Source: Spirochaetia bacterium (GTDB taxonomy: Bacteria > Spirochaetota > Spirochaetia > G963692905). Taken from it: a DNA stretch of 64,000 bases. Of this stretch, positions 1-64,000 are shown one piece after another. The stretch's first letter is position 1; every line of letters starts with the position of its first letter. Below the pieces are notes generated by a model. That model saw nothing but the letters and a program-made list of their open reading frames with translations. It was not told the DNA's origin and did not search any database. Both the position numbers and the translations under genes were made by a program. The stretch covers positions 7,143-71,142 of the forward strand of contig CBDCPJ010000053.1 in assembly GCA_965220165.1 (NCBI GenBank), in the 5' to 3' direction.

Positions 1-562
1 TCAGCAGGAGTATATTGGGGTGAAAATTGAGAAAATGGCGACGATATTCGCATGTCTCAACGACAAAAAATCGTTCTCCGCCGCTCCATGTGGAACGATT
101 GCCGAAATTGACCACCGCTCCGCCCGTTAATACGGTGCTGGGCAGTTTCGCGGCCTGCGCCATCGTGCCGATAAGCGCTGTGGTGGTTGTTTTGCCATGC
201 GCGCCTGCGACCGCGATCGTCGGCGTTTGCCGAGAAATTGAGCCCAACGCTTCGGTATAAGAGAGTATGGGGACGCCTTTGCGCCGCGCCGCTACCAGTT
301 GCGGGTGATCGTCGGGAGAATATGCCGAGGAGTGGATGACCAATTCTATCTTGTTCGTTATCCGCTCCGGAGCGAAGTCTTCTATCACGGTAATTCCCAA
401 TTGCGCTAGGATCGCGTCGGTATAGAAACGTTCGTCGGTATCGGATCCTATAAGATGAACGCCGGCGCGAAGCAGTATCTCTGCCAGCGCGGCCATTCCT
501 GTGCCTTTTATTCCCACAAGAAATATATGCCGCTTGAGCAATTGAGGAGGAAGTAATCCCAT
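1..562 (-). CDS. murC: UDP-N-acetylmuramate--L-alanine ligase, N-terminal part (runs off left edge)
   Basis: Own translation of minus strand from ATG at 560-562: MGLLPPQLLKRHIFLVGIKGTGMAALAEIL...AGAHGKTTTTAL, typical Mur ligase N-terminus and P-loop. Not in ORF track because truncated. Confidence 0.7.
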   Translation of the reverse strand, partial: MGLLPPQLLKRHIFLVGIKGTGMAALAEILLRAGVHLIGSDTDERFYTDAILAQLGITVIEDFAPERITNKIELVIHSSAYSPDDHPQLVAARRKGVPILSYTEALGSISRQTPTIAVAGAHGKTTTTALIGTMAQAAKLPSTVLTGGAVVNFGNRSTWSGGERFFVVETCEYRRHFLNFHPNILLL

Positions 563-597
563 CTATTGCATACTATGCTGATTGGACATACTATTCA

Positions 598-1452
598 ATG
601 ATGTTTAGTTTTGCTCGTAGCGCATGGGTCTTTGTTAAGGGACTATTTATCGGTGCCGCAAATATTGTTCCGGGGGTAAGCGGAGGAACCATAGCCGTTA
701 TTTTGGGGATATACGAACAAATATTGGACGCGTTAGGAGGGATCGTTAGGTTTGATACAGAATGGCGAAAGCGAGCGATATTTCTTATACTACTGGGAGT
801 CGGAATCGCCTGCTCCCTCTTTTCGCTCTCTGTTCCAATCGGTTTTTTGTTGGATCGCTATCCTTTTCCTATGGCGGCGCTGTTTGTCGGCTTTATCGCG
901 GGAGGCGTCCCCGCGCTCTACCGGTCGTTGGTGGAAAAAGGCGGGAGAAAAATACATGTGGCGGGCATTGTCGCCGGAATAATTGCGATAGCGGGACTGG
1001 AGCGATTGTTGCCGACCAATGGAGGCAACGCGGATAGCGCGGCTATCATTCTATTTTCGGGATTTATGTCGGGCGGCGCTATGGTGCTTCCGGGTATTAG
1101 CGGGTCGTTGATTCTGTTGATTATGGGAAGCTACCGCGTTATCGTCGCAGCGATAGGAAATTTCGATGTGAGCATATTGGCTATTTTTGGTGTCGGCGCG
1201 TTGGCGGGAATACCGATTACCGCTCTGCTGGCGCGCTATCTTCTTAATCGGTACGGCGCGATGAGTATGGCGGTTATTACGGGGATGGTGGCGGCGAGTC
1301 CGTTACGCGTCATCCCGTCCGACGGCTTGCCGCAAAGTACCTTGACGTTGGCCGCCGCCATAGCGGTCGGAGCGGTCGGAGTTGCCGCAGCTTGGTTCAT
1401 CGGACGAGGCAGGTCGGGGTGGTCGTCGCCTGACAAGCGATTGAGCGAATAG
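598..1452 (+). CDS. DUF368 family membrane protein (putative undecaprenyl-phosphate translocase)
   Basis: Polytopic membrane protein with duplicated G(V/I)SGGT / GISGS motifs characteristic of DUF368. Confidence 0.7.
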   Translation: MMFSFARSAWVFVKGLFIGAANIVPGVSGGTIAVILGIYEQILDALGGIVRFDTEWRKRAIFLILLGVGIACSLFSLSVPIGFLLDRYPFPMAALFVGFIAGGVPALYRSLVEKGGRKIHVAGIVAGIIAIAGLERLLPTNGGNADSAAIILFSGFMSGGAMVLPGISGSLILLIMGSYRVIVAAIGNFDVSILAIFGVGALAGIPITALLARYLLNRYGAMSMAVITGMVAASPLRVIPSDGLPQSTLTLAAAIAVGAVGVAAAWFIGRGRSGWSSPDKRLSE

Positions 1453-1621
1453 CGGCGCTGTTATCGGCGTTTTCGGCCATTGATTCCGGCATGCGCCGGA
1501 GGTACTGTTAAATGCTTCCTACGCTTACAAATACAAATAGAGCCAATAGGCAAATTACCACGATGACGATGGTCCGCATATACGCTCCTTTTTATTAATT
1601 CTATTCATTGTGCTATCTTTT

Positions 1622-2872
1622 TTAATGGAGATATTTGAAGGGATCGACAAAAGCGCCGTTCTCGATGACAGAGAAATGGAGGTGCGGTCCGGTGCTTCGA
1701 CCGGTATTGCCCATTCTTCCCAATATCTGTCCGGCGTTGAGATACTCTCCATTCGAAACGAGTATAGTGCTAAGATGCGCGTAGAGTGTTTCGAATCCCC
1801 CGCCATGGCTTAGGATAACAAAATGGCCGTACAGCGAATCATTCCGCTCCACATAGGAGACTCTGCCGGCGCGAGCGGCTTTGATTGCCGTGCCCGGTCT
1901 ATTCGCGATATCTATCCCGTAATGGTACCCCGGAGTATGTAAGATTGGATCGATTCTACGTCCGAATGGCGAAGTGAGACGACCTTGGGCGGGATACCGA
2001 ATCAATTCGCCGAGAATAATACTAAGCTCGATATCATCCATCTCCGCGTCGGGAATGAATAGCGAATCGCCGACGTTCAATTTGGTTGAGGGAAGATGGT
2101 TGACATCGAGAATATGGTTTATATCGGAGCCATAATAGCTTGCGATGGATGAGACCGATTCGCCGCGGCGGACTGTATGCAACAACCCGTCGCGATCGGG
2201 TATTTGATAGGTCGCCCCCGCTCGCATGCGATGAACGTCTTGAATATCGTTGAAACTTGCGATCGTCCCCATATTAAGCGAGGATTGCAATGCTATTCCC
2301 AATAAGGTGTCTCCGGGTTTTAGCACATGTTCGCGAACACGCAAGTTGGCAAATTTCGATGAATCAACAACAATATTTTCGTCTTGAGCGTCATTGCTGT
2401 ATACTGACGAAACTTGTCTGTACAGAACGCTAGAATCCAGGTCTTTTTCCGGAAGAACAATGCTTGCGACGTGAAAGAGATTGAGTATTTCTGGATCGTT
2501 AATAAAAAATCTATGAACCAAGGGAGCCGCGAGAATTATTGAAAGAAGCATTGCCACTCCGGTCCCGTAGAAGATCGAGAGAAAACGGTCTAATATGGCA
2601 TAGAATATCTTGAGAAGAAGAGCCGACTCTTGTTCGATGCTCGGATTGACAAGAGTGTCGTTATTTTGTTTCAGTTTTGCGGGAAAGATCTTTTGGGGAG
2701 CAATTGCGGTGTCAAGAGCGATGTTTTGTTCCGGTGTTTTACGGGCGACTGCTCTCCGCCGGTGCGATAATATTTCAGATAGACGGGGCGCCGGAAGATC
2801 GACTGGCGGCTGGTATTTTCGCGCGCGGCGACGCGATACATGCTGATTGGTCATAATAGAGTCTAGGTTCAT
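1622..2872 (-). CDS. M23 family metalloendopeptidase with LysM repeats
   Basis: LysM-like GDTLLGIA and GESVSSIASYYG repeats. C-terminal M23 signature GYHYGIDIA...HLHFSV. Confidence 0.8.
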   Translation of the reverse strand: MNLDSIMTNQHVSRRRARKYQPPVDLPAPRLSEILSHRRRAVARKTPEQNIALDTAIAPQKIFPAKLKQNNDTLVNPSIEQESALLLKIFYAILDRFLSIFYGTGVAMLLSIILAAPLVHRFFINDPEILNLFHVASIVLPEKDLDSSVLYRQVSSVYSNDAQDENIVVDSSKFANLRVREHVLKPGDTLLGIALQSSLNMGTIASFNDIQDVHRMRAGATYQIPDRDGLLHTVRRGESVSSIASYYGSDINHILDVNHLPSTKLNVGDSLFIPDAEMDDIELSIILGELIRYPAQGRLTSPFGRRIDPILHTPGYHYGIDIANRPGTAIKAARAGRVSYVERNDSLYGHFVILSHGGGFETLYAHLSTILVSNGEYLNAGQILGRMGNTGRSTGPHLHFSVIENGAFVDPFKYLH

Positions 2873-3042
2873 AGCGAAATTATCGGCGAAAGCAAGCCGA
2901 TTGTTACTTATATGAGAATATGTTTCGCAATAGATATGGAATTCGCGTCGCTCGCGTTGAATTAATTGGAATAGAAAAATATATACTATTTGAATAATAT
3001 GTTATTATATTTGGTTATAACAGTAGCCAATAAGGAGCGATA

Positions 3043-4296
3043 TTGAACATGAAAAAATTTCTGTTAGCTATTATTTTAATGGGCGTCGCATTGATATGCG
3101 CGCATGCCCAACCAATTTCGGTGCGTTTAGTTATACCCCGGTTGGATCTTTTTATGGGCGCCCGATTCTCAGATAACGGAGAAGAGACATTTGCTTTAGA
3201 TACTCGAAGCCGTCTCGATTTAAATGTGGATACATCGGGCAAGGTGGGCGTTGGGTTGCGTATAGGATTTGACGGCACTATTGATACGAGCACTTCTCAA
3301 CTGCGATCAAATGCGGGCACCACGATTCCATTGTCCCTTGATTTGCTGAGAGTTTCTTTGGGAGATGTTAATACCGATCCCGTATACCTTACTTTGTTTA
3401 CCGGGCGATATGATTTCATAGGATTGGGGCGAGATTTTGGCTCGAGGTTTAATTCCGATTTTGTCTATTTGTCCTATTCGGGCGAGAGATACGCCAAAAA
3501 TCTTGGCAACGGGCTCACGGAAGAATATGAAGGGCTATTCGAGGTTGTCGGTTCTGGTCTCAAATTTGGAACTAACTGGGGAACCAATGATATAGCCACG
3601 GAATTATATCTCTATCAAGACAACCGATTCAATGTTGATGGGGCCACACAAGAAAATGCCGCAATTGCCGGAGCAGGAACCCGAGCCGGTTACTCCATCG
3701 ATGTCCGCGGCTTGTACAATAGCCAAGTTGTGCAGGTAGACACCTATGCTGGCGTAAGCTTTCTTACTCCCGTCTCAGATGACGACGGCGTGGGCGATGA
3801 TGCGTCTTTGGCGGTAACCGGTCGCGGAGGGGTTATGTTGAATCTCAACGTGGCCCCAGAGTTCCAATTGTACAGTCAGCTTGGAATTCCATGGATCGAT
3901 TTTACTAATTTAAGTAGTTTTGTCGACAATTTCGGCTTAGAGCAGTTTCAAGTGTTGATTGAACCGCGTTTTACCATCGCCGAGGTGGTAGGAATACATT
4001 TTACCGCGCTAGTTCGCCCCGTTCGCTATAATCAGCAAGTCCGCCGGGCTGCGGGACTCGATCTTAATCTAAAAATGCTTTTTGGTGTGTTAGCGGCAGA
4101 ATCAGTGCAAGGAGGATTTGATGTTCGAGTGGAATTTGAAGAGGGGCTTTTATACGATTCGTTAAACATCTCTCCATTTGTACGCCTCATATTCTCTGGG
4201 ATATTATTCGAGATTGCCGGCGATATGAGCGTTTTTCCGTTTGAGCCTCTGGAAAGTCTGAGAATTTTTCTTACCGCCCGCACCTCGATCAATTAG
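3043..4296 (+). CDS. hypothetical secreted/outer-membrane protein
   Basis: Cleavable signal peptide MKKFLLAIILMGVALICAHAQ. Alternating-residue beta-rich composition. No recognised motif. Confidence 0.45.
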   Translation: MNMKKFLLAIILMGVALICAHAQPISVRLVIPRLDLFMGARFSDNGEETFALDTRSRLDLNVDTSGKVGVGLRIGFDGTIDTSTSQLRSNAGTTIPLSLDLLRVSLGDVNTDPVYLTLFTGRYDFIGLGRDFGSRFNSDFVYLSYSGERYAKNLGNGLTEEYEGLFEVVGSGLKFGTNWGTNDIATELYLYQDNRFNVDGATQENAAIAGAGTRAGYSIDVRGLYNSQVVQVDTYAGVSFLTPVSDDDGVGDDASLAVTGRGGVMLNLNVAPEFQLYSQLGIPWIDFTNLSSFVDNFGLEQFQVLIEPRFTIAEVVGIHFTALVRPVRYNQQVRRAAGLDLNLKMLFGVLAAESVQGGFDVRVEFEEGLLYDSLNISPFVRLIFSGILFEIAGDMSVFPFEPLESLRIFLTARTSIN

Positions 4297-4310
4297 CGGG
4301 GATTGCATCA

Positions 4311-5783
4311 ATGACGACTCTTACCAACTCCACGGATGCTATTCTAGCGATATTTTCTGAAATTGCCTCGGTTCCTCGCCAGTCAAGGCATGAGCAGCAA
4401 ATCTTGCAATGGCTTATCAATTGGGCGAGGCAGCATTCTTTGGACTGGCGGCAAGATGCCATTGGCAATATAGTTATACAGATTCCCGCGACCAGTGGAT
4501 GGGAGCAAAAATCACCCGTAGCGCTGCAATCCCATGTCGATATGGTATGCGAGCGCGCCGCGGGCATTTCGCATGATTTTGGACGCGACGGCATCCGCGC
4601 GGTCAGGGACGGGGATTGGCTCGTTGCGCGGGGCACGACATTAGGGGCGGACAATGGCATAGGAATGGCGTTCGCGCTCTATGCGGCGACCGATCCCGAG
4701 CTTGCGCATCCGCCAATGGAATTGCTCTTCACCGTCGACGAAGAGACCGGACTCAACGGGGCGACTAACCTCGACCCCAGCCTTTTGACCAGCCGCGCCC
4801 TTATTAACTTGGATTCCGAAGACGAAGGAATATTCACCATTGGGTGCGCGGGGGGGCACAATGTTGAAATCGAGCTCCCGATGCGACAGATGGACATACC
4901 GGAAGGGTGGATGTCTCTTGCTATTGCGGCGCGTGGTTTTCGCGGAGGGCATTCAGGTATTGAGATACAGGAAATGCGCGGCAATGCGATTTACGCGCTT
5001 GTTCGATTGTTATTGTCGCTTTTGCGGAAAACCGAGGAAGCGGGCGATCCGCCGCCACGATTGATCGATCTGGCAAGCGGCTCCGCGCACAATGTCATTC
5101 CTCGCGAAGCCATCGCCCACATCGCTATCCTCAAAACGCTCCATGATACCGTCAAGGGAGCCGCCGCGAAGCTGGGCGACGATCTTCGCAGAGAATACAG
5201 CCATACCGACGCGGCCATAGAGATTGCCGTGGATGTCGATCGACGAGAAACGGCGTCGCGGCGCTGTTATACCGATGAGACCGGCGCGCGGGCGCTGCGT
5301 CTATTGTATTCTATGCCCGATGGCGTCTATCGCTGGTTCCCGCATAATCTATTCCAAGTCGAAACATCCAGCAATATGGCGATCGTCAACTGCCGCCCCG
5401 AATTGATATCGGCGCTTATAAGTTTGCGAAGCGCTTCTGGTTCCGCGCTGGACTCCTACCAGCAAAAAATTTCGGCGTTGGCGCAATTGGCGGGGGCGCG
5501 GTGTCGCGTCTCGATGCAATATGCCGCATGGCAACCAGATTATCATTCGGACATCACACGACGCGCCAAAGAGTGTTATCGGCGGCTATTTGACAGAGAC
5601 CCGACCATCGAGATAACGCATGCCGGGTTAGAGGCGGGGGCGATAGGCTCGAAATATCCCGATATGCAGGCAATTTCGATAGGTCCAACCATACAAAACG
5701 CGCACTCGCCCGACGAACGCCTGCTTATTCCCACAATCGAACCGGTCTATCGTCTGCTTGCCTCCATCATAGGATCGTTTTAG
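4311..5783 (+). CDS. pepD: Xaa-His dipeptidase (aminoacyl-histidine dipeptidase, M20 family)
   Basis: HVDMV, GTTLGADNGIGMA, DEETG motifs typical of PepD/M20C. Confidence 0.8.
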   Translation: MTTLTNSTDAILAIFSEIASVPRQSRHEQQILQWLINWARQHSLDWRQDAIGNIVIQIPATSGWEQKSPVALQSHVDMVCERAAGISHDFGRDGIRAVRDGDWLVARGTTLGADNGIGMAFALYAATDPELAHPPMELLFTVDEETGLNGATNLDPSLLTSRALINLDSEDEGIFTIGCAGGHNVEIELPMRQMDIPEGWMSLAIAARGFRGGHSGIEIQEMRGNAIYALVRLLLSLLRKTEEAGDPPPRLIDLASGSAHNVIPREAIAHIAILKTLHDTVKGAAAKLGDDLRREYSHTDAAIEIAVDVDRRETASRRCYTDETGARALRLLYSMPDGVYRWFPHNLFQVETSSNMAIVNCRPELISALISLRSASGSALDSYQQKISALAQLAGARCRVSMQYAAWQPDYHSDITRRAKECYRRLFDRDPTIEITHAGLEAGAIGSKYPDMQAISIGPTIQNAHSPDERLLIPTIEPVYRLLASIIGSF

Positions 5784-5806
5784 CCGCTTTTTCTTGCTGT
5801 TCCAGC

Positions 5807-6289
5807 TCAAGTTTGCTCGCGGCGCTCATATCGCGCGAAGTCGAAACCATCGTGTTTTTCGCGGGACGCCTCTCTCCAGAGCGATCTGTCGAACAAGGGA
5901 AAGAAAACGTCGCCCTCCAGTTCGCGCGCGATCTCTGTAAGATAGAGCGTATCGGCCATTCCTATGGTCGCTGCGTACAATGAGGCGCCGCCGATGACGA
6001 ATATGTCGCCCGAATAGCTACCCCGAGCCAACGCGAGCGCCTGCTCTACGGATCGGGCAAAGAGGCATTCGCTATGTCGCGGCGTTGGTCGGCGGCTTAC
6101 GACGATATTGACGCGCCTTGGCAACGGCCGCCCGATCGAATCAAATGTTTTGCGCCCCATTATCACGACATGCCCGTCGGTGACGCGTCTAAAATTGCGC
6201 ATATCGGTTGACGATCGCCATGGGAGCCTATTCCGCGAGCCTATTACCTTATTCCTCGCCACCGCGGCGATAAGAGCAAGCGCTGCCAT
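5807..6289 (-). CDS. folA: dihydrofolate reductase
   Basis: LIAAVARNKVIG..LPW..DM..F...T....VIMGRKTF.SIGRPLP.R.N.V.SR pattern, 160 aa. Confidence 0.8.
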   Translation of the reverse strand: MAALALIAAVARNKVIGSRNRLPWRSSTDMRNFRRVTDGHVVIMGRKTFDSIGRPLPRRVNIVVSRRPTPRHSECLFARSVEQALALARGSYSGDIFVIGGASLYAATIGMADTLYLTEIARELEGDVFFPLFDRSLWREASREKHDGFDFARYERREQT

Positions 6290-6397
6290 ATATTCCTCTA
6301 CCAGAGTATGGGGAAGGGGGGAAGCGCGCCGAAAGCGAGTAACGCCTCTTGATCGCGGAGCGAATTTCTCCTTCGAAGACGCCTATGGAGGCGTTGT

Positions 6398-6570
6398 CTC
6401 CCCCCTCGCTCCATAGCGCCTCCGAGCCGATCAAAGATCGGCTCGGACCGCGTCCGCCGAATCGGGCTCCACTCGCGCTCCGCCCTGTTGGCCGCTGGCG
6501 CTATTCCGCTACCCCCCTCTGCGGGCGTCGCCTCTCCAATTGCGAGAGACCGGCGCCGCTCAATCGCGCC
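6398..6570. repeat. partial copy (GC-rich module only) of the dispersed ~300-bp repeat family
   Basis: ctcgctccatagcgcc...gctattccgctacccccc aligns with full copies at 36129, 37911, 44824. Central hairpin ccgagccgatc-aaa-gatcggctcgg. Confidence 0.6.
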
Positions 6571-6659
6571 GCCTGCCCAGCAACCATGCCCGCAACGCCC
6601 AAACAAACCTACAATATTCTATCGCGGCGCTCATAGCTCATAGCGGCAAACGGCGCCGT

Positions 6660-7853
6660 CTAAACGCGCTGATATATCGGCAGTTCTCCCGCCAACGGAC
6701 GTATGTAATCAACGCATGCCTGCGTTACCGATATGCCGTCGCTCCCGATAAAATGGTCGGGGAGCGGTTTGGTATTATTTGCGACTTCGCGGAGCGGCAC
6801 CGTTCGGTACTCGACGCGATAGGGGCGCTGGTCGACTCGCTCTATCGACACCATCACACCGCTTACGTTTTCAAGCGCCAATTTCGCGGCTTGTTCTCCG
6901 CACGCGAACGCCTCTTCGCGATCTATTTGGCTGACTCGGTCGTCGGCGCACATCATCAGCGATTCTGGTACTTGGAATTCACCGCGAAAGCCGGTTTGCC
7001 GATGGATGTGGCTATGGAGAGCGATAGCGGCGCTTGCCCCGCTCATCGCGCCGAACTCCATATTGCCGAATCGATCGCGATCGCCGCTGGAAGATACCGG
7101 CGCGCCGTTGTCCCATAGAGCCCCTTCGCCGACCACAGCCGAGCACCAGCCGTATCGCTCGATTGCCTGTTGTACATCGTCGCAAAACGTTTTCCTCGAT
7201 ATCGGGCGTTCCGGCAACCATACAATATGTGGGGGATCACGAGGCTCTTTTTTCGACAGCGCCGCCGCCGCAGCCAGCCATCCGGTGTCGCGCCCCACCG
7301 TCTGATATATGCTGTATTTGTCCACTCGTCGCATATCTTCCGCGAGCCGCCCAGCCTGTTGGATAGAAAGCGCGACATAACGAGCCGCCGACCCGTATCC
7401 CGGCGTATGATCGGTGCCGTAGAGATCGTTGTCTACCGTTTTTGGCACGCCGATGCCGCATAGCGCATGTCCGGCGTCGCGACAGTATGCCTCCACGCGA
7501 TGGATGGTATCCATAGTGTCGTTTCCCCCGATAAGCACCATGGCCGATATGTTCAGGTCGTTCAGAATGCTGGCTATCTTCGGGATGTCGTTGTCTTGTA
7601 GCTTATAGCGGCATGACCCAAGCGCGGACGAGGGAGTGTTCGCGAGGCAACGGAGCGAATCTTCGGAGAGATTGGTAAGATCGGCAAGCTCGCCTTTCAT
7701 GAATCCTTCAATGCCGCCGCGCATCCCATAAATTGTGTTATATTTTCCGCTTTTTTGCGCGGCGCTAATAGCTCCGGCCAAGCTGGAGTTAATAACGGCG
7801 GTTACTCCCCCAGATTGTCCGATGAGCATATTATTTTGCGAAGATGATTTCAT
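6660..7853 (-). CDS. pfk: 6-phosphofructokinase, pyrophosphate-dependent type
   Basis: N-terminal GGVTAVINSS and GGIEGF, MGR, PKTVDND motifs of PFK-A family. Long form typical of PPi-PFK. Confidence 0.8.
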   Translation of the reverse strand: MKSSSQNNMLIGQSGGVTAVINSSLAGAISAAQKSGKYNTIYGMRGGIEGFMKGELADLTNLSEDSLRCLANTPSSALGSCRYKLQDNDIPKIASILNDLNISAMVLIGGNDTMDTIHRVEAYCRDAGHALCGIGVPKTVDNDLYGTDHTPGYGSAARYVALSIQQAGRLAEDMRRVDKYSIYQTVGRDTGWLAAAAALSKKEPRDPPHIVWLPERPISRKTFCDDVQQAIERYGWCSAVVGEGALWDNGAPVSSSGDRDRFGNMEFGAMSGASAAIALHSHIHRQTGFRGEFQVPESLMMCADDRVSQIDREEAFACGEQAAKLALENVSGVMVSIERVDQRPYRVEYRTVPLREVANNTKPLPDHFIGSDGISVTQACVDYIRPLAGELPIYQRV

Positions 7854-7904
7854 TGTTCAATGGCCGCCATCGAGAATATTTGCGTCATTGAATTAGGCTC
7901 ATTG

Positions 7905-8807
7905 CTATTCTTTAATCGCTCCGGCGGCAAATCCCTTTGCCAACTGCTTCTGGGTAAAAATATAGAATAGAATCATAGGAAGCGTGCCTATTACCAGCGC
8001 GGCAAATAACAGTCCAAAATTGCGAGTGAGCCCGCCGGCAAAAAAACTAATGCCTACTGGCAGGCTCCGCAACTCAATATCGCTTGTCAACACAAAAACA
8101 AATACAAATTCGTTCCAATTGCCCAAAAAGGCGAAAATAAGCATTGTCGCGACGACCGGGGTAGCCAATGGAATAATAATTCGGAAAAAAATATTTATAT
8201 AGGATGCCCCGTCTATTACGGCAGCTTCTTCCATCGCGTCGGGAATATCGCGAATGTAAGAAGTGGCGAGGTAGATCATAAATGGAAGTCCAAATCCAAT
8301 ATAGGGGATCAATACACCTAGACGAGTGTTATCGATATTAGCCCAGTTCTCTAATACAAATAGCGGCACCAATACGGCATGCGCTGTAATCAAAAGGCCG
8401 AGCACAAAAAAGCTGTAGATGAATTTGCTAATGCGAAAGCCGAATTTGGAAAAACCATATCCAGCGGCCAATGCTAGATATACCGTTATCAAAGTTGCGG
8501 TGAACGAATAGAATATGCTATTCAAAATGAGTGTCCCAAATTGCGCCAATTCCCAAGAGCGAATATAGTTATCAAAGTATAGACTGGTAGGCAATGAAAC
8601 CATGTTATGAATTATGTCGGCATGCGGTTTAAAAGAAGAATAGATGAGCCACACCAAGGGGGCGATTGTCAAGAACGTAAAGCATATCATAATGAAATAT
8701 GCCAAAGTTCTCCAGGCAATGATTTCTTTGCCAAATATTGCGGAATTAGATGGCATATTTTTTCTCAAAGATGCGGAATATGCGTCGTAAGAACACAATG
8801 AGTCCAA
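7905..8807 (-). CDS. carbohydrate ABC transporter permease (MalG/UgpE-like)
   Basis: 6-TM permease with EAA-like loop (AAVIDGAS). Adjacent to a second permease and an SBP. Confidence 0.75.
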   Translation of the reverse strand: MDSLCSYDAYSASLRKNMPSNSAIFGKEIIAWRTLAYFIMICFTFLTIAPLVWLIYSSFKPHADIIHNMVSLPTSLYFDNYIRSWELAQFGTLILNSIFYSFTATLITVYLALAAGYGFSKFGFRISKFIYSFFVLGLLITAHAVLVPLFVLENWANIDNTRLGVLIPYIGFGLPFMIYLATSYIRDIPDAMEEAAVIDGASYINIFFRIIIPLATPVVATMLIFAFLGNWNEFVFVFVLTSDIELRSLPVGISFFAGGLTRNFGLLFAALVIGTLPMILFYIFTQKQLAKGFAAGAIKE

Positions 8808-9642
8808 TACTCAGCAACACAATCATTACTGAAACGGCGCTGCCAAATCCATACTTATAGTATTTAAATGTATTAATATACATATAGATAGCGATGACTT
8901 CAGTGTAGTGCGCAGGTCCGCCGCCGGTCATGGTGAATATGAGGTCGAAGCTTTTTAAGCTTCCGGCGATTGCAAATACCGCCGTGGTAAAGAGAATATT
9001 CAGCATAGAGGGCATTATCACTCGATAGAGAATTTGATGTTCCCTCGCCCCGTCGATAATAGCGGCCTCGATAATCGACGGAGAAATTTTCTGAAGGTTG
9101 GCGATAAATATTACCATGTAGATGCCGGTATAGTACCACATAATGACAAATAATACGGGGAATATGGCAAACGTCCTATTTTCGAATATGCTGACAACAA
9201 ATCTTGGGTCATCGATCAATGTTCGAATAAGCTGAGTATATAACCCTCCCGGAGAAAAGATAAAATTCCAAAGGCTGGCTACGACTACGGCGGAAATAGT
9301 AATAGGAAGGAATATCATCGCTTCGAACATTTTTCCGCCCCATACCATGCGTCGATAGATGATATAGGCTAATATAAATCCTAAAGGGATCTGGCCAAAT
9401 ATCGATACAGCGACAATAAGAAGATTATTTCGAAGCCCATGCAAAAATACCGGGTCGCCTAGCATGGCGGTGTAGTGCTTCAGTCCAACCCATTGCGGAG
9501 TTCCTATTCCCGCCCATTCGGTAAAGCTGATCACAAAGCTCGATAATATCGGGAAAATGATCACAGATGAGTAGATAATTACAGCGGGCAACACAAAAAT
9601 TAGGTAGCTCGCAATTTTTCCTTTTCGTATGCGAAGACTCAT
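8746..9642 (-). CDS. carbohydrate ABC transporter permease (MalF/UgpA-like)
   Basis: TM permease with EAAIIDGA motif. Operon with SBP at 9726-11039. Confidence 0.75.
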   Translation of the reverse strand: MSLRIRKGKIASYLIFVLPAVIIYSSVIIFPILSSFVISFTEWAGIGTPQWVGLKHYTAMLGDPVFLHGLRNNLLIVAVSIFGQIPLGFILAYIIYRRMVWGGKMFEAMIFLPITISAVVVASLWNFIFSPGGLYTQLIRTLIDDPRFVVSIFENRTFAIFPVLFVIMWYYTGIYMVIFIANLQKISPSIIEAAIIDGAREHQILYRVIMPSMLNILFTTAVFAIAGSLKSFDLIFTMTGGGPAHYTEVIAIYMYINTFKYYKYGFGSAVSVMIVLLSIGLIVFLRRIFRIFEKKYAI

Positions 9643-9725
9643 AGCACTTAATTTATAATATTAGCCTGTCCATTTTCAGGACAGGCCAACAATTCTGTAT
9701 CAATAAATTATTCGAGTATTAAGGC

Positions 9726-11039
9726 TTAGGTTCGACTGCTGTCGTTTTCGGAAACCCATTCTTCGTATTCTTGAGCCGCTTGTTCGGGGGTAATATTGCC
9801 AAACATCATCTCTTGCAGAGAAGAGTGCAATACTCCCATACCCTCCGCATCCATAACGGCGTCAATGACATACCCGCCCTGCACGCTATTAAGGAATTCA
9901 GACAGTTTTCGTTGAAGTAGCGGAGTATCGTCAGTGGGGGGTAATTTATATGCCGGCAACCATCCTTGCGCTTGCTTTACGCGAGAGCCGTCAGGTCCAG
10001 CGAAAAACCATATCCATTCCCAGGCGGCATCCGCCTGTTCGCCAGAGAGGTTTGCGTTCATACCATAACCGGTTCCTGCAACGATTGAGGTTGAATATTG
10101 TTGTCCCTTTTCATTAGGAACGGCGGGGAAAACATTAAACGATATGTTTTCATGTTCGCCTTCAGGCAATTCTCCAACGATATTGGAAGTACGCCATCCG
10201 CCATCGATAAGGTACACAGCATTTCCCGTCACAAAATCGGTGAGCGCGCGTCCATATTCCGCTTGGTTGATACCCGGCGAGAACATATCGGCTTCACTGA
10301 GGATGTTGATAACTTCAAGAGCGGATACGAATTCGGGATCGGTGAATTTTGCGTCTCCAACGCGAGCCCTATCTAACCAGTCCTTTCCTGCGGTGCGTTC
10401 GACTAGAGCGCTCAATAGACACGATTGCATTTGCCAACCGTCTTTGTTATCCATTGCGATAGGGATATATCCAGCTTCGCGGATAATCTCGCCCTGATCA
10501 AGCAATTCTTGCAATGTCGATGGGAACGAGAGTCCCAATTCGTCCAACAGACGGTCGTTTGTGAACATAACATGCGTTGCCGTTATCTGTTCGGGGAGTT
10601 CCCATATTTCGCCGTTTTGACCTTGAGGCTCCAACGCGCTCGCGGCGAATTCGTCTTCTTTGCCGCTTATCCAGGGGCGTAAATCCTTTATTTTACCGCT
10701 TCCTGTAGCTTGTCCCGTTCGCTTTCCCGGCCAGAGAAACATTACATCGGGCAACTGGTCGGCGACAGTTAACGCCTGTAGTTTGTTATGATACGCCTCT
10801 CCTACGAGATAATCAAATTCCAGATTGATATCAGGATGCAACCGAGCAAATTCTTCCCGTAACTCATCGAAATTTGTAGACGAGACATCGTCAGAGCGAT
10901 CAAGATATGCGAAAACGCTTACTGTTGCTTTGTCATCCATCATTTCGGCAGAGTTTTCGCCCTCTCCGCCAGCAAAAGCATAAGAACATATACCCAAGAG
11001 GATAGATAACAATATAATTCCACGAATCATTTTTTTCAT
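9726..11039 (-). CDS. ABC transporter extracellular solute-binding protein (family 1, sugar)
   Basis: Signal peptide plus lipobox-like LGICSY. Size and composition of family-1 SBP. Operon context. Confidence 0.7.
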   Translation of the reverse strand: MKKMIRGIILLSILLGICSYAFAGGEGENSAEMMDDKATVSVFAYLDRSDDVSSTNFDELREEFARLHPDINLEFDYLVGEAYHNKLQALTVADQLPDVMFLWPGKRTGQATGSGKIKDLRPWISGKEDEFAASALEPQGQNGEIWELPEQITATHVMFTNDRLLDELGLSFPSTLQELLDQGEIIREAGYIPIAMDNKDGWQMQSCLLSALVERTAGKDWLDRARVGDAKFTDPEFVSALEVINILSEADMFSPGINQAEYGRALTDFVTGNAVYLIDGGWRTSNIVGELPEGEHENISFNVFPAVPNEKGQQYSTSIVAGTGYGMNANLSGEQADAAWEWIWFFAGPDGSRVKQAQGWLPAYKLPPTDDTPLLQRKLSEFLNSVQGGYVIDAVMDAEGMGVLHSSLQEMMFGNITPEQAAQEYEEWVSENDSSRT

Positions 11040-11138
11040 ACTACCTCCAATAATAGTGTGATTAATTTTTTATTATATTGATAGAAGCCGTCGAACGGCA
11101 AACTAGAACAATGAAAGGATCGGATAAATCGTATCGAT

Positions 11139-11570
11139 CTATCCATGGACAAAGCCAAGCCACTCTGCAGAAGCGGCTAATTTGTCTCCCACATATGCCT
11201 TTCCTTTTTGCCGCGCGCTCCGGGTGTCGATACGCATATTTTCGATCTCGAATCTGACCTCGTCGTTTGGACGCACCTGATGACGAAATTTTACCTTATC
11301 GATTGAAGTAAGAAAAAATAACAAATCGTCAATAGGAGTTCCTTGTTGGCTTTGCAACAAACGCATGCCAGCGCCGCCGCATTGCGCCATGGTCTCTACC
11401 AAAATAACGCCCGGCACTAAAGGATAATCTGGGAAATGCCCCTTAAAGAAATATTCGTCGCTTTTATAAATTCGATACCCAACGATTCGGTCGGCATCGA
11501 CAGATTCAAGCCGATCTACAAACAAGAAAGGATCTCTATGAGGCAGTAGTGTCTTTATGTCTATATCCAT
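11139..11570 (-). CDS. fabZ: 3-hydroxyacyl-ACP dehydratase
   Basis: LPHRDPFLFVD...GHFPDYPLVPGVILVETMAQ hot-dog fold signature. Confidence 0.8.
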   Translation of the reverse strand: MDIDIKTLLPHRDPFLFVDRLESVDADRIVGYRIYKSDEYFFKGHFPDYPLVPGVILVETMAQCGGAGMRLLQSQQGTPIDDLLFFLTSIDKVKFRHQVRPNDEVRFEIENMRIDTRSARQKGKAYVGDKLAASAEWLGFVHG

Positions 11571-11573
11571 CTT

Positions 11574-11646
11574 TAGCAGGGGTAGGACTCGAACCTACGA
11601 CCTCCGGGTTATGAGCCCGACGAGCTGCCAACTGCTCTACCCTGCG
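11574..11646 (-). tRNA. tRNA-Met (CAU), initiator-like
   Basis: Cloverleaf folded by hand: acceptor CGCAGGG/CCCTGCT with 1:72 mismatch. Anticodon stem has three G-C pairs next to loop CUCAUAA. T-loop TTCGAGT. CCA not encoded. Confidence 0.8.
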
Positions 11647-11896
11647 ATAATAAGCAATTCTAAAATGACTACTGCAACATTGCTCATAATATCGTATTGC
11701 ATGTTTTCTGTCAATAGTAATAGTGATTTTTGAGATGATATTTTTATGGATATTTTACGATTATAATAAGCTATACCGGTATAAGTCTCGATTACGCTTT
11801 CCGTTTTATGGCCTATCGGGATTTTTGGGGTCATCGCGCTTTTCCTCGACGTTGTATTATCGTCATAAAATATGATAGATATCGGTAATATAATAT

Positions 11897-12193
11897 ATGT
11901 CGAATGTAAATTTTGCTTTGATATCGGTGCTGTTAGGCGTTGGCACAGTAATGGTCGCGTTAGCTATTGTTGTATGGGCCAGGCGGCGCGATATGATGTG
12001 GACGTTCACCACAATAGCTATTTTGGCTCTCTATGGCAGGTTATTATTTGATATTATCATCGAGACAGGGTTTGTTCGACTAGAGCGCGGTTCTTTGCTT
12101 GAATTCTCCCTTATTCATATAGCTCTTTCCGCGGGACCGATGCTGTTGTTTATCATTGCGTTAATTGCAGAGATAAAAAATTCTAACAACTAA
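11897..12193 (+). CDS. hypothetical small membrane protein
   Basis: 98 aa, three hydrophobic segments. No motif. Confidence 0.35.
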   Translation: MSNVNFALISVLLGVGTVMVALAIVVWARRRDMMWTFTTIAILALYGRLLFDIIIETGFVRLERGSLLEFSLIHIALSAGPMLLFIIALIAEIKNSNN

Positions 12194-12376
12194 AAAGGAT
12201 AGCGTATGGCCCATTTTTTCTTCTTATGGGAGGATCGTTCGGAAACTCTATTTTCTTATGGGTGGCGACAGATTCTTTCCGTAATTTATAATTTGCGATG
12301 CGATATATCTGTAGAACGCATCATTCGCAACACAGTATAACTTCACAACATAGTATAAAAGGTATATATTGCAATT

Positions 12377-13048
12377 GTGAAACTAATAGCTGAGTGTGCA
12401 AAATTGCGTAGCCTTCGCAATCTAATGATTGTGATTTTGTTGTTTGCTATATTTGTCGGCGGTAGCGGGATCTTCGCGCAGGGAGTGGATAGTCCAATTA
12501 TTCAAGAGAGTATTTTGCCGCCTCGCGTTCTCGGTGATGTAGTTATAAGAATCAATTTGGGATTATTTTTACCGGCGTTTTTTATTTTTCCCGATACTTC
12601 CAATGTCGCTAGCTCGGTTATGGCGAGCAATTTGACTCCGGGTGGACTAGGTGAGTTGCGATTAGGGATATTTTTGAATGATTTTATCAGCGTGGGATTT
12701 GGAATAGGAGGAATATTTCTCTCCGAAACGATCAATAAGCGGCAGGTCTATTTGATTCCAATTACCGCGCGCTTTTCGTTGCACCCAACGATAGATCATC
12801 TGGAATTTCCTATCATGATTGAAACAGGTATGAATATCACCACTATCGACCAAAGCACAAAAGCCGATTTTATCGCGCGGTTGGGGGTGGGCGGATACTA
12901 CAATATCGATGTGTCTTGGGGGCTTGGATTGCTTGCATTTTATTGGTTTGTGCCTCAAATCTACGATGGAACCCTAGCGCCCGCTAGCCATAGCGGCATT
13001 GGTAATTTTTTTACTATTTCGCTAGCTGTGAACTATCATATTCCATAA
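12377..13048 (+). CDS. hypothetical secreted protein
   Basis: Signal peptide LLFAIFVGGSGIFAQ. Beta-rich. Confidence 0.4.
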   Translation: MKLIAECAKLRSLRNLMIVILLFAIFVGGSGIFAQGVDSPIIQESILPPRVLGDVVIRINLGLFLPAFFIFPDTSNVASSVMASNLTPGGLGELRLGIFLNDFISVGFGIGGIFLSETINKRQVYLIPITARFSLHPTIDHLEFPIMIETGMNITTIDQSTKADFIARLGVGGYYNIDVSWGLGLLAFYWFVPQIYDGTLAPASHSGIGNFFTISLAVNYHIP

Positions 13049-13051
13049 AAG

Positions 13052-14272
13052 ATGATAATGTATACGCATATGGCAAATATTGAGAAGCGGCGATTGCGCG
13101 TCGGTTTTCTTCAAAAGGCGTTTCGATATCTTATTGTGGGGGCGTTTGTCGCCATTGTTCTCATTGGGTGCCCAATGCATGATTCTGTAGGAATATTCTT
13201 TGGAATAGCAACAGAGCAGTTTATCGCAGACTCTAATTTAGGCGGCAATTTTATCATGCGAGGAATGGTAAGCGTTGTGGTGGATAACGAGACATATTTG
13301 TACGCTATTGCCAAGCGCTTGAACAAGCGAGAAAATAGTTCTCGCGGATGGTTCCCGATTAATCATCCAAATGCGTTCGCTAATGGACAGACTAACGATA
13401 TAGCCTGTATTCCCACCGATTGTAGCGACTCATCGGGTATTTATGTCGCATTTAGCGACGAAAATGCTACTCGTCATGGATTGTATAGACTCGATGCGAC
13501 AGATGATAGTTGGCGAGGCAATCTATATGATGATACCCAGATTGTTCGATTATTGGCTATCAACGACAATTTATTTATTGTTACTCGCAATTCAGACAGC
13601 CGATCGTTCCGGCTCTCGCGTTATAATCCCGACAATAATACGCTGATACCGATTAATCCTCGGGAAACGCCCGAAATTATAGATGGCGCGTATGTTGCAT
13701 CTGCAGAAAATTCTCATTATATATTTATCAGTCGTTCAATCGTGTATAGGCTTAATTCGCTGGATGGTAGCGGGTTGCAATTTAACGAGGCGGCTCCAAT
13801 TAGAAGTTATATAAGCAGTTCTAGCGTGGGATCCGTAGATTCGCTGACTCTTTCCGGGGTGCTGGTTGTTGTCGACGATGATAGAGTCGAGCGATATATC
13901 AGCGCGCGCGAAGGGTATCTATTCTATTCAGATGGAGGTTCGTGGATCGCATCTCCGCAGGTTGAAAATACACAATTTACCGATCTTGCGGCAGTCGGCG
14001 ATGTTATTGTTGTGGGGGTAATTAGGGGTAGATCGGGGGAGGGGGGGTATCGACAATTTAGCGTCAATAAAACCGCTTCTCCGCAGGTATTTGGGTCAAT
14101 CCAAACGCCCGAAGGCAATTATAGTTCTACCCAGATGTCTGAAGTAACGGTCGCTGAGTTTTTTACGTCGAATAATAACCTGTTCGCTTTGACATATGGA
14201 AGAGGACTATGGCGAGCTAGCTATAGCATGCCCGATGATTTACAAAGAGCTCCCGAATGGAGCTGGGAATAG
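13052..14272 (+). CDS. hypothetical lipoprotein (contains G5AG7 tract in coding sequence)
   Basis: Lipobox LIGC after hydrophobic stretch. Repetitive beta-propeller-like composition. Homopolymer at 14050-14062. Confidence 0.45.
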   Translation: MIMYTHMANIEKRRLRVGFLQKAFRYLIVGAFVAIVLIGCPMHDSVGIFFGIATEQFIADSNLGGNFIMRGMVSVVVDNETYLYAIAKRLNKRENSSRGWFPINHPNAFANGQTNDIACIPTDCSDSSGIYVAFSDENATRHGLYRLDATDDSWRGNLYDDTQIVRLLAINDNLFIVTRNSDSRSFRLSRYNPDNNTLIPINPRETPEIIDGAYVASAENSHYIFISRSIVYRLNSLDGSGLQFNEAAPIRSYISSSSVGSVDSLTLSGVLVVVDDDRVERYISAREGYLFYSDGGSWIASPQVENTQFTDLAAVGDVIVVGVIRGRSGEGGYRQFSVNKTASPQVFGSIQTPEGNYSSTQMSEVTVAEFFTSNNNLFALTYGRGLWRASYSMPDDLQRAPEWSWE

Positions 14273-14298
14273 GCATATGGAATCAGGCAGGCAAGGAT

Positions 14299-14928
14299 TT
14301 ATTCGATATTTGGCAGGTGCTTGGTATTTTGTAGCACTTTGTTAAGAATATCGCGTATTTCGGGATTTTCATAGTGGCAGTGTATCTCTTCGGTATCTAA
14401 ACCGACAATTTCATGCGATAGATAATGTATCCAGCTGGGGTGATCGGGATCGTATTTTCGACACCAATATTTCGGAAGGATGCGAGCGCGTCCATTGGTA
14501 GGCATTTTATCGATACTGCACATTTTATAGTCATGCACCGCAACCCGAAAGTCAGATGCCGGGATGCCCTGTTTCAGTATAATATTGCCCAAATGATTGA
14601 GCGTTCGTCCGGAATCGAATATATCGTCGACGAGCAACACTTTATCGCCGCCTCGTAAATGTTTGGGGTTGTAGGTCCATCCATCTACAACAATTCCTAT
14701 ATTTTTATTTAGGGTATTATACGAGCGAGCTACCACCGCTGCATATAGAACAGGACGCTTTCGCGGTATCAATTTGAAATACTCGCTAATAACGTTTCCT
14801 ATATGTGCTCCTCCACGGAGACTTACATAGATTACATCGGGTATAAAGCCGTCATTATGTATTTTATTTGCCAGTTTTATTCCATTATCTCGTACTTGCT
14901 CGGGCGATACAAATAGTTTTTCGGTCAT
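14299..14928 (-). CDS. phosphoribosyltransferase domain protein
   Basis: PRPP-binding motif VLLVDDIFDSGRT. Confidence 0.6.
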   Translation of the reverse strand: MTEKLFVSPEQVRDNGIKLANKIHNDGFIPDVIYVSLRGGAHIGNVISEYFKLIPRKRPVLYAAVVARSYNTLNKNIGIVVDGWTYNPKHLRGGDKVLLVDDIFDSGRTLNHLGNIILKQGIPASDFRVAVHDYKMCSIDKMPTNGRARILPKYWCRKYDPDHPSWIHYLSHEIVGLDTEEIHCHYENPEIRDILNKVLQNTKHLPNIE

Positions 14929-14933
14929 AACAA

Positions 14934-16484
14934 TTACCTACTCAATTGAGTGGTTATTCGTTCGTCTTTTCTGATAATGGTGATAGTTGTTTTGCCGGTA
15001 TGGCGCATATTGAGCGCTCCGTAGAAATCGGCAAGCGATGCGACAGGCATGTTGCGTAGCCGAACGATAACATCGTCTCGTTTTATACCCGCCGACGCGG
15101 CCGCCCCATATTTTGTTACTTGCGAAACCAGCGCCCCCGATTGTTCTCGGTCAATTCCAAGGTTATGACGATGTCTATCTGTAAGCGCTTGCATTTCCAT
15201 TCCGGGCCATAATCGACGGTTATTCTCCGTCGCGGTAACGTTTTGTTCTATTGTGGATGCGGTAAGAGTTACAGTGATTTCGCTTTGTGCCCTGATCGCG
15301 GTAAAACGATATTGTCTATCGCTAATTAGTTCGCTTGCCGTTAGTATGAGTTGCTGGTTGTTCTTTATCGACCGATTGTCGATGGCGATGATAAAATCGC
15401 CGGGCAGTATACCGGCAATATCGGCAGGAGATCCTTTGTAGACGTTGCTTACAAACGAGCCCCTATTGTTTGTAAGATTCATATCATCCGCATCGGAGCG
15501 CGTTAATGGTTTTGCGCTGATGCCCATCCAACCATATGTAACGTTCCCATCGGAAATTAATTGGCGAATTGCGCGCTTTAAGTTATTTATCGGTATCGCA
15601 AACCCTATTCCCACGCTGTTCCCGTGATCGTTAGAGGCGATCCATGTGTTGATGCCGATTATTTCTCCGTAGATATTGAGCAACGCTCCTCCGGAATTGC
15701 CTTGATTGATTGCGGCATCGGTTTGAATAAAATCGCTGATGTTGCTTAACGGCCCCCCATAACGTCCCAACGCGCTTACAATTCCTGCCGTTACGGTAGA
15801 TTGCAGATTAAATGGGCTTCCTATCGCTAATACCCAATCGCCAACCTCCAGGTCATCAGAATTGCCAATTGGCGCGACTTGCATTGGTTCCTCGCTTGTA
15901 AATGAGAGCAATGCGATATCTTTGCGTTCATCCGAGCCAACGACGACAACATCGTAATCGGTGGCGTCGTCTAATAAAATTCTTACATTGGTCGCATCTC
16001 CAATAACATGGCTATTGGTTAATACATAGTAGGTAGTGCCTTCGCGTTGCACAATTACTCCCGAGCCGATGCCTTCTACAAATGGTATGGTGAAGTACTC
16101 TTCGGCATAATCTTCATCATCATTTTCCCAAGAAAAAAAATCCGACCATCCGTCGTCTTCCACGCGGTAACGGCCATCACGGACGATAACAGTGACGACA
16201 GAGGGAATTGCTCTTTTTATGATTGAGCGAAACGCGGTCTGTAATTCAAGGACATTGGCCAACGAGCGGTCGCGACTATTTTGTATCGGCGTATAGGGTA
16301 TGTCGTTGGTATGCTGAGTGAGGGTTCTCGAGATGCCTTGGGTATTTCTATCAAGCGTGGGATGGAAAAAATGGGGAACGTTGGCGCGATTGGCGAACAA
16401 TAACGATGATGAATTCACGCTTACAAGAGCGGCGCCGACTATAAGGCAGACGACAAACGCGCATCTAAGGAATGAATTACTCAT
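14934..16484 (-). CDS. htrA: HtrA/DegP family serine protease with two PDZ domains
   Basis: Signal peptide. Trypsin-like catalytic motifs including GNSGGAL. C-terminal PDZ-like regions. Confidence 0.85.
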   Translation of the reverse strand: MSNSFLRCAFVVCLIVGAALVSVNSSSLLFANRANVPHFFHPTLDRNTQGISRTLTQHTNDIPYTPIQNSRDRSLANVLELQTAFRSIIKRAIPSVVTVIVRDGRYRVEDDGWSDFFSWENDDEDYAEEYFTIPFVEGIGSGVIVQREGTTYYVLTNSHVIGDATNVRILLDDATDYDVVVVGSDERKDIALLSFTSEEPMQVAPIGNSDDLEVGDWVLAIGSPFNLQSTVTAGIVSALGRYGGPLSNISDFIQTDAAINQGNSGGALLNIYGEIIGINTWIASNDHGNSVGIGFAIPINNLKRAIRQLISDGNVTYGWMGISAKPLTRSDADDMNLTNNRGSFVSNVYKGSPADIAGILPGDFIIAIDNRSIKNNQQLILTASELISDRQYRFTAIRAQSEITVTLTASTIEQNVTATENNRRLWPGMEMQALTDRHRHNLGIDREQSGALVSQVTKYGAAASAGIKRDDVIVRLRNMPVASLADFYGALNMRHTGKTTITIIRKDERITTQLSR

Positions 16485-16504
16485 GTACGGAATATATCAA
16501 CGAG

Positions 16505-17260
16505 TTACCAGTCTGTCAATATTTCTGCCCCGTTTTCTAGGACTAGTATCGTATGTTCAAAATGCGCGCCGATAGAGCGATCTTTTGTTGAGACTGTCCA
16601 TCCGTCTGGCAATACGATAACGTCGTCGTCGCCCAATGTCGCCATTGGTTCGATTGCCAGTACCATTCCGGCGTGGAGAGAAATTTTGTTCTGCCAACTG
16701 GGGTGATTAGGAACGGACGGAGGCTCATGTATCGCCAGCCCCACTCCATGACCGCAATAGTTTCGAATGATGCCTAAATTGTGTCTATGCAGATGGTTGA
16801 AAATAGCGGTGGATATATCATTGATGGTAGATTTTCTGCGGATGTTGTTTATACCCTTATGCAAACTTTCTTCGGTCAATCGCAACAAATTGGTCGCATC
16901 TTGTGTGATTGTTCCAACAGGAAGCGTTATAGCCGCGTCGCTATAGTACCCTCGCAGTTCTACGCCGCAATCGATGCCTATTATCTGCCCATTGCGTAGA
17001 GGCTTGTTATTGGGTATTCCATGAATGACGGCGTCGTCGACTGATGTGCATATTGCGGCGGGAAATCCATTATATCCCAGAAATGAGGGACGCGCGCTGT
17101 GGTCTTGTATGCATTGCATCGCAATTTCATTAAGACGCGAGGTGGTTACTCCGGCAATGACAGAGGCGCGTATGGTTTTGAGCGTCAATGATAACACTTT
17201 CGCCGATTCTCGTATCCCCGCTATTTGGCGTTGAGACTTAATCCATTGCTTAGAAAACAT
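16505..17260 (-). CDS. map: methionine aminopeptidase type I
   Basis: 251 aa. Metal-ligand pattern D..D...H...E..E and pita-bread fold motifs. Confidence 0.85.
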   Translation of the reverse strand: MFSKQWIKSQRQIAGIRESAKVLSLTLKTIRASVIAGVTTSRLNEIAMQCIQDHSARPSFLGYNGFPAAICTSVDDAVIHGIPNNKPLRNGQIIGIDCGVELRGYYSDAAITLPVGTITQDATNLLRLTEESLHKGINNIRRKSTINDISTAIFNHLHRHNLGIIRNYCGHGVGLAIHEPPSVPNHPSWQNKISLHAGMVLAIEPMATLGDDDVIVLPDGWTVSTKDRSIGAHFEHTILVLENGAEILTDW

Positions 17261-17265
17261 ATCGA

Positions 17266-17694
17266 CTATTGTTTGAGCCCGCGATAAATCGCGTCGAGCA
17301 CGCCGTTGATAAATCGAGAGGAATTGTTATTTCCGTACAATGTAGCCGCTTTTACCGCCTCGTCGATAACAACGTGCGGATGGATCGAAGCGAGATGTAA
17401 CAGAGAAAAGACGCCAATACGCAATATTGATAAATCGATTCCATTGAGTCTGTCTAGTTTCCAATTGTTAAGATTGGATTGGATGAGTTTATCAATTGTG
17501 TCGAGGTGTTTGAGTACGCCTCTTACGATAAGCGAAGCGAATGAGATCGCTCCGCTATAGTCGTCGCGATTTTCTAATAGCGGAGCAGCCTCATTGTCGA
17601 GCCACAAGAAATTTAATACGATGTTGTCCGGGATATCATACTGCCATGAATAGATAGCCGCCATAGCCAAAAATCGACCATCCCGTCGACTCAT
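17266..17694 (-). CDS. nusB: transcription antitermination factor NusB
   Basis: 142 aa. ...AIYSWQYD... and DRL..IDL.ILR patterns of NusB. Confidence 0.75.
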   Translation of the reverse strand: MSRRDGRFLAMAAIYSWQYDIPDNIVLNFLWLDNEAAPLLENRDDYSGAISFASLIVRGVLKHLDTIDKLIQSNLNNWKLDRLNGIDLSILRIGVFSLLHLASIHPHVVIDEAVKAATLYGNNNSSRFINGVLDAIYRGLKQ

Positions 17695-17697
17695 AGG

Positions 17698-18735
17698 CTA
17701 TCTGAAATCAATATTTTCTTCCAAAATTCTTATTTCTGCCTGTTCGCGCAGGTTTTCGACGGTGGTATTAAGCACTTGCGAAAATAGTTCCTGTTGCTTG
17801 CTCGCGATTAATAAATTGCGAATTTGATCGCGAACAGTTACGTTTTGACCCGGGAGTACGGGATCTTCGAGAGAAAGCAATTTTGGCGAACGTCGGTCGG
17901 TTATGCGCACTAAGTGATATCCAAGATTAGAGGTTAGCACTCTGTCCGCTACGGCATCTAAATCGATGAGAAACACGGAGTCGATGAAATCTTCGCCCAA
18001 TAGCGTATCCGCCTGTTGGTCTTGCCGACGAAGGTATCCGAAATCCGTGCCATTATAATTTGGATCATCTAAAGAATTTCTCAGGAGTTCGTCAAATGAA
18101 GATTGCCCCGATTGGAGTTGCCTATTGAGATCGTCTATCTTTTGGCGTCGTTCGGCGCGAGCATCATCCGATATATTGCGGGTGTCTATAAAGATATGGT
18201 CAAAACGTATCATGGCGGGATTGGTAAACGAAGTGGCATTTTCCTCGTAGAATTCCGCGACCTCTTCCTGGGTGGGAGAGGGTATTGAGCTGAATATATT
18301 TTGATTTTGACTCAGGATATATTTTTCTTGCACAAGTCGTTCAGATAGCTGTTGTCGATATTCCGCCCATTCGACATTGAGTTGAGATCGTATTGCTCGT
18401 TGAAATTGCAGACGGGTCGCATTTGGCGCGGCCGACGCCTGTTGCCTATCGATAGCTGCTTCTATCTCTTCTTCTGTCGCGCGGATATTTTTATGCGAGG
18501 CATCTTGTCCGATAAGCTCTGCGTTAATTTCCGCTTCTAGCAATTGGCGGATATCATTATTGGTAAGATTTCGGTTCAGTTGCTGTTCAATAAGATCAAT
18601 TTGCGATTGGAATTTTCGTTTGCTTATATTTACTGTTGTATGAAGACGAATGATTGCTACCGGCACATCTAAAATTTGTGCGCAAATAATTATCGGGGAT
18701 AGAAAGAGCAAAAACAAAATCACTAACAGTTTCAT
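17698..18735 (-). CDS. SurA/PrsA-like periplasmic chaperone with parvulin-type domain
   Basis: Signal peptide. Coiled SurA-N-like region. GYHLVRI resembles parvulin core. Confidence 0.55.
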   Translation of the reverse strand: MKLLVILFLLFLSPIIICAQILDVPVAIIRLHTTVNISKRKFQSQIDLIEQQLNRNLTNNDIRQLLEAEINAELIGQDASHKNIRATEEEIEAAIDRQQASAAPNATRLQFQRAIRSQLNVEWAEYRQQLSERLVQEKYILSQNQNIFSSIPSPTQEEVAEFYEENATSFTNPAMIRFDHIFIDTRNISDDARAERRQKIDDLNRQLQSGQSSFDELLRNSLDDPNYNGTDFGYLRRQDQQADTLLGEDFIDSVFLIDLDAVADRVLTSNLGYHLVRITDRRSPKLLSLEDPVLPGQNVTVRDQIRNLLIASKQQELFSQVLNTTVENLREQAEIRILEENIDFR

Positions 18736-18739
18736 AATA

Positions 18740-19546
18740 TTATGCTACCTTTTTTTGTAAATGTCGCAACATTCGTTTTATTTCCGAACTATTTTTATTG
18801 AGTGCCGCGCCCAATTTAAGATACCGCAACGCCATAGGGTAATCATGCAAAAGCAACGATATCTCCACAGCTTTAATATAGCAACATGTTGTATATTCGG
18901 GGGAAAAATCGTAATTAATCATTTCAAGAACGCATGACAGGATTATTTCCAATGAAACGTGATTATCCATAGAATAACATACCAATGTGTATAGCGATGA
19001 ACGCACTTCCTGAAAAAAATGACGAAAATATGGTTTTTCGCGTTCCATATCGGCGATAATCATAAAAAGACGATACGCTTGCAGGAGCTCGCGATTTTTC
19101 TCGTAGGCCTTTGCAAGTAGAAATAGGCAATCCATACAATCATTTCGATTCATCTGGTCGACGATATTGACGGGTCTATTTCTAAAATATGTGTTATACA
19201 ATTTGGTTGCTTCTTCTGGTTGCTTGTGGAGAAGACAGTAGAAAATAAGTTTGGACGAGCATTTTGGATCGCTTACGCGTTCTTGGAGAAATTTGCGATA
19301 ATTGAACTGTTTTTTTGGTGCGCGATCTCGATAAAATCGGGTATAGAGGTCGTCATTTGCTTGACTGGTCAGCACTCGATATGCTTGGAGCAAAAGCCGC
19401 ATCTTTTTTTGATTGCCGCGAGTATTTGACGATAGATCGGGATGAAGCTCTTTCGCTTTTTTTCTAAATGCTTCCTTTATGTTTTGAATAGAGCTATTTG
19501 GCGATATATCTAATATTGCGTAATAATCAAAATTATCTAACGTCAT
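18740..19546 (-). CDS. J-domain protein
   Basis: N-terminal DYYAILDISPNSSIQNIKEAFRKKAKELHPD with HPD tripeptide. Confidence 0.6.
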   Translation of the reverse strand: MTLDNFDYYAILDISPNSSIQNIKEAFRKKAKELHPDLSSNTRGNQKKMRLLLQAYRVLTSQANDDLYTRFYRDRAPKKQFNYRKFLQERVSDPKCSSKLIFYCLLHKQPEEATKLYNTYFRNRPVNIVDQMNRNDCMDCLFLLAKAYEKNRELLQAYRLFMIIADMEREKPYFRHFFQEVRSSLYTLVCYSMDNHVSLEIILSCVLEMINYDFSPEYTTCCYIKAVEISLLLHDYPMALRYLKLGAALNKNSSEIKRMLRHLQKKVA

Positions 19547-19956
19547 TGGGTGACATGAATTCTCTTGCCAATTTGTGTTGCTTCGTACGTCGATTTCAAC
19601 GCGGCTGAGTTGCGGATGATCATACCCTCGTTTTCCATAGCCGCCATTAATCTAGCCAATGCTCGACCGCTTCCAATAACGTTTCGAACAACGTATGCGA
19701 ATGATCTTTTGCCGATCAATGGTCCAGATGCGCTAAGGCATTTCGCGATATTGGGGGAAATTTTCCCGCTAAAAGTGGTATTTTGCACCGTTCCTATAGC
19801 GATATAATCGTAGAAAGCAATTTTACGTATCTCTTTTCCGTCGATGACATCCGTTTGATTGCCTTGCGCCATAATACCTTGAGCGAGTCCATCGGTAATA
19901 GCTCGAAGTTTATTGGAGTCTCTTCCGTTTGAAAAGAACAGGATGGCGACGCGCAT
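19543..19956 (-). CDS. hypothetical flavodoxin-like protein
   Basis: 137 aa alpha/beta composition. No clean FMN motif. Confidence 0.3.
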   Translation of the reverse strand: MRVAILFFSNGRDSNKLRAITDGLAQGIMAQGNQTDVIDGKEIRKIAFYDYIAIGTVQNTTFSGKISPNIAKCLSASGPLIGKRSFAYVVRNVIGSGRALARLMAAMENEGMIIRNSAALKSTYEATQIGKRIHVTQ

Positions 19957-19965
19957 AATACATTC

Positions 19966-20397
19966 CTACTGAGTTGTTTCGACAGGCAATTCTGATGGAA
20001 CTGCGGGCGTCTGATTAATTTCGCTCAAATTGCTGTTATTTTCTGAGTCGGCAGTGGTAGCATCAAGTAAATCTTGAGTAAATTCCTCATCCGTTCGCCA
20101 CCATTCAACCGTAGAATTTTGCCCTTCGATCTGACGAGCGGCAGCCTCTACTCCGTCGGTATCTGGAGTTCTATTCAGCCAGGCCAAACTTATTGCGCAG
20201 AGCAGAAATATCGCGCCAAGAAATGATGTGATGCGGGTCATAATGTTGCCTGATCGATTGCCCACATTGGTGTTGGATCCGCCGCCAAATATTCCCCCAA
20301 GCCCGTCTCCGCTTTCATGTTGCATTAATACCAACGCAACCATCAGCAACGAGCAAATTATGAATATAACCAGTAAAAATGTTTCTATTATTCCCAT
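19966..20397 (-). CDS. secG: preprotein translocase subunit SecG
   Basis: MGIIETFLLVIFIICSLLMVALVLMQHESGDGLGGIFGG is a SecG signature. Start moved to the internal Met at 20397 to avoid overlap with tpiA; track ORF extends to 20430. Confidence 0.7.
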   Translation of the reverse strand: MGIIETFLLVIFIICSLLMVALVLMQHESGDGLGGIFGGGSNTNVGNRSGNIMTRITSFLGAIFLLCAISLAWLNRTPDTDGVEAAARQIEGQNSTVEWWRTDEEFTQDLLDATTADSENNSNLSEINQTPAVPSELPVETTQ

Positions 20398-20398
20398 T

Positions 20399-21154
20399 TT
20401 AGTTTTCCTTGAATTGAACAATAGGCACAAATGCCTCTTTTTGTAGCGACGCTCCGCCCACGAGCGCGCCGTCTATGTTGTCGCATCTCATAAGATCAGC
20501 GATGTTATTTGGTTTGACCGAGCCGCCATATTGTATGGTCAGCGAATTGGCGGCATCGGGTGAATAGGCGTCGCTAATATATGAACGAATCGCTTTGTGC
20601 ATTGCGTCGGCGTCGTTTGGGGTGGCGGTAACGCCGGTGCCAATAGCCCAAACGGGTTCATAAGCTATTACGATTGCCGATAGTTCTTGTTCGCCAATAT
20701 CGACAAGACTTCCGCGCAATTGTTCGAATACCTCGTGTTCGGCCTTTCCCGCGTTTCTTTTTTCTAATGTTTCGCCTACGCATACAATGACTTCTAGCGA
20801 GTGTTTTAATGCCAATTGTATTTTACGATTGATAAGTTGACTGTCCTCTTTGTAGATATGCCTTCGTTCCGAGTGCCCCAAAATTACCGTGTGAACTCCC
20901 AAGTCTTTCAGCATAAGCGGAGATATTTCTCCGGTGTGGGCGCCAGATTCGGCATCCGACATATTTTGCGCGCCCAGCAATATATTGCTTCCTTTGAGGG
21001 CATCGGCGACGGCATGTAATGCGGTAAAAGGAGGTGCTACCATTATTTTGCGCCGCGAATCCTGTAGCTCCAAGCGTAATTGCGAAACGTAATCGGTCGA
21101 TTGCGATATCGTTTTGTGCATTTTCCAATTGCCTGCTATATAAGCGGTTCTCAT
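20399..21154 (-). CDS. tpiA: triosephosphate isomerase
   Basis: NWKMH, AYEPVWAIGTG, GGSV motifs. Confidence 0.9.
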   Translation of the reverse strand: MRTAYIAGNWKMHKTISQSTDYVSQLRLELQDSRRKIMVAPPFTALHAVADALKGSNILLGAQNMSDAESGAHTGEISPLMLKDLGVHTVILGHSERRHIYKEDSQLINRKIQLALKHSLEVIVCVGETLEKRNAGKAEHEVFEQLRGSLVDIGEQELSAIVIAYEPVWAIGTGVTATPNDADAMHKAIRSYISDAYSPDAANSLTIQYGGSVKPNNIADLMRCDNIDGALVGGASLQKEAFVPIVQFKEN

Positions 21155-22347
21155 TTTTGTTGCTCCATGTTCATTTGTAAGACAGCAATGCCGGGTAGGA
21201 CATTGCCTTCAAGGTATTCTAAGGACGCGCCGCCCCCTGTGGAGACGTGATCCATTTTGTCCGCAAGATTAAAGCGGTTTACGGCGGCAACAGAGTCGCC
21301 TCCGCCGACGATTGTTATTCCGCGACATTCCGCGATGGTTTCTGCCATCGATACAGTTCCTTGCGCAAATTGGTCAATTTCAAATACGCCCATCGGTCCG
21401 TTCCAAATAATGGTTGCCGCTGAATTTAATATCGTTTCGGCTGCTTGTATGGTTTTCTTGCCAATGTCTAATCCGTAGTATGCGTCAGAAATGTCTATTG
21501 TTTCGCAATAGATAGGTTGCGCGTCCGCCGAGACTTGCTCGGCGATAATATGGTCAACGGGCAGTATGATTTGATTTTTGCCTTGCTTCGCTTTGAGTAA
21601 AAACTGCTCGGCGATTTTGACATATTTCTGTTCATAGAGCGATTTGCCTACGGCATGTCCTTTGGCTTTAAGAAAAGTATATGCCATGCCGCCGCCGATA
21701 ATAATTGTTGAACATTTGGGCAGAAGCGATTCCAGCACTGAAATTTTTGTCGATACCTTTGCGCCTCCAATGACCGCGACAAAAGGTTGCGCTGCGTTAT
21801 TCAAAAGCGGTTCCAAGAATCGCACCTCTTTTTCTATAAGCAACCCCGCGTAAGCGGGTATGAAATGCGCCACTCCTTCGGTTGAAGCATGCGAGCGGTG
21901 GCAGCTTCCAAATGCGTCGTTGACATAAATGTCCGCCAGCTCGGCCAATTGCGCCGCGAATTTCTGGTCATTTTGCGTTTCTCGGGGATCGAATCGAACA
22001 TTTTCCAACATCAATATCTCTTTTTGACGCAATGAAGACGAAAGCGCCTCTACCTCGTCTCCAGTAGAATCGGAAGCCATACGCACCGGCTGCCCCAGTA
22101 GTTTTTGCAACGCTTGAGCGACTGGAGCGAGGCTATATTTTTCCGAACGCGCGCCTTTTGGCCGACCGAGATGGCTCATTAAAACAAGCGACAGGCCCTT
22201 TTCAAGCAAAGCGTTGATAGTGGGCAATGACGCGCGAATACGTGTATCGTCGGAGATAGCTCCGCTCTCAAAAGGCACATTGAAATCTACCCGCACCAGC
22301 GCCTGTTTGGCGCTTGCGGGGATATGCCGAATTGAGCGAAGATTCAA
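21151..22347 (-). CDS. pgk: phosphoglycerate kinase
   Basis: RVDFNVP, GGGMAYTF motifs. 398 aa. Confidence 0.9.
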   Translation of the reverse strand: MNLRSIRHIPASAKQALVRVDFNVPFESGAISDDTRIRASLPTINALLEKGLSLVLMSHLGRPKGARSEKYSLAPVAQALQKLLGQPVRMASDSTGDEVEALSSSLRQKEILMLENVRFDPRETQNDQKFAAQLAELADIYVNDAFGSCHRSHASTEGVAHFIPAYAGLLIEKEVRFLEPLLNNAAQPFVAVIGGAKVSTKISVLESLLPKCSTIIIGGGMAYTFLKAKGHAVGKSLYEQKYVKIAEQFLLKAKQGKNQIILPVDHIIAEQVSADAQPIYCETIDISDAYYGLDIGKKTIQAAETILNSAATIIWNGPMGVFEIDQFAQGTVSMAETIAECRGITIVGGGDSVAAVNRFNLADKMDHVSTGGGASLEYLEGNVLPGIAVLQMNMEQQK

Positions 22348-22348
22348 T

Positions 22349-23368
<1,020 letters not shown>

Positions 23369-23475
23369 TTATCTATGGTCCTTTGACATGCGTTAGATCA
23401 TAAACGTATCATTTTGAGCTATCGTGTGTCAAACCAATGATAATGATAGCAAACGCAATGATCTTTTCGCGAAAA

Positions 23476-23549
23476 TGGGCGGTAGTGGACTCGAACCACC
23501 GACCCCTAGCGTGTCGAGCTAGTGCTCTAACCAACTGAGCTAACCGCCC
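23476..23549 (-). tRNA. tRNA-Val (GAC)
   Basis: Hand-folded: acceptor GGGCGGT/ACCGCCC, D-stem GCTC/GAGC, anticodon stem CTAGC/GCTAG with loop TCGACAC, T-loop TTCGAGT. Confidence 0.85.
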
Positions 23550-23662
23550 CCGGCGAATAATGTAATAAAGCATATTGACGTCATATTGTCAATGGTCTAT
23601 CTTGCTTGGGTATCGTTACGCAAATAGCCACTCGATCGGCGTCAATTTCGGGCCGAGCGGCA

Positions 23663-24862
23663 CTATTCACGGAACGCCAATTCCAATGCTATGCCGGCTG
23701 GAGCTACGGCATGCGACGGTATGTCTGTAATTGAGATAAGTAGTTTGCTATTTATTTCGAAGACGCCGAAATCAAAACCGGTTCCAATTGCTATATTTCC
23801 AAAATCCAACCCCGCCTGCACGGTGAATAGGTTGTCTATTGTGATACTTGCCCCAATATCAATGAGGTTGAGCGCGTTTACCTGTTCAATGACAGGGTCT
23901 GATAATAGCGAAAAATTGCTTGTTCCTATCCAGAAAAAGGGTTGAATTTGTGATTCTTCGGGCAACGTTGGACGATATCCTATGCCAAAGGTTATGTCCA
24001 TTGGCAGAATATATCCCCTTGCCTGTTCATTGTCGCTTGCGCGCGATGAGTTAAAAAAGTTGAGATCGTTTTGGGATTGCCCATAGGTGGTGATTGAATA
24101 GTTTAAGTTGCTACCGCCTATATCCTGTAACGAAAAGCTGAACGTGAGATCCCATACTTCAACGAGTATGCCCGCATGGAGACGGAGCGCGGTTCCGTAG
24201 AGGGTATTCTGCGCTTCTCTATGTCCTGCGAGGACATCGGCGGTGTCGATTCCTTGGAGTATGTATTGCAACAAAAAATTGGTCTGCGCGGCAGTGAACG
24301 TGGTATTTGTCCGTAAAATAGCCCCTACGCTAAAACCAAGAGAAAAGCTAAAGGGTTCTAATTCAAAAGGGATGGCTAATCCTACGGCCGCTTGCAATTC
24401 GTTATTTGTTACCGAGGTTAAGTTATCGGGATAATTATCTCCTCCTATAAATGTATCGCTTGTCGCGAGCAACCCAAATCCAAAATTTTGTCCCGCGAAT
24501 CCAAATGTCGTCAACGCGCCCATTCCATTATCATTGTGAGTTACAGTATTCGAAAAGATGTCGCGATCGGCTGATATATCGAGATCAAATGGAGAGAATG
24601 CCAACGCGAAGTTGTTTGGCAACGCTTCTAACGAGCCGTGCAACCAGAATTGGGTGGATAGGTAGTGCCACCCTGTATTTTGAGATGCAAGATGCGCGGG
24701 ATTGATAAATAGCGAGGCGACGCCGTCGGCGAATGCTGTTGATCCAAATGTTACGGGGGCTCTTGAGTGATGGTGAATAACCGATTGCGCGTTCGCGACA
24801 GGGAGGGTGAGGCTACAAAATAGAAGTAGCAAGATCGCTAGTCTTAGCATCGCGGTTCTCAA
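23663..24862 (-). CDS. hypothetical outer-membrane protein
   Basis: Signal peptide ...LTLPVANAQ. C-terminal aromatic residue. Beta-barrel-like alternation. Confidence 0.45.
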   Translation of the reverse strand: MRTAMLRLAILLLLFCSLTLPVANAQSVIHHHSRAPVTFGSTAFADGVASLFINPAHLASQNTGWHYLSTQFWLHGSLEALPNNFALAFSPFDLDISADRDIFSNTVTHNDNGMGALTTFGFAGQNFGFGLLATSDTFIGGDNYPDNLTSVTNNELQAAVGLAIPFELEPFSFSLGFSVGAILRTNTTFTAAQTNFLLQYILQGIDTADVLAGHREAQNTLYGTALRLHAGILVEVWDLTFSFSLQDIGGSNLNYSITTYGQSQNDLNFFNSSRASDNEQARGYILPMDITFGIGYRPTLPEESQIQPFFWIGTSNFSLLSDPVIEQVNALNLIDIGASITIDNLFTVQAGLDFGNIAIGTGFDFGVFEINSKLLISITDIPSHAVAPAGIALELAFRE

Positions 24863-24943
24863 TTGCGCATTTCATACTATAGATTGAACGATTCTCATGC
24901 GAGATTATCATAACAGCTGAATAATTGATAGAAATAGATCTAA

Positions 24944-25324
24944 TTACGGTAGATCGCTTTTGTTTTTCTTCGCATTCTGTAAGGGCATGGAGATTGATCC
25001 GTTAATATTGGCGCCGGATTGCGTGATGATATCGGCAGACGTTATTTTGCCTTGCACATTGGCCCCCGAGCATATTACCGTCTGTTCATAGGCGATGAAT
25101 TCGCCATTTGCAGAGCCTTTGATGGTAATCGAATGGGTTTTTATAGTTGCGTCGATGTTGGCCTTCTTTCCAATGTGGATATGCCGCTTACTATTTATCG
25201 TTCCTTTGATAGTTCCATGGATCCAGCATGTGTTTGCCAAATGCATTTCGCCTTTGAACGTTACATCCGAATTGAGTATTGTATCTATCTCGTACTTCTC
25301 AGCCGATTGTGTCTTAACCATCAT
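24944..25324 (-). CDS. bactofilin family cytoskeletal protein
   Basis: Repetitive G.I.G.v right-handed beta-helix repeats (GTIKGTI, GKITSADI, GANINGSI). Confidence 0.7.
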   Translation of the reverse strand: MMVKTQSAEKYEIDTILNSDVTFKGEMHLANTCWIHGTIKGTINSKRHIHIGKKANIDATIKTHSITIKGSANGEFIAYEQTVICSGANVQGKITSADIITQSGANINGSISMPLQNAKKNKSDLP

Positions 25325-25376
25325 AGTATAATATAGCGCTTAATTGAGAAAAGTCAATTGTGACAGTTCATTTCGG

Positions 25377-26460
25377 CTAATAATCAAATTTATTTTCGAG
25401 AGTTGCCTTATGGCCAAATATAGCGAATATTATTATAGGAGCGACAATTATTGCGGTGGCGGCATTGATCGGCAAACGAATAGGAAGTCCGGGGAGCGCC
25501 GCCGCCGTGTCGACGATCAATGCCAGATTCGCCCCGGCTAGCGCGCTCATCGGCAATAAAGCGCTATGGTTATTGTTGCGCGTTATGAAACGTCCAATAT
25601 GCGGCGCGGCGACGCCGATAAACGAGACCGGTCCGCATAACGCCACCGTCGTTCCGGCGAGAAACGCGACTAAGGCGATCGCGATAACGCGTATTGTTTT
25701 TGGGTTGACGCCGACTGTTTTAGCGTGGATATCGCCGGCGGTAAGTATCGTGAGATGACGCGCCAAGGCCAGCGACGAGATAAATCCCGCGGAGACGACG
25801 ACGATGAAGGGTATGATCGTAGAGGGGGCGTTCGCGCCGAAATCGCCGAATGTCCAAAATACAAATCGTTGCAGTTGCCGCGCGCTGCTTAACCGTCCCA
25901 TAATTTCAATGATCGATTGCGCCGCGTATCCAATGGCCAGTCCTACTATGAGCAGCGCGACGCGCGGGAGTTTCGTGCTGAACATAATCATAATCGCCCC
26001 GACTGATAGCGAACCGAGGATTGCGGCCAGTCCAATTGCGATGGGGTCTGTCGTTATCTGAAGGGAGAGCAATATGAGCAATGCCACCCCAATGCTGCTG
26101 CCTCCGCTAATGCCGAATACAAACGGGCCGGCTAAAGGGTTGGCGAAAATAGTCTGCATAATTAAGCCCGCCATCGCCAGGGCGGCTCCCGCCAGCAATG
26201 CGGTTATTGCTTTTGGTATGCGGAAGTTCAGCAGGAGATGGCGTATTTGCTTGAGCGAAAGTGTTGTATGAAGAGCCGTCGGCTCGCGGTGAGGAGGTAG
26301 AGCGAGAGGCGTCGTCTGCTGGATGGATTCTATTTCGCGGAGCGTCAAGGCGCGGGCGATTTGGGGGAGGGGAATAAGAATGGAGCCGAGCGTAATATTT
26401 GCCACAACGAGGACGAGCAATAAGGCGATGAGTATGATTGCTCGTCGACGCGCCGGTATC
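25377..26460 (-). CDS. FecCD-family ABC permease (iron-chelate/cobalamin type)
   Basis: ~10 TM segments, FecCD-like. Longest ORF extends to 26681 but overlaps upstream SBP, so real start probably internal or non-ATG. Confidence 0.7.
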
Positions 26461-26466
26461 GGTGAG

Positions 26467-27651
26467 CTAGTCAAGGCGTCGGTAGAAAAATAGCGAGCGG
26501 TCTGGGAATAGCGAGGGATGAAAAATTGCGGCGAGGTCGAGGAGGATTTGATCGGCGTAAATTGCCCCCGCTTCGAAATAGTCTGTTCCGCCGGATCTGT
26601 TTTGGCGGTTATCGTTATTGTAGATCGCGCTATTTTGGAACATCGTCGTATCGACGATCCATCGCGCTTGGTTTCTGACATCTTCTCGCGAACGCAATGG
26701 GCTGCTGTTTATCCAGATCGTCGCCGTTTGCGCTCTTGCAAGCATCGTTTCAATATCCACAAAAAGCGGGCCGCTGGCGCTGTTGTCGTTCCAGAGGTAG
26801 GTTCCGCCCGCGGCGGCGATAAGCATAGCTTCGTAACTATCGCCGCCGGCCGTTGCCCATTGAGAGCCCCATGGAGCGCCGGTCATTACGATTGGAGAAC
26901 GGTTGGCGCCGGCGTCGCCGTTCGTCGACGGGGCCAATCGATCGGCGATAAGCCGCCGCGCGTTTTCGTAATTTGTCGCGATCGCGGCGAATATTGCTGC
27001 GGCCTGTTGCGGCATTCCCAAGAGATGGCCGAATAAGAGGAGCCATTCGCTGCGCCCGAGCGGCTCGGTTTCTAAATATTCCGCGTTAATAAGCAGGGGG
27101 AACTGCAGGCGTTCCAATGTCGATAGCTCCGGAAGCGTCGGAAATGCGATGGTGATGTCGGGCGCGGCGGCGAGTAGCCGTTCTATGTCCAACCCGCCCA
27201 CTCCTACATCGACGATGCGATCGCGGCGTATGTCGTCGTTGTAGATCCATCGCAATCCATTGTGCGCGACGATACGTTCGCTCTGTCCCAGCGCGGCGAT
27301 CGCGGCGACGTGGGTGGTTGACATTGTCGCTATTCGCCTCGCGGGAACGATAATTGGGGTGGCGTCGTAGCGGCTGGCTATTTGTTCGATGTCGCGATTT
27401 CGGAATGTCTTGTCGATTTGAGAGCGGTCGATAAGGAGGTAGCGCCAGACGGCCGCTCGGCGCGGGAGGGTAATTTCTACCGCGATGCCGTCGGCGACCT
27501 GGCGCATCGAAAATCGCTTCGCGTATTGCGGGGGGGCAATGTGGCTCGATTCGTTTGGAGCGACGCGCGGGGCGGCGAGGAGGGCGAGGAGGGCGGCGAT
27601 CGCTGCCCAGTTGCGGCCGGTTTTTCGTGGGGCGAGGCTTGGATGGGTCAT
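26467..27651 (-). CDS. periplasmic binding protein (BtuF/FhuD-like, PBP type 8)
   Basis: Signal peptide from internal Met (MTHPSLAPRKTGRNWAAIAALLALLAAP). Remainder resembles PF01497-type SBPs. Longest ORF to 27894 is a GC-rich artefact. Confidence 0.55.
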   Translation of the reverse strand: MTHPSLAPRKTGRNWAAIAALLALLAAPRVAPNESSHIAPPQYAKRFSMRQVADGIAVEITLPRRAAVWRYLLIDRSQIDKTFRNRDIEQIASRYDATPIIVPARRIATMSTTHVAAIAALGQSERIVAHNGLRWIYNDDIRRDRIVDVGVGGLDIERLLAAAPDITIAFPTLPELSTLERLQFPLLINAEYLETEPLGRSEWLLLFGHLLGMPQQAAAIFAAIATNYENARRLIADRLAPSTNGDAGANRSPIVMTGAPWGSQWATAGGDSYEAMLIAAAGGTYLWNDNSASGPLFVDIETMLARAQTATIWINSSPLRSREDVRNQARWIVDTTMFQNSAIYNNDNRQNRSGGTDYFEAGAIYADQILLDLAAIFHPSLFPDRSLFFYRRLD

Positions 27652-27883
27652 GCGGGGATATTGGGCGTTGCGGGCGTCGCGATTTTCGTGTTTCGTTTTT
27701 CGGGCGTTGCCCGCAGTGGGGGTAGCGGAAGACGGGAAGATGATCGGCGGGCGGTTTAGCCCGCAATTGCCTGCGTAGCAGGCAATTAGATCATCGGTAT
27801 CGCAAGCGCTTCGCGCGCGGCGATATCCCGTCTGGAGCGAGGGGGCGACTGCCCCCCTTGTACGATAATGGCTCGTTCGGCGA

Positions 27884-31739
<3,856 letters not shown>

Positions 31740-31755
31740 CGGCGTTCTATCATCC

Positions 31756-33054
31756 TTATCGGCGAGCGCTGAAAAATAAAAAGAGCATGCCAGCGCCTAA
31801 AATAAAGAGATTGGGAAACCATGTCGCCAAAATGGGCGGAATGGAGAGCTGTCGGACGCCGAGTGTTTGCCCGCCGATATAGAAAGTCCAGTAGACGGTT
31901 GAGGCGATGAGTCCTATTCCAAAGGCGATGACTCGGTCGCCGCGGCGAAGGAGCAGGCCGACAGGGAAGGCGAAGAAGGTGAAGAATAGACAGCCAAGCG
32001 GCAACGCGTATTTTCTGTAATATTCGATTTTATAGAGCTGAAGGTTGCTGTCGTAGACGGGTTCGTTGAGCGCCGCGATCTCATCGTAGGACTCGGTGAG
32101 TTGCTGATAGACGTTCTCCTGCCGACGGATTCCAGAAGCGATGTCGTTTGTCGCGTTGACATATCGGTTGATCATCCCTATGGCATTGGTTGTAGCCTGT
32201 CGATTTCTGGTCAATTGTCTACCGTCAAGGTCTGTTTGACGGATGCGAACCTCTTCCAGCACCCGCTGAGATCCCAGCTCTCTGGGTCCGGGAGTGCGGA
32301 GCGCGATTGAAACATCTCGCAACAGGATGTTGTAGCGCATTTCTGTGGCGAGCATGTATTCATAGCGATCGCTTCGCATGCGATTGATGCCCAGGCTAAA
32401 GACATTTTCCAAGATAAGAGAGAGCAATCCCCCCGAGGTCACATTTTCTTCCCGTTGCAACTGCGCTCCGGTGGCGACGATAACCCTCCGCCCGGTCTCT
32501 TCAGACGATGGGTCGATAATGACGATTTCGTCGAGATTTTCGCCTTGCACATTGCCGGTGATGATAATGCTGTTGCGGTAGTTGTTTACGCTGTAGGAAT
32601 CGAGGATAAGCTCGGGGTTGGAGAGCACCAAACGTTGATAGAGCTCGTTAAAACGAATGGTTCCTATGGGCAACAGGTAATCGTTCACAAGAAATGAGAC
32701 GATCGATAGCAATATTCCGATAAGGGCTATTGGAACGAAGAGATATCGTTTTGTGATTCCGGCCGAATTCATCGCCAGAATCTCGCGATTGGTTACAAAA
32801 TGCCCGATTGTCATCAGGGCGCCGAGGAGCGACGCAAATGGGAACGAGAGCGACACGACTACGGGCAATGCGTAGAAAAGCAACCGCAACACATCTCCAA
32901 TCGGCGCATTTTTGCTTAATATGTCTTGCGCCAATAAGAGCACATTGTTGATTATAAAAATGACGAAAAAGAAGAAGAAAGAGATTGCGAACGAGAATAC
33001 ATATTCGCTAGCGAGATGGCGAAATATGAGGTAGCTGCGATAGCGAGGTCTCAT
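31756..33054 (-). CDS. LptF/LptG family LPS export permease
   Basis: Paralogous YjgP/YjgQ-type permease adjacent to previous. Confidence 0.7.
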   Translation of the reverse strand: MRPRYRSYLIFRHLASEYVFSFAISFFFFFVIFIINNVLLLAQDILSKNAPIGDVLRLLFYALPVVVSLSFPFASLLGALMTIGHFVTNREILAMNSAGITKRYLFVPIALIGILLSIVSFLVNDYLLPIGTIRFNELYQRLVLSNPELILDSYSVNNYRNSIIITGNVQGENLDEIVIIDPSSEETGRRVIVATGAQLQREENVTSGGLLSLILENVFSLGINRMRSDRYEYMLATEMRYNILLRDVSIALRTPGPRELGSQRVLEEVRIRQTDLDGRQLTRNRQATTNAIGMINRYVNATNDIASGIRRQENVYQQLTESYDEIAALNEPVYDSNLQLYKIEYYRKYALPLGCLFFTFFAFPVGLLLRRGDRVIAFGIGLIASTVYWTFYIGGQTLGVRQLSIPPILATWFPNLFILGAGMLFLFFSARR

Positions 33055-33503
33055 TGACCTGTCGAGCCGAATCCGTTCGCGCCTCGCTCGGTGGTATCCA
33101 GTGTCTCCTGCGGCACATATCGCGCGAGCGTTACCGAGCCGACCACCAGTTGGGCTATTCGTTCTCGAGGCATTACCGTATAGCGCTCCGCGCCATGATT
33201 GATAAGCAACACCTCAATCTCGCCGCGATAATCGCTGTCGATCGTCCCCGGCGCGTTTAATACCGTGACGCCATGATTTTTCGCCAATCCCGACCGAGGA
33301 CGCACCTGCCCCTCGAAACCTTCGGGAATAGCGCAGGTTAACCCCGTCGGGATCGATTGATATTGACCCGGCTCAATTGGCAATGGGTGATCTAACGCCG
33401 CGCGTAAATCGGCACCGGCCGCACCAGAAGAATGAAATTCTGGGGCGTAGATCTTTTTGGTGGCGCGATATCGTATTTCGAGCGGCGTCCGAGACGCGCT
33501 CAT
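33051..33503 (-). CDS. dut: dUTP diphosphatase
   Basis: AAGADLRA, RSGLA, GTIDSDYRGE motifs. Confidence 0.85.
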   Translation of the reverse strand: MSASRTPLEIRYRATKKIYAPEFHSSGAAGADLRAALDHPLPIEPGQYQSIPTGLTCAIPEGFEGQVRPRSGLAKNHGVTVLNAPGTIDSDYRGEIEVLLINHGAERYTVMPRERIAQLVVGSVTLARYVPQETLDTTERGANGFGSTGQ

Positions 33504-33506
33504 AGT

Positions 33507-35738
33507 TTACCGACGATGCTCCCGCGATCGCGACGACGAAACGCGAGGCGGGCGACTCCCCCCGCCCCCGCCCCCGCGGCGAGGAGGTCGACTATCCCGC
33601 GACTGCCGATCGTATGGGCGTCCGCGGTTTTCGGTGGGGCGCTGATTGCCGGTATCGCCGGTATCGTCGTCATCGAGGAGAAGGCCTAAATTGACCCGCC
33701 CCATTTTATCGATTTCGATAATTTGCACATCGAGCACCTGATTAAGCCGCAAAAGATCACCCACCGATTCCAGTCTATTTTTGGACATCTTTGATATGTG
33801 GCATAGCCCTTCTTTGCTGGGGAGAAATTCTATAAACGCGCCAAAATCGACAATTCGCTTAACGGTACCAGAGTAGATTTTGCCTATTTCAGGCTCTTCG
33901 AGCAACTTCTCAAATTCCGCCCGCGCATTTTCGCCATTCTGTTTGTTTTTGCAATAGATGGTAACGAGCCCGGAATCATCAATATTTGTCTCGACGGAAA
34001 AACGCTCGTTGATCCCTTTGATCGTCTTTCCGCCCGCCCCTATAAGCATACCGATAAATTCAGGATTAATCTCGAATTTAATGATTCGCGGAGCATATTC
34101 AGAAAGCTCGGCTTGCGGTTTTTCGATGGCTTGGCCCATAACGGATAGGATATGCATACGACCCTTGCGAGCCTGTTCCAGCGCCTTTTTGAGCACATTC
34201 GCGTCGACATTTTTGATCTTGATATCCATCTGGAACGCGGTGATGCCCTCTTTGGTGCCCGCCACCTTGAAATCCATATCGCCGAAGTGATCCTCCTCGC
34301 CGAGTATGTCGCTGAGGACGATTACGTTTTCGCCCTCTTGCACCAGCCCCATTGCGATTCCCGCAACGGGTTGCTCGATAGGAATGCCGCCGTGCATAAG
34401 CGACAGACTCCCTCCGCATACCGTAGCCATAGACGAGGAGCCATTTGACTCCAATACCTCAGAGACAAGGCGAATAGTGTAGGGAAATTGCTCCCTATCC
34501 GGCAACACCGCGTCTAAAGCCCGATACGCCAAATTGCCATGCCCTATCTCTCGTCGTCCGGTAGCGAGCCGCCCCGTTTCGCCCACCGAGTAGGGAGGGA
34601 AGTTATAGTGGAGCATAAATGGAGACGAGCGGCGGTCGCCCTCGATATCGTCTAAAATCTGTTCGTCGTAGACCGAACCCAGTGTGGTGATGGCCAGCGC
34701 CTGCGTTTCGCCTCGGGTAAAAAGCGCCGACCCGTGCGCGCGATCGAGTATGCCGACCTCGCATTCGATGGGGCGAATATCCTCCGGCTTTCGTCCGTCC
34801 GACCGTAGATTGTTTTCGACAATGGAGCGACGAAGGATATCCTGCTCCAGCTCGTCGGCGATCGCGGCAAAGTACTGCTCGCGATCCTCAGGTATTCGCT
34901 CCCCAAATTGCTTTCGCGTCTCGGCGATGATATCGTTGATTGCCGCGCGACGGATCATCTTCCCCTTTACAAAGCAGGCTCGCTCCATTTTTGGACGCAA
35001 CGCCTCGACGATCTCGTCATGCGCCTCGAGACGATACTCATCGACCACCAGCGGCAACATCGGAGTCGCGACACGCTCCCGAAGCTCCCGCTGCGCCTCG
35101 CACAATTTGGCGATCGGTTGCCGAGCGAGTTCGATCGCCTCCGAAAGAACATCCTCCGAAATCTGATTGGCGCCGCCTTCCACCATAGTGATCCCATCGA
35201 TCGTCCCCGCGACAATGATATCGAGATCGCTTACCTTTGCCTGCTCCAGATTTGGATTGATGATATATTTGCCATCCACATATCCCACACGAACCGCACC
35301 AATTGGCCCGTCGAACGGAATACCCGATATCGAAACCGCCGCCGACGCCGCATTCATCGCCACTACATCGGTAGGCTGAATGCGATCCGCGGACATAACC
35401 GTAGGAATAACCTGGATATCGCGCTTGAACGCCTTAGAAAATAGCGGGCGAATCGGGCGATCGATAAGCCGAGAAACCAGAATCTCTCTGTCCTTCGGAC
35501 GAGCCTCGCGCTTAAGAAACCCGCCGGGGATTTTGCCCGCCGCATAATATTTCTCGTTGTATTCCACATGGAGAGGAATGAAATCGAGCGACTCATCAGC
35601 CTTATCCCCGCAACACACGGTGGCGAGCACCGCAACACCGCCGCAACGGGCAAATATCGAACCATTGGCCTGCTTCGCCATGCGTCCGGTCTGCATGACG
35701 ATCTCCCCGCTTCCAAACGGGATTGTAATCTCTGTCAC
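33507..35738 (-). CDS. pnp: polynucleotide phosphorylase
   Basis: Two RNase PH domains, KH and S1 regions. 743 aa with basic R/G tail. Confidence 0.9.
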   Translation of the reverse strand: MTEITIPFGSGEIVMQTGRMAKQANGSIFARCGGVAVLATVCCGDKADESLDFIPLHVEYNEKYYAAGKIPGGFLKREARPKDREILVSRLIDRPIRPLFSKAFKRDIQVIPTVMSADRIQPTDVVAMNAASAAVSISGIPFDGPIGAVRVGYVDGKYIINPNLEQAKVSDLDIIVAGTIDGITMVEGGANQISEDVLSEAIELARQPIAKLCEAQRELRERVATPMLPLVVDEYRLEAHDEIVEALRPKMERACFVKGKMIRRAAINDIIAETRKQFGERIPEDREQYFAAIADELEQDILRRSIVENNLRSDGRKPEDIRPIECEVGILDRAHGSALFTRGETQALAITTLGSVYDEQILDDIEGDRRSSPFMLHYNFPPYSVGETGRLATGRREIGHGNLAYRALDAVLPDREQFPYTIRLVSEVLESNGSSSMATVCGGSLSLMHGGIPIEQPVAGIAMGLVQEGENVIVLSDILGEEDHFGDMDFKVAGTKEGITAFQMDIKIKNVDANVLKKALEQARKGRMHILSVMGQAIEKPQAELSEYAPRIIKFEINPEFIGMLIGAGGKTIKGINERFSVETNIDDSGLVTIYCKNKQNGENARAEFEKLLEEPEIGKIYSGTVKRIVDFGAFIEFLPSKEGLCHISKMSKNRLESVGDLLRLNQVLDVQIIEIDKMGRVNLGLLLDDDDTGDTGNQRPTENRGRPYDRQSRDSRPPRRGGGGGGSRPPRVSSSRSREHRR

Positions 35739-35740
35739 GG

Positions 35741-36010
35741 CTATTTCCGGAGATTCAACTGACGTAGCACCGATCGATATCGTTCCATATCGTTATTTTG
35801 TAAATATCGAAGCAATCGCCGCCGTTTGCCCACCATCTTGAGCAAGCCCCGCCGCGAGCTATGGTCTTTCGAATGCATCTTAAAATGGTCGGTAAGATAC
35901 CGAATTCGTGTGGTCAACAGGGCTATCTGCACCTCTGTTTTCCCGCTATCTTTGGCAGTTACGCCAAACTGTTTAATAATCGACTGCGTGTCGATCACAC
36001 TACTTGACAT
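35741..36010 (-). CDS. rpsO: 30S ribosomal protein S15
   Basis: 89 aa. [12 protein letters not shown]-like motif. Classic pnp-rpsO pair. Confidence 0.9.
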
Positions 36011-36128
36011 GGTATATACAGTCTCCTTTTATGTGTCACTACGGATATACAAAATATAATAAATCAAAAACCGCATTTATGCAAGGGCATATTTTCAATT
36101 AAAATAATAAGAAGGGGAAATACAAGAA

Positions 36129-36425
36129 GGGGGAAGCCCCCTACGCTCCATAGCGGCTCCGCGTCTCGCAAAGCTCGACGCGGACCGCGTCCGTCTGATC
36201 GGGCTCCGCTCGCGCTCCGCCCTGACAGACGCTGCCGGCTATTGCGCTACCCCCGGGCAACTCTTCAACCGGCCACAAGCCTCCCGCTCCATGACGGGCC
36301 AGCTCCGCGCGAATAGTAGTCGTAGACGATATCGGTATAATTTCACAATAACCTCTTGACATTTATTGAAAAATTGTTAATCACAATGTGAGATAATTTC
36401 TGACTATATTTAAAATGAGGAATAT
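36129..36425. repeat. full copy R1 of ~297-bp composite repeat (GC-rich palindromic module + AT-rich promoter/SD module)
   Basis: Near-identical to 37911-38206 and 44824-45120. Starts with GGGGGAAGCCCCC hairpin. Ends ...TTGACA...TGtGAGATAAT...AAAATGAGGAATAT. Confidence 0.85.
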
Positions 36426-36427
36426 GG

Positions 36428-37789
36428 GTGCAAATGGATGTGAATGATATTGGGTTATACAGTTGGCGGAAGTTCTTTAGAGGATTGGGCAAAAAGCTAT
36501 GTGAGATTGGCGACCAAAATAATCGAAATAATCGAAATGACAAGATGTGCCGGTTAGCGAAGGATATTTTTGGAGATGATAAAGCCAGCGATCCTGTTTC
36601 GTTTGTTTGTCGGTGCTCTCGGAATAAAGATAAAAACACATGGAAAAAAATCACATGGAAAGGTAGCCGAAAAATATGGGTTGCTGTTTGCAGATATCAA
36701 GGATCATAGCTATCCTGTTGCAACAAACGATAAGTATGCCAAGTGTGATGCTAACGAATACAATGCTCTCTGGGAGATATTTGTAGCGGCATACAAAGCG
36801 AAGAAAATCGGTGGATTCGATGTCGATAACGCGCTTCGATTAACCGCCTCGTCGCTAGAGCGCTGTCGATTAAAGAGATCAGCGTTCCAAAGCTTACGCA
36901 TGTGCTTTTTTTGATCAATCCCGATGTTTTTGTCCCCATAGACAAGCACACATGCATTCCGCTCACTGCGATCTATAGCGATAAAGGAAACACAAACAAA
37001 ATTTTGACGAGCATAAAAAAAGGCACGTATAAATATGTTGATGCGGCGAGGGAGTTGTCCGACTGTTTTCCCAAATGTAAGCCATACGAAATATCACTTT
37101 TCTGTCGATTAGCGGCATATTATGTAGATTCTAGAAGCCTGATGGTTAATGCAAGAGATGGGATCAAACAATTAGTGGGCGAGGATTTAGTGGGCGAGGA
37201 TTTTGGGCAGGGATTTTGAGCTGGCTGATGAGGTGAGGTTGGTTTCAGATAAACCGGAAGGCGACGAGGACTCAAAAATGTGGGAATTCAGAGAAAATAA
37301 CCACGTTCGGCTAGGCTTGCTAATAGACGACGAAAGCAATGGTAACCGCGATAACACCACTACTTATTATCGGGATTATGCGAAGGTTAAGCCTGGCTGG
37401 TTCATGATTGCTATCAGTGGGCAATCTGTTTGTATGTTGGGATTGGTGGTACAAAGCTCAGCGTATGGAAAGAATCTGGAGGAATTTAAAAAGGATCAGT
37501 ATCCTATTCATGTAGTCTGGATGAATTGCGAAAAACCTCATAACGTGGATGGAGGCAAGAAGCCTTCCCTACATCGATATAACAGCTCATGGAAGATGGA
37601 GCCCGACGTAGAACAAAATTTTCCCAAATCGTATAGGATTATCAAAGCTATACAAGCCGGGCACCGGTAAAACATATCTTGCAAAAGAAGTTGCAGCTCT
37701 GATAAATATGAATGTGCAGTTCATCCGTCATACGACTATACCGATTTTGTCGAGGGTTTGCGGCCGGTAAATGAGGATAGCGACGCTTG
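36428..37789 (+). pseudogene. McrB-like AAA+ GTPase (5-methylcytosine restriction subunit B family), copy 1, frameshifted and truncated
   Basis: Fragments in three frames. Ends with Walker A KPGTGKTYLAKEVAA and, after repairing 1-nt shift, QFHPSYDYTDFVEGLRPV (McrB signature). Truncated at duplication junction 37789. Confidence 0.6.
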
Positions 37790-37910
37790 ACATGGTATAT
37801 ACAGTCTCCTTTTGTATGTCACTACGGATATACAAAATATAATAAATCAAAAACCGCATTTATGCAAGGGCATATTTTCAATTAAATAATAAGAAGGGGA
37901 AATACAAGAA

Positions 37911-38206
37911 GGGGGAAGCCCCCTACGCTCCATAGCGGCTCCGCGTCTCGCAAAGCTCGACGCGGACCGCGTCCGTCTGATCGGGCTCCGCTCGCGCTCC
38001 GCCCTGACAGACGCTGCCGGCTATTGCGCTACCCCCGGGCAACTCTTCAACCGGCCACAAGCCTCCCGCTCCATGACGGGCCAGCTCCGCGCGAATAGTA
38101 GTTAGACGATATCGGTATAATTTCACAATAACCTCTTGACATTTATTGAAAAATTGTTAATCACAATGTGAGATAATTTCTGACTATATTTAAAAGGAGG
38201 AATATA
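37911..38206. repeat. full copy R2 of composite repeat
   Basis: ~99% identical to R1 (3-bp deletion). Ends AAAAGGAGGAATATA. Confidence 0.85.
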
Positions 38207-38263
38207 GGTGCAAATGATGAGAATGATATTGGGTTATACAGTTGGCGGAAGTTCTTTAGAGGA

Positions 38264-39452
38264 TTGGGCGAAAAGCTATGTGAGATTGACGACCAAAATA
38301 ATCGAAATGATCGAGATGACAAGATGCGCCGGTTAGCGAATGATATTTTTGAAGATGATAAAGCCAGCGATCCTGTTTCGTTTGTTTGTCGGTGCTCTCG
38401 GAATAAAAAACACATGGGAAGGGTAGCCGAAAAATATGGGTTGCTGTTTGCAGATATCAAGGATCATAGCTATCCTGTTGCAACAGACGATAAGTATGCC
38501 AAGTGTGATGCTAGCGAACACGATGCTCTCTGGATGATATTTGTAGTGGCATACAACGCGAAGAAAATCGGTAGATATATCGATTTCGATCACGCGTTTG
38601 TGACTAACCGCATCGTCGATAGAGCTCTGTCGATTAAAGAGATCAGCGTTCCAAAGCTTACGCATGCGCTTTTTTTGATCAATCCCGATGTTTTTGTCCC
38701 CATAGACAAGCACACATGCATTCCGCTCACTGCGAACTATAGAGATAAAGGAGACACAGACAAAATTTTGACGAGCATAAAAAGCGGCACGTATAAATAT
38801 GTTGATGCGGCGAGGGATTTGTCCAACTGTTTTCCCAAACGTAAGCCATACGAAATATCACTTTTCTGTCGATTAGCGTCACCACAACTACTTGCCGGGA
38901 TTATGTGGAGGTTAAGCCTGGATGGTTCATGATTGCTATCAGTGGGCAATCTTTTTGTAAGTTGGGATTGGTGGTACAAAGCTCAGCGGATGGAAAGAAT
39001 CTGGAGGAATTTAAAAAGGATCAGTATCCTATTCATGTAGTCTGGATGAATTTCGAAAAACCTCATAACGTGGATGGAGGCAAGAAGCCTTCCCTACATC
39101 GATATAACAGCTCATGGAAGATGGAGCCCGACGTAGAACAAAATTTTCCCAAATCGTATAGGATTATCAAAGCTATACAAGCCGGGCACCGGTAAAACAT
39201 ATCTTGCAAAAGAAGTTGCAGCTCTGATAAATATGAATTTGTGCAGTTCCATCCGTCATACGACTATGATGAAACGCAAAAGATATATCCCGATTTTTAC
39301 CACAAAGATCAGCCGATAGTATTGTCAGGATACCTATGAGCAAAGACTATAATGATTTTCAGCAGTTCTGTGAGAAAATGGACGAGGCAGAGAAGAAGTT
39401 TATTGAGGAAATAGGCAAGACTGATTGTACATCTGGCAAAAATATTGAGTAA
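38264..39452 (+). pseudogene. McrB-like AAA+ GTPase, copy 2, decayed (N-terminal frameshift, ~250-bp internal deletion, AAA+ region scrambled)
   Basis: ~93% nt identity to copy 1. Retains KPGTGKTYLAKEVAA and FVQFHPSYDY. No McrC partner downstream. Confidence 0.55.
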
Positions 39453-39469
39453 CAAGCGCTTGTTACAAA

Positions 39470-40186
39470 TTAAATACTCGCATTGTCTGCATTACTCCGG
39501 CCTGTTTTCAAGCAATCGCAATCTAAACCCTTCAAAATATTTCTAACAGATTCAATTTTAACTAGTTCGATAACAAAGTAGCGTAGGTTCTGCGGCGCGC
39601 CATGCGCGCGAGACCATACTATTTCATTATAGTCTATTTCTAGTAGTTCGCAGAACTCCTGCCCGGTAAGTACCTCTTCATAGTTTATTTTTTTCTTAAA
39701 ACCGTTCACAATAGCGTTTCGGTCATCCTGATTGAAACAGCAAAAATGCGCTTTTACTTTGTATGGCACATTACGCGCGGTCTCTTCGATAAAAGATTTC
39801 ATAGCATTTTTTTCGGCATCTGACTTCTTGGTATCAAACGAATCTCCGTCTTTCAGTTCTACCAGATGACAATATTGTTCGCCCATTCTGTGTTTGAAGA
39901 TCATAAAATCCGGTTCGAATCCTTTTTTTGTACTTAGGGCATTGCATTTTTTGACTTTTTGCTTATCTGCTACTACAACCCCTTCCGGCATGCTTTGCAT
40001 CGAAAGAAAATCGTCCAAGTCTTCTATCAACGTGACTTTATTTTTAATAATGCGTTCCAATTCGGTGCCCGCTGATATCATGGCTGAATGGGCACGGCTT
40101 ACCAAACACCCTACTTCATCGTCTCCGAATAGGCGACTGTATCCGCTTCCCTTCGATCGTCCCTTCGCGTTTTCTATAAGCGCCAT
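39470..40186 (-). CDS. putative Type II restriction endonuclease (PD-ExK fold)
   Basis: FEPDFMIFKH...HLVELKDG gives PD...ExK spacing. Start codon adjacent to (abuts) methyltransferase stop (TAGATG). Confidence 0.5.
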   Translation of the reverse strand: MALIENAKGRSKGSGYSRLFGDDEVGCLVSRAHSAMISAGTELERIIKNKVTLIEDLDDFLSMQSMPEGVVVADKQKVKKCNALSTKKGFEPDFMIFKHRMGEQYCHLVELKDGDSFDTKKSDAEKNAMKSFIEETARNVPYKVKAHFCCFNQDDRNAIVNGFKKKINYEEVLTGQEFCELLEIDYNEIVWSRAHGAPQNLRYFVIELVKIESVRNILKGLDCDCLKTGRSNADNASI

Positions 40187-40984
40187 CTAGCCGTTCAGGT
40201 CGCAGCCCAGAAAGTCGCGTTTCTGTAGCTTGCAGGCCTCCATCACCGAAAAACTTCCAGCGGCCGGGTCGATCACAATATCGCCCTCGTTGGATACGGC
40301 GGCAATCAATGTGCCTTGCAGGTTGATAGGCTTCTTATGCGTGTGTCCGCTTCTTTGTACCTTCTCCACCAATACATCGGGAATGTCGTGAATCTTCCAG
40401 ACCCCTTTTGCCCTTAGCGGCTTTTTTTGCAACACTACGACATGCTCGCTGGATCGACGCGTCCGATACCCCATGCCGATTCTGTCTTTATGCCACGTAA
40501 CCATATCCACGACGCTCAGATGCGTTTCGTTCAGCCACTCCGAAAATCCGGTGCAAAGGTGAAATTTGTCCATCCAGAGAAAAAGATGGCCGCTTGGTAT
40601 CAGGACATTGGATATTCTCCGTATAAATTGGCATATTTTTTCCTCGTCCATCTGCTCCAGCGCAAAACGTTGTTGCCCGCGATTTTTGCCCTCGTTGCCA
40701 TACCCCAATTTATCCAGCACGCCTCGATATTGCGGATCAAAAAAAGCGACGGGAATGCTGTCTGCGGGCAATTTGCCAAGGAATTTCAGTCCGTCCATTT
40801 TCAGGCGCGTATTGAGGCGCAATCCTCGCGGAATTGCTATTTTGGGAGATTGAACTTCCCGATTGTTGCCAAACACAGTATTCTGCGTCGTATCGGGGAT
40901 AGGATCGGCATTTTTTATCTTTCGAGCCGGGCTGCTCATAAATTTGCTCCCGAACAGGGCAAGCAATTGCATTTGGCGCCGCAT
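40187..40984 (-). CDS. beta-class DNA methyltransferase (N6-adenine or N4-cytosine), motif IV variant DPQY
   Basis: ...LPADSIPVAFFDPQY (motif IV) precedes HTHKKPINLQGTLIAAVSNEGDIVIDPAAGSFSVMEACKLQKRDFLGCDLN (motif I, FxGxG-type). Order IV->I indicates beta class. Confidence 0.75.
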   Translation of the reverse strand: MRRQMQLLALFGSKFMSSPARKIKNADPIPDTTQNTVFGNNREVQSPKIAIPRGLRLNTRLKMDGLKFLGKLPADSIPVAFFDPQYRGVLDKLGYGNEGKNRGQQRFALEQMDEEKICQFIRRISNVLIPSGHLFLWMDKFHLCTGFSEWLNETHLSVVDMVTWHKDRIGMGYRTRRSSEHVVVLQKKPLRAKGVWKIHDIPDVLVEKVQRSGHTHKKPINLQGTLIAAVSNEGDIVIDPAAGSFSVMEACKLQKRDFLGCDLNG

Positions 40985-41065
40985 AGCGCTTGGGCTTGCG
41001 GAATATCCATTCTATAAAGGTTCATAGCGCTACGTGTTGTCTCCAATTCATCAGGCATTATTGAG

Positions 41066-41127
41066 ATTATATTGAACACAATAATTGTTTTCATCAAGTA
41101 CTATTATTATATTTAACACAATAATCG
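41066..41127. promoter_or_regulatory. pair of 22-bp direct repeats, each with internal dyad TATTG-N4-CAATA, upstream of R-M operon
   Basis: ATTATATTGAACACAATAATTG at 41066 and ATTATATTTAACACAATAATCG at 41106. 40-bp phasing. 80-140 nt upstream of methyltransferase start. Confidence 0.4.
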
Positions 41128-41158
41128 CCCGTTTTTACAATTCAGCAACTATTTCTTT

Positions 41159-43003
41159 TCATAGACAATCCCTAATCAGCGAACGATGCCACTTTAAGAG
41201 CATATCATGCGATCGAGCGGCCACCGACGCGTCGGGATGCTCTACATCCACGATAATGCGCAAGAGCGGCTCGGTGCCCGACTGACGCATCCAGAGCGAC
41301 GCGGCGGGCACCCCGTCGCAGCGACTGACGACAATCTTGATGCCGCCGCTCGATGGCGGCCGTTCCTGACCAGTGGCGACAATCTCGCGGTCGCCCGTCG
41401 AGTAGATCGCGCGGGGCGTTGAACTCGCCGCCCACAACAGCGCCGCTTGGCGGTGAAACGGTGTATCCTCGCGGCTCCACCGCTCCCGAAAAAGCTCCCG
41501 ATATCTTCGGGTAAACCCTCCCCAATCCTCTACGGAAAGCTCCATTTTGGCGCGAGAATCGCCGGTTTCGGTCGTCGCAAAGCTCGGCAACGAAGCGATA
41601 AGAAGCCCTATCGACCGATCCGCCTCTATGCGGCCGCCCCCGCGCCGCAACCGCGAGCGATCGATCCAGCGATCAAACAGCGCAATGCCCCGCTCGTCGT
41701 CGGCAAATAAGAGCGACAGCAGGCTCCCGATAGCCAGCAGCGGGTCTCGGACGGTCGACGGCGACATAATTGCCCCGCCATTCGATCCTTCGCCCGCAAT
41801 CGGCACATGGTAGCCCTTTTCAGCCAGCCGCTCGGCCAACGAAACGACATTCGCCTCGCCCACCTCGGCGCGATAGACCGCCGCCCCAAAACTGGCCGCG
41901 ATGCGGTCGATGGCGAACGACGTGGGCGCGTTGATCGCGACGGCGATCGGGCGTTGGCGACCGCTTTTCGCCGTCTGGCGAGCGAGCGTCGCGATAACCG
42001 CCACAGCAAACATCTGCTGCGCGGTCAACACCTTGCTCTCCGCGCCGTCCCAATAGCAAATATTGCCCCGATCGCCATCGCAGTCGGGCATATACCCAAA
42101 CGCGACATCCCGCGCGCCGGAGCCCTGCAGCGAAAGCTCCGCTCGGCATGCCTCCAACGAGTCGCCCTCCGGAACGATGGCATGCGCGATCTCGTCGGCA
42201 TTGAGTTCCGCCAGTTGGACGCCGGAGCCGCGCAACATTGCCCGATCGATGGAGGTCGCCCGCGCGCTTCCGTTGTAATCCATCACCACGCGGCACCCTC
42301 GCTCGCGGATACGCCGCGCGATCGTGTCGCCAAAGTCCATCGACCCGTCGCCCATCGACCCGTCGAGCCGGCCGCTCTCCCGCATATCCCCCGCCGCCCC
42401 CACATCTCCAGAGATAATCTTCCGACACTGCGTCGCGTAGCATCGACGAGCGACCGCCCGCGCATCGGGAGTCGCGCTATAGACAGCCTCTATTCGCGAC
42501 GGATCGACCGATAAACATTTCCGCTCGATCGACGCCCATCGTTCGGGCATAGCGCGCAACGCGGCGAAACGGGAAAGCGTCGCCTCCGCGCGATCAGGAG
42601 CAAGTATACGGCCGTCGCCCATCGCCAACTTGATCCCATTGTACCCAATTGGATTATGGCTTGCGGTAATGCACAGCGCGGCCGCTATCTGGCTATCAAC
42701 GCGCGCATAGCAGAGGAGCTCGGTAATCGGCGCCACATCAAGGTAGCGAACCGAATGGCCGCGAGCAAGGAGCGCCGCGATTATTGCCCGCGCCAACGGC
42801 TCGCCGGTGGGGCGACTATCGCGCGCCAACGCGATTGCCCCGACACCCGTCCCCCCGGAATCCTCGCCGTCTAGGTAGTCGCAGAACGCCCAAACGACCA
42901 GCGTAAATAATGTAAGACGCGGCGGCGCCACAAGAGGCGATCTACTCTCGGGATTATCATCTCCCGCTGCTATCGCACGGTATCCAGATATTGAAGCAAT
43001 CAT
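41159..43003 (-). CDS. phosphoglucomutase/phosphomannomutase family protein
   Basis: Active-site CITASHNPIGYNGIKLA (TASHNP phosphoserine loop). 614 aa. Confidence 0.8.
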   Translation of the reverse strand: MIASISGYRAIAAGDDNPESRSPLVAPPRLTLFTLVVWAFCDYLDGEDSGGTGVGAIALARDSRPTGEPLARAIIAALLARGHSVRYLDVAPITELLCYARVDSQIAAALCITASHNPIGYNGIKLAMGDGRILAPDRAEATLSRFAALRAMPERWASIERKCLSVDPSRIEAVYSATPDARAVARRCYATQCRKIISGDVGAAGDMRESGRLDGSMGDGSMDFGDTIARRIRERGCRVVMDYNGSARATSIDRAMLRGSGVQLAELNADEIAHAIVPEGDSLEACRAELSLQGSGARDVAFGYMPDCDGDRGNICYWDGAESKVLTAQQMFAVAVIATLARQTAKSGRQRPIAVAINAPTSFAIDRIAASFGAAVYRAEVGEANVVSLAERLAEKGYHVPIAGEGSNGGAIMSPSTVRDPLLAIGSLLSLLFADDERGIALFDRWIDRSRLRRGGGRIEADRSIGLLIASLPSFATTETGDSRAKMELSVEDWGGFTRRYRELFRERWSREDTPFHRQAALLWAASSTPRAIYSTGDREIVATGQERPPSSGGIKIVVSRCDGVPAASLWMRQSGTEPLLRIIVDVEHPDASVAARSHDMLLKWHRSLIRDCL

Positions 43004-43119
43004 ATAGTATCTATCGGAAAAATGCGTTCTTTTTTCGAATCGCGACGCATGAATTTAATATCTTCTTGCCTTATATAGATAACAATAAAGCGAAGACATG
43101 CCGACATTCAACAGAATAC

Positions 43120-44298
43120 ATGAAGATAGCGAGATACATACAGAAAATTATAAACATTGTCATTCGATGGGTGCGGATATCGCAATATGCCCGCCCCACG
43201 CTCTTTTTCCTCTTTTTTCTCGTTATCTGCGCCGCCCTCGCGGTGATGTTCGAAATGAACACCAACGGACAGTTCAACAACATTATCGACGGGTTTTGGT
43301 GGGTTATTATCACCTTTAGCACCACCGGTTATGGAGACAAGGTGCCGGTAACAATTGGCGGTCGCATCATCGCCATTTTGACGATATTGATCGGAATCAC
43401 CGGCATGAGTCTGTTATCGGGCGGATTGGCGTCATGGTTGGTAGAACGAAATACTAGGGCAAGGAGAGGTCTTGTGGATTACAGCTATCTTAAAAATCAT
43501 ATTATTGTCTGCGGATGGAAACCCGATATGGCCGACATACTATTGGGGATGATCGCGTCCGCCGACGATCTGTCGGGCGAAAATATTGTGATTATATCCA
43601 ATGTTCCCAGCGAGCGCATCGACGCGCTGCATGACAGAGACGAACTGCGCGCGGTGCGATTTGTGCACGGCGACTATTTTTCCGAAACGCCATTGTTGCG
43701 CGCGGGAGTCAAGAAGGCCAAAAAGGTGATGATTCTCGCCGACTCGCTAGAGAGCCATGGAGTTACGGAGGTCGATTCAAAAACCGTATTGGCGGTGTTG
43801 ACGATCAAATCGATATCTCGCGAAGTCTACGTTACCGCCGAACTTCTTGATAAAAAGTATGAAAGCTACCTCAAACAGGCCGCTTGCGACGAAATTCTTT
43901 TCAGTCAAGAAATGTCGCGCCACCTTTTGGCCAGCGCCTCGCATACCAATGGACTAAGCCACATATTTTACGCGTTGCTCTCTCATAACGAGCATCAAGT
44001 TCGCCTCACAACCGTTGAAATCCCCGCGATGTTTATCGAGCGAACCTACACCGACTTTAAGGAACACGTAGAAAAGCAGGAGCGCTGTCAGTTGATCGGG
44101 GTATTAGAGAATGCCGGATCGCCGGCGCGAATGAAAATAGACGCGCTTCGTTCGGCGCAAAAAACTTCGGATGTCTCTCGATTGATCAACAACCTCCAGC
44201 GAGTCAAAGGGCTAGAGGTAAACAGGCCGGTATTCACGCCGCCCAGCGACTATAAAATCAACGCAAACTCCCTCGGCATTTTAGTGGAGCATATTTAG
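43120..44298 (+). CDS. 2-TM potassium channel with C-terminal RCK (TrkA-N) domain
   Basis: Selectivity filter TTGYGD between two TM helices. Rossmann-like HIIVCGWKPDMADILL (RCK). Track ORF from 42991; start more likely Met at 43120. Confidence 0.75.
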   Translation: MKIARYIQKIINIVIRWVRISQYARPTLFFLFFLVICAALAVMFEMNTNGQFNNIIDGFWWVIITFSTTGYGDKVPVTIGGRIIAILTILIGITGMSLLSGGLASWLVERNTRARRGLVDYSYLKNHIIVCGWKPDMADILLGMIASADDLSGENIVIISNVPSERIDALHDRDELRAVRFVHGDYFSETPLLRAGVKKAKKVMILADSLESHGVTEVDSKTVLAVLTIKSISREVYVTAELLDKKYESYLKQAACDEILFSQEMSRHLLASASHTNGLSHIFYALLSHNEHQVRLTTVEIPAMFIERTYTDFKEHVEKQERCQLIGVLENAGSPARMKIDALRSAQKTSDVSRLINNLQRVKGLEVNRPVFTPPSDYKINANSLGILVEHI

Positions 44299-44299
44299 T

Positions 44300-44794
44300 A
44301 TGAGCAGAGCGGAGATATTTCAAAAGCTAGAGCAGATCCACATCTTTGAGAAGCTCTGCTCAAGCTCTGAAGACGCGGACAGGTTGATAAACATTATCCG
44401 CCGCGTAAAATATCAAAAAAATAGGATAGTGATTCATGAAGGCGAATTGGGAAACGATATGTTCATCGTCTATTCCGGATCGGTGCAGATACGAAAACGC
44501 ACGCGAGCGGGCGACAGCTACACGGTGGTCAACCTCTCCGCCGATCAAAATGTTTTCTTTGGCGAACTGGCGCTGATCGACGACGACAAACGATCGGCGA
44601 CCGTCCGCACCTTGAGCGACTGCGAATTTTTAGTGCTCGATAAGGCCGATTTCATCAAACTGGGCAACGACTATCCACACATCGCCCTGCCCATCACCCG
44701 CGCGATCTCGCAAATTCTCGCCGGCCGATTGCGACGCACGACAGCCGATATGCTTACCATTTTCGACGCGCTGGTCAACGAGCTATCGGGATAA
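44300..44794 (+). CDS. stand-alone cyclic-nucleotide-binding (CNB) domain protein
   Basis: FGELALIDDDKRSATVRT...DF motifs of CAP-family cNMP-binding fold. 164 aa, no output domain. Start 1 nt after channel stop. Confidence 0.75.
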   Translation: MSRAEIFQKLEQIHIFEKLCSSSEDADRLINIIRRVKYQKNRIVIHEGELGNDMFIVYSGSVQIRKRTRAGDSYTVVNLSADQNVFFGELALIDDDKRSATVRTLSDCEFLVLDKADFIKLGNDYPHIALPITRAISQILAGRLRRTTADMLTIFDALVNELSG

Positions 44795-44823
44795 TCCCCC
44801 ACAATACAATACAATATCATAAG

Positions 44824-45120
44824 GGGGAAGCCCCCTACGCTCCATAGCGGCTCCGCGTCTCGCAAAGCTCGACGCGGACCGCGTCCGTCTGATCGGGCTC
44901 CGCTCGCGCTCCGCCCTGACAGACGCTGCCGGCTATTGCGCTACCCCCGGGCAACTCTTCAACCGGCCACAAGCCTCCCGCTCCATGACGGGCCAGCTCC
45001 GCGCGAATAGTAGTCGTAGACGATATCGGTATAATTTCACAATAACCTCTTGACATTTATTGAAAAATTGTTAATCATAATGTGAGATAATTTCTGATTA
45101 TATTTAAAAGGAGGAATATA
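44824..45120. repeat. full copy R3 of composite repeat, abutting oppA start codon
   Basis: Identical architecture to R1/R2. Ends AAAAGGAGGAATATA immediately before ATG 45121. Confidence 0.85.
45050..45114 (+). promoter_or_regulatory. repeat-borne promoter-like module and Shine-Dalgarno for oppA
   Basis: TTGACA 45050-55. Extended -10-like TGaGATAAT 45083-91. AAGGAGG 45108-14, 6 nt before ATG. Confidence 0.45.
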
Positions 45121-46704
45121 ATGGCGCATAAATTTATCTTATTATTTGTCATGGCTTTTGTAGCCATTTCAGGCATCTCATTTGCTGGCGGCGAAGCCGA
45201 ACTCGGCGACGAAGCCGTAACGTTTCGAATCGGAAACGGCGCGGAGCCAGAATCGCTCGACCCTCATCTGGTTTCTGGCGTTCCGGAGCATCGTATTTTT
45301 TATTCGTTATTCGAAGGGTTGGTCACCAACGATCCGCAAACCAACGAGGCTGTCCCCGGCGTAGCGGAACGATGGGATATTAGCGACGACAGAACCGTAT
45401 ATACCTTTTATCTTCGTCGAACGACTTGGAGCGATGGCGTCCCTATTACCGCGCAGACGGTGTATGATTCATGGATTCGCGTTCTTGATCCCGAAACCGC
45501 TTCTCCGTACGCATGGTTTCCGGGTCTATTTATCAGCGGAGCTGATGAATACAACGGCGGCGAAGCCGGCCCAGATGTCGTAGGCATTAGAGTGGTAGAC
45601 GACTATACGTTCGAGGTCCAGCTAGCCGGACCGTTGCCATACGCGCTTGGCGCGCTGACCCACTATTCATTTGGCATCGTTCCCCTGCACGCTATCGAAG
45701 AGCATGGCACGGAATGGACGTTGGCGGAAAATTTTGTGGGAAATGGCCCGTTTATGCTTGAGGAATGGTTGCCGCAGCAACAACTCTCTGTCGTTCCCAA
45801 CCCATTATATTGGGACGCCGATGCCGTAAGCCTAGACCGCGTAGTCTATTTACCCATCGAGGATAATAACACAGGATACAATATGTTCCTGAACGGCGAA
45901 CTGGATTGGCAAACGACAGTGCCTAACGATCAGGTCGAACAGGCCCGTCTCGAACAGGGCTACAATCGCAACGCGCAGTTGGCCACGTACTATTATCACC
46001 TAAATAACAAGCGTCCTCCGTTGGACGATGAGCGTGTAAGAAAGGCTCTGGCTATCTCTATTGATAGAAACGAGCTGGTCGAAACGGTTACTCGGGCGGG
46101 GCAGATACCCGCGTATGGCATTGTTCCCGCGCTATCCGGATACGAGGCGACGGTAGCTTTCCAAGAAGATACCGATCAGGCGAGGCGATTACTAGAAGAG
46201 GCAGGCTTTCCGGGCGGAGAAGGTTTTCCGGAATTGCAAATTCTCTACAATACCAGCGAAGGGCATAAAAAGATCGCCGAGTATATTCAGCAACAATGGA
46301 AGGAGATCCTTGGAATCGACGTTTCGCTCATCAACCAAGAGTGGAAAACATATTTGAGCACGACGCGAGAGCATGATTTTGATATTGCTCGCGCCGGTTG
46401 GGTTGGCGACTATCAGGATCCAAATACCTTCCTTGATCTCTTTATTACCGATGGCGGTCTCAATAATAGCGACTACAGCAACCCGAGATACGACGAATTG
46501 ATTGAGCGAGCGTCTTCAATGTCGGCTGGAAGCCAACGATTCAATGTGTTGCGAGAGGCGGAAGAGCTTTTTATAGGCGAAGATCATGGAATTATACCGA
46601 TCTACTACTATGTCACGCTCAATATGATTGATACTAATAAGTGGGGTGGTTGGTACAAAAACGTACAGGATTTTCATCCTACCAAAGACATTTATAGGAA
46701 GTAG
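45121..46704 (+). CDS. oppA: oligopeptide ABC transporter substrate-binding protein (family 5)
   Basis: Signal peptide. 527 aa. Family-5 SBP composition. Followed by oppBCDF. Confidence 0.85.
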   Translation: MAHKFILLFVMAFVAISGISFAGGEAELGDEAVTFRIGNGAEPESLDPHLVSGVPEHRIFYSLFEGLVTNDPQTNEAVPGVAERWDISDDRTVYTFYLRRTTWSDGVPITAQTVYDSWIRVLDPETASPYAWFPGLFISGADEYNGGEAGPDVVGIRVVDDYTFEVQLAGPLPYALGALTHYSFGIVPLHAIEEHGTEWTLAENFVGNGPFMLEEWLPQQQLSVVPNPLYWDADAVSLDRVVYLPIEDNNTGYNMFLNGELDWQTTVPNDQVEQARLEQGYNRNAQLATYYYHLNNKRPPLDDERVRKALAISIDRNELVETVTRAGQIPAYGIVPALSGYEATVAFQEDTDQARRLLEEAGFPGGEGFPELQILYNTSEGHKKIAEYIQQQWKEILGIDVSLINQEWKTYLSTTREHDFDIARAGWVGDYQDPNTFLDLFITDGGLNNSDYSNPRYDELIERASSMSAGSQRFNVLREAEELFIGEDHGIIPIYYYVTLNMIDTNKWGGWYKNVQDFHPTKDIYRK

Positions 46705-46720
46705 ATAATACTTCCACACA

Positions 46721-47650
46721 ATGACGAAGTATATTATCCAGCGTGCCGCGGGGATTATCCCCGCCGTGCTGGCTATCGTCACCATAAGCTTTTTCATCAT
46801 TCGGATCGCTCCCGGCGGTCCGTTTGATGTAGAGCGTAAATTGCCCGAGCAGGTCTTGCGCAATATCGAGGCAAAGTACCACTTAGATGAACCGCTGGTT
46901 CAGCAATACTTTCGATACATTGGCAATTTGCTTCGCGGCGATCTCGGTCCCTCCTATCGATATCATGATCATGATGTCAATTTTTTTATATTTAGCAGTC
47001 TGCCGCACTCTATCCTGCTTGGAGGAGTAGCGTTGATCTTAGCGTTGCTCGCGGGCATCGTTGTCGGTATCATATCGGCGTTACGGCAAAATAGGTGGAT
47101 CGATTACAGCTCGATGTTTGTCGCGGTGTTTGGCATATCCGTCCCCGCATTTGTCATTGGGCCTGTATTGGTCTATTGGTTTTCCATTCAATTAAAAATT
47201 TTTCCTACGTCCGGATGGATCAACGTAGGCGGGGGAATTCGCAGTCTTATATTGCCGGTAATTACGTTGTCGTTATTTTATTTTGCCACAATCGCTCGGC
47301 TCAGTCGCGCCGGAATTATCGAAGTATTGCGTAGCGACTATGTTCGCACCGCGCGAGCCAAAGGATTGCCGACCGGATTGATTGTGGTCAAACATGTGCT
47401 TAAAGGAGCGTTGTTGCCGGTGGTAAGCTATCTTGGCCCCGCGATGGCCGCCATCGTCACCGGATCGGTGGTAGTAGAGACGATCTTTCTTATTCCCGGA
47501 TTGGGGCGATTCTTTGTGCAATCGGCATTTAACCGCGACTATACGTTGCTTTTGGGTTCGGTAATCGTATATTCGGTGTTATTGATAATTCTTAATTTCA
47601 TTGTCGATATTCTATATGGGTTGCTTGATCCCCGCATATCCTACAGTTAA
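46721..47650 (+). CDS. oppB: oligopeptide ABC permease
   Basis: 6-TM BPD-transporter permease with EAA loop region. Confidence 0.85.
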   Translation: MTKYIIQRAAGIIPAVLAIVTISFFIIRIAPGGPFDVERKLPEQVLRNIEAKYHLDEPLVQQYFRYIGNLLRGDLGPSYRYHDHDVNFFIFSSLPHSILLGGVALILALLAGIVVGIISALRQNRWIDYSSMFVAVFGISVPAFVIGPVLVYWFSIQLKIFPTSGWINVGGGIRSLILPVITLSLFYFATIARLSRAGIIEVLRSDYVRTARAKGLPTGLIVVKHVLKGALLPVVSYLGPAMAAIVTGSVVVETIFLIPGLGRFFVQSAFNRDYTLLLGSVIVYSVLLIILNFIVDILYGLLDPRISYS

Positions 47651-47664
47651 GGGAGTATAATATT

Positions 47665-48777
47665 ATGAACACTATACAGACCGAACAAAACGAACAGGGC
47701 CATAAAAATCTTGCGCTGGTCGACAACGAACAGCTCCAAACTGTTCGAAGGATTAGCCTCGGGCAAGACGCCTGGAGGCGACTAAAGAAAAATAGGCTTG
47801 CTTTGGCGGGTCTTGTCATCGTAATCGCATATTCATTGATATGCCTCTTGGCGCCGATTCTTCCCTTCTATTCCTTTTCCTATCAAGTGCCCGAACATAA
47901 TTTTCTGCCGCCGTCGCTCACAAAAACCGGAGGCGAGCTATGGCTGGAGCGAGAGACAAATTATACCTCGCAACTGGCAGCGGTCGAAGATCGCGCGATA
48001 TCTTCGGAAGAGCGCTCTGAACTGGACGATATACGACGACGCGTTTCCGAAGGAGAAACGCATGTCTTTGAGGGCAAAGAGATAAGCCTGCATGATCGAA
48101 AATATCTATTGGGCACCGATTACCTAGGACGAGATATGTTGGCGCGTATCGTTTACGGCGGACAGATTTCAATTTCGATCGGCCTCCTTGGGGCGATTAC
48201 CAGCGTTATTATTGGAATCATCGTTGGGGCTATATCGGGATATGTGGGGGGCAAAGTAGATTATATCATCACGCGATTTATAGACATCCTCTATTGTCTT
48301 CCCTATATGTTGCTGGTGATTATTCTTATGGCGTTGTTTGGACAAAATACTATCAACCTTTTTATCGGGCTCTCGATGATTAGCTGGTTAACGGTTGCTC
48401 GAGTAGTTCGCGGGCAAATTATTTCATTAAAAAATTCGATATTTGTCGAAGCCTCTCGTTCGGTGGGTTCCAGCGTTATGAGAATAATTTTTCGTCATCT
48501 CGTGCCCAATACGTTGGGCGTTATCATTGTATTTGCTAGTTTGCGCGTTCCCGCTTTTATACTGTTGGAGGCGTTTCTCTCATTTCTAGGATTGGGCGTT
48601 TCGGCTCCTCTCGCATCGTGGGGCTCGTTGCTTCGCGACGCTACCGATGGGCTTTCGCTCTATCCATGGCGGCTATTTTGGCCGGCGATTGTTATGAGTG
48701 TTTTCCTCCTTTCGATGAATTTCCTTGGCGATGGATTGCGCGACGCATTTGATCCCCAAAGCAAAAATCTTCTGTAA
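47665..48777 (+). CDS. oppC: oligopeptide ABC permease
   Basis: OppC/DppC-like, N-terminal extension. 370 aa. Confidence 0.85.
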   Translation: MNTIQTEQNEQGHKNLALVDNEQLQTVRRISLGQDAWRRLKKNRLALAGLVIVIAYSLICLLAPILPFYSFSYQVPEHNFLPPSLTKTGGELWLERETNYTSQLAAVEDRAISSEERSELDDIRRRVSEGETHVFEGKEISLHDRKYLLGTDYLGRDMLARIVYGGQISISIGLLGAITSVIIGIIVGAISGYVGGKVDYIITRFIDILYCLPYMLLVIILMALFGQNTINLFIGLSMISWLTVARVVRGQIISLKNSIFVEASRSVGSSVMRIIFRHLVPNTLGVIIVFASLRVPAFILLEAFLSFLGLGVSAPLASWGSLLRDATDGLSLYPWRLFWPAIVMSVFLLSMNFLGDGLRDAFDPQSKNLL

Positions 48778-48795
48778 GGGCTTCTATACACCATA

Positions 48796-49800
48796 ATGAA
48801 CACTCAAAAAGAGACACGTAATGATGTTATTTTGCAGGTACGCGGGTTAAAAACCCAGTTCAAAACGGACGACGGCCTTATTAAGGCGGTAGACGGCGTT
48901 GATTTTGACCTTCATTGCGGCGAAACGCTTGGTATTGTCGGCGAATCGGGAAGCGGTAAATCGGTTACCAGTCTATCGATTATGAAGCTTATTCCCTCTC
49001 CGCCCGGCCGCATTGTCGATGGCTCCATTATGTTTAATGGCGTCGATATCCTCAAACTTAATGAAAAGTCGTTGCGCAGCATCCGCGGCGCGGATATCGC
49101 GATGATTTTTCAAGACCCAATGACGTCGCTCAACCCGTTTCTTAAAATATCGACCCAGCTCATCGAAACGTTAGTGCTCCATCGCTCTATCAGCAAGCGG
49201 CAGGCAAAAGAGCAGGCTGTCGAACTGCTCGAGATGGTCGGCATACCCGATTCGAGGGGACGGATAGACAATTATCCGCACCAATTTTCGGGAGGAATGA
49301 GACAGCGTGTTATGATAGCGATGGCGCTGAGTTGCAATCCAAAGATTCTTATCGCCGACGAACCTACAACCGCGCTGGATGTTACGATACAGGCTCAAAT
49401 TATGGAATTGATTAAAGATCTCTCGGCTCGATTGAATACCGCCGTGATCATTATTACGCATGATTTGGGCGTGGTGGCCAGCATGTGCGACACTATTTGT
49501 GTGATGTATGCCGGAAGAATAGTGGAACAATCTACGGCTATGCGGATTTTTCACCATCCTCGCCACCCCTACACTCGCGGTCTTATTCGATCGGCGCCGC
49601 GATTGGACCAGGAATACGAACAGGATCTCTTCTCTATTCCGGGACAACCTCCGCTACTCTACGATCTTCCCGAATGTTGTCCGTTTCATCCTCGATGCGA
49701 TCATGCTATGGATATCTGTCGCGCTCATTATCCTTCCGAGAAGCGTTTTGAATCTATCGAGCGAGTCAATTGCTGGCTCTATAGCGACAAAAAGGAGTAG
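48796..49800 (+). CDS. oppD: oligopeptide ABC ATP-binding protein
   Basis: Walker A GESGSGKS, signature FSGGMRQR, Walker [14 protein letters not shown]-terminal oligopeptide domain. Confidence 0.85.
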
Positions 49801-49805
49801 GGACA

Positions 49806-50864
49806 ATGGGCAACGACAATCGCGAAACACTGTTGCGCGTAACCGATCTCAAAATGCACTTCGTTGCCGATGGCGGCGGAATATTTCGAAAGCCTACCGG
49901 CAAAGTGCGCGCGGTCGATGGAATAAGTTTTGATGTGAAACGGGGCGAAACGGTGGGCCTCGTCGGCGAATCGGGATGCGGCAAATCAACCGTTATACGA
50001 GCGATTGCCCAACTGTATCGCCCAACTAGCGGCAGCGTTCTCTTTGAGGGCCAAGAGCTTACTCAGTTGGGAAAAAATGATTTGCTCAGCGCTCGCCAAG
50101 ATATGCAGGTGGTGTTTCAGGACCCTTACGCCTCGCTTAATCCTCGCATGACGATAGGAGACACAATCGCCGAGCCGCTCCATGTCTATCGTTTTCGCAA
50201 GCTCATTCGCATGAGCCGGCACGATGTGGCCAAACGCGTTAATGAACTGCTCGATATCGTGGGACTATCTCGCAATTATCGCAATCGCTATCCCCATGAG
50301 TTTTCTGGCGGGCAGCGACAGCGTGTCGGCATCGCTCGCGCGTTGGCGCTTCGTCCCAAGCTTATTCTTGCCGACGAACCGGTAAGCGCGCTGGATGTTT
50401 CTATTCAGGCTCAAGTGCTCAATCTGTTGCGCGAGCTCCAGAAAGAGTTTAATTTGGCCTACCTTTTCATTTCGCACGATCTTGCCGTCATAAAATATAT
50501 CAGCAATAGAGTCGCGGTTATGTATCTTGGCAAAATCGTGGAAATGTCGAAAGCTGACGTGCTCTACAAGAACCCGTTGCACCCCTACACCAAAGCGTTG
50601 CTATCCGCGATTCCCATTCCCGATCCAGAGGCGAATAGCAAGCGAGCGCGGATTATTTTGGAAGGCGATGTTCCATCGCCCACTCAAAAGCAATCAGGGT
50701 GCTATTTCTATGGTCGGTGTCCCGAAAAAATGGCGCATTGCGAGCATGTGATTCCTCCGCTCATTGAGGTGGAGCCGAAGCACTCTGTTGCATGTCATCT
50801 TCATCCCGCGCCAGAGGCACCCCGCAATGAGCGCTCAACCGCTCAACCAGCTGATTCCAGTTAA
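49806..50864 (+). CDS. oppF: oligopeptide ABC ATP-binding protein
   Basis: [29 protein letters not shown]. Confidence 0.85.
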
Positions 50865-51471
50865 CGTGCGATCTAACTCGCTGAGTCAATACGCCGATAT
50901 GGCTTCCGTCTTGCATACGCAGTCGTAACTTGACAAATTGACGAGGTGTCGCGAACGATCCGCGTATCGATTTGTTTCCAATGCCTCCGTGCTCGAACAT
51001 TTCTAATTCCAGCGAGGCAACATCCGCAAAGTCAAAAGAGCGCGAGCGATGGCATATCAGCAAGCCATGTCGATATTCAATGCGCCGAAGATCTGTGTCA
51101 AACGTCCATTGTTCATAATAGAGCGCGCAGAGAACGGAGATCGCGAAGAGCGCAAATGCAACGGCTGTTGATCCTCCGGTAATGATGCCCATAAAAATGA
51201 TCAGCGCTACTGTCGCCGTCGATATTCGAAATAATGCTGTTTGTCTAAGCAATATGCGCGCCGGCGGCTTCTCGAAAAAATATAGGTCGGGACTAAACAA
51301 TTCTACTATCCTCCTCGACAATGAGCATAGTAAAGCAATAGCGATATTTATGCAATATATGATATAATAGATTATGGCTATTGAAAGGCATAGCGATCTC
51401 GCTCTTGTATGCGATGTTGGCGGAACCAATACCAGTTTGGCGATAGCGTCGCGGCGACAGGACGGCAGCAT
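50761..51471 (-). CDS. hypothetical membrane protein (start uncertain)
   Basis: Two or three TM segments. Long ORF overlaps both oppF 3' end and glk 5' end, so true start likely internal. Confidence 0.3.
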   Translation of the reverse strand: MLPSCRRDAIAKLVLVPPTSHTRARSLCLSIAIIYYIIYCINIAIALLCSLSRRIVELFSPDLYFFEKPPARILLRQTALFRISTATVALIIFMGIITGGSTAVAFALFAISVLCALYYEQWTFDTDLRRIEYRHGLLICHRSRSFDFADVASLELEMFEHGGIGNKSIRGSFATPRQFVKLRLRMQDGSHIGVLTQRVRSHVNWNQLVERLSAHCGVPLARDEDDMQQSASAPPQ

Positions 51472-52465
51472 TGAGTTGCTCCATAGATGTCGCCATAATA
51501 CGCAGGAAATTACAGATCTCGAGAGTGTGTTACAGGATTATTTCGACGATTCGGGAATGCCGCCTCGTCGTTCTATTTGTCGTGCGGTGATCAGCGCGGC
51601 CGGCCCCGTGCGCGACAATTGTTGTCGGCTCAGCAACGCGAATTGGGATATCGACGGCAACCGGCTGGGACAACATATCGGTTTTCGGTGCTCTGTGATC
51701 AACGATTACTGCGCTATATGCTACGGTGTGATAGTCTTTGAACACAGTTATACCGAGCGACTGTTGCCCATTATTTCGGCGCGTCGCGCGAAAAGCGACG
51801 CGATAGCGCGATCCAATGACGAGAAAGACGGGCTCGCGACGAAAATAGTTATTGGAGCGGGAACGGGATTGGGGGTCGGCTTTTTGCTTTCGGCGGGCGA
51901 TGAGATCGTCGCCATTCCCTCTGAAGGAGGGCATATTGGCTTTGCCCCGATAGACGAAGAGACCGCTTGGTTGCATGAGATAGCTCGCGCAAAAACAGGA
52001 TTGCCCCCTCGCGCGGAAGAATTTATATCGGGGCAGGGATTGGTCGCGATCTTCGACGCGCTCCATTCGCGGGGACCTTCGAATGGCAATGCGGAATGGA
52101 TAGCCAACCAACCGGTCGCGGAACGAGCCGCTTTGATCGCCCAATCGGCTATGAACAACCGCGACGATCTCTGCGTCAAAACCATGCGAATATTTAGCAA
52201 GTGTTACGGCAAATTCTGCGGCGATATGGCGATATTGCTGAATGCCCAAGGCGGCATCTATCTTGGCGGCGGGATCGCTCCAAAAAATAGACGATGGTTT
52301 ACCGACGAGCCCTTTTTTAGAGAGGCGTTTTTCGCCAATAGTATGCCCACCGCGCAGGCCGTTTTGCGGGATGTTTCGGTGTCGATGATTGTGGATTACG
52401 ATATATCGTTATATGGCGACGCGTCGCATGCGTTTCGTTTGGATAGACGGAGCGATATCGCATAA
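51374..52465 (+). CDS. glk: glucokinase-like sugar kinase
   Basis: N-terminal LVCDVGGTNTSLAI (ATP-binding of glucokinase/ROK type). 363 aa. Confidence 0.6.
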   Translation: MAIERHSDLALVCDVGGTNTSLAIASRRQDGSIELLHRCRHNTQEITDLESVLQDYFDDSGMPPRRSICRAVISAAGPVRDNCCRLSNANWDIDGNRLGQHIGFRCSVINDYCAICYGVIVFEHSYTERLLPIISARRAKSDAIARSNDEKDGLATKIVIGAGTGLGVGFLLSAGDEIVAIPSEGGHIGFAPIDEETAWLHEIARAKTGLPPRAEEFISGQGLVAIFDALHSRGPSNGNAEWIANQPVAERAALIAQSAMNNRDDLCVKTMRIFSKCYGKFCGDMAILLNAQGGIYLGGGIAPKNRRWFTDEPFFREAFFANSMPTAQAVLRDVSVSMIVDYDISLYGDASHAFRLDRRSDIA

Positions 52466-52467
52466 GT

Positions 52468-54021
52468 ATGATGGCGCATAATCAATCTATTCCCGCCGCG
52501 ATGATTAAACGAATGCGGGAATTGCGGATCGATGTCGATCTTACCGCTTCGTTGTTGGCGCGCGCCAATGAAACCGGGCGGTCGTCTTTGCGGAGCGGCG
52601 GCGATTCTTTGCAATTGCCCCGAGTCGACGATAGCGATATTATAGATCGCGTCAATCTTGAGCGACTGCATCTGGAGATCGATCGAAACTCCTGTCGACA
52701 GCGGCTAGAAGAGCTCTTGCCAGATTGCCCGATCAATTTGGACGATATACCGTCGCGCGATGGGCGGCTCTATTTTGACGCGCGGCAGCTAGAACGCATC
52801 GGTCGCCTGCTCTACCCGCTGCTTTCTTATGGACTGTTGAATGGCGGCGCCGCCTCGAGTTATACCGATATAAAGCGAAATCGCGCGTTCGATTCCGCGC
52901 TCTTTGATCAATCGCGAGAGGATTTTGATAGCATAGCCGATCGCATTGCCCATCTTCCCAAAGGAATAAGCCCGGCGTTTATTCATCCGGATGGATCGTT
53001 TGGTCCGAGCTTCTTGCTATTGAAAATGCGCTCGTTATTGCTGGATCTGTTCTATTGTCGTCGAGAACGATCTTTGGCGGGTTTGCCGGCGCCGTTGTTG
53101 CCAGCGTTCCAGATGGTCAGCGCAAGGACGGATGATATGTTGCGGCAGGCATATAGTGAATATCGAGACGATCCGGCGTTGCGCGACCTTATTGCGGCTA
53201 CCGGAGACGATGTTACGCGTATGGTCAGCGCCAACCAGCCGCTTGTCGCCGCTTTTACCAGCCGATCAACGGGCGAAAGGACAGAGATATTCCAGCGCGC
53301 CGGAGGAAAAGAGGCCGAGCCCTTGCCGCTTCCGGGAGGGCATGGGCAAAATTTTGCCGCGCTTCGAGACGTCTACCGCTCCTTGCGCGAGGGCGGGAAA
53401 CGCTTTGTTTATATCGGCAATGTCGATAATCTATCCTATTTGCCCGATCCTATCGCGGTTGCTTGGCTCGCGTTGCAACGGCGATCGGCGCTCTTTGAAT
53501 TTTCGCCGCGGACGTCGGTAGATGTCAAAGGCGGCATTCTTATGCGCGATAGTCAAGGACGACTGGTATGCGGCGAGATTGGCAACGCTATCTCCGTCGA
53601 TGAGGTGGATACGTTGGAAAAGGAGGGAAGGCCTATTCTGTTTAATTGCGCGATTGGGTTGTTTGACTTAGACAGGCTGGAATCGCGTCTTCCCGATATT
53701 ATCGAGAATTTGCCGATACGATGGAGCGAGCAGAATAAAGAGGCGGGGGTCTATAGTCAGGCGGAGCGCAATACGTGGGATGTGATGGGAATGATGGATG
53801 ATGTCTCCGTTTTTCGGGTGCGAAAAAGCGAACGCTTTTTAGCCGCAAAATTGCTTATAGAAATGATGGTAACGAGCGGAAAAGTCGATCCATCGGGCAA
53901 TTCTTCGCTGGCGAGCGCGGGCGAGGTTTTGCAAAAGGGGCTAAACGAGCTGTTGCGGGGACGATATAAGTATCGGTGTCATCGCGATAGATGGACGCCA
54001 ATTCGAGTCGATGAGCTATAG
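52468..54021 (+). CDS. UDPGP-family nucleotide-sugar pyrophosphorylase-like protein
   Basis: [12 protein letters not shown] and LPGGHGQ resemble LNGGLGT and PGHGD motifs of UTP-glucose-1-P uridylyltransferase family. Confidence 0.5.
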
Positions 54022-54355
54022 CGCGGGAGAGGATATTCAGCCGAACTTCGACACGAGCGACGCGTTGATACCGGCGATTGTCCAAGAATATGCGACGGGC
54101 AAGGTGCTGATGTGCGCTTTTATGAATCGCCGCGCGTGGGATCTGACGTTAGAGACCGGATTTGCCCACTACTACAGCAGGAGTCGATCCTCTCTTTGGA
54201 AGAAGGGAGAAACGTCGGGAAATGTGCAAAAAGTGATGGAGATATGGATCGATTGCGACGCGGACGCCGTATTGATGAAAGTCGAACAGCGGGGCAACGC
54301 GTGCCATACCGGCCAGCATAGTTGCTTTTTTCGGCGAGCTGACCGACCACGTTGA
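54011..54355 (+). CDS. hisI: phosphoribosyl-AMP cyclohydrolase
   Basis: ...LIPAIVQ....KVLM.A.MN..A...T...G.A.YYSRSR..LW.KGETSGN.Q.V.EI..DCD.D..L.KV.Q.G.ACHTG..SCF. Confidence 0.7.
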
Positions 54356-54375
54356 CGCTGATCGACTGTATAGGG

Positions 54376-54543
54376 TTAACGCATAAGGTCGCGCGGTTTG
54401 CGAGCCGTGTTGCCGCTTTTCTCGCAGACGGCGAAATGTCGTAATTTGCCATTTTCAAAGCGCGTTTTCATTACGATATTGCCGCCCCAGCGACTTACAA
54501 GCGATTGCGCTTCGCGTCGTCGAGCGTTTTTTGATAATGCCAT
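54376..54543 (-). CDS. small basic protein with S21-like motif (55 aa), not in ORF track
   Basis: Strong SD (GGAGG 7 nt upstream of ATG at 54541-43). VMKTRFENGKLRHFAVCEKSGN resembles N-terminal core of bacterial ribosomal protein S21 (V.K..E.....LRRFKRS.EK.G). Confidence 0.3.
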   Translation of the reverse strand: MALSKNARRREAQSLVSRWGGNIVMKTRFENGKLRHFAVCEKSGNTARKPRDLMR

Positions 54544-54699
54544 ATTTCCTCCATAGACGGTGAATATCTATAGATAGTATAGGCGCTATTTTTCGATTGC
54601 GCAAGCCATGGTTTCGTCGCTTCGATTACGGAGGGGCAAGGTTGATTGTTTTGTTGGGCGTTGCGGGCCATTTTTCTGGAATATTTCCAACTGGGCGAT

Positions 54700-54790
54700 T
54701 GGCGCCCGCAGAGGGGGGTAGCGGAATAGCGCCTGCGAGCCGAGCTTTGATCGGCTCGCAGGCGCTATGGAGCGAGGGGGGAGACAGCGA
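54700..54790. repeat. partial, shortened copy (reverse orientation) of GC-rich repeat module
   Basis: gaggggggtagcggaatagcgcctgcgagccga-gctttga-tcggctcgcaggcgctatggagcgaggggggag. Perfect 16-bp central stem. Mirror G6 tracts. Confidence 0.6.
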
Positions 54791-54862
54791 AAACAGAGGC
54801 GTATGCCGAAGCGAAGGGACGCTTGTCGATTGATGCGGGTTATATCAATAGGCGTCATACTT

Positions 54863-54878
54863 CCCCCCCCTTTTTTTT
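54863..54878. repeat. homopolymeric C8-T8 tract ~105 nt upstream of adenylate cyclase start
   Basis: ttCCCCCCCCTTTTTTTTct read directly. Confidence 0.9.
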
Positions 54879-54982
54879 CTAGATATTTTTCTTGCGGGTA
54901 TAGCGGGCGATCTATTTTTGCTCGGGGAGCGGCGAAATGAGGTGCTTGTATTACTTGCGACTTTGCGCTAAATACTAGATGT

Positions 54983-55666
54983 ATGAGTAAAAAAGATGTT
55001 TTTTCTCCTGCCGTTCTTGAGGAGATAAGGAAATATGAGGATAGAAGCGAACGACTGATTGCGTTTTTGCAGATGGGCTTTGTTATTATCATGGGGTTGT
55101 TCTATACAATTTCTCCCAAAGGATTCGATGAAACGTCAGTTGTTTTCAGGCCTGTTCCCACCGTTATCGGTATTTATGTGCCAATTTTAATTGTTCGCGC
55201 GATACTGAGCTTTTTTGAAAAGATGCGAGGGATTGCACTGCATATTTTTACGTTTCTTGATATAGCGATTATTATATCGCTTATATGGGTCTATCATATA
55301 CAGTATCAAAGCGATCCCGCTATATCGCTTAAAGCGCCGACATATGTTTTTCTCTTAGTATTTATTGCCATTCGCAGCCTGCGCTTTCGGGCGAATTATC
55401 TTGTGACGGCGTTGCTCACCTCATTGATAGGATGGGTGGGGTTGCTTGTCTATTCGATAATGAATCTCGGGGGGGCGTCGGTTACCAGTTCGTTTGTCGA
55501 TTATGCCACGAACAATGCTATTCTTATTGGGGCGGAGGTCGAAAAAATGATCGGCATTGTGCTGGTGGGCATCGTGTTGTATCTTGGGGTGCATCGTTCA
55601 AAGCAGCATGTTGGCGTTCTCTCGGCAACAAGATGTCGCCGTTCGGAGTATGTCCAGTTTTTTTAA
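54983..55666 (+). CDS. adenylate cyclase, N-terminal 6-TM membrane module (upstream part of gene split at T7 tract)
   Basis: Six hydrophobic helices. Stops at TAA created by T7 at 55658-64. Removing one T fuses in frame to the downstream cyclase domain (QFF-NPQVVKR). Confidence 0.55.
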   Translation: MSKKDVFSPAVLEEIRKYEDRSERLIAFLQMGFVIIMGLFYTISPKGFDETSVVFRPVPTVIGIYVPILIVRAILSFFEKMRGIALHIFTFLDIAIIISLIWVYHIQYQSDPAISLKAPTYVFLLVFIAIRSLRFRANYLVTALLTSLIGWVGLLVYSIMNLGGASVTSSFVDYATNNAILIGAEVEKMIGIVLVGIVLYLGVHRSKQHVGVLSATRCRRSEYVQFF

Positions 55667-56330
55667 TCCTCAGGTCGTTAAACGTATCACTGAAGGGAGA
55701 GAGCTTGCTCCGGGATATGGGCAACAGCGCGATATTATTGCGTTGTCTATCGATTTGCGAGGGTTTTCCGTATTTTCTATATCTCATACTCCGAAAGAGG
55801 TTATGTCTACACTTTCGAGCTACCAAAAGCAGGTTATTCCTATTATTACCCGGAATCACGGCGCGATAGACAAATTTATGGGCGATGGGATGCTTATTCA
55901 TTTTGGCGCTGTTGACGAGCGACCCGATTATGCCGCCAATGCGTTGCGAGCGACCGAAGAGATTATCAAAGAGCTTACGATATGGAATGACGAACGAGTC
56001 GACGAGGGGAAATCGGTAATTCAATTTGGTATCGGCGCGTCGCTTGGAACGGTTGTTTTTGGCACTGTGGGCAACGAGGAGCGCCTTGAATTTACGGTAA
56101 TTGGCAAGGCGGTCAATAGTTCGGCAAAATTTGAGTCGCATAATAAAAAGCTAAAGACCTACTTTATTACTACCTATCGAACATATAAAGCCGCCGTAGA
56201 GCAGGGGTATCGTCCAGCTATTAAATATCGTAAATATGTTAATCAACATGTTCCCGGGCTTCCGGACGCGCTTGATTTGGTGGGTATACCGATGTCTGTC
56301 GTGCAACAGAGCGGGGAGTTGGCGCGATGA
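55557..56330 (+). CDS. class III adenylate/guanylate cyclase catalytic domain (downstream part of split gene)
   Basis: RDIIALSIDLRGFS, FMGDGMLIHFG, TVIGKAVNSSAKFE are CHD motifs. Real N-terminus supplied by 54983 ORF after -1 correction. Confidence 0.6.
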   Translation: MCWWASCCILGCIVQSSMLAFSRQQDVAVRSMSSFFNPQVVKRITEGRELAPGYGQQRDIIALSIDLRGFSVFSISHTPKEVMSTLSSYQKQVIPIITRNHGAIDKFMGDGMLIHFGAVDERPDYAANALRATEEIIKELTIWNDERVDEGKSVIQFGIGASLGTVVFGTVGNEERLEFTVIGKAVNSSAKFESHNKKLKTYFITTYRTYKAAVEQGYRPAIKYRKYVNQHVPGLPDALDLVGIPMSVVQQSGELAR

Positions 56331-56383
56331 TTTTTTGCGCGTAATTTCTTGATTCGCGATATTTTTCGCAGTAGTATTATAGT

Positions 56384-57139
56384 ATGATAACGATACTGTA
56401 TAATTTTGTTCGGAATGTTCGGTTTTGTTCAAAGGAGCGGAGAGCGTTGAACAGGGGGGGATTGCCTGTGGCGAAGACATGTTTTTTGGCGACGGGGCTC
56501 TTTTTGATGGCGGCGCTTTCCGCGGGGGTGTTTGCGCAGGAAGGTTTTGAGTTGTTTGGCGGCGAGATTCCCGAAGAAGAGGTCGATGATACGCAGAGCT
56601 ATAATTTTTTTAAGAATGGAGGGCATTGGTACACGATTACCGTTCCCCAAGATATATGGCATTATCAACCCGATGTTGCTTCGCATGTGGGAAGCGATAG
56701 TTTTTTTCTTGTGCAAGGGTACTCCGCTGACGACTCGCCCGCGGGAATTATGACATACGTAGTGGAGCGGGTTACGCAAGGTCGCTCGTTCGAGCACTAC
56801 GTGGAGACCGAAAAACGGAGTATTATGGATGATGGGCGCGAACTGGTCTACGAAGCGCTTCCTTGGGATGTCGACAATTATTATGGGCACGATGTTGTTG
56901 TGGGGCAGATAACCCAATCAGGGCAGGATTTTGTGCAATACGTGGCATTTTTTAACGCCGATTTGGACTATTATATCAAGATTGTTATGCAGGTGTTTTC
57001 GTCGAAACAGTATTATGCCGATCAATTTCGTTTTATTGCCGAGCGGGCGCAGTTGTTGCCCTATTCCATAGAACTTGAAGAATCGTTCGCGAATAGCCAA
57101 TTGCCGGAGGGTTTCTCCGATGAATTGCCTCTGAGGTGA
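56384..57139 (+). CDS. hypothetical secreted protein
   Basis: Signal peptide ...LFLMAALSAGVFAQ. No motif. Confidence 0.4.
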   Translation: MITILYNFVRNVRFCSKERRALNRGGLPVAKTCFLATGLFLMAALSAGVFAQEGFELFGGEIPEEEVDDTQSYNFFKNGGHWYTITVPQDIWHYQPDVASHVGSDSFFLVQGYSADDSPAGIMTYVVERVTQGRSFEHYVETEKRSIMDDGRELVYEALPWDVDNYYGHDVVVGQITQSGQDFVQYVAFFNADLDYYIKIVMQVFSSKQYYADQFRFIAERAQLLPYSIELEESFANSQLPEGFSDELPLR

Positions 57140-57723
57140 CGCTGTGCGTTGTCGCCCATCCCAAGCTCGATAGTCTATGCTTTGCCGCGGTCGATGCCGT
57201 TCGACGCGGCGTAGCGTCCAATAACGATCCATTTGTGTTGCATGATCTCTATCGCGATCGGTTTGATCCGGTATTAAGCGAAGATGATTTTCGACGCAAT
57301 TTTAGCTTTGACAAGAAGATCCAACAATATCAGCGAGATTTGCGCGGGTGCGATCTATGGGTGATCGTCTATCCCGAGTGGTGGGGGCAGACGCCGGCAA
57401 TTCTTAAGGGGTGGTTGGACTGCGTGTTGCGGGTGGAGATAGCATATCGTTTTAATGACGAGTCGTCAGCGTCGGAGGATGCGATCGGGCTGTTGGCTGA
57501 AAAAAAGGCGTTGATATGTTGCGTCACCGCCGCGTCGACGCGGATTGCTTCGTCGATTGAGCCAATTTGGAACAATGCGCTTGCATTTTGCGGCATCAAG
57601 CGGTATGCTATAGAGACACTTCGCGACGTGCGTTCTTCAAGCAAAATGGTTCGCAATCGGTGGCTTGAGACGATACGAGCGCGGGCGGAAAAATTTTCTT
57701 GTCACAGGAGTTGTAGCGAATGA
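57136..57723 (+). CDS. NAD(P)H dehydrogenase (quinone)-like flavodoxin_2 family protein
   Basis: MTLCVVAHPKLDSL...CDLWVIVYPEWWGQTPAILKGWLD is the Flavodoxin_2/NQO-type pattern. Confidence 0.6.
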   Translation: MTLCVVAHPKLDSLCFAAVDAVRRGVASNNDPFVLHDLYRDRFDPVLSEDDFRRNFSFDKKIQQYQRDLRGCDLWVIVYPEWWGQTPAILKGWLDCVLRVEIAYRFNDESSASEDAIGLLAEKKALICCVTAASTRIASSIEPIWNNALAFCGIKRYAIETLRDVRSSSKMVRNRWLETIRARAEKFSCHRSCSE

Positions 57724-58601
57724 AGCATACTATTTTTATTCTGTTTTTGATGGGTTTTTTTTGTAGTGCCGCGGCGCTGTTTGCGGGCGGAAGTCCGGAG
57801 ATGGCCGATGAACATATGTCGGAAGACGGCATGGCAAAGGATGAGTCTGGCGAGATGATGGATATGGGCGAGTCGCTATTTGGGCTTCCCAATCTTAATG
57901 GGCAAACGGTTGTTGCCGTCACGGGCAATGACTATATTCCGCTTAATTTTGTCGATCCCAATACCGGAGAGTCGATTGGATGGGAATATGACGCTGTCAA
58001 TGAAATTTGCCGGCGGCTCAACTGCAAAGTCGATTGGCAGGTTACGTCGTGGGAGACGATGATTGAGGCGGTGCGCGTTGGTCAATTCGATGTTGGCATG
58101 GACGGGATAACGATTACCGAGGAGCGGGGGCAACAGGTTGATTTTTCCGATCCCTATCTTACCTCTGAGATTTTTATGCTGGCGAGGGCCGATGAGAATC
58201 GTTTTAGCGATGCCGCTTCGTTTGCCAACGATCCCGATCTTTTGGTTGGGGCGCAACCGGGCACCACAAATTTTTACGCCGCCGTCTACGATGTTTTGGA
58301 TGGAGACGAGTCAAATCCTCGCGTTAAGCTATTCGATTCCTTTGGCGTATCGGTTCAGGCGTTGCTGGCCGGCGATGTCGATACCGTGCTTATGGATAAC
58401 ACAAGCGCCCAAGGCTATATGGGAGCCAATCCAAATCAGCTGAAAGTGGTGGGCGGTTCGCTGAGCACCGATGATTTCGGGTTTATTTTTACCCCCGGTT
58501 CCGCTTTGGTTGGGCCGTTCAACGAGGCATTGATGACGATGCTTTCGGACGGTTTTATTGAACGGTTAAATGTAAAGTGGTTTTTCGAATACGGTTCTTA
58601 A
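57720..58601 (+). CDS. amino-acid ABC transporter substrate-binding protein (family 3)
   Basis: Signal peptide. SBP_bac_3-like. Operon with permease and ATPase. Confidence 0.7.
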   Translation: MKHTIFILFLMGFFCSAAALFAGGSPEMADEHMSEDGMAKDESGEMMDMGESLFGLPNLNGQTVVAVTGNDYIPLNFVDPNTGESIGWEYDAVNEICRRLNCKVDWQVTSWETMIEAVRVGQFDVGMDGITITEERGQQVDFSDPYLTSEIFMLARADENRFSDAASFANDPDLLVGAQPGTTNFYAAVYDVLDGDESNPRVKLFDSFGVSVQALLAGDVDTVLMDNTSAQGYMGANPNQLKVVGGSLSTDDFGFIFTPGSALVGPFNEALMTMLSDGFIERLNVKWFFEYGS

Positions 58602-58607
58602 TTGTAG

Positions 58608-59465
58608 TTGAATCAAGTTCTCTTGCGTTCTACCGAACGTCGCTCTTTTAGAGCCCATCTTATACCAATAGGGGATGGCCTTTCGCGCCTCCCGTATTGG
58701 TTGCTCGCAATTATTCTTATTGGCATATTTGCGTTCTGGGGCGCGATGAGCGACGAGAACTATCGCACGATATTTCGCGCCACGCGACAGGGTGTCTTCA
58801 CCACCATCTATGTTACGCTCATCGCCTATACGGGCGCCACATTGTTTGGGCTTGTGCTTGGGCTGATGAGAAGCGCGAAAAATAGAGTCCTGCGCGAGAT
58901 ATCCACATTCTATATTGAGATAGTGCGCGGCATACCGATGCTGGTTATCCTCTATTATATGGCATTTGTGGGAGCTCCGGTGCTTGTGGCGGTCATCAAT
59001 TGGTTTGGAACGCCGCTTATCAACGCCGGCATAGTGGGCAGTATGACCGTTCGCCACCTTAACTTTGTGTGGCGAGCGATTATCGCGCTTATGGTGGGCT
59101 ATAGCGCGTTTATCGCCGAGATATTCCGGGCGGGCATCGAGTCTATCCATCGGGGACAACTGGAGGCCGCTTTGGCTCTGGGGATGCGGAGGGGGCAAGC
59201 ATTGCGGTATGTTATTCTGCCGCAGGCTATTCGTAATGTTTTGCCGCCATTGGGAAACGATTTTATCGCTATGCTCAAAGATTCCGCGCTTGTTTCGGTG
59301 CTTGGCGTTCAGGATATTACCCAGCTTGGCAGGGTATACGCCTCGTCTACCTTTCGTTTTTTTGAGACATACAATATCGTCGCGATGCTCTATTTAGTGA
59401 TGACTATTTCGCTTTCTATACTGGTGCGGACGTTAGAGAAGTATCTACAACGCCATCGCCATTGA
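58608..59465 (+). CDS. amino-acid ABC transporter permease
   Basis: HisM/GlnP-like with EAA-type loop ([22 protein letters not shown]). Confidence 0.8.
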
Positions 59466-60280
59466 TGAATGTCAAAGATATGCGGGGCAAAAAGTTCGAT
59501 GGCGAGTGGGGCGGAACGAAGGGCGGCACCGGCGGAACGGGCGACGGCAAGCAATCGAAAGATATCGTTTGCGTTTCCGGTCTAAGCAAACGTTATGGCG
59601 ATAATTTGGTATTGGACAATGTTAATTTTACTGTTCGGCGCGGCACGGTCTGCGTAATAATCGGTCCGTCGGGCGGCGGGAAAAGCACATTATTGCGATG
59701 CGTCAATGGTTTGGCGTGGCCTACGGCCGGCAATGTCGTTATCGACGGTGTCGCTATAACGAATAGAAATATCGGACATATTCGCCGCTCTGTCGGCCTT
59801 GTTTTCCAGAATTTTAATCTTTTTCCCCATCTTACGGCGATGGCCAATATTATGTTGGCGCCGAGAGTGACTCAACGCCGGCCAAAGAGTGAGGTGGAGC
59901 TACAGGCGCGGGAATTGCTGGATATGGTTGGGCTTCCCGATAAGTCAGACGCTTTCCCCGATCAGCTTTCTGGGGGGCAACAGCAGCGAGTCGCTATCGC
60001 TCGGGCGCTGGCGGTTAATCCGTCGTTGCTACTTTTTGACGAACCTACATCTGCGCTGGATCCCGAGATGATCGGCGAGGTGCTTGATGTGATGATGCGG
60101 CTTGTGAAGGAGCATATGACTATGATCGTTGTTTCTCATGAGATGGGTTTTGTAAAAAAAGCGGCGGATGATGTAATATTATTGGACAATGGCAGGATTG
60201 TCGAGCGCGGCACTCCGCAACGTATTTTTAATGCTCCTCGCCATGAGCGAACTCGCGATTTTCTTGAAAAAATATTATAG
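59462..60280 (+). CDS. amino-acid ABC transporter ATP-binding protein
   Basis: [36 protein letters not shown]. Confidence 0.85.
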
Positions 60281-60308
60281 CGAAGCGCGCTTCATTAGTT
60301 CAGCTTCG

Positions 60309-60926
60309 TTAGTTCTTTGAAGGCATAAAGCCGGTGATGGCTATAACTTCCTGAATGCCTCCCATTTCTTGCATCGCCAAATGCCAGATGCGTCTAGGTG
60401 TAATAGGGGAGAACGGGAACACATACTTTGCGGCGGCGGGGCGAGTTACCCAAAGGCCTTCTTTAATCTCATTTTCCAGTTGATTGGCGCCCCAGCCGGC
60501 ATAGCCAATGTAGAGGTGTACGGCTTCTCGCTGTTCGACGGGAACCGATTCCCATTTATTTTGCAGGTAATAGAGTAGCATAGGGAAATCAGGCTCGAAT
60601 GTTACGTTTGGAATTGGCACGACAGCGTTTGAGCTGTTCATTTCGGCGGGTAGTCCTGAATGTATGCCGCAAAGAAAATCGGGTTGCACAGGTCCTCCTA
60701 AGTAGATCGGGAGATTGCTAAACGCCTTTTCGCTAAATGGCGGGGCGATATCGCCCAGCGTTTTATCGGTTGCCTTGTTCACTATGATTCCCAACGCGCC
60801 TTTTTCGTCATGAAAGATGATGAGAATTACCGAGGCGCCAAATCCAGCGTTCGTGTCGCCGTTGGTCGACAAGAGAAATGATCCGGCGAGATTCTTTGAC
60901 GGCTTTGTGATCTTTTTTCTTATCAT
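60309..60926 (-). CDS. YqgE/AlgH family protein (UPF0301)
   Basis: N-terminal LAGSFLLSTNGDTNAGF...SVILIIFHDEKGALGIIVNK pattern. Confidence 0.65.
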   Translation of the reverse strand: MIRKKITKPSKNLAGSFLLSTNGDTNAGFGASVILIIFHDEKGALGIIVNKATDKTLGDIAPPFSEKAFSNLPIYLGGPVQPDFLCGIHSGLPAEMNSSNAVVPIPNVTFEPDFPMLLYYLQNKWESVPVEQREAVHLYIGYAGWGANQLENEIKEGLWVTRPAAAKYVFPFSPITPRRIWHLAMQEMGGIQEVIAITGFMPSKN

Positions 60927-61039
60927 ACTACTATAATATAGTATATATTATTCATTTGGATGTCAAAATTTATACTTTATTTTAATTATATCGTTAGCTA
61001 TACGATAGGTTTTTTGTATGTTACCAGTATCATAGTATA

Positions 61040-62626
61040 ATGTCTTATGGAGTATCTGGCGAGCGCTGTTCATCACGCTCGGTTGTGATTATCGGGGCCG
61101 GAATGGGTGGCTTATCCGCCGCGGCTTTTCTGGCGAAGGGAGGATTTCGCGTAACGGTCATCGATCGGCTATCGGCAGTCGGCGGTCGGATTCAAACGCT
61201 AGAACGCGATGGATTTCGTTTTGATATGGGCCCCAGTTGGTACTGGATGCCCGACGAACATGATCGCTGGTTTCGCATGTTCGGGGAGAATCGCCAAGAT
61301 TTGTACGCAATCAGCCGTGTCGACCCCAGTTATCGGATATTCTTTACTGGTTCGGGGGCAGTATCGCTTGATCTTCCTGCCAATTTAGACGCAGCTTGCG
61401 ACTGTTTTGAGTCTATCGAATCTGGGGCGGGGAATCGTTTGAGGGAATATCTTGATCTTTGCGAGCGACGCTACCGAATGGTGATGGACAATTTTATTTA
61501 CCGCAACTGGCGATTTCGCGGTAGTATCGTTAATCGAAAGACATTTATGAATTTACCGTTGCTCAGATTAATGAGCAACTATCGTCGAGAGACGAGACGT
61601 TTTTTCCGCCACCCGCATCTTCTTAAGATTCTTGAATTTCCGTCGGTATTTCTTGGCTCTAATCCGCAAAAGACGCCGGCGATCTATACGCTAATGAACC
61701 ATATTGATTTTTGCCTTGGCACGTGGTATCCGGCCGGCGGATTTAGATCGGTGGCGGAGTCGATGCGGTTGGTCGCTGAGCGGCAAGGCGTTCAGTTTAT
61801 GCTGGACACCGAGGCGCGGGGACTGGTTGTGGAGCGAGGAGCGGCCGCTAGAATCAGCGAATGGGCGCGCGGGCGTAGCGGGCGGCGGCGGCGCGTCGTT
61901 GCTATACGCGCGAATCGCGGCGGCCGTGTTGTCGAGCTGGATGCCGATATTGTCGCCTGCAACGCCGATTACCATTTTGTCGAGCAAGAATTGCTTGCGA
62001 AAGGCGATCGTTCCTATTCGGAGCGATATTGGCGCCGAAGGAATCTTGCCCCGTCCGCGCTCAATTTTTATGTCGGCATCGATTGCAAATTGGAGGAGTT
62101 GCGACATCATACCTTTTTCTTTGATCACGACTGGGATGATCATTTTGACGCCGTATATCATCACCCTCGCCGCGTCGATGATCCGTTGTTCTATATCCAT
62201 CTACCTTCTCATAGCGATCCCACCGCCGCTCCTCGTGGGCGATCAGCGTTATTCATTTTGGTTCCTATTGCTCCCGGTCTTGAATTGTCAAGTGATGAGA
62301 TTGAGACGCTGTTCCAACGAATCATCGCGCGAATCGAACGATGTTGCCAACGTCCAATTGCGCCGCATATTATGTTTTCCCAATCATATACCGTGAAGGA
62401 TTATCAACGCGATTTTCATTCCTATCGCGGCAACGCTTTCGGTCTTGGCCAGACATTGTGGCAGACTGCCAGCTTTCGCCCGAACAATCGATCTCGTCGT
62501 ATCTCTAATCTCTACTACTGCGGTCATTATACTACGCCGGGCACCGGAACCACGATGAGTATGATTTCCGGCGAGATGGTCGCGAGACGTATTATTGAGG
62601 AGTGGGGCGCAGAGAGCGTCGATTGA
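61040..62626 (+). CDS. FAD-dependent oxidoreductase, phytoene desaturase (CrtI)-like
   Basis: N-terminal dinucleotide fold VVIIGAGMGGLSAAAFLAKGGFRVTVIDR...GGR. 528 aa. Confidence 0.65.
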   Translation: MSYGVSGERCSSRSVVIIGAGMGGLSAAAFLAKGGFRVTVIDRLSAVGGRIQTLERDGFRFDMGPSWYWMPDEHDRWFRMFGENRQDLYAISRVDPSYRIFFTGSGAVSLDLPANLDAACDCFESIESGAGNRLREYLDLCERRYRMVMDNFIYRNWRFRGSIVNRKTFMNLPLLRLMSNYRRETRRFFRHPHLLKILEFPSVFLGSNPQKTPAIYTLMNHIDFCLGTWYPAGGFRSVAESMRLVAERQGVQFMLDTEARGLVVERGAAARISEWARGRSGRRRRVVAIRANRGGRVVELDADIVACNADYHFVEQELLAKGDRSYSERYWRRRNLAPSALNFYVGIDCKLEELRHHTFFFDHDWDDHFDAVYHHPRRVDDPLFYIHLPSHSDPTAAPRGRSALFILVPIAPGLELSSDEIETLFQRIIARIERCCQRPIAPHIMFSQSYTVKDYQRDFHSYRGNAFGLGQTLWQTASFRPNNRSRRISNLYYCGHYTTPGTGTTMSMISGEMVARRIIEEWGAESVD

Positions 62627-62634
62627 CGGTTTGA

Positions 62635-64000
62635 TTAGTGGATATGAGGAATATTGAGCTCCGTGCCGTCGGGGGCAAAATGATAGTCTATGTCGTCATG
62701 GGAATGCGCGGCGTCATCTTCATGCGAATGAGAATGTTCAACCGATTCATAGTGTATATTGTATAGATCGTTAAGCATGAGTTGTTGCTCAATGGGGGGC
62801 TCTGCGCCTGACTGTTCCAATATTTCCATGTAGGTTTTTGCGGTAACTACTCCCGTGCCGTTTTCCGCAAAATAGTCGAGCATTTCGACGAACTCATCCA
62901 GCGATGCTTTGTTCCACGTAGATGGATGAACTTGCACTACGCAAAGATCGGGCGCGGCGTTTCGGTATTCGCTATAGCTGAAGTCAAAATGATAACGTCC
63001 AGTGAGGCGTTCAGATGCGCCGGGGCATCCTATAACAATAGGTATAAGATTATTACTCCGTGCCATTTGGATATTACTGGGAGATCCAAGGACAAAAATA
63101 GTTTTATATCCAAATTCATTGAGAAGAGGGAATAAATTTGAGTCTACCGCGTTATTCGGCGGCAGGAATGAGCTGTGCAAACATTGATCGATATCTTCCG
63201 CCGGAAGATTATTGCATATAAGGTCTGGCACTAACTCGCTCATTTGAGTTAACCGCTCTTGTATCCAGGTATCTGTTCTTCCAGTAAATATCGAATGCTG
63301 GGCCCCATGATCCGCTATTTCGAACCCTAATCTTGACGTCATTTGGAAGAATTCCTTGTTTTGATTGATAGCATTGCCAATCACGCCAAGCACCGCTGGA
63401 ATCGATCGTTTTATTAACTCATAGGCAAAACTGCTGTATCCTTTAAATTTTTTCGAATCTCTATTTAGCGAGGCGCCAATACGAACATTACTCCACGCCC
63501 AATCGTCTGATTTGATAATTGCGTAGCGTTGTGGTTGTTGTATCGTAAAATGGAATGATCGGAATTGTTGGGGATCTAATCCCTCTGTTTTAAGAGTAAG
63601 AATTTGCGTCGCCTGTTCTTCTCTCATTGATATAATATCGGTTTCCGATTTTATTCGAAGCCGCCAATGACTGAATTTTCCTTTTGGCGAGAGATGTATT
63701 GCTTCAAACTGGTCGCTAGTTGTTGTTTTTCCTGCTTCGTAGACCTTGACGTCTGCGTCTGGCCCAATGTCCAGAAAAAATTGAGGTCCAATGGCGCCTC
63801 GTTGGCTATCAAATATCATAACGTTGTTGAAGACGTCAATATCCACAATATTTTCTGCTACGTTTTGTCCACCGGGAGTATCGGTCGCGGTGATAGTGAG
63901 TCTATATATTCCAATGTCGCTTTCGGTAAGCGAGGAGGTTGATCGCAACTGGGTCGCCGGTCCGCTCGACGCGGTTAGTGCAAATAAGGTAAGGGCTTCA
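62635..64000 (-). CDS. hypothetical secreted protein with His-rich C-terminal tail (possible polysaccharide-deacetylase-like core). N-terminus beyond right edge.
   Basis: Reading frame open to window end. C-terminus HSHSHEDDAAHSHDDIDYH. ADHGAQHS resembles HxxxH metal motif. Confidence 0.4.
   Translation of the reverse strand, partial: EALTLFALTASSGPATQLRSTSSLTESDIGIYRLTITATDTPGGQNVAENIVDIDVFNNVMIFDSQRGAIGPQFFLDIGPDADVKVYEAGKTTTSDQFEAIHLSPKGKFSHWRLRIKSETDIISMREEQATQILTLKTEGLDPQQFRSFHFTIQQPQRYAIIKSDDWAWSNVRIGASLNRDSKKFKGYSSFAYELIKRSIPAVLGVIGNAINQNKEFFQMTSRLGFEIADHGAQHSIFTGRTDTWIQERLTQMSELVPDLICNNLPAEDIDQCLHSSFLPPNNAVDSNLFPLLNEFGYKTIFVLGSPSNIQMARSNNLIPIVIGCPGASERLTGRYHFDFSYSEYRNAAPDLCVVQVHPSTWNKASLDEFVEMLDYFAENGTGVVTAKTYMEILEQSGAEPPIEQQLMLNDLYNIHYESVEHSHSHEDDAAHSHDDIDYHFAPDGTELNIPHIH

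Follow-up and report, generated by a model that had tools for sequence, protein, structure and literature searches.

The 64-kb stretch of DNA analyzed here (the window), which judging by its genes belongs to the core chromosome of an uncultured Treponema-like spirochete, contains a real and previously undescribed family of repeats. The repeat recurs, lies strictly between genes and adopts a common fold in which three helices covary around fixed unpaired motifs; it is also present in other genomes. As the branched fold has been kept through paired base changes, this is a genuine structured repeat and no chance palindrome. We give an about even chance to the reading that it is a non-coding, interspersed, GC-rich family of the REP/REPIN or MITE kind, which occurs in at least two distant spirochete lineages and whose single-stranded form folds. 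What goes beyond the observations is inference: that the repeat moves, that it passes through a single-stranded state, and that a protein of a particular kind recognizes it. To our knowledge, structured interspersed repeats have been characterized mainly in Proteobacteria and a few pathogens, with essentially none in Spirochaetota outside Borrelia. The Spirochaetota family offers unusually clean covariation, with three helices, fixed loops and swappable cargo, and its compact invariant motif is usable directly as bait for a binding or mobilizing protein. Because the repeat breaks metagenome assemblies and adjoins promoters of core genes (rpsO, folA, gatB), it affects binning quality and the annotation of regulation.

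Copies of the repeat in the window

Six copies of the module were identified in the window, at 6398 (A), 27714 (F), 36128, 37910 and 44822 (B1, B2 and B3) and 54710 (C), all of them intergenic and located among housekeeping genes. The GC content of the element is 64–77%, compared with about 50% in the host genome. The existence of a repeat family agrees with the original prediction, all of whose quoted sequences are present where it had placed them, but the family extends further, with six copies in the window as opposed to five. The flank motifs were found at five and two sites (five if relaxed), compared with 0.00 expected in shuffled sequences. That the host is an uncultured Treponema-like spirochete is indicated by nearby genes of the Pfam families TP_0126 and TP_0679 and by the phosphofructokinase (PFK) adjacent to copy A, whose nearest homologue is only 62% identical.

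Copy A (6398–6520; model match, 97.5 bits), whose G-rich strand is the minus strand, lies between the stop of PFK (6660) and the start of DHFR (6289) in a pfk-folA arrangement with both genes on the minus strand. Previously regarded as partial, it is a complete module of the same length as B. In plus-strand coordinates, its parts are C6 (6400–6405), GC (6408–6409), TCC (6410–6412), a second TCC (6505–6507) and a second C6 (6512–6517), together with P1 (6413–6420 with 6497–6504), hairpin 1 (6421–6447) and the apex motif (6464–6485). As had been predicted, the central hairpin is perfectly self-complementary; its stem measures 12 bp (TCCGAGCCGATC/GATCGGCTCGGA, 6421–6432/6436–6447). The module continues into an extension characteristic of the A/C/F subfamily (6521–6608, minus strand; conserved end ...GCCCGCAACGCCCAAACAAAC), where GCGGGC (6521–6526) pairs with GCCCGC (6588–6593) to form an extra hairpin, HP0. 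Similarity between A and C spans 6366–6608 and 54648–54815, respectively, and the segment GGGCGTTGCGGGC...GCCCGC of their extension is also present in F.

Copy C (54710–54790, plus strand; model match, 45.8 bits; fold z-scores −5.8 and −6.0), located between hisI and a membrane/cyclase gene, is the short form of the module and lacks hairpin 2. It consists of G6 (54713–54718), TAGC-GGA, an 18-bp hairpin in which P1 and hairpin 1 are stacked, GGA-GCGA and a second G6 (54776–54781). The hairpin (54726–54743/54751–54768) is perfect and is flanked by the two G6 tracts, both of which the original prediction had described for this reverse-oriented copy, and it is the longest perfect inverted repeat of the window. 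The HP0 region of C (54648–54709, plus strand; conserved 5' end GTTTTGTTGGGCGTTGCGGGC) pairs GCGGGC (54663–54668) with GCCCGC (54704–54709). The neighboring membrane-protein ORF (54983–55666) overlaps an ORF of a different frame that encodes an adenylate/guanylate cyclase domain (55557–56330), and the two may represent a single frameshifted or slippage-dependent cyclase gene (54983–56330). About 100 nt upstream of the gene at 54983 there is a C9T9 tract (54863–54881), and a G4AAG6 tract (6310–6322; C tracts on the folA sense strand) is found 20–35 nt upstream of the folA ATG. Both tracts lie close to gene starts and look similar to the poly-G tracts that make promoters of Treponema tpr genes phase-variable.

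Copy F (27660–27857, plus strand) was detected with a covariance model for which A, B, C and D (a type from a second spirochete, see below) had served as input, so that F lies outside the training set; the match scores 46.9 bits, with E about 1e-7. It is flanked by two minus-strand genes, murJ (stop at 27884) and a Peripla_BP_2 gene. Its 5' part consists of HP0 (27670–27675/27709–27714), G5 (27718–27722) and TAGC-GGA, followed by P1, AGACGGGA (27730–27737) with TCCCGTCT (27826–27833), and on the 3' side by GGA-GCGA, G5 (27841–27845), a loop and C6 (27852–27857). F thus shares the frame, and its P1 is perfect although new in sequence; the interior hairpins are entirely different and the apex motif is missing; its fold z-scores are −5.9 and −7.9. 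In a sister assembly from ENA (L020, L019; 3–4x long-read coverage), murJ, TGT and GAPDH are split by single-base indels, which are likely to be assembly errors rather than biology.

Copy B1 (36128–36258, minus strand; model match, 105.3 bits) occupies the region between the divergent rpsO (start at about 36012, minus strand) and a fragmented gene (36428, plus strand). It contains a G5AAGC5 hairpin (36129–36141), P1 with one bulged base (36150–36157 with 36234–36242), hairpin 1 (36158–36184), the apex (36201–36222) and C5 (36250–36254). Copies B2 (37910–38040, minus strand) and B3 (44822–44952, minus strand) are identical to B1; B2 lies within a 1.78-kb tandem duplication, likewise in an rpsO-fragmented gene interval, and B3 between a cNMP-binding gene and an oppA-like gene. 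The stem predicted for these three copies, TCCGCGTC/GACGCGGA, is present (e.g., 36158–36165/36177–36184 in B1). They had been presented as the full copies, but they do not constitute independent evidence: being near-identical through segmental duplication, they are counted here as one lineage.

Each unit of the tandem duplication (36003–39200; unit of about 1.78 kb) contains the repeat, a promoter region, a broken gene and a copy of the rpsO start. The two copies of the rpsO start and promoter (36003–36140 and 37786–37923) match at 86%, and the broken gene consists of 2–4 frameshifted ORFs (36428–37670; 38264–39195) with no Pfam match. As the duplication adjoins a gene for an N6_N4 methyltransferase (40187–40984), the locus may be a decaying restriction-modification locus. 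A 300-nt cassette (36119–36418 and 44813–45112, 98% identical), of which B3 forms the left end upstream of the SBP_bac_5 gene, begins exactly at the G5AAGC5 hairpin. At both sites it stops 1–2 nt short of a start codon, although the genes concerned, the fragmented gene and the SBP_bac_5/OppA-like gene, are unrelated. This cassette looks like a transplanted promoter-plus-RBS unit. It also carries a second, degenerate half-frame (36276–36297, plus strand; CCTCCCGCTCCATGACGGGCC; regex match at 36287), whose sequence suggests nested or tandem remnants of another copy.

Common fold and covariation of its helices

All copies share a frame that on the G-rich strand reads G5–6, (U/A)AGC, GGA, P1, interior hairpins, P1', GGA, GCG(A/U), G5–6. 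The GC dinucleotides pair across this frame, leaving a symmetric 3x3 GGA/GGA internal loop, and P1 is an 8-bp helix. In A, B and D, the interior consists of hairpin 2 and hairpin 1, resulting in a three-way junction within the frame helix; the deleted form C is the only single-hairpin form among the copies. In the long forms, hairpin 2 is capped by an invariant 22-nt apex, GGGC-GGA-GC-GCGA-GC-GGA-GCCC, which repeats the GC/GGA-GGA motif beneath a GNRA-type tetraloop (GCGA). The frame-plus-apex module is two nested copies of one arrangement, a GC helix, a symmetric GGA-GGA loop and a further helix, between G runs. A small G5-loop-C5 hairpin is added on the 3' side in B, D and F, and the upstream hairpin GCGGGC...GCCCGC is common to A, C and F. 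In F, B and D (27714–27860; 36128–36258), the 5' G run can also pair with the 3' C run, which closes the whole element; this closure is an alternative to the small G5-loop-C5 hairpin, and two mutually exclusive conformations are possible.

The sequence of P1 is ATAGCGCC in A, ATAGCcGGC in B, AGACCGCG in D and AGACGGGA in F, with a matching partner arm in each case. What the original prediction had described as conserved outer arms is this 8-bp helix (ATAGCGCC/GGCGCTAT), which itself covaries, and covariation likewise reaches beyond the central hairpin into hairpin 2.

Rows A, B and C and six type-D sequences were aligned with MAFFT, and the structure was specified by us from these same sequences. 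In this alignment, which represents only about five independent lineages, with nearly identical type-D rows, 13 of the 37 base pairs have changed on both sides and one on a single side, and 95.1% of the 204 cells are paired. None of 500 shuffles reached any of these measures, and slid controls, in which the partner column was shifted by 1–3 positions, gave 0–4 two-sided pairs. The expectation that pairing-preserving covariation reflects selection on the fold is thereby borne out in an alignment with more copies and lineages, in which substitutions are paired rather than random. Two-sided changes are seen in 4 of 8 pairs of P1, 5 of 9 pairs of the lower stem of hairpin 2 and 4 of 12 pairs of hairpin 1. 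A model-fitted alignment that includes F, and that leans towards the structure, has 13 two-sided pairs out of 26.

In pairwise comparisons of the central hairpins, aligned at the CAAAG loop, three double compensatory changes and two loop-proximal mismatches separate A from B, and a single swap, from C-G to G-C, separates A from C. Over the whole module, there are four compensatory pairs between A and B, compared with 0.56 expected from random placement of an equal number of substitutions (P about 0.001), nine between B and D, and five between A and D. The GGA/GGA loops are conserved and never repaired to pairs, and together with the GCGA loop and the 22-nt apex they are identical in hosts of 50% and 65% GC, whereas the helices differ. 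Because these loops are never repaired, the best reading of the alignments is that selection acts on a folded single strand. The idea that helices evolve faster than loops found no support: 16 of the 21 differences between A and B fall in paired columns, but so do 74 of the 107 columns (Fisher P=0.6).

Relatives in other genomes

Searches with a pattern of the 5' frame plus the CAAAG loop returned only a chance match in the genome-contig collection, within a coding region of an unrelated MAG (L002), and no match in the JGI metagenomes. Searches of viral, plasmid and phage collections yielded no copies, one chance match (L015) having been discarded. A scan with the apex motif, the literal sequence of which was not found in the literature searched, matched 12 JGI loci. 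Six of these, all from one sample, constitute type D, which keeps every part of the architecture, among them the G5AAG..C5 hairpin, ACGCTCC and TTCCGCT-C5, with different helix sequences. The type-D host is a member of Spirochaetota with 65% GC, and the nearest homologue of its GatB is 66% identical, this being the highest identity to any of the Spirochaetales MAGs. Type-D copies are near-identical, with differences mostly in loops, and five of the six are located at contig ends, which is typical of a recently amplified high-copy repeat. One element lies 43 nt upstream of gatB; in distant relatives of this host, gatA and gatB are 4 nt apart. No element was found in 39 kb from these relatives, and the type-D contig itself ends inside the element. 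The complete copy in L006, the only one with both ends readable, has 15-nt inverted termini, GTGAGGCGCAGATTG ... CAATCTTTGCCTCAC, and the same terminal motif occurs singly elsewhere.

Two further features of the type-D host were observed. It carries a second repeat family (L007:3495–3760, L014:1421–1720) that starts with GTGAGGCnnnGATTG, as is also seen at the ends of type-D elements; this motif may be either a shared transposon terminus or an independent regulatory site. Its GatB (L008:169–1977) is 602 aa long and has a low-complexity tail, and the closest relatives (L016–L018) encode GatB-asparaginase fusions of about 800 aa directly after gatA.

Five other loci of the apex scan (type E) and L003 are minimal: a frame-like GC-GG(Y)/(G/A)GA-GC sits directly on the apex hairpin and is preceded by a 5' G run. 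Genes on these contigs include those for methanogenesis marker 12 (L012), CDC48 and archaeal-type enzymes (L010) and RuvC (L003). Since these loci were retrieved by means of the apex, and a GC-rich 22-mer is possible by chance in so large a collection, their kinship with the repeat rests on the additional frame matches, such as GGAGCGUG of L003, which is identical to type D; by this sequence criterion, the minimal forms are probably related to the family. In the methanogen-like contigs (L004, L005, L010, L011 and L012), the 22-nt apex hairpin is contained in a repeat of at least 200 nt, which also has conserved G/C-run palindromes, e.g., GGGAGGGG..CCCCCTCCC. If the archaeal minimal forms are true relatives, the motif marks an element or an RNA that moves between domains. 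A broader reading, which we consider rather unlikely, is that frame-plus-apex would be a new, widespread recognition structure, shared by Spirochaetota, the bacterium of the ruvC contig and methanogen-like archaea, and would serve either as the handle of a hitherto unrecognized, domain-crossing class of single-strand mobile element or as a new protein-binding class of non-coding RNA; in both cases, the downstream C run could pair with either the 5' or the 3' G run and so act as a switch.

Nature of the repeat and comparison with known systems

If the repeat is of the REP/REPIN or MITE kind, its unit would consist of two G (or C) runs that bracket a short GC helix, a 3x3 GGA/GGA (UCC/UCC) loop and the 8-bp P1; the G/C runs are counted as part of this unit since type D has conserved them along with it. 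This frame would enclose a modular cargo of one to three hairpins, with the cargo hairpin of the long form ending in the invariant apex. The element would be copied or maintained via a one-strand state, either single-stranded DNA during transposition or replication, or RNA upon read-through. A trans-acting, probably dimeric, structure-specific protein would read the invariant unpaired motifs of the frame and apex, and as the helices would need only to pair, they would drift by compensatory changes while the loops stay fixed. The best precedent for such a recognizer would be a strand-specific HUH/Y1 enzyme of the RAYT or IS200/IS605 type.

By analogy, the modularity of the family, with C devoid of hairpin 2 and the interior of F swapped, resembles the decay or variant forms of mobile repeats, and the patchy distribution between distant hosts and a GC content far above that of the host support this reading. 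Several observations stand against it. No gene for a transposase or RAYT was found among the about 55 larger window ORFs scanned, all of which are housekeeping or unknown, or among the larger ORFs of roughly 80 kb of type-D and type-E loci. Insertion polymorphism was not seen, A, B3 and F being identical in a second strain (99.7–99.9% identity). No direct repeat indicative of a target-site duplication flanks L006 or the window copies, and the window copies have no clear terminal inverted repeats, A, C and F sharing only a 7-nt internal inverted match. The GAAG of type D, the branched junction and the small number of lineages behind the covariation also count against this reading. A place among the REPs or MITEs is not established: the unit differs from a REP doublet, GTAG does not occur in all types, and neither a RAYT nor a terminal inverted repeat or target-site duplication can be demonstrated in the window. 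Furthermore, the trend towards co-orientation described below and the two type-D cases in which the element ends only about 45 nt before a start codon are easier to reconcile with an RNA or a 5' leader than with a selfish element.

This brings up the possibility, which we consider doubtful but not negligible, that the repeat is a structured RNA functional in the host and transcribed from the G-rich strand, being either a cis-acting leader or intergenic element (mRNA stabilizer, processing site or insulator) or a small RNA present in multiple copies. Roles as mRNA stabilizers, processing sites or insulators are known for some REP and ERIC copies. Within this RNA, the three-way junction, the GNRA tetraloop and the purine-rich GGA/GGA loops might bind a protein. 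Conserved loops combined with covarying helices are as found in functional RNAs, the apex loop GCGA is a GNRA tetraloop on the G-rich strand, and the non-Watson-Crick cells on that strand are G.U (2) and G.A/A.G, whereas on the C-rich strand they would be C.A and C.U. However, wobble pairs number two versus one between the strands, too few to assign a strand, and the folding energies of the two strands are similar, whether RNA or DNA parameters are used. In 8 of the 10 readable contexts (7 of 7 before F was counted), the G-rich strand has the sense of the gene that follows, as at folA, rpsO, the gene at 54983, gatB, a GFO/IDH/MocA gene, genes in L009 and L013, and a site downstream of an MCP gene, but these cases are not independent, and the proportion is therefore not significant; F and B3 are antisense to both neighbors, and the minimal type-E copies are mixed in orientation. 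B and F end, on the G-rich strand, in the G5-loop-C5 hairpin followed by a T-rich stretch, which is terminator-like in B (36142–36128 at B1, minus strand); as an intrinsic terminator, only this small G5-CTT-C5 hairpin of type B scores, and the main module has no U tract. No conserved promoter was seen upstream of A, C and F, while a good promoter separates the element from the gene at rpsO and in L013, the downstream genes have no common function, and C lacks the apex, which is the most conserved part. A gathering scan of the window with Rfam 15 yielded two tRNAs only, and permissive scans of the A, B, D and E regions gave only noise (E>0.07). A precedent in favor of an RNA comes from plasmids of Borrelia, which carry intergenic repeats with conserved RNA-type folds (PMC2674063). 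Two specific RNA functions were considered and rejected: an autoregulatory S15 leader, because the element at rpsO precedes the promoter of this gene and occurs at unrelated genes as well, and a CsrA sponge, because GGA is preceded by C or U and is placed in internal loops rather than hairpin loops.

Two further explanations do without a selected single strand. The perfect palindromes of C (18 bp) and of hairpin 1 in A (12 bp) are the end state expected if changes were copied between arms by DNA mechanics, that is, by quasi-palindrome template switching in replication or by gene conversion of the arms, and few lineages are at hand. Arm-to-arm correction is an established mutational process that makes palindromes more perfect. 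It should also erase unpaired features, and the retention of the GGA/GGA loops, of the A.G opposition in P0 and P1 and of the bulge in P1 of B, despite up to nine replaced pairs, therefore counts against this explanation, as do the covariation of P1 arms about 80 nt apart, across two intervening hairpins, and the invariance of the 22-nt apex across hosts of very different GC; we regard it as very unlikely. Also very unlikely is that the element acts as duplex DNA, in the form of a cruciform or an operator to which a dimeric regulator or a nucleoid protein binds near promoters. Its dyad symmetry, the flanking homopolymer G/C tracts and its position just upstream of promoters at rpsO, the fragmented gene, the oppA-like gene and in L013 would suit such a site, but a dimer would conserve the sequence of its half-sites, whereas here the arms vary freely and only complementarity is kept. 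In addition, on one strand the conserved motifs are mirror images of each other (TCC...TCC), an arrangement that makes no dyad in duplex DNA, and the distance between arms ranges from 7 to about 90 nt.

The preferred reading, a REP/REPIN- or MITE-like repeat, can be compared with several known systems. Compensatory changes have been reported as common in REPIN hairpins (PMC3116915), and recognition by TnpA-REP is specific for single-stranded DNA and for one strand and requires unpaired features and a 5' tetranucleotide (PMC8266576). Like REPs and REPINs, the spirochete repeat is short, GC-rich, strictly extragenic and present in many copies, it forms imperfect hairpins in single-stranded DNA or mRNA, and in A, B, C and F the G-rich strand has GTAG (as GGTAGC) ahead of the frame. 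In this place, however, type D has GGAAGC (GAAG), and the minimal types have GGUGCC or GCUGCC. A REPIN consists of two inverted REPs that form one long hairpin, whereas the spirochete element is a framed multi-branch junction with a swappable interior, and a RAYT gene was not seen in the scanned loci. We know of no REP counterpart of the G/C-run brackets and the repeated GGA/GGA loop motif.

The repeat is also similar to MITEs such as ERIC/IRU, Correia/CREE, RUP and BOX (PMC3184786) in that it is 100–300 nt long, non-coding and intergenic, is often located by gene ends or promoters and can carry promoters or terminators, and one type-D copy has the 15-nt inverted termini. In contrast to MITEs, the window copies are without clear terminal inverted repeats or target-site duplications, no parent IS has been identified, and internal unpaired motifs are conserved rather than termini. 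PATEs derived from IS200/IS605 have subterminal imperfect palindromes that are read strand-specifically as single-stranded DNA, and they likewise have no terminal inverted repeats and no target duplications. Members of the IS200/IS605 family are known from Bacteria as well as Archaea, a distribution that would agree with minimal forms in methanogen-like contigs. Unlike in PATEs, there is no TnpA or TnpB gene near the spirochete repeat, and the frame and apex motifs are nested rather than placed at opposite ends.

Within spirochetes, the plasmids of Borrelia carry intergenic stem-loop repeats whose modeled stems show multiple compensatory changes (PMC2674063). They have no sequence similarity to the repeat described here and are simple stem-loops of 11–21 bp on AT-rich plasmids, as opposed to a chromosomal, GC-rich, branched element. 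Nevertheless, the two have in common spirochete hosts, repetition, an intergenic location, stems maintained by compensatory changes and a MITE-like placement.

Follow-up and report, generated by a model that had tools for sequence, protein, structure and literature searches.

Gene content of the locus

The window analysed here is a 64-kb stretch (64,000 nt) from an uncultured Spirochaetaceae bacterium, and its features around rpsO are listed in Table 1. The order rpsO-pnp-dut matched that of related Spirochaetaceae loci, where a single-copy rpsO stands in the series infB-rbfA-truB-ribF-rpsO-pnp-dut; the genes from infB through ribF are absent from the window. An island with a GC content of 39-44%, versus 54-60% in the flanks, lies upstream of rpsO. 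It contains an intact type II restriction-modification (R-M) pair, identified with PADLOC (REase_II, 4e-47; MTase_II, 7e-82), and the methyltransferase matched Pfam N6_N4_Mtase. Comparison with orthologous loci, proposed in the initial annotation for recovering a single-copy ancestral state, showed a single-copy rpsO and no island in the relatives; with Pnp identities of at most 69% and ribF upstream, it did not show the ancestral state of the duplication described below.

Table 1. Features at and around the duplicated segment (positions are those of the window)
Feature	Position	Strand	Remarks
pnp	33507-35738		begins 2 nt after rpsO; followed by dut
rpsO (S15, 89 aa)	35741-36010	-	from ORF list; 51-63% identical to rpsO of related Spirochaetaceae loci
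Duplication unit, copy 1	36003-37785		1783 nt; repeat search, local alignment and MAFFT alignment
Original rpsO 5' region, AT-rich	36011-36127	-	candidate promoter TTGCAT-N17-TATTAT, SD AAAGGAGA, ATG at 36010; read from sequence
R1a, 300-nt dispersed repeat	36126-36427	+	ends just before McrB start
Terminator-like hairpin AGGGGGCTTCCCCCT with T-rich tail	36128-36142	-	just upstream of rpsO promoter region
McrB-family pseudogene, copy 1	36428-37785	+	residues ~1-471 of intact homologues; cut by duplication joint
Chimeric ORF MSSVAILIYRPQTLDKIGIVV*, 21 codons	37728-37793	-	starts with rpsO codons 1-2, continues antisense to McrB
Copied rpsO start and whole upstream region	37786-37909	-	ATG at 37793 plus 5 nt
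R1b	37908-38207	+	core 219/219 identical to R1a
McrB-family pseudogene, copy 2	38208-39267	+	ends after HPSYDY
Tail without McrB/McrC similarity	39268-39469		would mark where a deletion or replacement took out the remaining mcrB and mcrC
Type II R-M pair, intact	39470-40984	-	REase 39470-40186; N4/N6 MTase (265 aa) 40187-40984
R1c	44820-45122	+	98%; directly before ATG (45121-45123) of SBP_bac_5/opp-like ABC operon

Both McrB-family copies were assigned by alignment to three intact homologues (P0001-3; 678-702 aa, with DUF8425, AAA_5 and McrB_lid), which covered 97-99% of the reconstructed 449 aa at E-values of 2e-29 to 5e-19; the family assignment was thus shown from the reconstructed protein. 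The DUF8425-type N-terminal region, the Walker A motif PGTGKT and the QFHPSYDYTDFVEG signature all aligned. McrBC systems are modification-dependent restriction systems, in which McrB joins a variable N-terminal reader domain to an AAA_5 GTPase and McrB_lid and McrC comes next. The window differs from an intact McrBC system in that it retains only about residues 1-471 (mapped, 4-471), twice and in frameshifted or deleted form, and in the absence of mcrC, which follows the gene for P0001. No other mcrB and no mcrC were found in the 64-kb window, and no McrC-like sequence followed either copy. The AAA_5 core is reduced to the remnant PGTGKT ... (E)FVQFHPSYDYTDFVEGLRP with the first P-loop glycine replaced, the NCBIfam McrB match was weak (E 7e-4, far below the cut-off), and single pseudogene ORF fragments had no Pfam matches.

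Multiple frameshifts and deletions were present in each copy, which upheld the earlier designation of both as pseudogenes. Copy 1 carries a 19-nt insertion, small indels and the frameshifts in the Walker A region that it shares with copy 2. Because 1 nt (36436 G) is missing from copy 2, as had been noticed before, its GTG start (38208) is out of frame; its N-terminal domain nevertheless remains open over 222 codons (ORF 38264-38932) in AT-rich DNA. A frame break before PGTGKT and a loss between AALI and (E)FVQFHPSYDY are common to copy 1, copy 2 and a contig of a second strain (L081). As these two frameshifting deletions flanking Walker A occur in both copies, inactivation preceded the duplication or was spread across it. 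Judged by these lesions and the absence of mcrC, the McrB relics are not a functional McrBC system.

The repeat R1 consists of three parts: a GC-rich core of nested palindromes (36141-36256 in R1a), a spacer that is also GC-rich, and a promoter-like/SD module rich in AT. A covariance model located five copies of the core in the window (36141-36256, 37923-38038, 44835-44950, 6404-6518 and, on the minus strand, 54712-54777), all of them intergenic. Stem variants (TCCGCGTC/GACGCGGA, TCCGAGCC/GGCTCGGA and TGCGAGCC/GGCTCGCA) showed three changes affecting both sides of the stem and left no pair broken, among only three distinct sequences. The core had no matches in GTDB species genomes and none in JGI metagenomes (two patterns), 20 loci of related spirochetes contained no convincing match to the covariance model, and R1 is unrelated to described Rfam families, none of which matched at E<=1 within 35700-39600. 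In the whole window, only two tRNAs reached the gathering score.

REP/BIME elements are intergenic palindromic repeats, and the Correia elements of Neisseria are small repeats that bear promoters. R1 resembles these in its GC-rich, intergenic, multi-copy core with nested hairpins and compensatory changes, and in that R1a-c place a promoter-like/SD module directly before genes. It differs in that no RAYT, transposase, terminal inverted repeats or target duplications were noticed around R1 in the window. By its layout, R1 is a REP-like palindrome joined to a putative promoter/ribosome-binding module.

The tandem repeat and the copied rpsO start

A repeat search and local alignment revealed that unit 1 recurs head to tail, without spacer, from 37786 to ~39267. 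Identity was 1426/1475 aligned positions or 96.7% (local alignment, 36003-37739 vs 37786-39267), higher than the ~93% estimated before. The direct repeat was thereby confirmed in the assembled sequence as real and far beyond chance, in agreement with the tandem duplication originally reported. TRF was blind to this repeat, its period limit of 500 nt being below 1.8 kb. Homology begins at 36003 and not at 35998, and the joint lies at 37785/37786, where ...GATAGCGACG (ending in GCGACG) is followed by CTTGACATGG. Only 8 nt of rpsO (ATGTCAAG) were therefore copied rather than the 13 bp described initially. Unit 2 further contains the rpsO upstream region in its full length of 115 nt, R1 and the first two-thirds of the McrB-family gene. 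At the joint, which contains no Ns, McrB codon ~471 meets rpsO codon 3. No long endpoint homology was detected, and CACACTA to the left of 36003 differs from the sequence to the left of 37786.

Copy 2 has an internal deletion, as the initial annotation had stated, with a size of 239 nt rather than ~250 bp and with fuzzy edges (37115-37353, MAFFT alignment). What had been taken as a 33-nt local duplication in copy 1 corresponds to two arrays of 15 nt x2, at 36632-36661 (single in copy 2) and at 37172-37203 (in sequence that copy 2 has lost). Only 46 nt separate the endpoint of the duplication, 37785, from a deletion breakpoint of copy 2, an observation that counts against the explanation preferred below.

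Between the copied and original rpsO 5' regions (~125-140 nt compared), an indel in a T-run and two substitutions occur upstream of the SD, and both SD and ATG are kept. The orientation of this near-intact region, antisense to copy 1, was as described before; its activity as a promoter is what we infer. TTGCAT-N17-TATTAT is a candidate rpsO promoter on our reading of the sequence, and a consensus scan called an rpsO promoter in neither copy. The hairpin AGGGGGCTTCCCCCT recurs at 37910-37924. A structured S15 autoregulatory leader was rejected: no Rfam S15 leader matched at E<=1 within 35700-39600, and the folds were no better than those of shuffled sequences (z-scores +1.06 and +0.29). The sequence of the predicted short ORF was exact, and its minus-strand coordinates were corrected from 37797-37732 to those in Table 1. 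Searches for exact protein records returned none for the joint ORF, a copy-1 ORF, the R1b ORF, RpsO and the LptF-like protein.

Divergence between the copies and the second strain

Differences between copies 1 and 2 were distributed unevenly, with 4/433 in the left part, 36/660 in the N-terminal domain and 4/315 in the right part (Fisher p 4e-5 and 1.5e-3). Divergence was ~0.6% in R1, 5.5% in the N-terminal domain and 1.3% in the 3' part; the promoter-like/SD modules of R1 have stayed 99-100% identical. Of 32 differences scored in the true frame of the N-terminal domain, 31 were non-synonymous and 1 was synonymous, with ~8 synonymous ones expected (permutation p ~0.001). By this count the differences are not neutral, and the divergence of the DNA-recognition domain looks imported or selected. 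Coding in another frame or strand was rejected as an explanation for the codon-position bias, all other frames having 3-25 stops. DGR-type mutagenesis was likewise rejected: the differences were not adenine-specific (12/34 at A of copy 1, 10/34 at A of copy 2). The ORF list contained no RT-sized ORF between rpsO and the R-M genes.

The contig L081 starts inside copy 2, short of the joint, which no independent contig crosses, and is 99.66% identical overall to window positions 38755-48208. Of its 26 differences, 17 are located in the 400-nt stretch that belongs to copy 2, with copy-1 alleles at 10 of these sites. The copy-2 deletion and tail are kept in L081, which has 7-nt and 2-nt insertions in addition. 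This mosaic indicates, as far as two haplotypes can, an exchange between copies or alleles. Since the divergence is heterogeneous and L081 combines copy-2 structure with copy-1 alleles, the copies would appear to exchange sequence, and percent identity therefore does not date the duplication. The conclusion that the duplication is old because of ~93% identity was not supported, and the neutral decay that it implied is contradicted by the shared Walker A deletions and the 31:1 ratio. The near-identity of R1 and of the 3' part would be due to the same exchange.

The pattern resembles concerted evolution or gene conversion of tandem paralogues in that near-identical sequence flanks a diverged block and alleles of one copy occur inside the other in the second strain. 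It differs in that, with two haplotypes, allelic recombination between strains is inseparable from intragenomic conversion.

Origin and significance of the duplication

The locus is probably a genuine scar of a 1,783-bp tandem duplication of an already crippled mcrB and the rpsO 5' region, followed by decay and exchange and with negligible function. Structure, lesions, heterogeneous divergence and allele mosaic were observed directly, and the following order of events was inferred from them. The setting is a low-GC defence island where synteny breaks directly upstream of rpsO-pnp-dut. Here, codon ~471 of the crippled McrB-family gene would have been linked to rpsO codon 3 by an illegitimate join without endpoint repeat, so that each unit holds the complete rpsO 5' region (probable promoter, SD and ATG), R1 and the first two-thirds of mcrB. 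Copy 2 would afterwards have lost 239 nt internally and everything past HPSYDY, mcrC included. Both copies appear to have persisted in at least two strains, exchanging sequence by gene conversion or allelic recombination. The 31:1 excess does not fit a dead gene that was simply duplicated and drifted, and an extra step is needed: a diverged allele may have been imported, or the N-terminal module may have been under selection.

RecA-independent tandem segmental duplications of bacterial chromosomes arise by illegitimate joins that produce chimeric gene starts or capture promoters. The structure shares with them the head-to-tail units, the one novel joint, the lack of a long endpoint repeat and the copying of a promoter and gene start. 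It differs from them in having lasted long enough for separate indels to arise, in its mosaic divergence that does not follow a clock, and in containing only pseudogene and non-coding material. Conflict between McrBC and incoming methyltransferases is established (PMC2614495, PMC2993543, PMC8989522), and methylation by the neighbouring R-M system could have made McrBC a liability.

A false duplication, in which a chimeric read or a mis-join would have placed two strain alleles of a single-copy locus in series, was considered very unlikely. The window looks metagenomic, with only 69% Pnp identity to the nearest GTDB species; L081 ends within the repeat; and conserved flanks around a hypervariable N-terminal domain with its non-synonymous excess, together with this mosaic third haplotype, resemble the allelic variation of defence genes. 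However, overlap and k-mer assemblers need reads that contain the joint, ...GCGACG and CTTGACAT share no bridging sequence, and the joint is free of Ns. For a random chimera to connect two points of one locus at a distance of 1.8 kb, and in the same orientation, is very improbable, and this geometry is what characterizes a tandem duplication. The non-neutral differences could also mean that the truncated McrB 5' modules serve, now or recently, as diverged DUF8425 cassettes with their own R1 promoters that change restriction specificity, swapping segments mutually or with an intact mcrB elsewhere. The non-synonymous excess (p ~0.0009), the open copy-2 N-terminal domain, the patchy allele exchange in the second strain and the near-identical R1 promoter/SD modules would fit, but the frameshifts in both copies, the displaced copy-2 start and the insertions in L081 do not; within 64 kb there is no intact mcrB or mcrC and no recombinase nearby, and the argument depends on 32 differences in two haplotypes. 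We regard this reading as unlikely. Its extended form, a reservoir of positively selected, conversion-shuffled cassettes that would switch the specificity of a modification-dependent restriction enzyme by analogy with the silent surface-antigen cassettes of spirochetes, was judged more doubtful still.

Retention of the duplication for a useful additional rpsO promoter or leader appears highly improbable. Such an element could act as a second, upstream read-through promoter for rpsO-pnp, as an S15-binding decoy or as an antisense silencer. Tandem repeats are recombinationally unstable, and this one survived the strain split; over ~125 nt, the copied 5' region has diverged very little (1 indel, 2 substitutions) and has retained SD and ATG. 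The adjoining 3' pseudogene segment is at least as well conserved, however; a terminator-like hairpin stands between the transcript of the copied promoter and rpsO, and no S15 leader structure was recognizable. Under the preferred duplication scar, the orphan promoter/leader may transcribe antisense through the dead copy 1 up to the hairpin/T-run of R1a (36142-36128), and this transcript would yield a 21-residue peptide. The functional consequence of the duplication is probably negligible.

Apart from the non-neutral differences between its copies, the locus is an ordinary genomic scar. It is a cautionary case in which the copying of an essential gene's promoter and start codon would be incidental to a structural accident within a defence island undergoing decay, and in which percent identity is a poor clock for tandem copies that still recombine. 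Two further results may prove more important. The non-neutral differences in the McrB reader domain hint that specificity modules are under selection or are exchanged. The lineage-specific REP-like palindrome travels with a promoter/SD module and stands before the opp operon as well as before the McrB relics.

Structure of the duplication and its joint

The tandem duplication proposed in the initial annotation is real, and its outline was correct: the unit is repeated at 96.7% identity in a local alignment (1426/1475 aligned positions), above the ~93% first estimated, and the joint was read in the sequence as ...GATAGCGACG/CTTGACATGG at 37785/37786. The rpsO start was copied as described, over 8 nt and not 13 nt. 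On the minus strand copy 2 starts with ATGTCAAG, followed by the whole 115-nt AT-rich rpsO upstream region and the Shine-Dalgarno sequence, which differ from the original by one T-run indel and two substitutions. The predicted short minus-strand ORF, the chimeric MSSVAILIYRPQTLDKIGIVV*, is also present, 4 nt away from its first assigned position. The copy-1 duplication endpoint (37740-37785) and the copy-2 deletion breakpoint (39268-39300) lie 46 nt apart within the McrB coding sequence, both near a common CCGATTTT octamer; the site may be prone to recombination, or the proximity may be coincidental.

No function is needed to account for the duplication. A candidate rpsO promoter, TTGCAT-N17-TATTAT, was read by eye; the consensus scan did not call an rpsO promoter, and no S15 leader structure was detectable by Rfam search and folding. 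If active, the copied promoter would drive antisense RNA over the dead copy 1 as far as the R1a hairpin (36142-36128) and lead to a peptide of 21 aa.

Coordinates of features in and around the duplicated units
Feature	Position	Strand	Basis or remark
pnp	33507-35738		ORF list; 2 nt from rpsO, which lies upstream; then dut
rpsO	35741-36010	-	ORF list
Unit, copy 1	36003-37785
Unit, copy 2	37786-~39267
Chimeric ORF	37793-37728	-
McrB copy 1	36428-37785	+	pseudogene
McrB copy 2	38208-39267	+	pseudogene
Repeats R1a, R1b, R1c	36126-36427, 37908-38207, 44820-45122
R1 core copies	6404-6518, 36141-36256, 37923-38038, 44835-44950	+	covariance model
R1 core, short form (66 nt)	54712-54777	-	covariance model; perfect 18-bp stem
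73-codon ORF in R1	36141-36362 (L081 3153-3374)	-
20-nt direct repeats	41066-41085, 41106-41125
Indels of 1, 2 and 1 nt	non-coding part of units		inter-unit alignment
19-nt indel	copy 1		local 15-nt x2 duplication
3-nt and 1-nt indels	copy 2		inter-unit alignment
239-nt deletion	copy 2		inter-unit alignment
Small indels	near 37713-37722		inter-unit alignment

The R1 repeat family

The dispersed repeat R1 spans 300 nt and occurs a third time (98%) in a copy whose end directly abuts the start codon of an SBP_bac_5/opp-like ABC operon. A GC-rich nested palindrome makes up the 5' part of R1, and its AT-rich 3' third carries TTGACA, an extended -10-like TGaGATAAT and AGGAGG. A covariance model based on two of the variants detected five copies of the core within the window; the main stem is maintained via compensatory changes across all three variants. 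The similarity between 6330-6680 and 54560-54860 also extends ~100 nt into the flanks on either side. Searches of GTDB species genomes, JGI metagenomes and the related spirochete loci turned up no member, and Rfam gave no match; the palindromes form a lineage-specific, REP/BIME-like family. R1a-c, with palindrome, promoter-like region and AGGAGG, precede both McrB relics and the opp-like operon and are ~99% alike. The block resembles either a portable promoter/RBS module or three upstream regions evolving in concert. At the left end, just upstream of each rpsO promoter region, a hairpin and T-run on the minus strand resemble a terminator. The 73-codon ORF, which the public contig of a second strain (L081) lists as a gene, stops exactly at this hairpin and T-run, and its start, ATGTCAAG, is an 8-mer identical to the copied rpsO start at the joint; the ORF is probably a GC-rich artefact and the match a coincidence.

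The McrB relic and its surroundings

The coding part of the unit belongs to the McrB family. A query reconstructed from both copies matched full-length proteins of 678-702 aa (E 2e-29 to 5e-19, 97-99% of the query covered) with DUF8425/AAA_5/McrB_lid architecture, and McrC follows the best-matching homologue in its locus. The window copies align with residues 4-471 only; no other mcrB and no mcrC were found within the 64-kb window. A frame break before PGTGKT with loss of the first P-loop glycine, and a loss between AALI and (E)FVQFHPSYDY, are common to copy 1, copy 2 and L081, so either the ATPase part was already dead when the duplication occurred or the lesions spread between copies later. 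Copy 1 terminates at the joint, whereas the McrB homology of copy 2 ends after HPSYDY, 46 nt before the equivalent point of copy 1, and is followed by a 200-nt unrelated tail and an intact Type II restriction-modification (R-M) pair (REase_II 4e-47, MTase_II 7e-82). Since incoming methyltransferases can make McrBC lethal to its own host (PMC2614495, PMC2993543, PMC8989522), loss of mcrBC beside a newly acquired R-M system would be a plausible history. The 20-nt direct repeats (ATTATATTGAACACAATAAT, 95% identical, 40 nt apart) lie just upstream of the MTase/REase operon and may be an operator controlling it.

The DNA comes from an uncultured Spirochaetaceae bacterium (Pnp identity to the nearest species genome, 69%). 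The comparison of orthologous loci suggested initially gave a single rpsO in each relative, in the order infB-rbfA-truB-ribF-rpsO-pnp-dut-lptF/G; synteny with the window is kept downstream of rpsO and absent upstream. In the window, rpsO-pnp is parted from its usual operon partners infB-rbfA-truB-ribF (compared with loci L001-L008), and infB through ribF are not present anywhere. GC content is 39-44% from rpsO to the MTase versus 54-60% in the flanks. Low GC and loss of upstream synteny thus place the duplication at a rearrangement breakpoint, within a defence island that looks foreign. As a duplication it is ordinary, but its place is unusual. The Pnp C-terminus (33507-33680) carries a ~50-residue extension rich in Arg, Gly, Pro and Ser (...RDSRPPRRGGGGGGSRPPRVSSSRSREHRR); matches end at query residue ~684-695 in most relatives and reach residue 716-742 in L006, L007, L009, L010 and L017.

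Divergence, exchange and history of the copies

L081, one independent contig (ENA ERZ25072490, 3.95x coverage, named in long-read-assembler style), is 99.66% identical to window 38755-48208 and has the deletion and tail specific to copy 2; its end lies within copy 2, short of the joint. That the duplication is an assembly artefact is very unlikely: a mis-join would require reads containing the joint, since nothing is shared across it, and a random chimera linking points of the same locus and orientation 1.8 kb apart is hardly expected. The duplication and the copy-2 deletions are older than the split of the two strains.

Outside the duplication L081 differs from the window by 0.1%; within copy 2, 17 positions differ in 400 nt, and 10 of these 17 carry the exact copy-1 allele, so sequence is being exchanged between the copies or between population alleles. 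Several private SNPs also fall in these 400 nt, with private insertions of 7 nt (GCCTGCT) and 2 nt at window-equivalent 38840 and 38860; over the other 9 kb only 9 sites differ. Change in the pseudogene block is therefore far faster than in its surroundings.

The copies differ at 4/433 aligned sites in the left non-coding part, within which the R1 core is identical (219/219), at 36/660 in the N-terminal domain and at 4/315 in the 3' part; comparing each flank with the middle by Fisher test gave p 4e-5 and 1.5e-3. The true McrB frame remains open in copy 2 as a 222-codon ORF. Read in it, 31 of the 32 N-terminal substitutions change the amino acid, and seven are N<->D. Some 6.9 synonymous changes were expected by counting (binomial p 0.008) and ~8.1 by a permutation preserving substitution spectrum and base composition (P(<=1) ~0.0009). 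Such an excess is not what neutral decay would be expected to give in a dead duplicate. Coding in another frame was rejected as its cause, as no other frame is open, and so was adenine-targeted mutagenesis, as the pattern is not adenine-specific. Most simply, the N-terminal block of one copy would have been replaced by, or have descended from, a diverged allele shaped by selection in functional genes. A cassette-like role of the N-terminal blocks is very unlikely.

Divergence between the copies is no clock. The simple ageing first proposed gives way to earlier pseudogenisation, later deletions beside the R-M system and continuing recombination.

Follow-up and report, generated by a model that had tools for sequence, protein, structure and literature searches.

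In the window, i.e. the whole 64,000-nt stretch of Spirochaetia DNA that was analyzed, an intact two-gene restriction-modification (R-M) operon on the minus strand and the decayed, tandemly duplicated remains of a McrBC system on the plus strand lie side by side between rpsO and a pgm-like gene. The left flank, rpsO (35741-36010, minus strand), encodes ribosomal protein S15 (Pfam Ribosomal_S15, 1.2e-33), and its first 8 nt and 5' region fall within the duplicated unit. The right flank is a phosphohexomutase-family gene of 614 aa, here called pgm (41159-43003, minus strand), with Pfam matches to PGM_PMM_I, III and IV and NCBIfam matches that all stay under their own cut-offs. These Pfam matches agree with the two flanking genes named in an earlier note on this DNA. 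GC content is 39-49% in the rpsO-pgm interval and 55-65% in the flanks.

The same note had regarded the interval as inserted between two backbone genes, a picture that the gene order in the nearest relatives, infB-rbfA-truB-ribF-rpsO-pnp, does not bear out. Since ribF is located upstream of rpsO in these genomes and pgm is absent nearby, the islet sits at a rearrangement or synteny breakpoint. Homologues of the methyltransferase (M) or the endonuclease (R) were found within ~10 kb of rpsO-pnp in none of 21 related spirochaete loci, which, like the low GC, speaks for a foreign origin. No close relative of pgm was detected in GTDB genomes or JGI metagenomes, nor was the exact rpsO-leader pattern found in JGI metagenomes. 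The sole second assembly found for strain comparison, an independent 9.5-kb contig (L091) with 99.65% identity, reproduces the arrangement pgm-M-R-mcrC stub-copy 2 and ends at 38755, within copy 2. With its low GC and an intact Type II R-M operon adjoining decayed McrB-like genes, the interval is a low-GC islet of ordinary defence-gene turnover, as had been proposed.

The restriction-modification operon and its candidate target

The M-R operon spans 39470-40984 on the minus strand and is intact. M (40187-40984) is a beta-class N6/N4 DNA methyltransferase with DPQY as motif IV (PADLOC MTase_II PDLC03271, 7e-82; Pfam N6_N4_Mtase, PF01555, 4.3e-14), while R (39470-40186) is a Type II restriction endonuclease of 238 aa with a PD-(D/E)XK motif (PADLOC REase_II, 1.6e-47). 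The PADLOC models are REBASE-derived and carry no enzyme names, and through them the proposed REBASE comparison was positive for both proteins. The matched profiles have 228 and 227 positions, which we take to be the sizes of M.HhaII and R.HhaII, a lead and not a test. The junction reads ...AACGGC TAG ATG GCG..., i.e. the stop codon of M abuts the start codon of R exactly as first described, and the same abutting M-to-R pair is conserved in genomic surroundings that are unrelated to each other, one of them a conjugative plasmid of Campylobacter. Translation of M probably begins at M16 (40939), giving 250 aa, because a GGGAG is found 8 nt ahead of this codon and every homologue begins here. A promoter-like region of the operon (41066-41125, minus strand; promoter scan 41094-41066) was identified by a repeat search and contains two 20-bp direct repeats, ATTATTGTGTT(A/C)AATATAAT, 40 bp apart, with a TATAAT box overlapping each.

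In M, the DPQY residues (83-86) are N-terminal to motif I (DPAAGSFS, 239-246), which together with the N6_N4_Mtase match upholds the beta-class assignment. The DPQY motif, previously called unusual, is instead the rule in this family: FFDPQYRG and DPAAGSFS are invariant in the five aligned methylase family members, and FFDPQYRG is also present in the Campylobacter plasmid homologue. In R, the nuclease spacing noticed earlier corresponds to P92-D93 ... E110-L111-K112 (EPD...ELK), invariant in 48 homologues, and the structure prediction is confident and PD-(D/E)XK-like, so that the 238-aa protein has the nuclease fold that had been in question. R family members go down to 35% identity. R adjoins M head-to-tail, has the fold and the catalytic residues, and is taken as the cognate nuclease of the methylase. 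R has no Pfam, NCBIfam or PDB sequence match. Its nearest structural neighbours are the PD-(D/E)XK Type IIP enzymes EcoO109I, PspGI, PfoI, AvaII and Cfr10I, a likeness of fold at 10-15% sequence identity and not of family membership. Both M and R are full length with every family-invariant residue in place, and both are intact in the second strain (contig L091) as well.

The closest known counterpart of this cassette appears to be the HhaII system of Haemophilus, in which the M gene also comes first and M and R are likewise arranged head-to-tail. M.HhaII (P00473) is, like M, a small beta-class adenine methylase with DPQYR and without the C-terminal segment of the CcrM/HinfI type; the proteins found here are slightly longer (~250 and 238 aa) and the host is a spirochaete, the likeness being one of motif, architecture and size. 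According to the literature, motif IV of M.HhaII is DPQYR, a variant of DPPY (PMC4190342), its target is GANTC with m6A as the product, and it lacks the C-terminal segment of CcrM. An entry in Table 1 of a 2008 survey, a fold classification of Type II restriction endonucleases, covers the R.HhaII family by sequence analysis with reliability 2, and this entry apparently falls in the PD-(D/E)XK section. CcrM and M.HinfI share both the Pfam family (N6_N4_Mtase) and the candidate target with M, whereas they have DPPY and an 80-residue C-terminal segment for strand separation; M stops right after motif I, as does M.HhaII, and matches the NCBIfam CcrM model only weakly (2e-6, far under the cut-off). 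On the grounds of the rare motif, the architecture, the sizes and the unnamed REBASE-derived HMMs, we assign M and R to an HhaII-like family. For M as for R, the 120 top-ranking homologues included neither REBASE-style names nor a named HhaII entry, and cluster look-ups for the enzymes gave 'restriction endonuclease' only.

Because DPQY is invariant in the family and published for M.HhaII, GANTC (m6A) is the leading candidate for the target, and likely the correct one; the earlier view of the specificity as unknown thus holds in part. Site avoidance was rejected as evidence of specificity. The window contains 216 GANTC sites against 312 in dinucleotide shuffles, a deficit that is a composition effect, as a third-order Markov model (tetranucleotide context) expects 224 and gives a ratio of 0.96, i.e. 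no avoidance of GANTC in the window.

It is nevertheless possible, if somewhat less than likely, that the cassette is active and recognizes another site, the DPQY family then spanning several specificities. The likeness to HhaII is one of motif and architecture rather than an identity figure, identity within the nuclease family is as low as 35%, a divergence at which Type II restriction endonuclease families can switch specificity, and GANTC is not avoided in the window. Against this, DPQYR as motif IV was noted for one characterized enzyme in the literature searched, namely M.HhaII, and the nearest structural neighbours of R cut interrupted palindromes to leave short 5' overhangs, which fits G^ANTC.

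The duplicated McrBC remnants

The plus strand of the islet carries two copies of an mcrB pseudogene. Copy 1 (36428-37785), identified by three-frame translation and alignment to McrB homologues (P0127-P0129), carries Walker A and the QFHPSYDYTDFVEGLRP signature behind DUF8425 and a beta-rich domain, and is truncated at the duplication junction. Its start codon is intact, while at least three frameshifts follow and the reading frame is broken after 93 aa. Copy 2 (38207-39267; three-frame translation and MAFFT) has its DUF8425 part in one open frame and retains Walker A and QFHPSYDY, has no in-frame start codon behind the ribosome binding site, and is shifted out of frame ahead of the beta-rich domain by a 239-bp deletion. 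The McrB-like motifs first noticed on this strand are thus present in each copy, i.e. Walker A as PGTGKTYLAKEVAALI and the signature as VQFHPSYDY(TDFVEGLRP). The reconstructed remnant matches full-length McrB homologues down to E = 2.5e-26 over 98%, and intact homologues consist of DUF8425, a beta-rich domain and an AAA+ module, and a PF10117 McrC gene always follows them. Judged by these alignments, the fragments descend from a bona fide mcrB gene.

The suggested MrcB_N/DUF3578-type domain at the N-terminus has to be replaced: the first domain gave no such Pfam match at E<=1, its homologues are annotated as PF28527 DUF8425, and it is modelled as all-alpha. The second domain (the WFMIAISGQS...HVVWMN region), for which an EVE/PUA-like fold had been suggested, is beta-rich in the model, at a confidence too low for a fold search (pLDDT 41-67), and aligns loosely with DUF8426 inserts; an 8-sequence profile of it found nothing in PDB sequences or Pfam. 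In comparison with McrBC of E. coli and Thermococcus gammatolerans, Walker A and the QFHPSYDYTDFVEGLRP signature survive in the remnant. DUF8425 and a beta-rich domain make up its N-terminal module, which is neither the E. coli McrB-N nor the YTH-like domain of T. gammatolerans, and the system in the window is dead and duplicated.

An McrC partner, which had been reported as missing, is indeed not present in intact form, but ~180 nt of it follow copy 2 (39268-39446, plus strand). The last ~30 codons form a C-terminal stub that matches residues 432-461 of 469 in the McrC of L003 and L002 (blastx, E = 1.8e-4 and 6.7e-4; BLASTP against L003 McrC, E = 7e-6). It is accompanied by a weakly matching YPDFYHKDQPIVLSGYL stretch (YPDFY...IVLSGY, E = 0.011), which may be the decayed region of the PD...DAK nuclease motif of McrC. 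The McrC nuclease partner (PF10117) is otherwise missing downstream. McrB, too, has lost the part that starts near residue 476 of ~700, including Walker B, the sensor and the lid, so the AAA+ module is not complete. Without Walker B, lid and nuclease, and with broken frames, the remnant cannot function as McrBC.

The two decayed McrB-like copies noticed earlier are both present and frameshifted, and they form one imperfect tandem duplication of 1.78 kb, not two independent remnants; the duplicated unit takes in the 5' region of rpsO and its first 8 nt. Copy 1 of the unit (36003-37785, plus strand; repeat search and MAFFT) holds the rpsO 5' end and leader, a GC-rich repeat with a promoter and the first mcrB remnant, ending in ...FVEGLRPVNEDSD. 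Copy 2 (37786-39267, plus strand; seen again, with its deletion junction, in contig L091) has the same content and ends in ...QFHPSYDY. The two are 94.5% identical (MAFFT); an internal deletion has removed from copy 2 the 239 bp found at 37115-37353 in copy 1, and copy 2 also lacks 46 nt of mcrB that copy 1 keeps. Codon differences between them number 38 nonsynonymous and 3 synonymous; such an absence of purifying selection fits a dead McrBC remnant. The duplication boundary is at 36003, and the junction at 37785/37786 joins mcrB codon ~476 to rpsO codon 3. Part of the unit is a 307-nt dispersed repeat (36119-36425, plus strand; blastn), i.e. a GC-rich core plus a promoter-like segment with a ribosome binding site ending at the mcrB start, with further copies at 37901-38206 and, upstream of oppA, at 44813-45119 (98% identity among the three). 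The minus strand has a terminator-like hairpin, AGGGGGCTTCCCCCT plus a T-run, at 36142-36128. The GC-rich element was rejected as a gene fragment or known RNA and treated as a dispersed repeat, as neither proteins nor DNA of related loci matched it, Rfam gave no match, and its folding z-scores were only -1.3 and -2.1.

We consider it unlikely that the duplication is an assembly artefact, produced by joining the versions of one mcrB remnant from two strains or by resolving a repeat wrongly. The copies do differ by 5.5%, the tandem junction is seen in this assembly only, the other assembly (L091) breaking within the repeat, and the last 500 nt of that contig, at 3.95x coverage, mix copy-1 and copy-2 alleles (10 vs 13 sites). 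However, the junction between mcrB codon ~476 and rpsO codon 3 has no long shared sequence to mislead an assembler. The 46 nt unique to copy 1 and the deletion unique to copy 2 make the copies structurally distinct loci. Copy-1-type alleles also occur in the second sample, and both sequences are therefore present there too.

Reading of the locus

Taken together, the locus is probably a defence islet that arrived by horizontal transfer and lies upstream of rpsO at a rearrangement breakpoint. In it, a putatively live Type IIP R-M cassette of the HhaII family, with GANTC as its predicted target, adjoins what is left of a Type IV McrBC system. In such a cassette the methylase (~250 aa, DPQY) would be translated first and, as its stop codon abuts the start of R, the nuclease (238 aa) would be made afterwards from the same transcript. 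The methylase would protect host sites, most likely by N6-methylation of A in GANTC, and the nuclease would cleave incoming DNA that is unmethylated at this site, most likely as G^ANTC. As to the McrBC remains, a segment of about 1.78-2 kb, from rpsO codon 3 to mcrB codon ~476, would have been tandemly duplicated first, and the system would later have been ruined by frameshifts, by the 239-bp deletion and by the loss of ~2 kb, which joined mcrB codon ~461 to mid-mcrC.

A more speculative history would make the locus the fossil of a defence conflict. The N-terminal domains of McrB proteins differ in the mark they read. If the DUF8425/beta-rich reader recognized the new mark, the HhaII-type m6A (GANTC) methylase could have made the resident modification-dependent McrBC self-toxic, with selection for its loss and with the duplicated, fast-diverging reader-domain fragments as leftovers. 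M.HhaII is described in the literature as triggering Mrr, a Type IV enzyme of E. coli; even so, we find this history rather doubtful.

That the R-M cassette itself is inactive, with a silent nuclease or a methylase retained for epigenetic or addiction reasons only, seems improbable to us. R does end in a low-confidence C-terminal extension of ~15 aa relative to homologues; on the other hand, the full-length frames, the retained invariant residues and the intact pair in the second strain all speak against loss of function.

The least probable proposal, and a very improbable one, is expression of the mcrB fragments as separate DNA-binding proteins (DUF8425/beta-rich domain; e.g. sensors, decoys or regulators) under diversifying selection. 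In its favour, the 38 nonsynonymous vs 3 synonymous codon differences depart from neutrality (26% synonymous expected; P~0.003), each copy is preceded by the promoter- and RBS-bearing repeat, and entire domains are contained in two ORFs, one of 222 aa (38264-38932) and one of 155 aa (37203-37670). Against it, copy 2 lacks an in-frame start, copy 1 is broken after 93 aa, differences by codon position (18:19:9) are not significantly non-uniform, some mismatches lie at indel edges, and the frameshifts are not the same in the two copies, as decay predicts. DGR-like mutagenesis between the copies was also rejected, as the substitution spectrum is not adenine-specific.

Both systems are of known kinds, and the locus is otherwise a routine case of defence genes being gained and decaying. 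Probably nothing in the islet but the R-M system still works, and the proper annotation for the McrB-like ORFs is as pseudogenes. The analysis connects an McrB architecture made of DUFs only (DUF8425 plus a beta-rich domain) with Type IV systems that include McrC. It also provides a predicted specificity, GANTC with m6A, for a two-gene R-M cassette that is widespread in metagenomes and has DPQY instead of DPPY.

Genomic setting of the islet

The interval between rpsO (35741-36010, minus strand) and a phosphohexomutase-family gene (pgm; 41159-43003, minus strand) spans 5.1 kb at 39-49% GC, as compared to 55-65% GC in the flanks, and both flanking genes, as proposed in the earlier note, were borne out by the ORF map and a Pfam scan. 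It is an ordinary defence islet, where a system belonging to an established Type II family and predicted to be live is accompanied by a duplicated, no longer functional system from an established Type IV family. The closest PNPases, 67-69% identical, belong to uncultured Spirochaetaceae, and the source spirochaete is without a close sequenced relative. In the Spirochaetaceae loci compared (L004 and L006), the gene order is infB-rbfA-truB-ribF-rpsO-pnp-lptF. The window retains rpsO-pnp-lptF, while infB, rbfA, truB and ribF were not found anywhere across its 64 kb, and synteny with L004 and L006 is broken at the 5' end of rpsO, from 36011 onward. Since the four genes upstream of rpsO in the relatives are missing here, the islet marks a synteny breakpoint, as opposed to the clean insertion between long-standing neighbors that the earlier view would imply. 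The PNPase itself carries a C-terminal tail of about 55 aa beyond the S1 domain (33507-33680, minus strand), rich in Arg, Gly, Ser and Pro (…GNQRPTENRGRPYDRQSRDSRPPRRGGGGGGSRPPRVSSSRSREHRR).

The methyltransferase-nuclease cassette

The minus-strand operon of a methyltransferase gene (M; 40187-40984, 265 aa) followed by an endonuclease gene (R; 39470-40186, 238 aa), in which the TAG of M abuts the ATG of R, was confirmed by the ORF map and the junction sequence. The M protein matches Pfam N6_N4_Mtase (4.3e-14) and the REBASE-derived PADLOC model MTase_II PDLC03271 (7e-82), and the R protein matches PADLOC REase_II PDLC03487 (1.6e-47), with no match in Pfam, NCBIfam or PDB sequences. All homologues of M start at the position of M16 in the window ORF, and GGGAG is found 8 nt upstream of that codon, so the real product is probably 250 aa long. 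Upstream of M, at 41066-41125, a 20-bp direct repeat, ATTATTGTGTT(A/C)AATATAAT, occurs twice, 40 bp apart; both repeats overlap a TATAAT box and may act as an operator or as promoters in tandem. A C-protein gene is absent.

Homologues of R were detectable in 365 cases, mostly of 220-227 aa, and in all contexts examined the nuclease gene was immediately preceded by an N6_N4_Mtase gene (247-260 aa). The settings are mutually unrelated, e.g. a site flanked by two peptide-permease genes in a Chloroflexota MAG, a glnA neighborhood in a different genome and Campylobacter conjugative plasmids. This constant pairing in unrelated neighborhoods argues that M is no orphan methylase and that the two genes form a mobile cassette. 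In the Chloroflexota MAG, where the cassette lies within a peptide-permease operon with BPD_transp_1 and OppC_N genes on either side (L086 5249-6675; also L087 and L088), the flanks of the M and R ORFs are down to about 45 nt on the upstream side and 10 nt on the downstream side, so the mobile unit would essentially equal the two ORFs.

The DPQY motif IV, described earlier as unusual, is indeed present, yet it is not unique to the window gene: FFDPQYRG is invariant among the aligned methylases, as is DPAAGSFS (motif I), and DPQYR, shared with M, replaces N/DPPY in M.HhaII (P00473; PMC4190342), an enzyme known here from published descriptions. M.HhaII methylates GANTC and is without the C-terminal segment found in CcrM and M.HinfI (PMC7672430; PMC3973329). 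The HhaII genes are arranged head-to-tail, and Table 1 in a 2008 fold survey includes the HhaII nuclease family, by sequence analysis with a reliability of 2, apparently within the PD-(D/E)XK section. On the basis of these published features, the pair was filed as an intact, putatively HhaII-like Type IIP system, for which GANTC/m6A is the most likely predicted specificity by analogy. No avoidance of GANTC was seen in the window after modelling local composition. Over the whole window, GTAC, CTAG, GGCC, CCNGG, GGNCC and TCNGA occur at 0.47-0.65 of the Markov expectation, which may reflect other restriction systems in the genome.

McrBC remnants

Three-frame translation of the plus strand supported two decayed copies of an McrB-like gene, both frameshifted and each with PGTGKTYLAKEVAALI and VQFHPSYDY. 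Out of about 700 residues, copy 1 ends at approximately residue 476 and copy 2 at 461, and both are without Walker B, sensor and lid. ORFs of 222 aa and 155 aa derive from these mcrB copies, and intact DUF8425-type McrBC systems occur, for instance, at loci L001-L003. In the predicted McrB model, residues 14-254 (DUF8425) are all-alpha; the earlier suggestion of MrcB_N/DUF3578 as the first domain is unsupported, as the Pfam scan did not detect it. Residues 262-375, corresponding to WFMIAISGQS...HVVWMN in the window and proposed earlier as possibly EVE/PUA-like, are beta-rich at low model confidence, and a profile of this second domain had no match in Pfam or PDB sequences. In some DUF8425-type McrB proteins (L089 4001-6148; homologues P0147 and P0172), the AAA+ module is interrupted by a further domain, DUF8426, whose loose alignment with the beta-rich domain is a hint that one reader module is shared and placed at different positions.

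As for the reported lack of an McrC partner, no intact McrC is found, but stubs survive at 39268-39446, directly after copy 2. The final ~30 codons match the McrC C-terminus (blastx E 1.8e-4, BLASTP E 7e-6), and a YPDFY...IVLSGY stretch with a weaker match (E 0.011) may represent what is left of the PD...DAK motif. These matches indicate that McrC was formerly present and has since been deleted to stubs.

Duplication, decay and possible cause

The remnants lie in an imperfect tandem duplication (copy 1, 36003-37785; copy 2, 37786-39267), both units of which begin with the first 8 nt of rpsO, followed by its leader and promoter region. Identity between them is ~99% in the non-coding part (430 nt) and ~94.6% in the mcrB part; copy 2 carries a 239-bp deletion, and 46 nt of mcrB kept in copy 1 are lost from it. 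The mcrB remnants (36437-37720 and 38216-39250) differ at 38 nonsynonymous versus 3 synonymous codons, where ~26% synonymous would be the neutral expectation (P~0.003), hence no purifying selection on these copies; the skew could stem from gene conversion acting on the repeat part, from selection that is relaxed or diversifying, or from effects at the alignment edges. The rpsO promoter, RBS and ATG carried over by the duplication (ATGTCAAG...; 37786-37860, minus strand) are directed into the 3' end of mcrB copy 1, where antisense transcription and expression of a short ORF (MSSVAILIYRPQTLDKIGIVV) could result.

An independent metagenome contig (L091; 9,463 bp, coverage 3.95x) is 99.65% identical to 38755-48208 and holds pgm, M, R, the McrC stub and copy 2 including the deletion junction, but breaks off within the repeat. 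It shows 33 differences, 24 of them in the final 400 nt, while the other 9 kb differs at 9 sites. Its positions 8940-9463 (38755-39270 in the window) alternate in patches between alleles of copy 1 (10 sites) and alleles of copy 2 (13 sites). A patchwork of this kind is indicative of either gene conversion among the tandem copies or a collapsed-repeat or mixed consensus; with either origin, both copy types exist in that sample.

A repeat of ~307 nt, composed of a GC-rich multi-hairpin core and a promoter-like/RBS tail stopping exactly at the start codon, is found upstream of both mcrB remnants (36119-36425 and 37901-38206) and directly upstream of an oppA-like gene (44813-45119), the latter copy being 98% identical to the mcrB-linked segment and all three 98-100% identical. 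Older, diverged cores at 6401-6516 and 54714-54780 (minus strand) carry compensatory changes within their central hairpin (ccgcgtc...gacgcgg versus ccgagccgatc...gatcggctcgg). The repeat had no Rfam match, and its folding z-scores are weak.

The simplest history would have three steps: an ancestral order of rpsO, repeat with promoter, mcrB, mcrC, then convergent R and M with pgm beyond; a duplication reaching from the start of rpsO to mcrB codon ~476; and separate decay of each copy, with a deletion that would have fused mcrB to mcrC as one of the events. By analogy with M.HhaII, which provokes Mrr in E. coli, it may be speculated that McrBC had to be lost once HhaII-type methylation was in place.

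Follow-up and report, generated by a model that had tools for sequence, protein, structure and literature searches.

A repeat of about 300 bp occurs three times in the window, i.e., the whole 64-kb stretch of DNA analysed, and the similarity of its copies is far beyond chance. The repeat is a composite, in which a member of a hairpin-repeat family (~128 bp) is joined to ~170 bp of unique, putative promoter DNA. We think it rather probable that recombination duplicated the element together with a promoter and a Shine-Dalgarno (SD) sequence between two loci and that a tandem duplication followed, rather than that a cassette transposed. Such a promoter-duplication event has already been described, including in a Treponema.

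Three copies of a composite unit

The copies and their surroundings are as follows.

36127 to 36426, plus strand: copy 1, between the rpsO leader and the first mcrB-like remnant (GTG 36428); SD mutated to AATGAGG
37909 to 38206, plus strand: copy 2, within unit 2 of the tandem duplication; intact SD, then GTG 38208 of the second mcrB-like remnant
44821 to 45120, plus strand: copy 3, occupying nearly the entire 326-nt spacer between the cNMP-binding gene (stop 44794) and oppA (ATG 45121)
35741 to 36010, minus strand: rpsO, left neighbour of copy 1
36003 to 37785, plus strand: tandem-duplication unit 1, consisting of the first 8 nt of rpsO (plus-strand reading), the rpsO leader, copy 1 and an mcrB-like remnant
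37786 to 39267 (end approximate), plus strand: tandem-duplication unit 2, laid out as unit 1 minus the equivalent of 37118 to 37354
45121 to 50864, plus strand: oppABCDF-type operon directly downstream of copy 3, encoding an SBP_bac_5 protein, two permeases and two ATPases (Pfam labels of the genes called in L056)

Any two copies differ at only 4 positions in 298 to 300 nt. The original prediction of three near-identical copies was thus right, with coordinates within 3 nt of ours. A 17-mer and a 28-mer diagnostic of the unit each had 0 matches in shuffled sequences. An independent assembly from another sample (L056) is 99.66% identical over 9.4 kb. It reproduces copy 3 and both its junctions exactly, with 0 differences in the oppA copy, and therefore copy 3 is not an assembly artefact.

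Copies 1 and 2 both belong to a single 1.78-kb tandem duplication, whose mcrB-like gene remnant is, in unit 1, frameshifted and truncated after ...FVEGLRPVNEDSD. They are therefore not independent, and the 300-bp unit has only two independent placements in the 64-kb window. The differences among the copies fit the tree (c1,c2),c3, and copy 2 has a 2-nt deletion (CG) in its GC extension. Between the two tandem units the pseudogene body has diverged by ~5% and the cassette by ~1% (2/299 substitutions in the cassette and 54/1046 in the adjoining pseudogene, p = 1.2e-4). This low divergence could come from selection if the unit as a whole, with its GC module, had a function.

Similarity of the copies stops at AAGGGGG on the left and at the start codon on the right. 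The flanking sequences (...ATACAAG before and GGTGCAA after the unit versus ...ATATCAT and ATGGCGC) are unrelated and have no common direct repeat, and no inverted repeats of at least 9 nt were found in 44780 to 45140. Terminal inverted repeats and target-site duplications are therefore lacking, as had been predicted. At both loci the unit begins where the family element has its 5' end and stops at the start codon, as a dedicated cassette would; simple illegitimate recombination does not predict such matching edges.

Copy 3 illustrates the anatomy.

44821 to 44948, plus strand: core hairpin-repeat element, 70% GC; equivalents at 36127 to 36254 and 37909 to 38036
44823 to 44835: hairpin P0 of the core, AA-GGGGG-AAG-CCCCC
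44949 to 45024, plus strand: GC-rich extension, 62% GC, found solely in the cassette
45025 to 45120, plus strand: AT-rich module, 23% GC, putative promoter
about 45030 to 45035, plus strand: TATAAT in the AT-rich module
45050 to 45055, plus strand: TTGACA, with a 17-nt spacer to AATCAT at 45073 to 45078
45083 to 45091, plus strand: extended -10 in the AT-rich module, TG (45083-84), a, GATAAT (45086-45091)
45108 to 45114, plus strand: SD, AAGGAGG

The core of copy 3 consists of a left arm TACGCTCC, a right arm TGCGCTACCCCC and a multi-hairpin interior closed by ATAGC/GCTAT. The extension bears a second, degenerate left-arm-like motif, CCTCCCGCTCCATGAC (44974 to 44989), and does not significantly resemble the 3' parts of other family members. 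The GC part had been described as a ~220-bp imperfect palindrome; it is instead a row of distinct hairpins that in total fold no better than shuffles (z = -0.84).

The original prediction also paired TTGACA with TGaGATAAT. These motifs lie 30 nt apart, too far for a single promoter, with a sigma-70 promoter taken as -35 and -10 hexamers 16 to 18 nt apart or as an extended -10 (TGn plus -10). There are instead two overlapping candidates, TTGACA-17-AATCAT and a stand-alone extended -10, TGaGATAAT. The former matches at 10/12 positions and was flagged by the promoter scan in copy 3 only, a scan whose matches are common (23 found versus 14 expected in a 10.5-kb region). Copies 1 and 2 read AATCAC at that -10 and were not flagged. 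Reading of the sequence finds TGaGATAAT in all three copies. AAGGAGG, predicted for every copy, is intact in copies 2 and 3 and is AATGAGG in copy 1. The module does not end 6 to 15 nt before a start codon, as had been stated; similarity runs to the start codon, and the SD lies 6 to 7 nt upstream of it (ATG 45121, GTG 36428 and GTG 38208; 6 nt at oppA). The sole SD available to oppA lies in the AT-rich module. The ~170-bp part holds sigma-70-like signals and the SD, which probably drive oppABCDF. The claim that the unit supplies promoter and SD is thus consistent with the promoter-like hexamers, the only SD of oppA and a module that also abuts an unrelated mcrB-like start, but its reading as a portable cassette is not supported, as discussed below.

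A family of hairpin repeats

Besides the three copies, three promoter-less members of the hairpin-repeat family lie in the window.

6386 to 6602, plus strand: member between pfk (6660 to 7853, minus) and a DHFR gene (5807 to 6289, minus), antisense to both; left arm 6401 to 6417, right arm 6500 to 6516, second stem GCGGGC…GCCCGC, tail GCCCGCAACGCCCAA at 6588 to 6602
27661 to 27858, minus strand: member between murJ (27884 to 29503, minus) and a Peripla_BP_2 gene (likely ATG ~27650)
54654 to 54790, minus strand: short-form member in the spacer from hisI (54011 to 54355, plus) to a gene at 54983 (plus), with a single 18-bp hairpin

The family is GC-rich and has a REP- or MITE-like appearance. 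Its core consists of a 5' G5/C5 mini-hairpin and two conserved arms, with one to three hairpins in the variable interior. The arms, CCCCCTCGCTCC…TCCGCTACCCCC, are both C-rich and are not complementary to each other. All six core members in the 64-kb window are intergenic and contain the exact 17-mer. The core of the copies is 80% identical to 6400 to 6500 over 101 nt and has inverted matches to 54736 to 54815; a further member was detected at 27718 to 27844. The promoter-less members have neither the promoter module nor the 75-bp GC extension. Their 3' parts are unrelated to the 3' extension of the cassette and share GCCCGCAACGCCCAA, which in the short form follows the family arms as a 15-nt tail (54654 to 54668). 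Their fold z-scores range from -3.5 to -7.1, the latter for the member at 27661 to 27858, whose stem base is AGACG/CGTCT versus ATAGC/GCTAT in the others. The stems covary while the arms are fixed, as seen in this pair and in GGGC/GCCC versus CCGG/CCGG closing a conserved loop.

The orientation of the members to flanking genes is not consistent, and two of the five independent placements in the window (6386 to 6602 and 54654 to 54790) are antisense to both neighbours. Family arms also occur in a Treponema MAG (L005) and three times in a Spirochaetia MAG (L008), where the promoter module and GC extension are absent; the remaining 17-mer matches in the genome, metagenome and viral scans all lacked the second arm. 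The original prediction proposed an Rfam check. At the gathering threshold it returned only two tRNAs for the window, and at E<=10 nothing credible around three family members; no family matched on either strand. The hairpin-repeat family seems to be undescribed so far. The element may serve as a recombination hot spot, or may form an insulator or the end of an mRNA, as REPs do. The earlier comparison of the 300-bp unit with MITE-like promoter elements is not supported, given the lack of terminal inverted repeats and target-site duplications, the promoter-less members and the inconsistent orientation.

How the unit came to lie at two loci

Since terminal inverted repeats and target-site duplications are lacking, recombination is likelier than transposition, in agreement with the original prediction. 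One ectopic, recombination-type copying event would have left element, promoter and SD both upstream of oppA and beside rpsO, there in front of an mcrB-like gene within a restriction-modification islet of low GC (0.39 to 0.44 at 36 to 40 kb). The 1.78-kb tandem duplication would later have produced the third copy. Gene conversion or selection would have kept the copies near-identical, while the mcrB remnants decayed. The oppA locus is weakly favoured as the donor, because oppA would have no SD if the unit were removed; this is the sole argument on direction.

It is unlikely that the whole 300-bp unit is a non-autonomous mobile promoter/SD cassette inserting directly 5' of start codons, possibly where one-ended or read-through movement of the hairpin element took a flanking promoter along. 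Both loci do have the natural 5' end of the family element (AAGGGGG) as left edge and the start codon as right edge. The family looks expanded in this genome, with six members in 64 kb that keep the exact 17-mer, the cassette is more conserved than neighbouring DNA, and a Treponema has comparable promoter families with several members (PMC3488235). However, only two sites are independent, neither terminal inverted repeats nor target-site duplications are present, and the other family members lack the module. In the 64-kb window the promoter 28-mer is confined to the three copies, and the promoter 22-mer had 0 matches in metagenome contigs. Plasmid and phage collections gave no match to the unit, and no further copy of the full unit or promoter module was found across metagenome contigs, plasmids, phages and protein space. 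A spurious 73-aa ORF of the GC module matched, among 5.8 billion proteins, only copy 2 and a strain variant. A Pfam scan of the 62 ORFs in the window found no transposase or recombinase domain.

Somewhat less probable still is that insertion or rearrangement of a ~8.7-kb segment (36427 to 44820) within an ancestral rpsO-[unit]-oppA arrangement turned the two loci into direct repeats, in which case Campbell-type or duplicative entry would have duplicated a 300-bp target region. Copies 1 and 3 are direct repeats around a block that starts with the low-GC islet, and copy 1 adjoins the rpsO leader on its left while copy 3 adjoins oppA on its right. But the block has no integrase or recombinase, and its right half (PGM, K+ channel and cNMP-binding genes) has a GC of 0.47 to 0.63, which is within the range of the rest of the window and thus not foreign-looking. 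Moreover, 300 bp far exceeds any target duplication, and rpsO and the unit are both absent upstream of oppABCDF in L175, the one ortholog context that was retrieved.

It is very unlikely that the minus strand of the unit encodes a GC-rich small RNA of ~270 nt, starting in the AT module and stopping at the G5/C5 hairpin. On that strand the hairpin is followed by a U-rich tract, and the terminator scan flagged AGGGGGCTTCCCCCT with a T-rich tail in all three copies. Copy 3 reads TATAAT on the minus strand at ~45093 to 45098, but it has no -35 partner, and the scan flagged no promoter on that strand of the AT module. The antisense strand of the unit folds with z = -2.9 and antisense is 3 to 10 kcal/mol better than sense in 7/7 members, an advantage expected of any G-rich strand. 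The other members lack the AT module and most have only 2 to 3 U past the hairpin, neither strand matched Rfam, and TCC/GGA motifs are no more frequent than dinucleotide composition predicts.

Even harder to accept is that the hairpin element acts on the sense strand as a cis-regulatory or mRNA-processing RNA of the gene that follows it, such as one for a solute-binding protein, and that the repeat reflects shared regulation. Three placements are just 5' of same-strand genes, and two of these encode binding proteins (oppA, and Peripla_BP_2 at 27650, 10 nt past the element). However, the two antisense placements among five do not fit, the promoter sits downstream of the element in the cassette, and the spacer of the L175 oppABCDF ortholog is only 54 nt. 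An orphan oppA-like gene of another spirochaete (L055) has three clustered CGCTCC motifs and CGCGCTACCCCC upstream, but that region has no significant alignment to the cassette and folds no better than shuffles. Repeat-induced mis-joins are a barely tenable origin of the copies: related contigs do come from low-coverage metagenome assemblies (about 3-4x by names) and L056 begins at 38755, within the tandem repeat, but the independent sample agrees exactly at copy 3, and collapse or expansion would not yield the private differences of copies 1 and 2 or pseudogene bodies ~5% diverged.

Relation to known mobile and repeated elements

Correia elements (NEMIS) of Neisseria are 100 to 155 bp long, have 26-bp terminal inverted repeats and a TA target duplication, and occur in hundreds of copies. 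A paper by Siddique et al. in 2011 is reportedly linked to Correia elements or promoter-bearing MITEs. The 300-bp unit is similarly a short intergenic repeat able to place promoter elements beside genes, but the inverted repeats, target duplication and size of Correia elements do not apply to it; as to copy number, the complete unit occupies two independent sites in the 64 kb and was absent from the other collections searched. IS200/IS605-derived PATEs and other HUH-mobilised elements have sub-terminal hairpins with conserved single-stranded motifs at their sides and lack terminal inverted repeats and target-site duplications. Such a layout would fit the family core, although the Pfam scan of the window found no TnpA/TnpB gene and no cleavage tetranucleotide was identifiable. 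Integron attC sites have R''/R' core sites (RYYYAAC ... GTTRRRY) in a cassette array beside intI. An attC site was rejected; the arms CCCCCTCGCTCC and TCCGCTACCCCC differ, the members are dispersed among housekeeping genes, and the window contains no integrase.

The family resembles REPs and BIMEs in being GC-rich, extragenic, hairpin-forming and multi-copy, in its covarying stems with short conserved flanking motifs, and in lying in either orientation between genes. In the part of the literature consulted, a REP unit measures some 20-40 nt, and a GTAG or CGTC tag immediately adjoins the foot of its stem (PMC3733652). Read antisense, the family has GTAG near the stem foot (GGGGGTAGCGG), but only on that strand and 4 nt off the stem. 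The units are 90 to 220 nt with branched interiors, both flanks are conserved, C-rich and non-complementary, and the arms are common to different genera. No gene for a RAYT, the Y1 transposase cognate to REPs, was found among the 62 ORFs of the window.

Functionally the unit is probably a two-locus case of promoter propagation, as described for putative mobile promoters (PMPs; Matus-Garcia, Nijveen & van Passel, NAR 2012; PMC3488235). PMPs are defined as upstream regions that align over >50 nt at >=80% identity, with non-homologous flanking coding sequences; two-member families are the commonest class, and the proposed mechanisms include recombination-mediated duplication and linkage to non-autonomous repeats (PMC3488235). 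The oppA copy aligns with the mcrB copies over 300 nt with 4 differences. The genes downstream, oppA (SBP_bac_5) and the mcrB-like remnant, are non-homologous, as are those upstream, the cNMP-binding gene and rpsO. Copies 1 and 2 are a whole-unit duplication with homologous flanks and thus count as one member. In a PMP family of Treponema brennaborense the conservation spans -5 to -120/-170, counted from the translation start (PMC3488235), and so ends at the start codon, as that of the 300-bp unit does. The stretch conserved here is longer (300 nt) and 98-99% identical, and it visibly joins a repeat-family member to unique promoter DNA. Of its two target genes, moreover, one is a decayed pseudogene that was later tandemly duplicated.

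Copies of the unit at two loci

A repeat search of the window revealed a 300-nt family with copies at 36119, 37901 and 44813, three in all. By gapped alignment, the copies of this unit lie at 36127-36426 and 37909-38206 (copies 1 and 2, on the rpsO side) and at 44821-45120 (copy 3, upstream of oppA), with four differing positions per pair. The claim of three near-identical copies in the original prediction was therefore right, and its coordinates were right within 3 nt; the low ungapped identity of copy 2 is an effect of a 2-nt deletion. A 17-mer of the GC-rich part and a 28-mer of the AT-rich part had 0 occurrences in dinucleotide-preserving shuffles. A strain-variant contig (L056) showed 99.66% identity to window 38755-48208 and contains the oppA copy and both its junctions without any difference. 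Because it is reproduced exactly in a contig from another sample, the oppA copy is not an assembly artefact. An (ACAAT)x3 microsatellite is located directly 5' of this copy, at 44801-44815.

Genes around the copies (names from Pfam labels unless stated)
33507-35738, minus strand: pnp
35741-36010, minus strand: rpsO
39470-40186, minus strand: gene for a 238-aa protein, no Pfam match
40187-40984, minus strand: N6/N4 DNA methylase
After the methylase, in order: phosphoglucomutase, K+ channel, cNMP-binding protein, copy 3 of the unit, oppABCDF

Copies 1 and 2 are parts of a tandem duplication, of which the first repeat is 36003-37785 (1.78 kb) and the second 37786-~39267. Each repeat opens with the first 8 nt of rpsO (cttgacat) and runs through the rpsO leader and the unit to a gene remnant that is truncated and has frameshifts, and the second repeat has no equivalent of 37118-37354. 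Differences between L056 and the window concentrate at 38759-39161, which indicates that the 36003-39267 region is variable between strains. In the remnants, Walker A (PGTGKTYLAKEV) and FHPSYDYTDFVEGLRP are found in different frames. It is plausible that the remnants are mcrB-like, an assignment based in part on the motifs of McrB. A peptide stitched by hand across the frames gave weak matches to AAA and AAA_5, which are supportive at most because the two residues preceding Walker A were altered in the query. A word-indexed search for the native context of the mcrB-like gene found no homologues of its 222-aa ORF. The two remnants, the 238-aa gene and the methylase gene lie in the 36.4-41 kb stretch, and the window beyond the genes named here contains housekeeping genes. 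Because its GC content is low (0.39-0.44), the 36400-41000 stretch is probably an acquired, decaying restriction-modification or defence islet. Pfam searches with 62 window ORFs gave no transposase, integrase or Y1/HUH domain. Reading by eye, we observed a possible rpsO promoter, TTGCAT-17-TATTAT, at 36056-36084 on the minus strand, which the consensus scan did not flag and which is separated by ~40 nt from where copy 1 begins; if it is real, copy 1 stands back-to-back with it.

Alignment positions 258 and 278 split copies 1 and 2 from copy 3, positions 290 and 300 are private to copy 1, and a CG deletion is private to copy 2. This pattern fits a tree in which the rpsO-side copy was duplicated after its split from the oppA copy and, taken together with the tandem duplication, leaves two independent placements, not three events. 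We also compared 36127-36426 with 37909-38206, against 36428-37785 with 38208-39267. The unit has 2 substitutions in 299 sites plus one indel, versus 54 in 1046 aligned sites in the adjoining pseudogene bodies, and is thus ~5-fold less diverged (Fisher p = 1.2e-4; Poisson P(<=2) = 2.7e-5). Copies 1 and 2 do not differ in their distance from the oppA copy. The low divergence suggests that either gene conversion keeps the three copies alike or the unit is under selection although the genes behind it are dead.

Anatomy of the unit and its putative signals

The unit begins with a core of ~128 bp (44821-44948), which shows 80% identity to 6400-6500 and an inverted match to 54736-54815. A mismatch-tolerant search for both arms revealed a further member of this hairpin family at 27718-27844 on the minus strand. 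All members are built alike. After AA comes a mini-hairpin made of a G5 run and a C5 run with a short loop between them, then the left arm (T)CGCTCC, a stem with the base ATAGC/GCTAT around a variable interior of 25-130 nt, and the right arm T(C/G)CGCTACCCCC. In the window, the members without a promoter module (6386-6602, 27661-27858 and 54654-54790) have beyond this a second stem (GCGGGC…GCCCGC) and a 15-nt tail that is exactly the same in all three, GCCCGCAACGCCCAA. The unit lacks this tail and has instead a 76-nt GC-rich extension, which contains a degenerate second left-arm motif and is not significantly similar to any other member. After the extension comes a 96-nt AT-rich module (23% GC). 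Because this module is limited in the window to the three copies and the other members are without it, the hairpin family and the promoter module are separable, and a single family member is joined to the putative promoter module. The GC-rich part had been described as one ~220-bp imperfect palindrome, which was not borne out, because the whole GC part of the unit folds no better than shuffles (z = -0.84). The three promoter-less members fold far better than shuffles (z = -3.5 to -7.1).

Other roles were considered for the unit and rejected. A 73-aa ORF in the GC module (44835-45056, minus strand) was treated as spurious; its start is destroyed in copy 2 by the 2-nt deletion, and among 5.8 billion proteins it has no relatives besides copy 2 and the strain variant. 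The G5 and C5 runs and CCUCGC were mapped by hand onto an HDV-like ribozyme, but the strand order of the helices misfits the nested double pseudoknot, and there were no HDV-type matches in Rfam. A CsrA sponge, with GGA in antisense loops, was rejected since TCC/GGA is at dinucleotide expectation in 7/7 members; only GCTCC is enriched, in the unit (6 versus 1.0 expected). An invertible promoter was rejected, as inverted repeats flanking the unit were not found.

TTGACA (45050-45055) and GATAAT (45086-45091) had been read as one promoter. They are 30 nt apart, and this pairing cannot work. Two other candidates were found. The first, TTGACA-17-AATCAT (10/12), was flagged by the consensus scan in copy 3 only, the last base being C in copies 1 and 2; the second is the extended -10 TGaGATAAT, found in 3/3 copies. 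From either candidate, the predicted 5' UTR is ~20-35 nt long and ends with AAGGAGG, 6 nt before the oppA ATG. There is a further perfect TATAAT at ~45030 without a -35 partner. Because promoter consensus matches are common in the region (23 found versus 14 expected), the promoter function of these sites is putative. Without the unit, 26 nt lacking a Shine-Dalgarno (SD) sequence would separate the stop codon of the cNMP-binding gene from the oppA ATG, whereas on the rpsO side a purine-rich AAGAAGGGGAAA precedes the unit. The SD-less spacer is consistent with the unit supplying the translation signals of oppA and, weakly, with oppA as the original site. Supply of a promoter and SD by the unit is plausible.

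How the unit may have spread

The absence of terminal inverted repeats and target duplications at the unit was confirmed. The likeness to Correia elements and MITEs did not hold, because the unit departs from them in both of these features and, with two independent sites in 64 kb, apparently in copy number. A plasmid or phage origin was rejected, as the full unit matched neither plasmids nor phages. The promoter 22-mer had 0 matches in metagenome contigs, and the spurious 73-aa ORF, used as a proxy, occurs only in the source contig (twice, plus a shifted version in copy 2) and the strain variant. Relatives at 65-72% OppA identity lack the unit, but an empty site could not be expected to show in them, as they are too distant or non-orthologous. 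The idea that the unit is an ancestral feature of the oppA upstream region was also rejected: L054 and L055, two loci with 70-72% OppA identity, carry orphan oppA-like genes and gave no alignment with the unit. The true operon ortholog (L175) has a 54-nt spacer upstream of oppA.

The simplest history is a single recombination-type copying, in which the element with promoter and SD would have passed from one locus to the other; the tandem duplication would then have given the further copy. Notably, the unit starts on its left just where members of the family start at their 5' ends, and its right edge is the start codon. The hairpin element could have taken part in the copying, by homology or template switching on one side and SD microhomology on the other. 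The coincidence of edges could also mean that the unit is a dedicated cassette, and the sequences are compatible with both readings. The original prediction of a portable promoter/SD cassette remains plausible as to supply; portability stays conjectural, since there are two independent placements only and no further copies were found in the collections searched. In the boldest reading, which is improbable, the hairpin family would be an undescribed mobile or protein-recognised element of Spirochaetia, with C-rich arms invariant across genera and covarying stems, and the unit a derivative of it with a captured promoter and SD, portable to new start codons and kept by selection.

The unit counts operationally as a putative mobile promoter, having >50 nt at >=80% identity with non-homologous downstream genes and upstream neighbours. 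A survey of such promoters described >4000 families, two-thirds of them two-member, and the mechanisms that it names include duplication by recombination as well as non-autonomous repeats (PMC3488235). It highlights a 10-member family of Treponema brennaborense in which conservation spans -5 to about -120/-170 (PMC3488235) and which, like the unit, ends at the start codon. Propagation of a promoter to two loci therefore seems to be an already known kind of event, and the hairpin family seems undescribed. If single copying followed by tandem duplication is right, this is a clean, datable promoter propagation, in which a resident promoter and SD came to serve a second time, upstream of a defence gene gained by horizontal transfer. 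The adjoining repeat may then have promoted recombination, and the duplicated unit stayed intact as the gene it served decayed.

The hairpin family beyond the unit

The right-arm 17-mer was found at 22 loci in a scan of species-representative genomes, 30 in metagenome contigs and 1 in viral contigs. The left arm is also present at only two of these. One, L005, is from a Treponema MAG and has a single member, of the short form; the other, L008, is from a Spirochaetia MAG, and its three members, all long-form, lie within 5.4 kb. The 12-nt arms are identical in at least three spirochaete lineages, and the stems differ in a compensatory way. ATAGC/GCTAT is changed to AGACG/CGTCT in the member at 27850 (three double changes), and around the conserved loop TCCGCTCGC(C)GCTCC the closing pairs are GGGC/GCCC in the window, where L008 has CCGG/CCGG. 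The member at 27850 and the copies of the unit have the same direction as the downstream gene; those at 6386 and 54654 run opposite to the genes on either side. This mixed orientation argues against an obligatory sense-strand leader function and would suit a REP/MITE-type repeat that acts as DNA or regardless of orientation. In its behaviour the core family is like REP/BIME, from which it differs in unit size and tag position. No Rfam family was found, and the literature searched contained no description of the hairpin family. The 15-mer tail gave single-match loci in viral contigs, taken as chance matches. A small covariance model of the arms (R1) recovered the known members and otherwise gave weak window matches (E ~0.9 or worse), its sensitivity being low, with long-form members split into halves. 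With identical arms, covarying hairpins and no Rfam entry, the repeat family is the more durable by-product of this analysis, and neither it nor the promoter propagation overturns current understanding.

Some minor observations concern single loci. In L008, 1068-1318 and 4445-4690 represent an element duplicated with ~100 nt of its 5' flank, a flank with short repeats of the GACCCAACCC type that also reaches into paralogous genes at their 3' end; the direction of this duplication of element plus flank is opposite to that in the window. Upstream of the orphan oppA-like gene of L055, from another spirochaete, 4750-4831 contains three CGCTCC within 49 nt and CGCGCTACCCCC. It may be a degenerate family member, although neither alignment nor fold nor the covariance model (E = 0.95) gave it significance. 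Only ~10 nt lie between the end of the hairpin element at 27661-27858 and the likely ATG (~27650) of a minus-strand Peripla_BP_2 gene for a binding protein, which has a signal-peptide-like N-terminus and no recognisable SD (27640-27660, minus strand); a mechanical ORF, 26467-27894, spans the whole element. A 55-aa ORF without a Pfam match (54376-54543, minus strand) lies downstream of the short-form element and has a good SD (GGAGGAAATATG).
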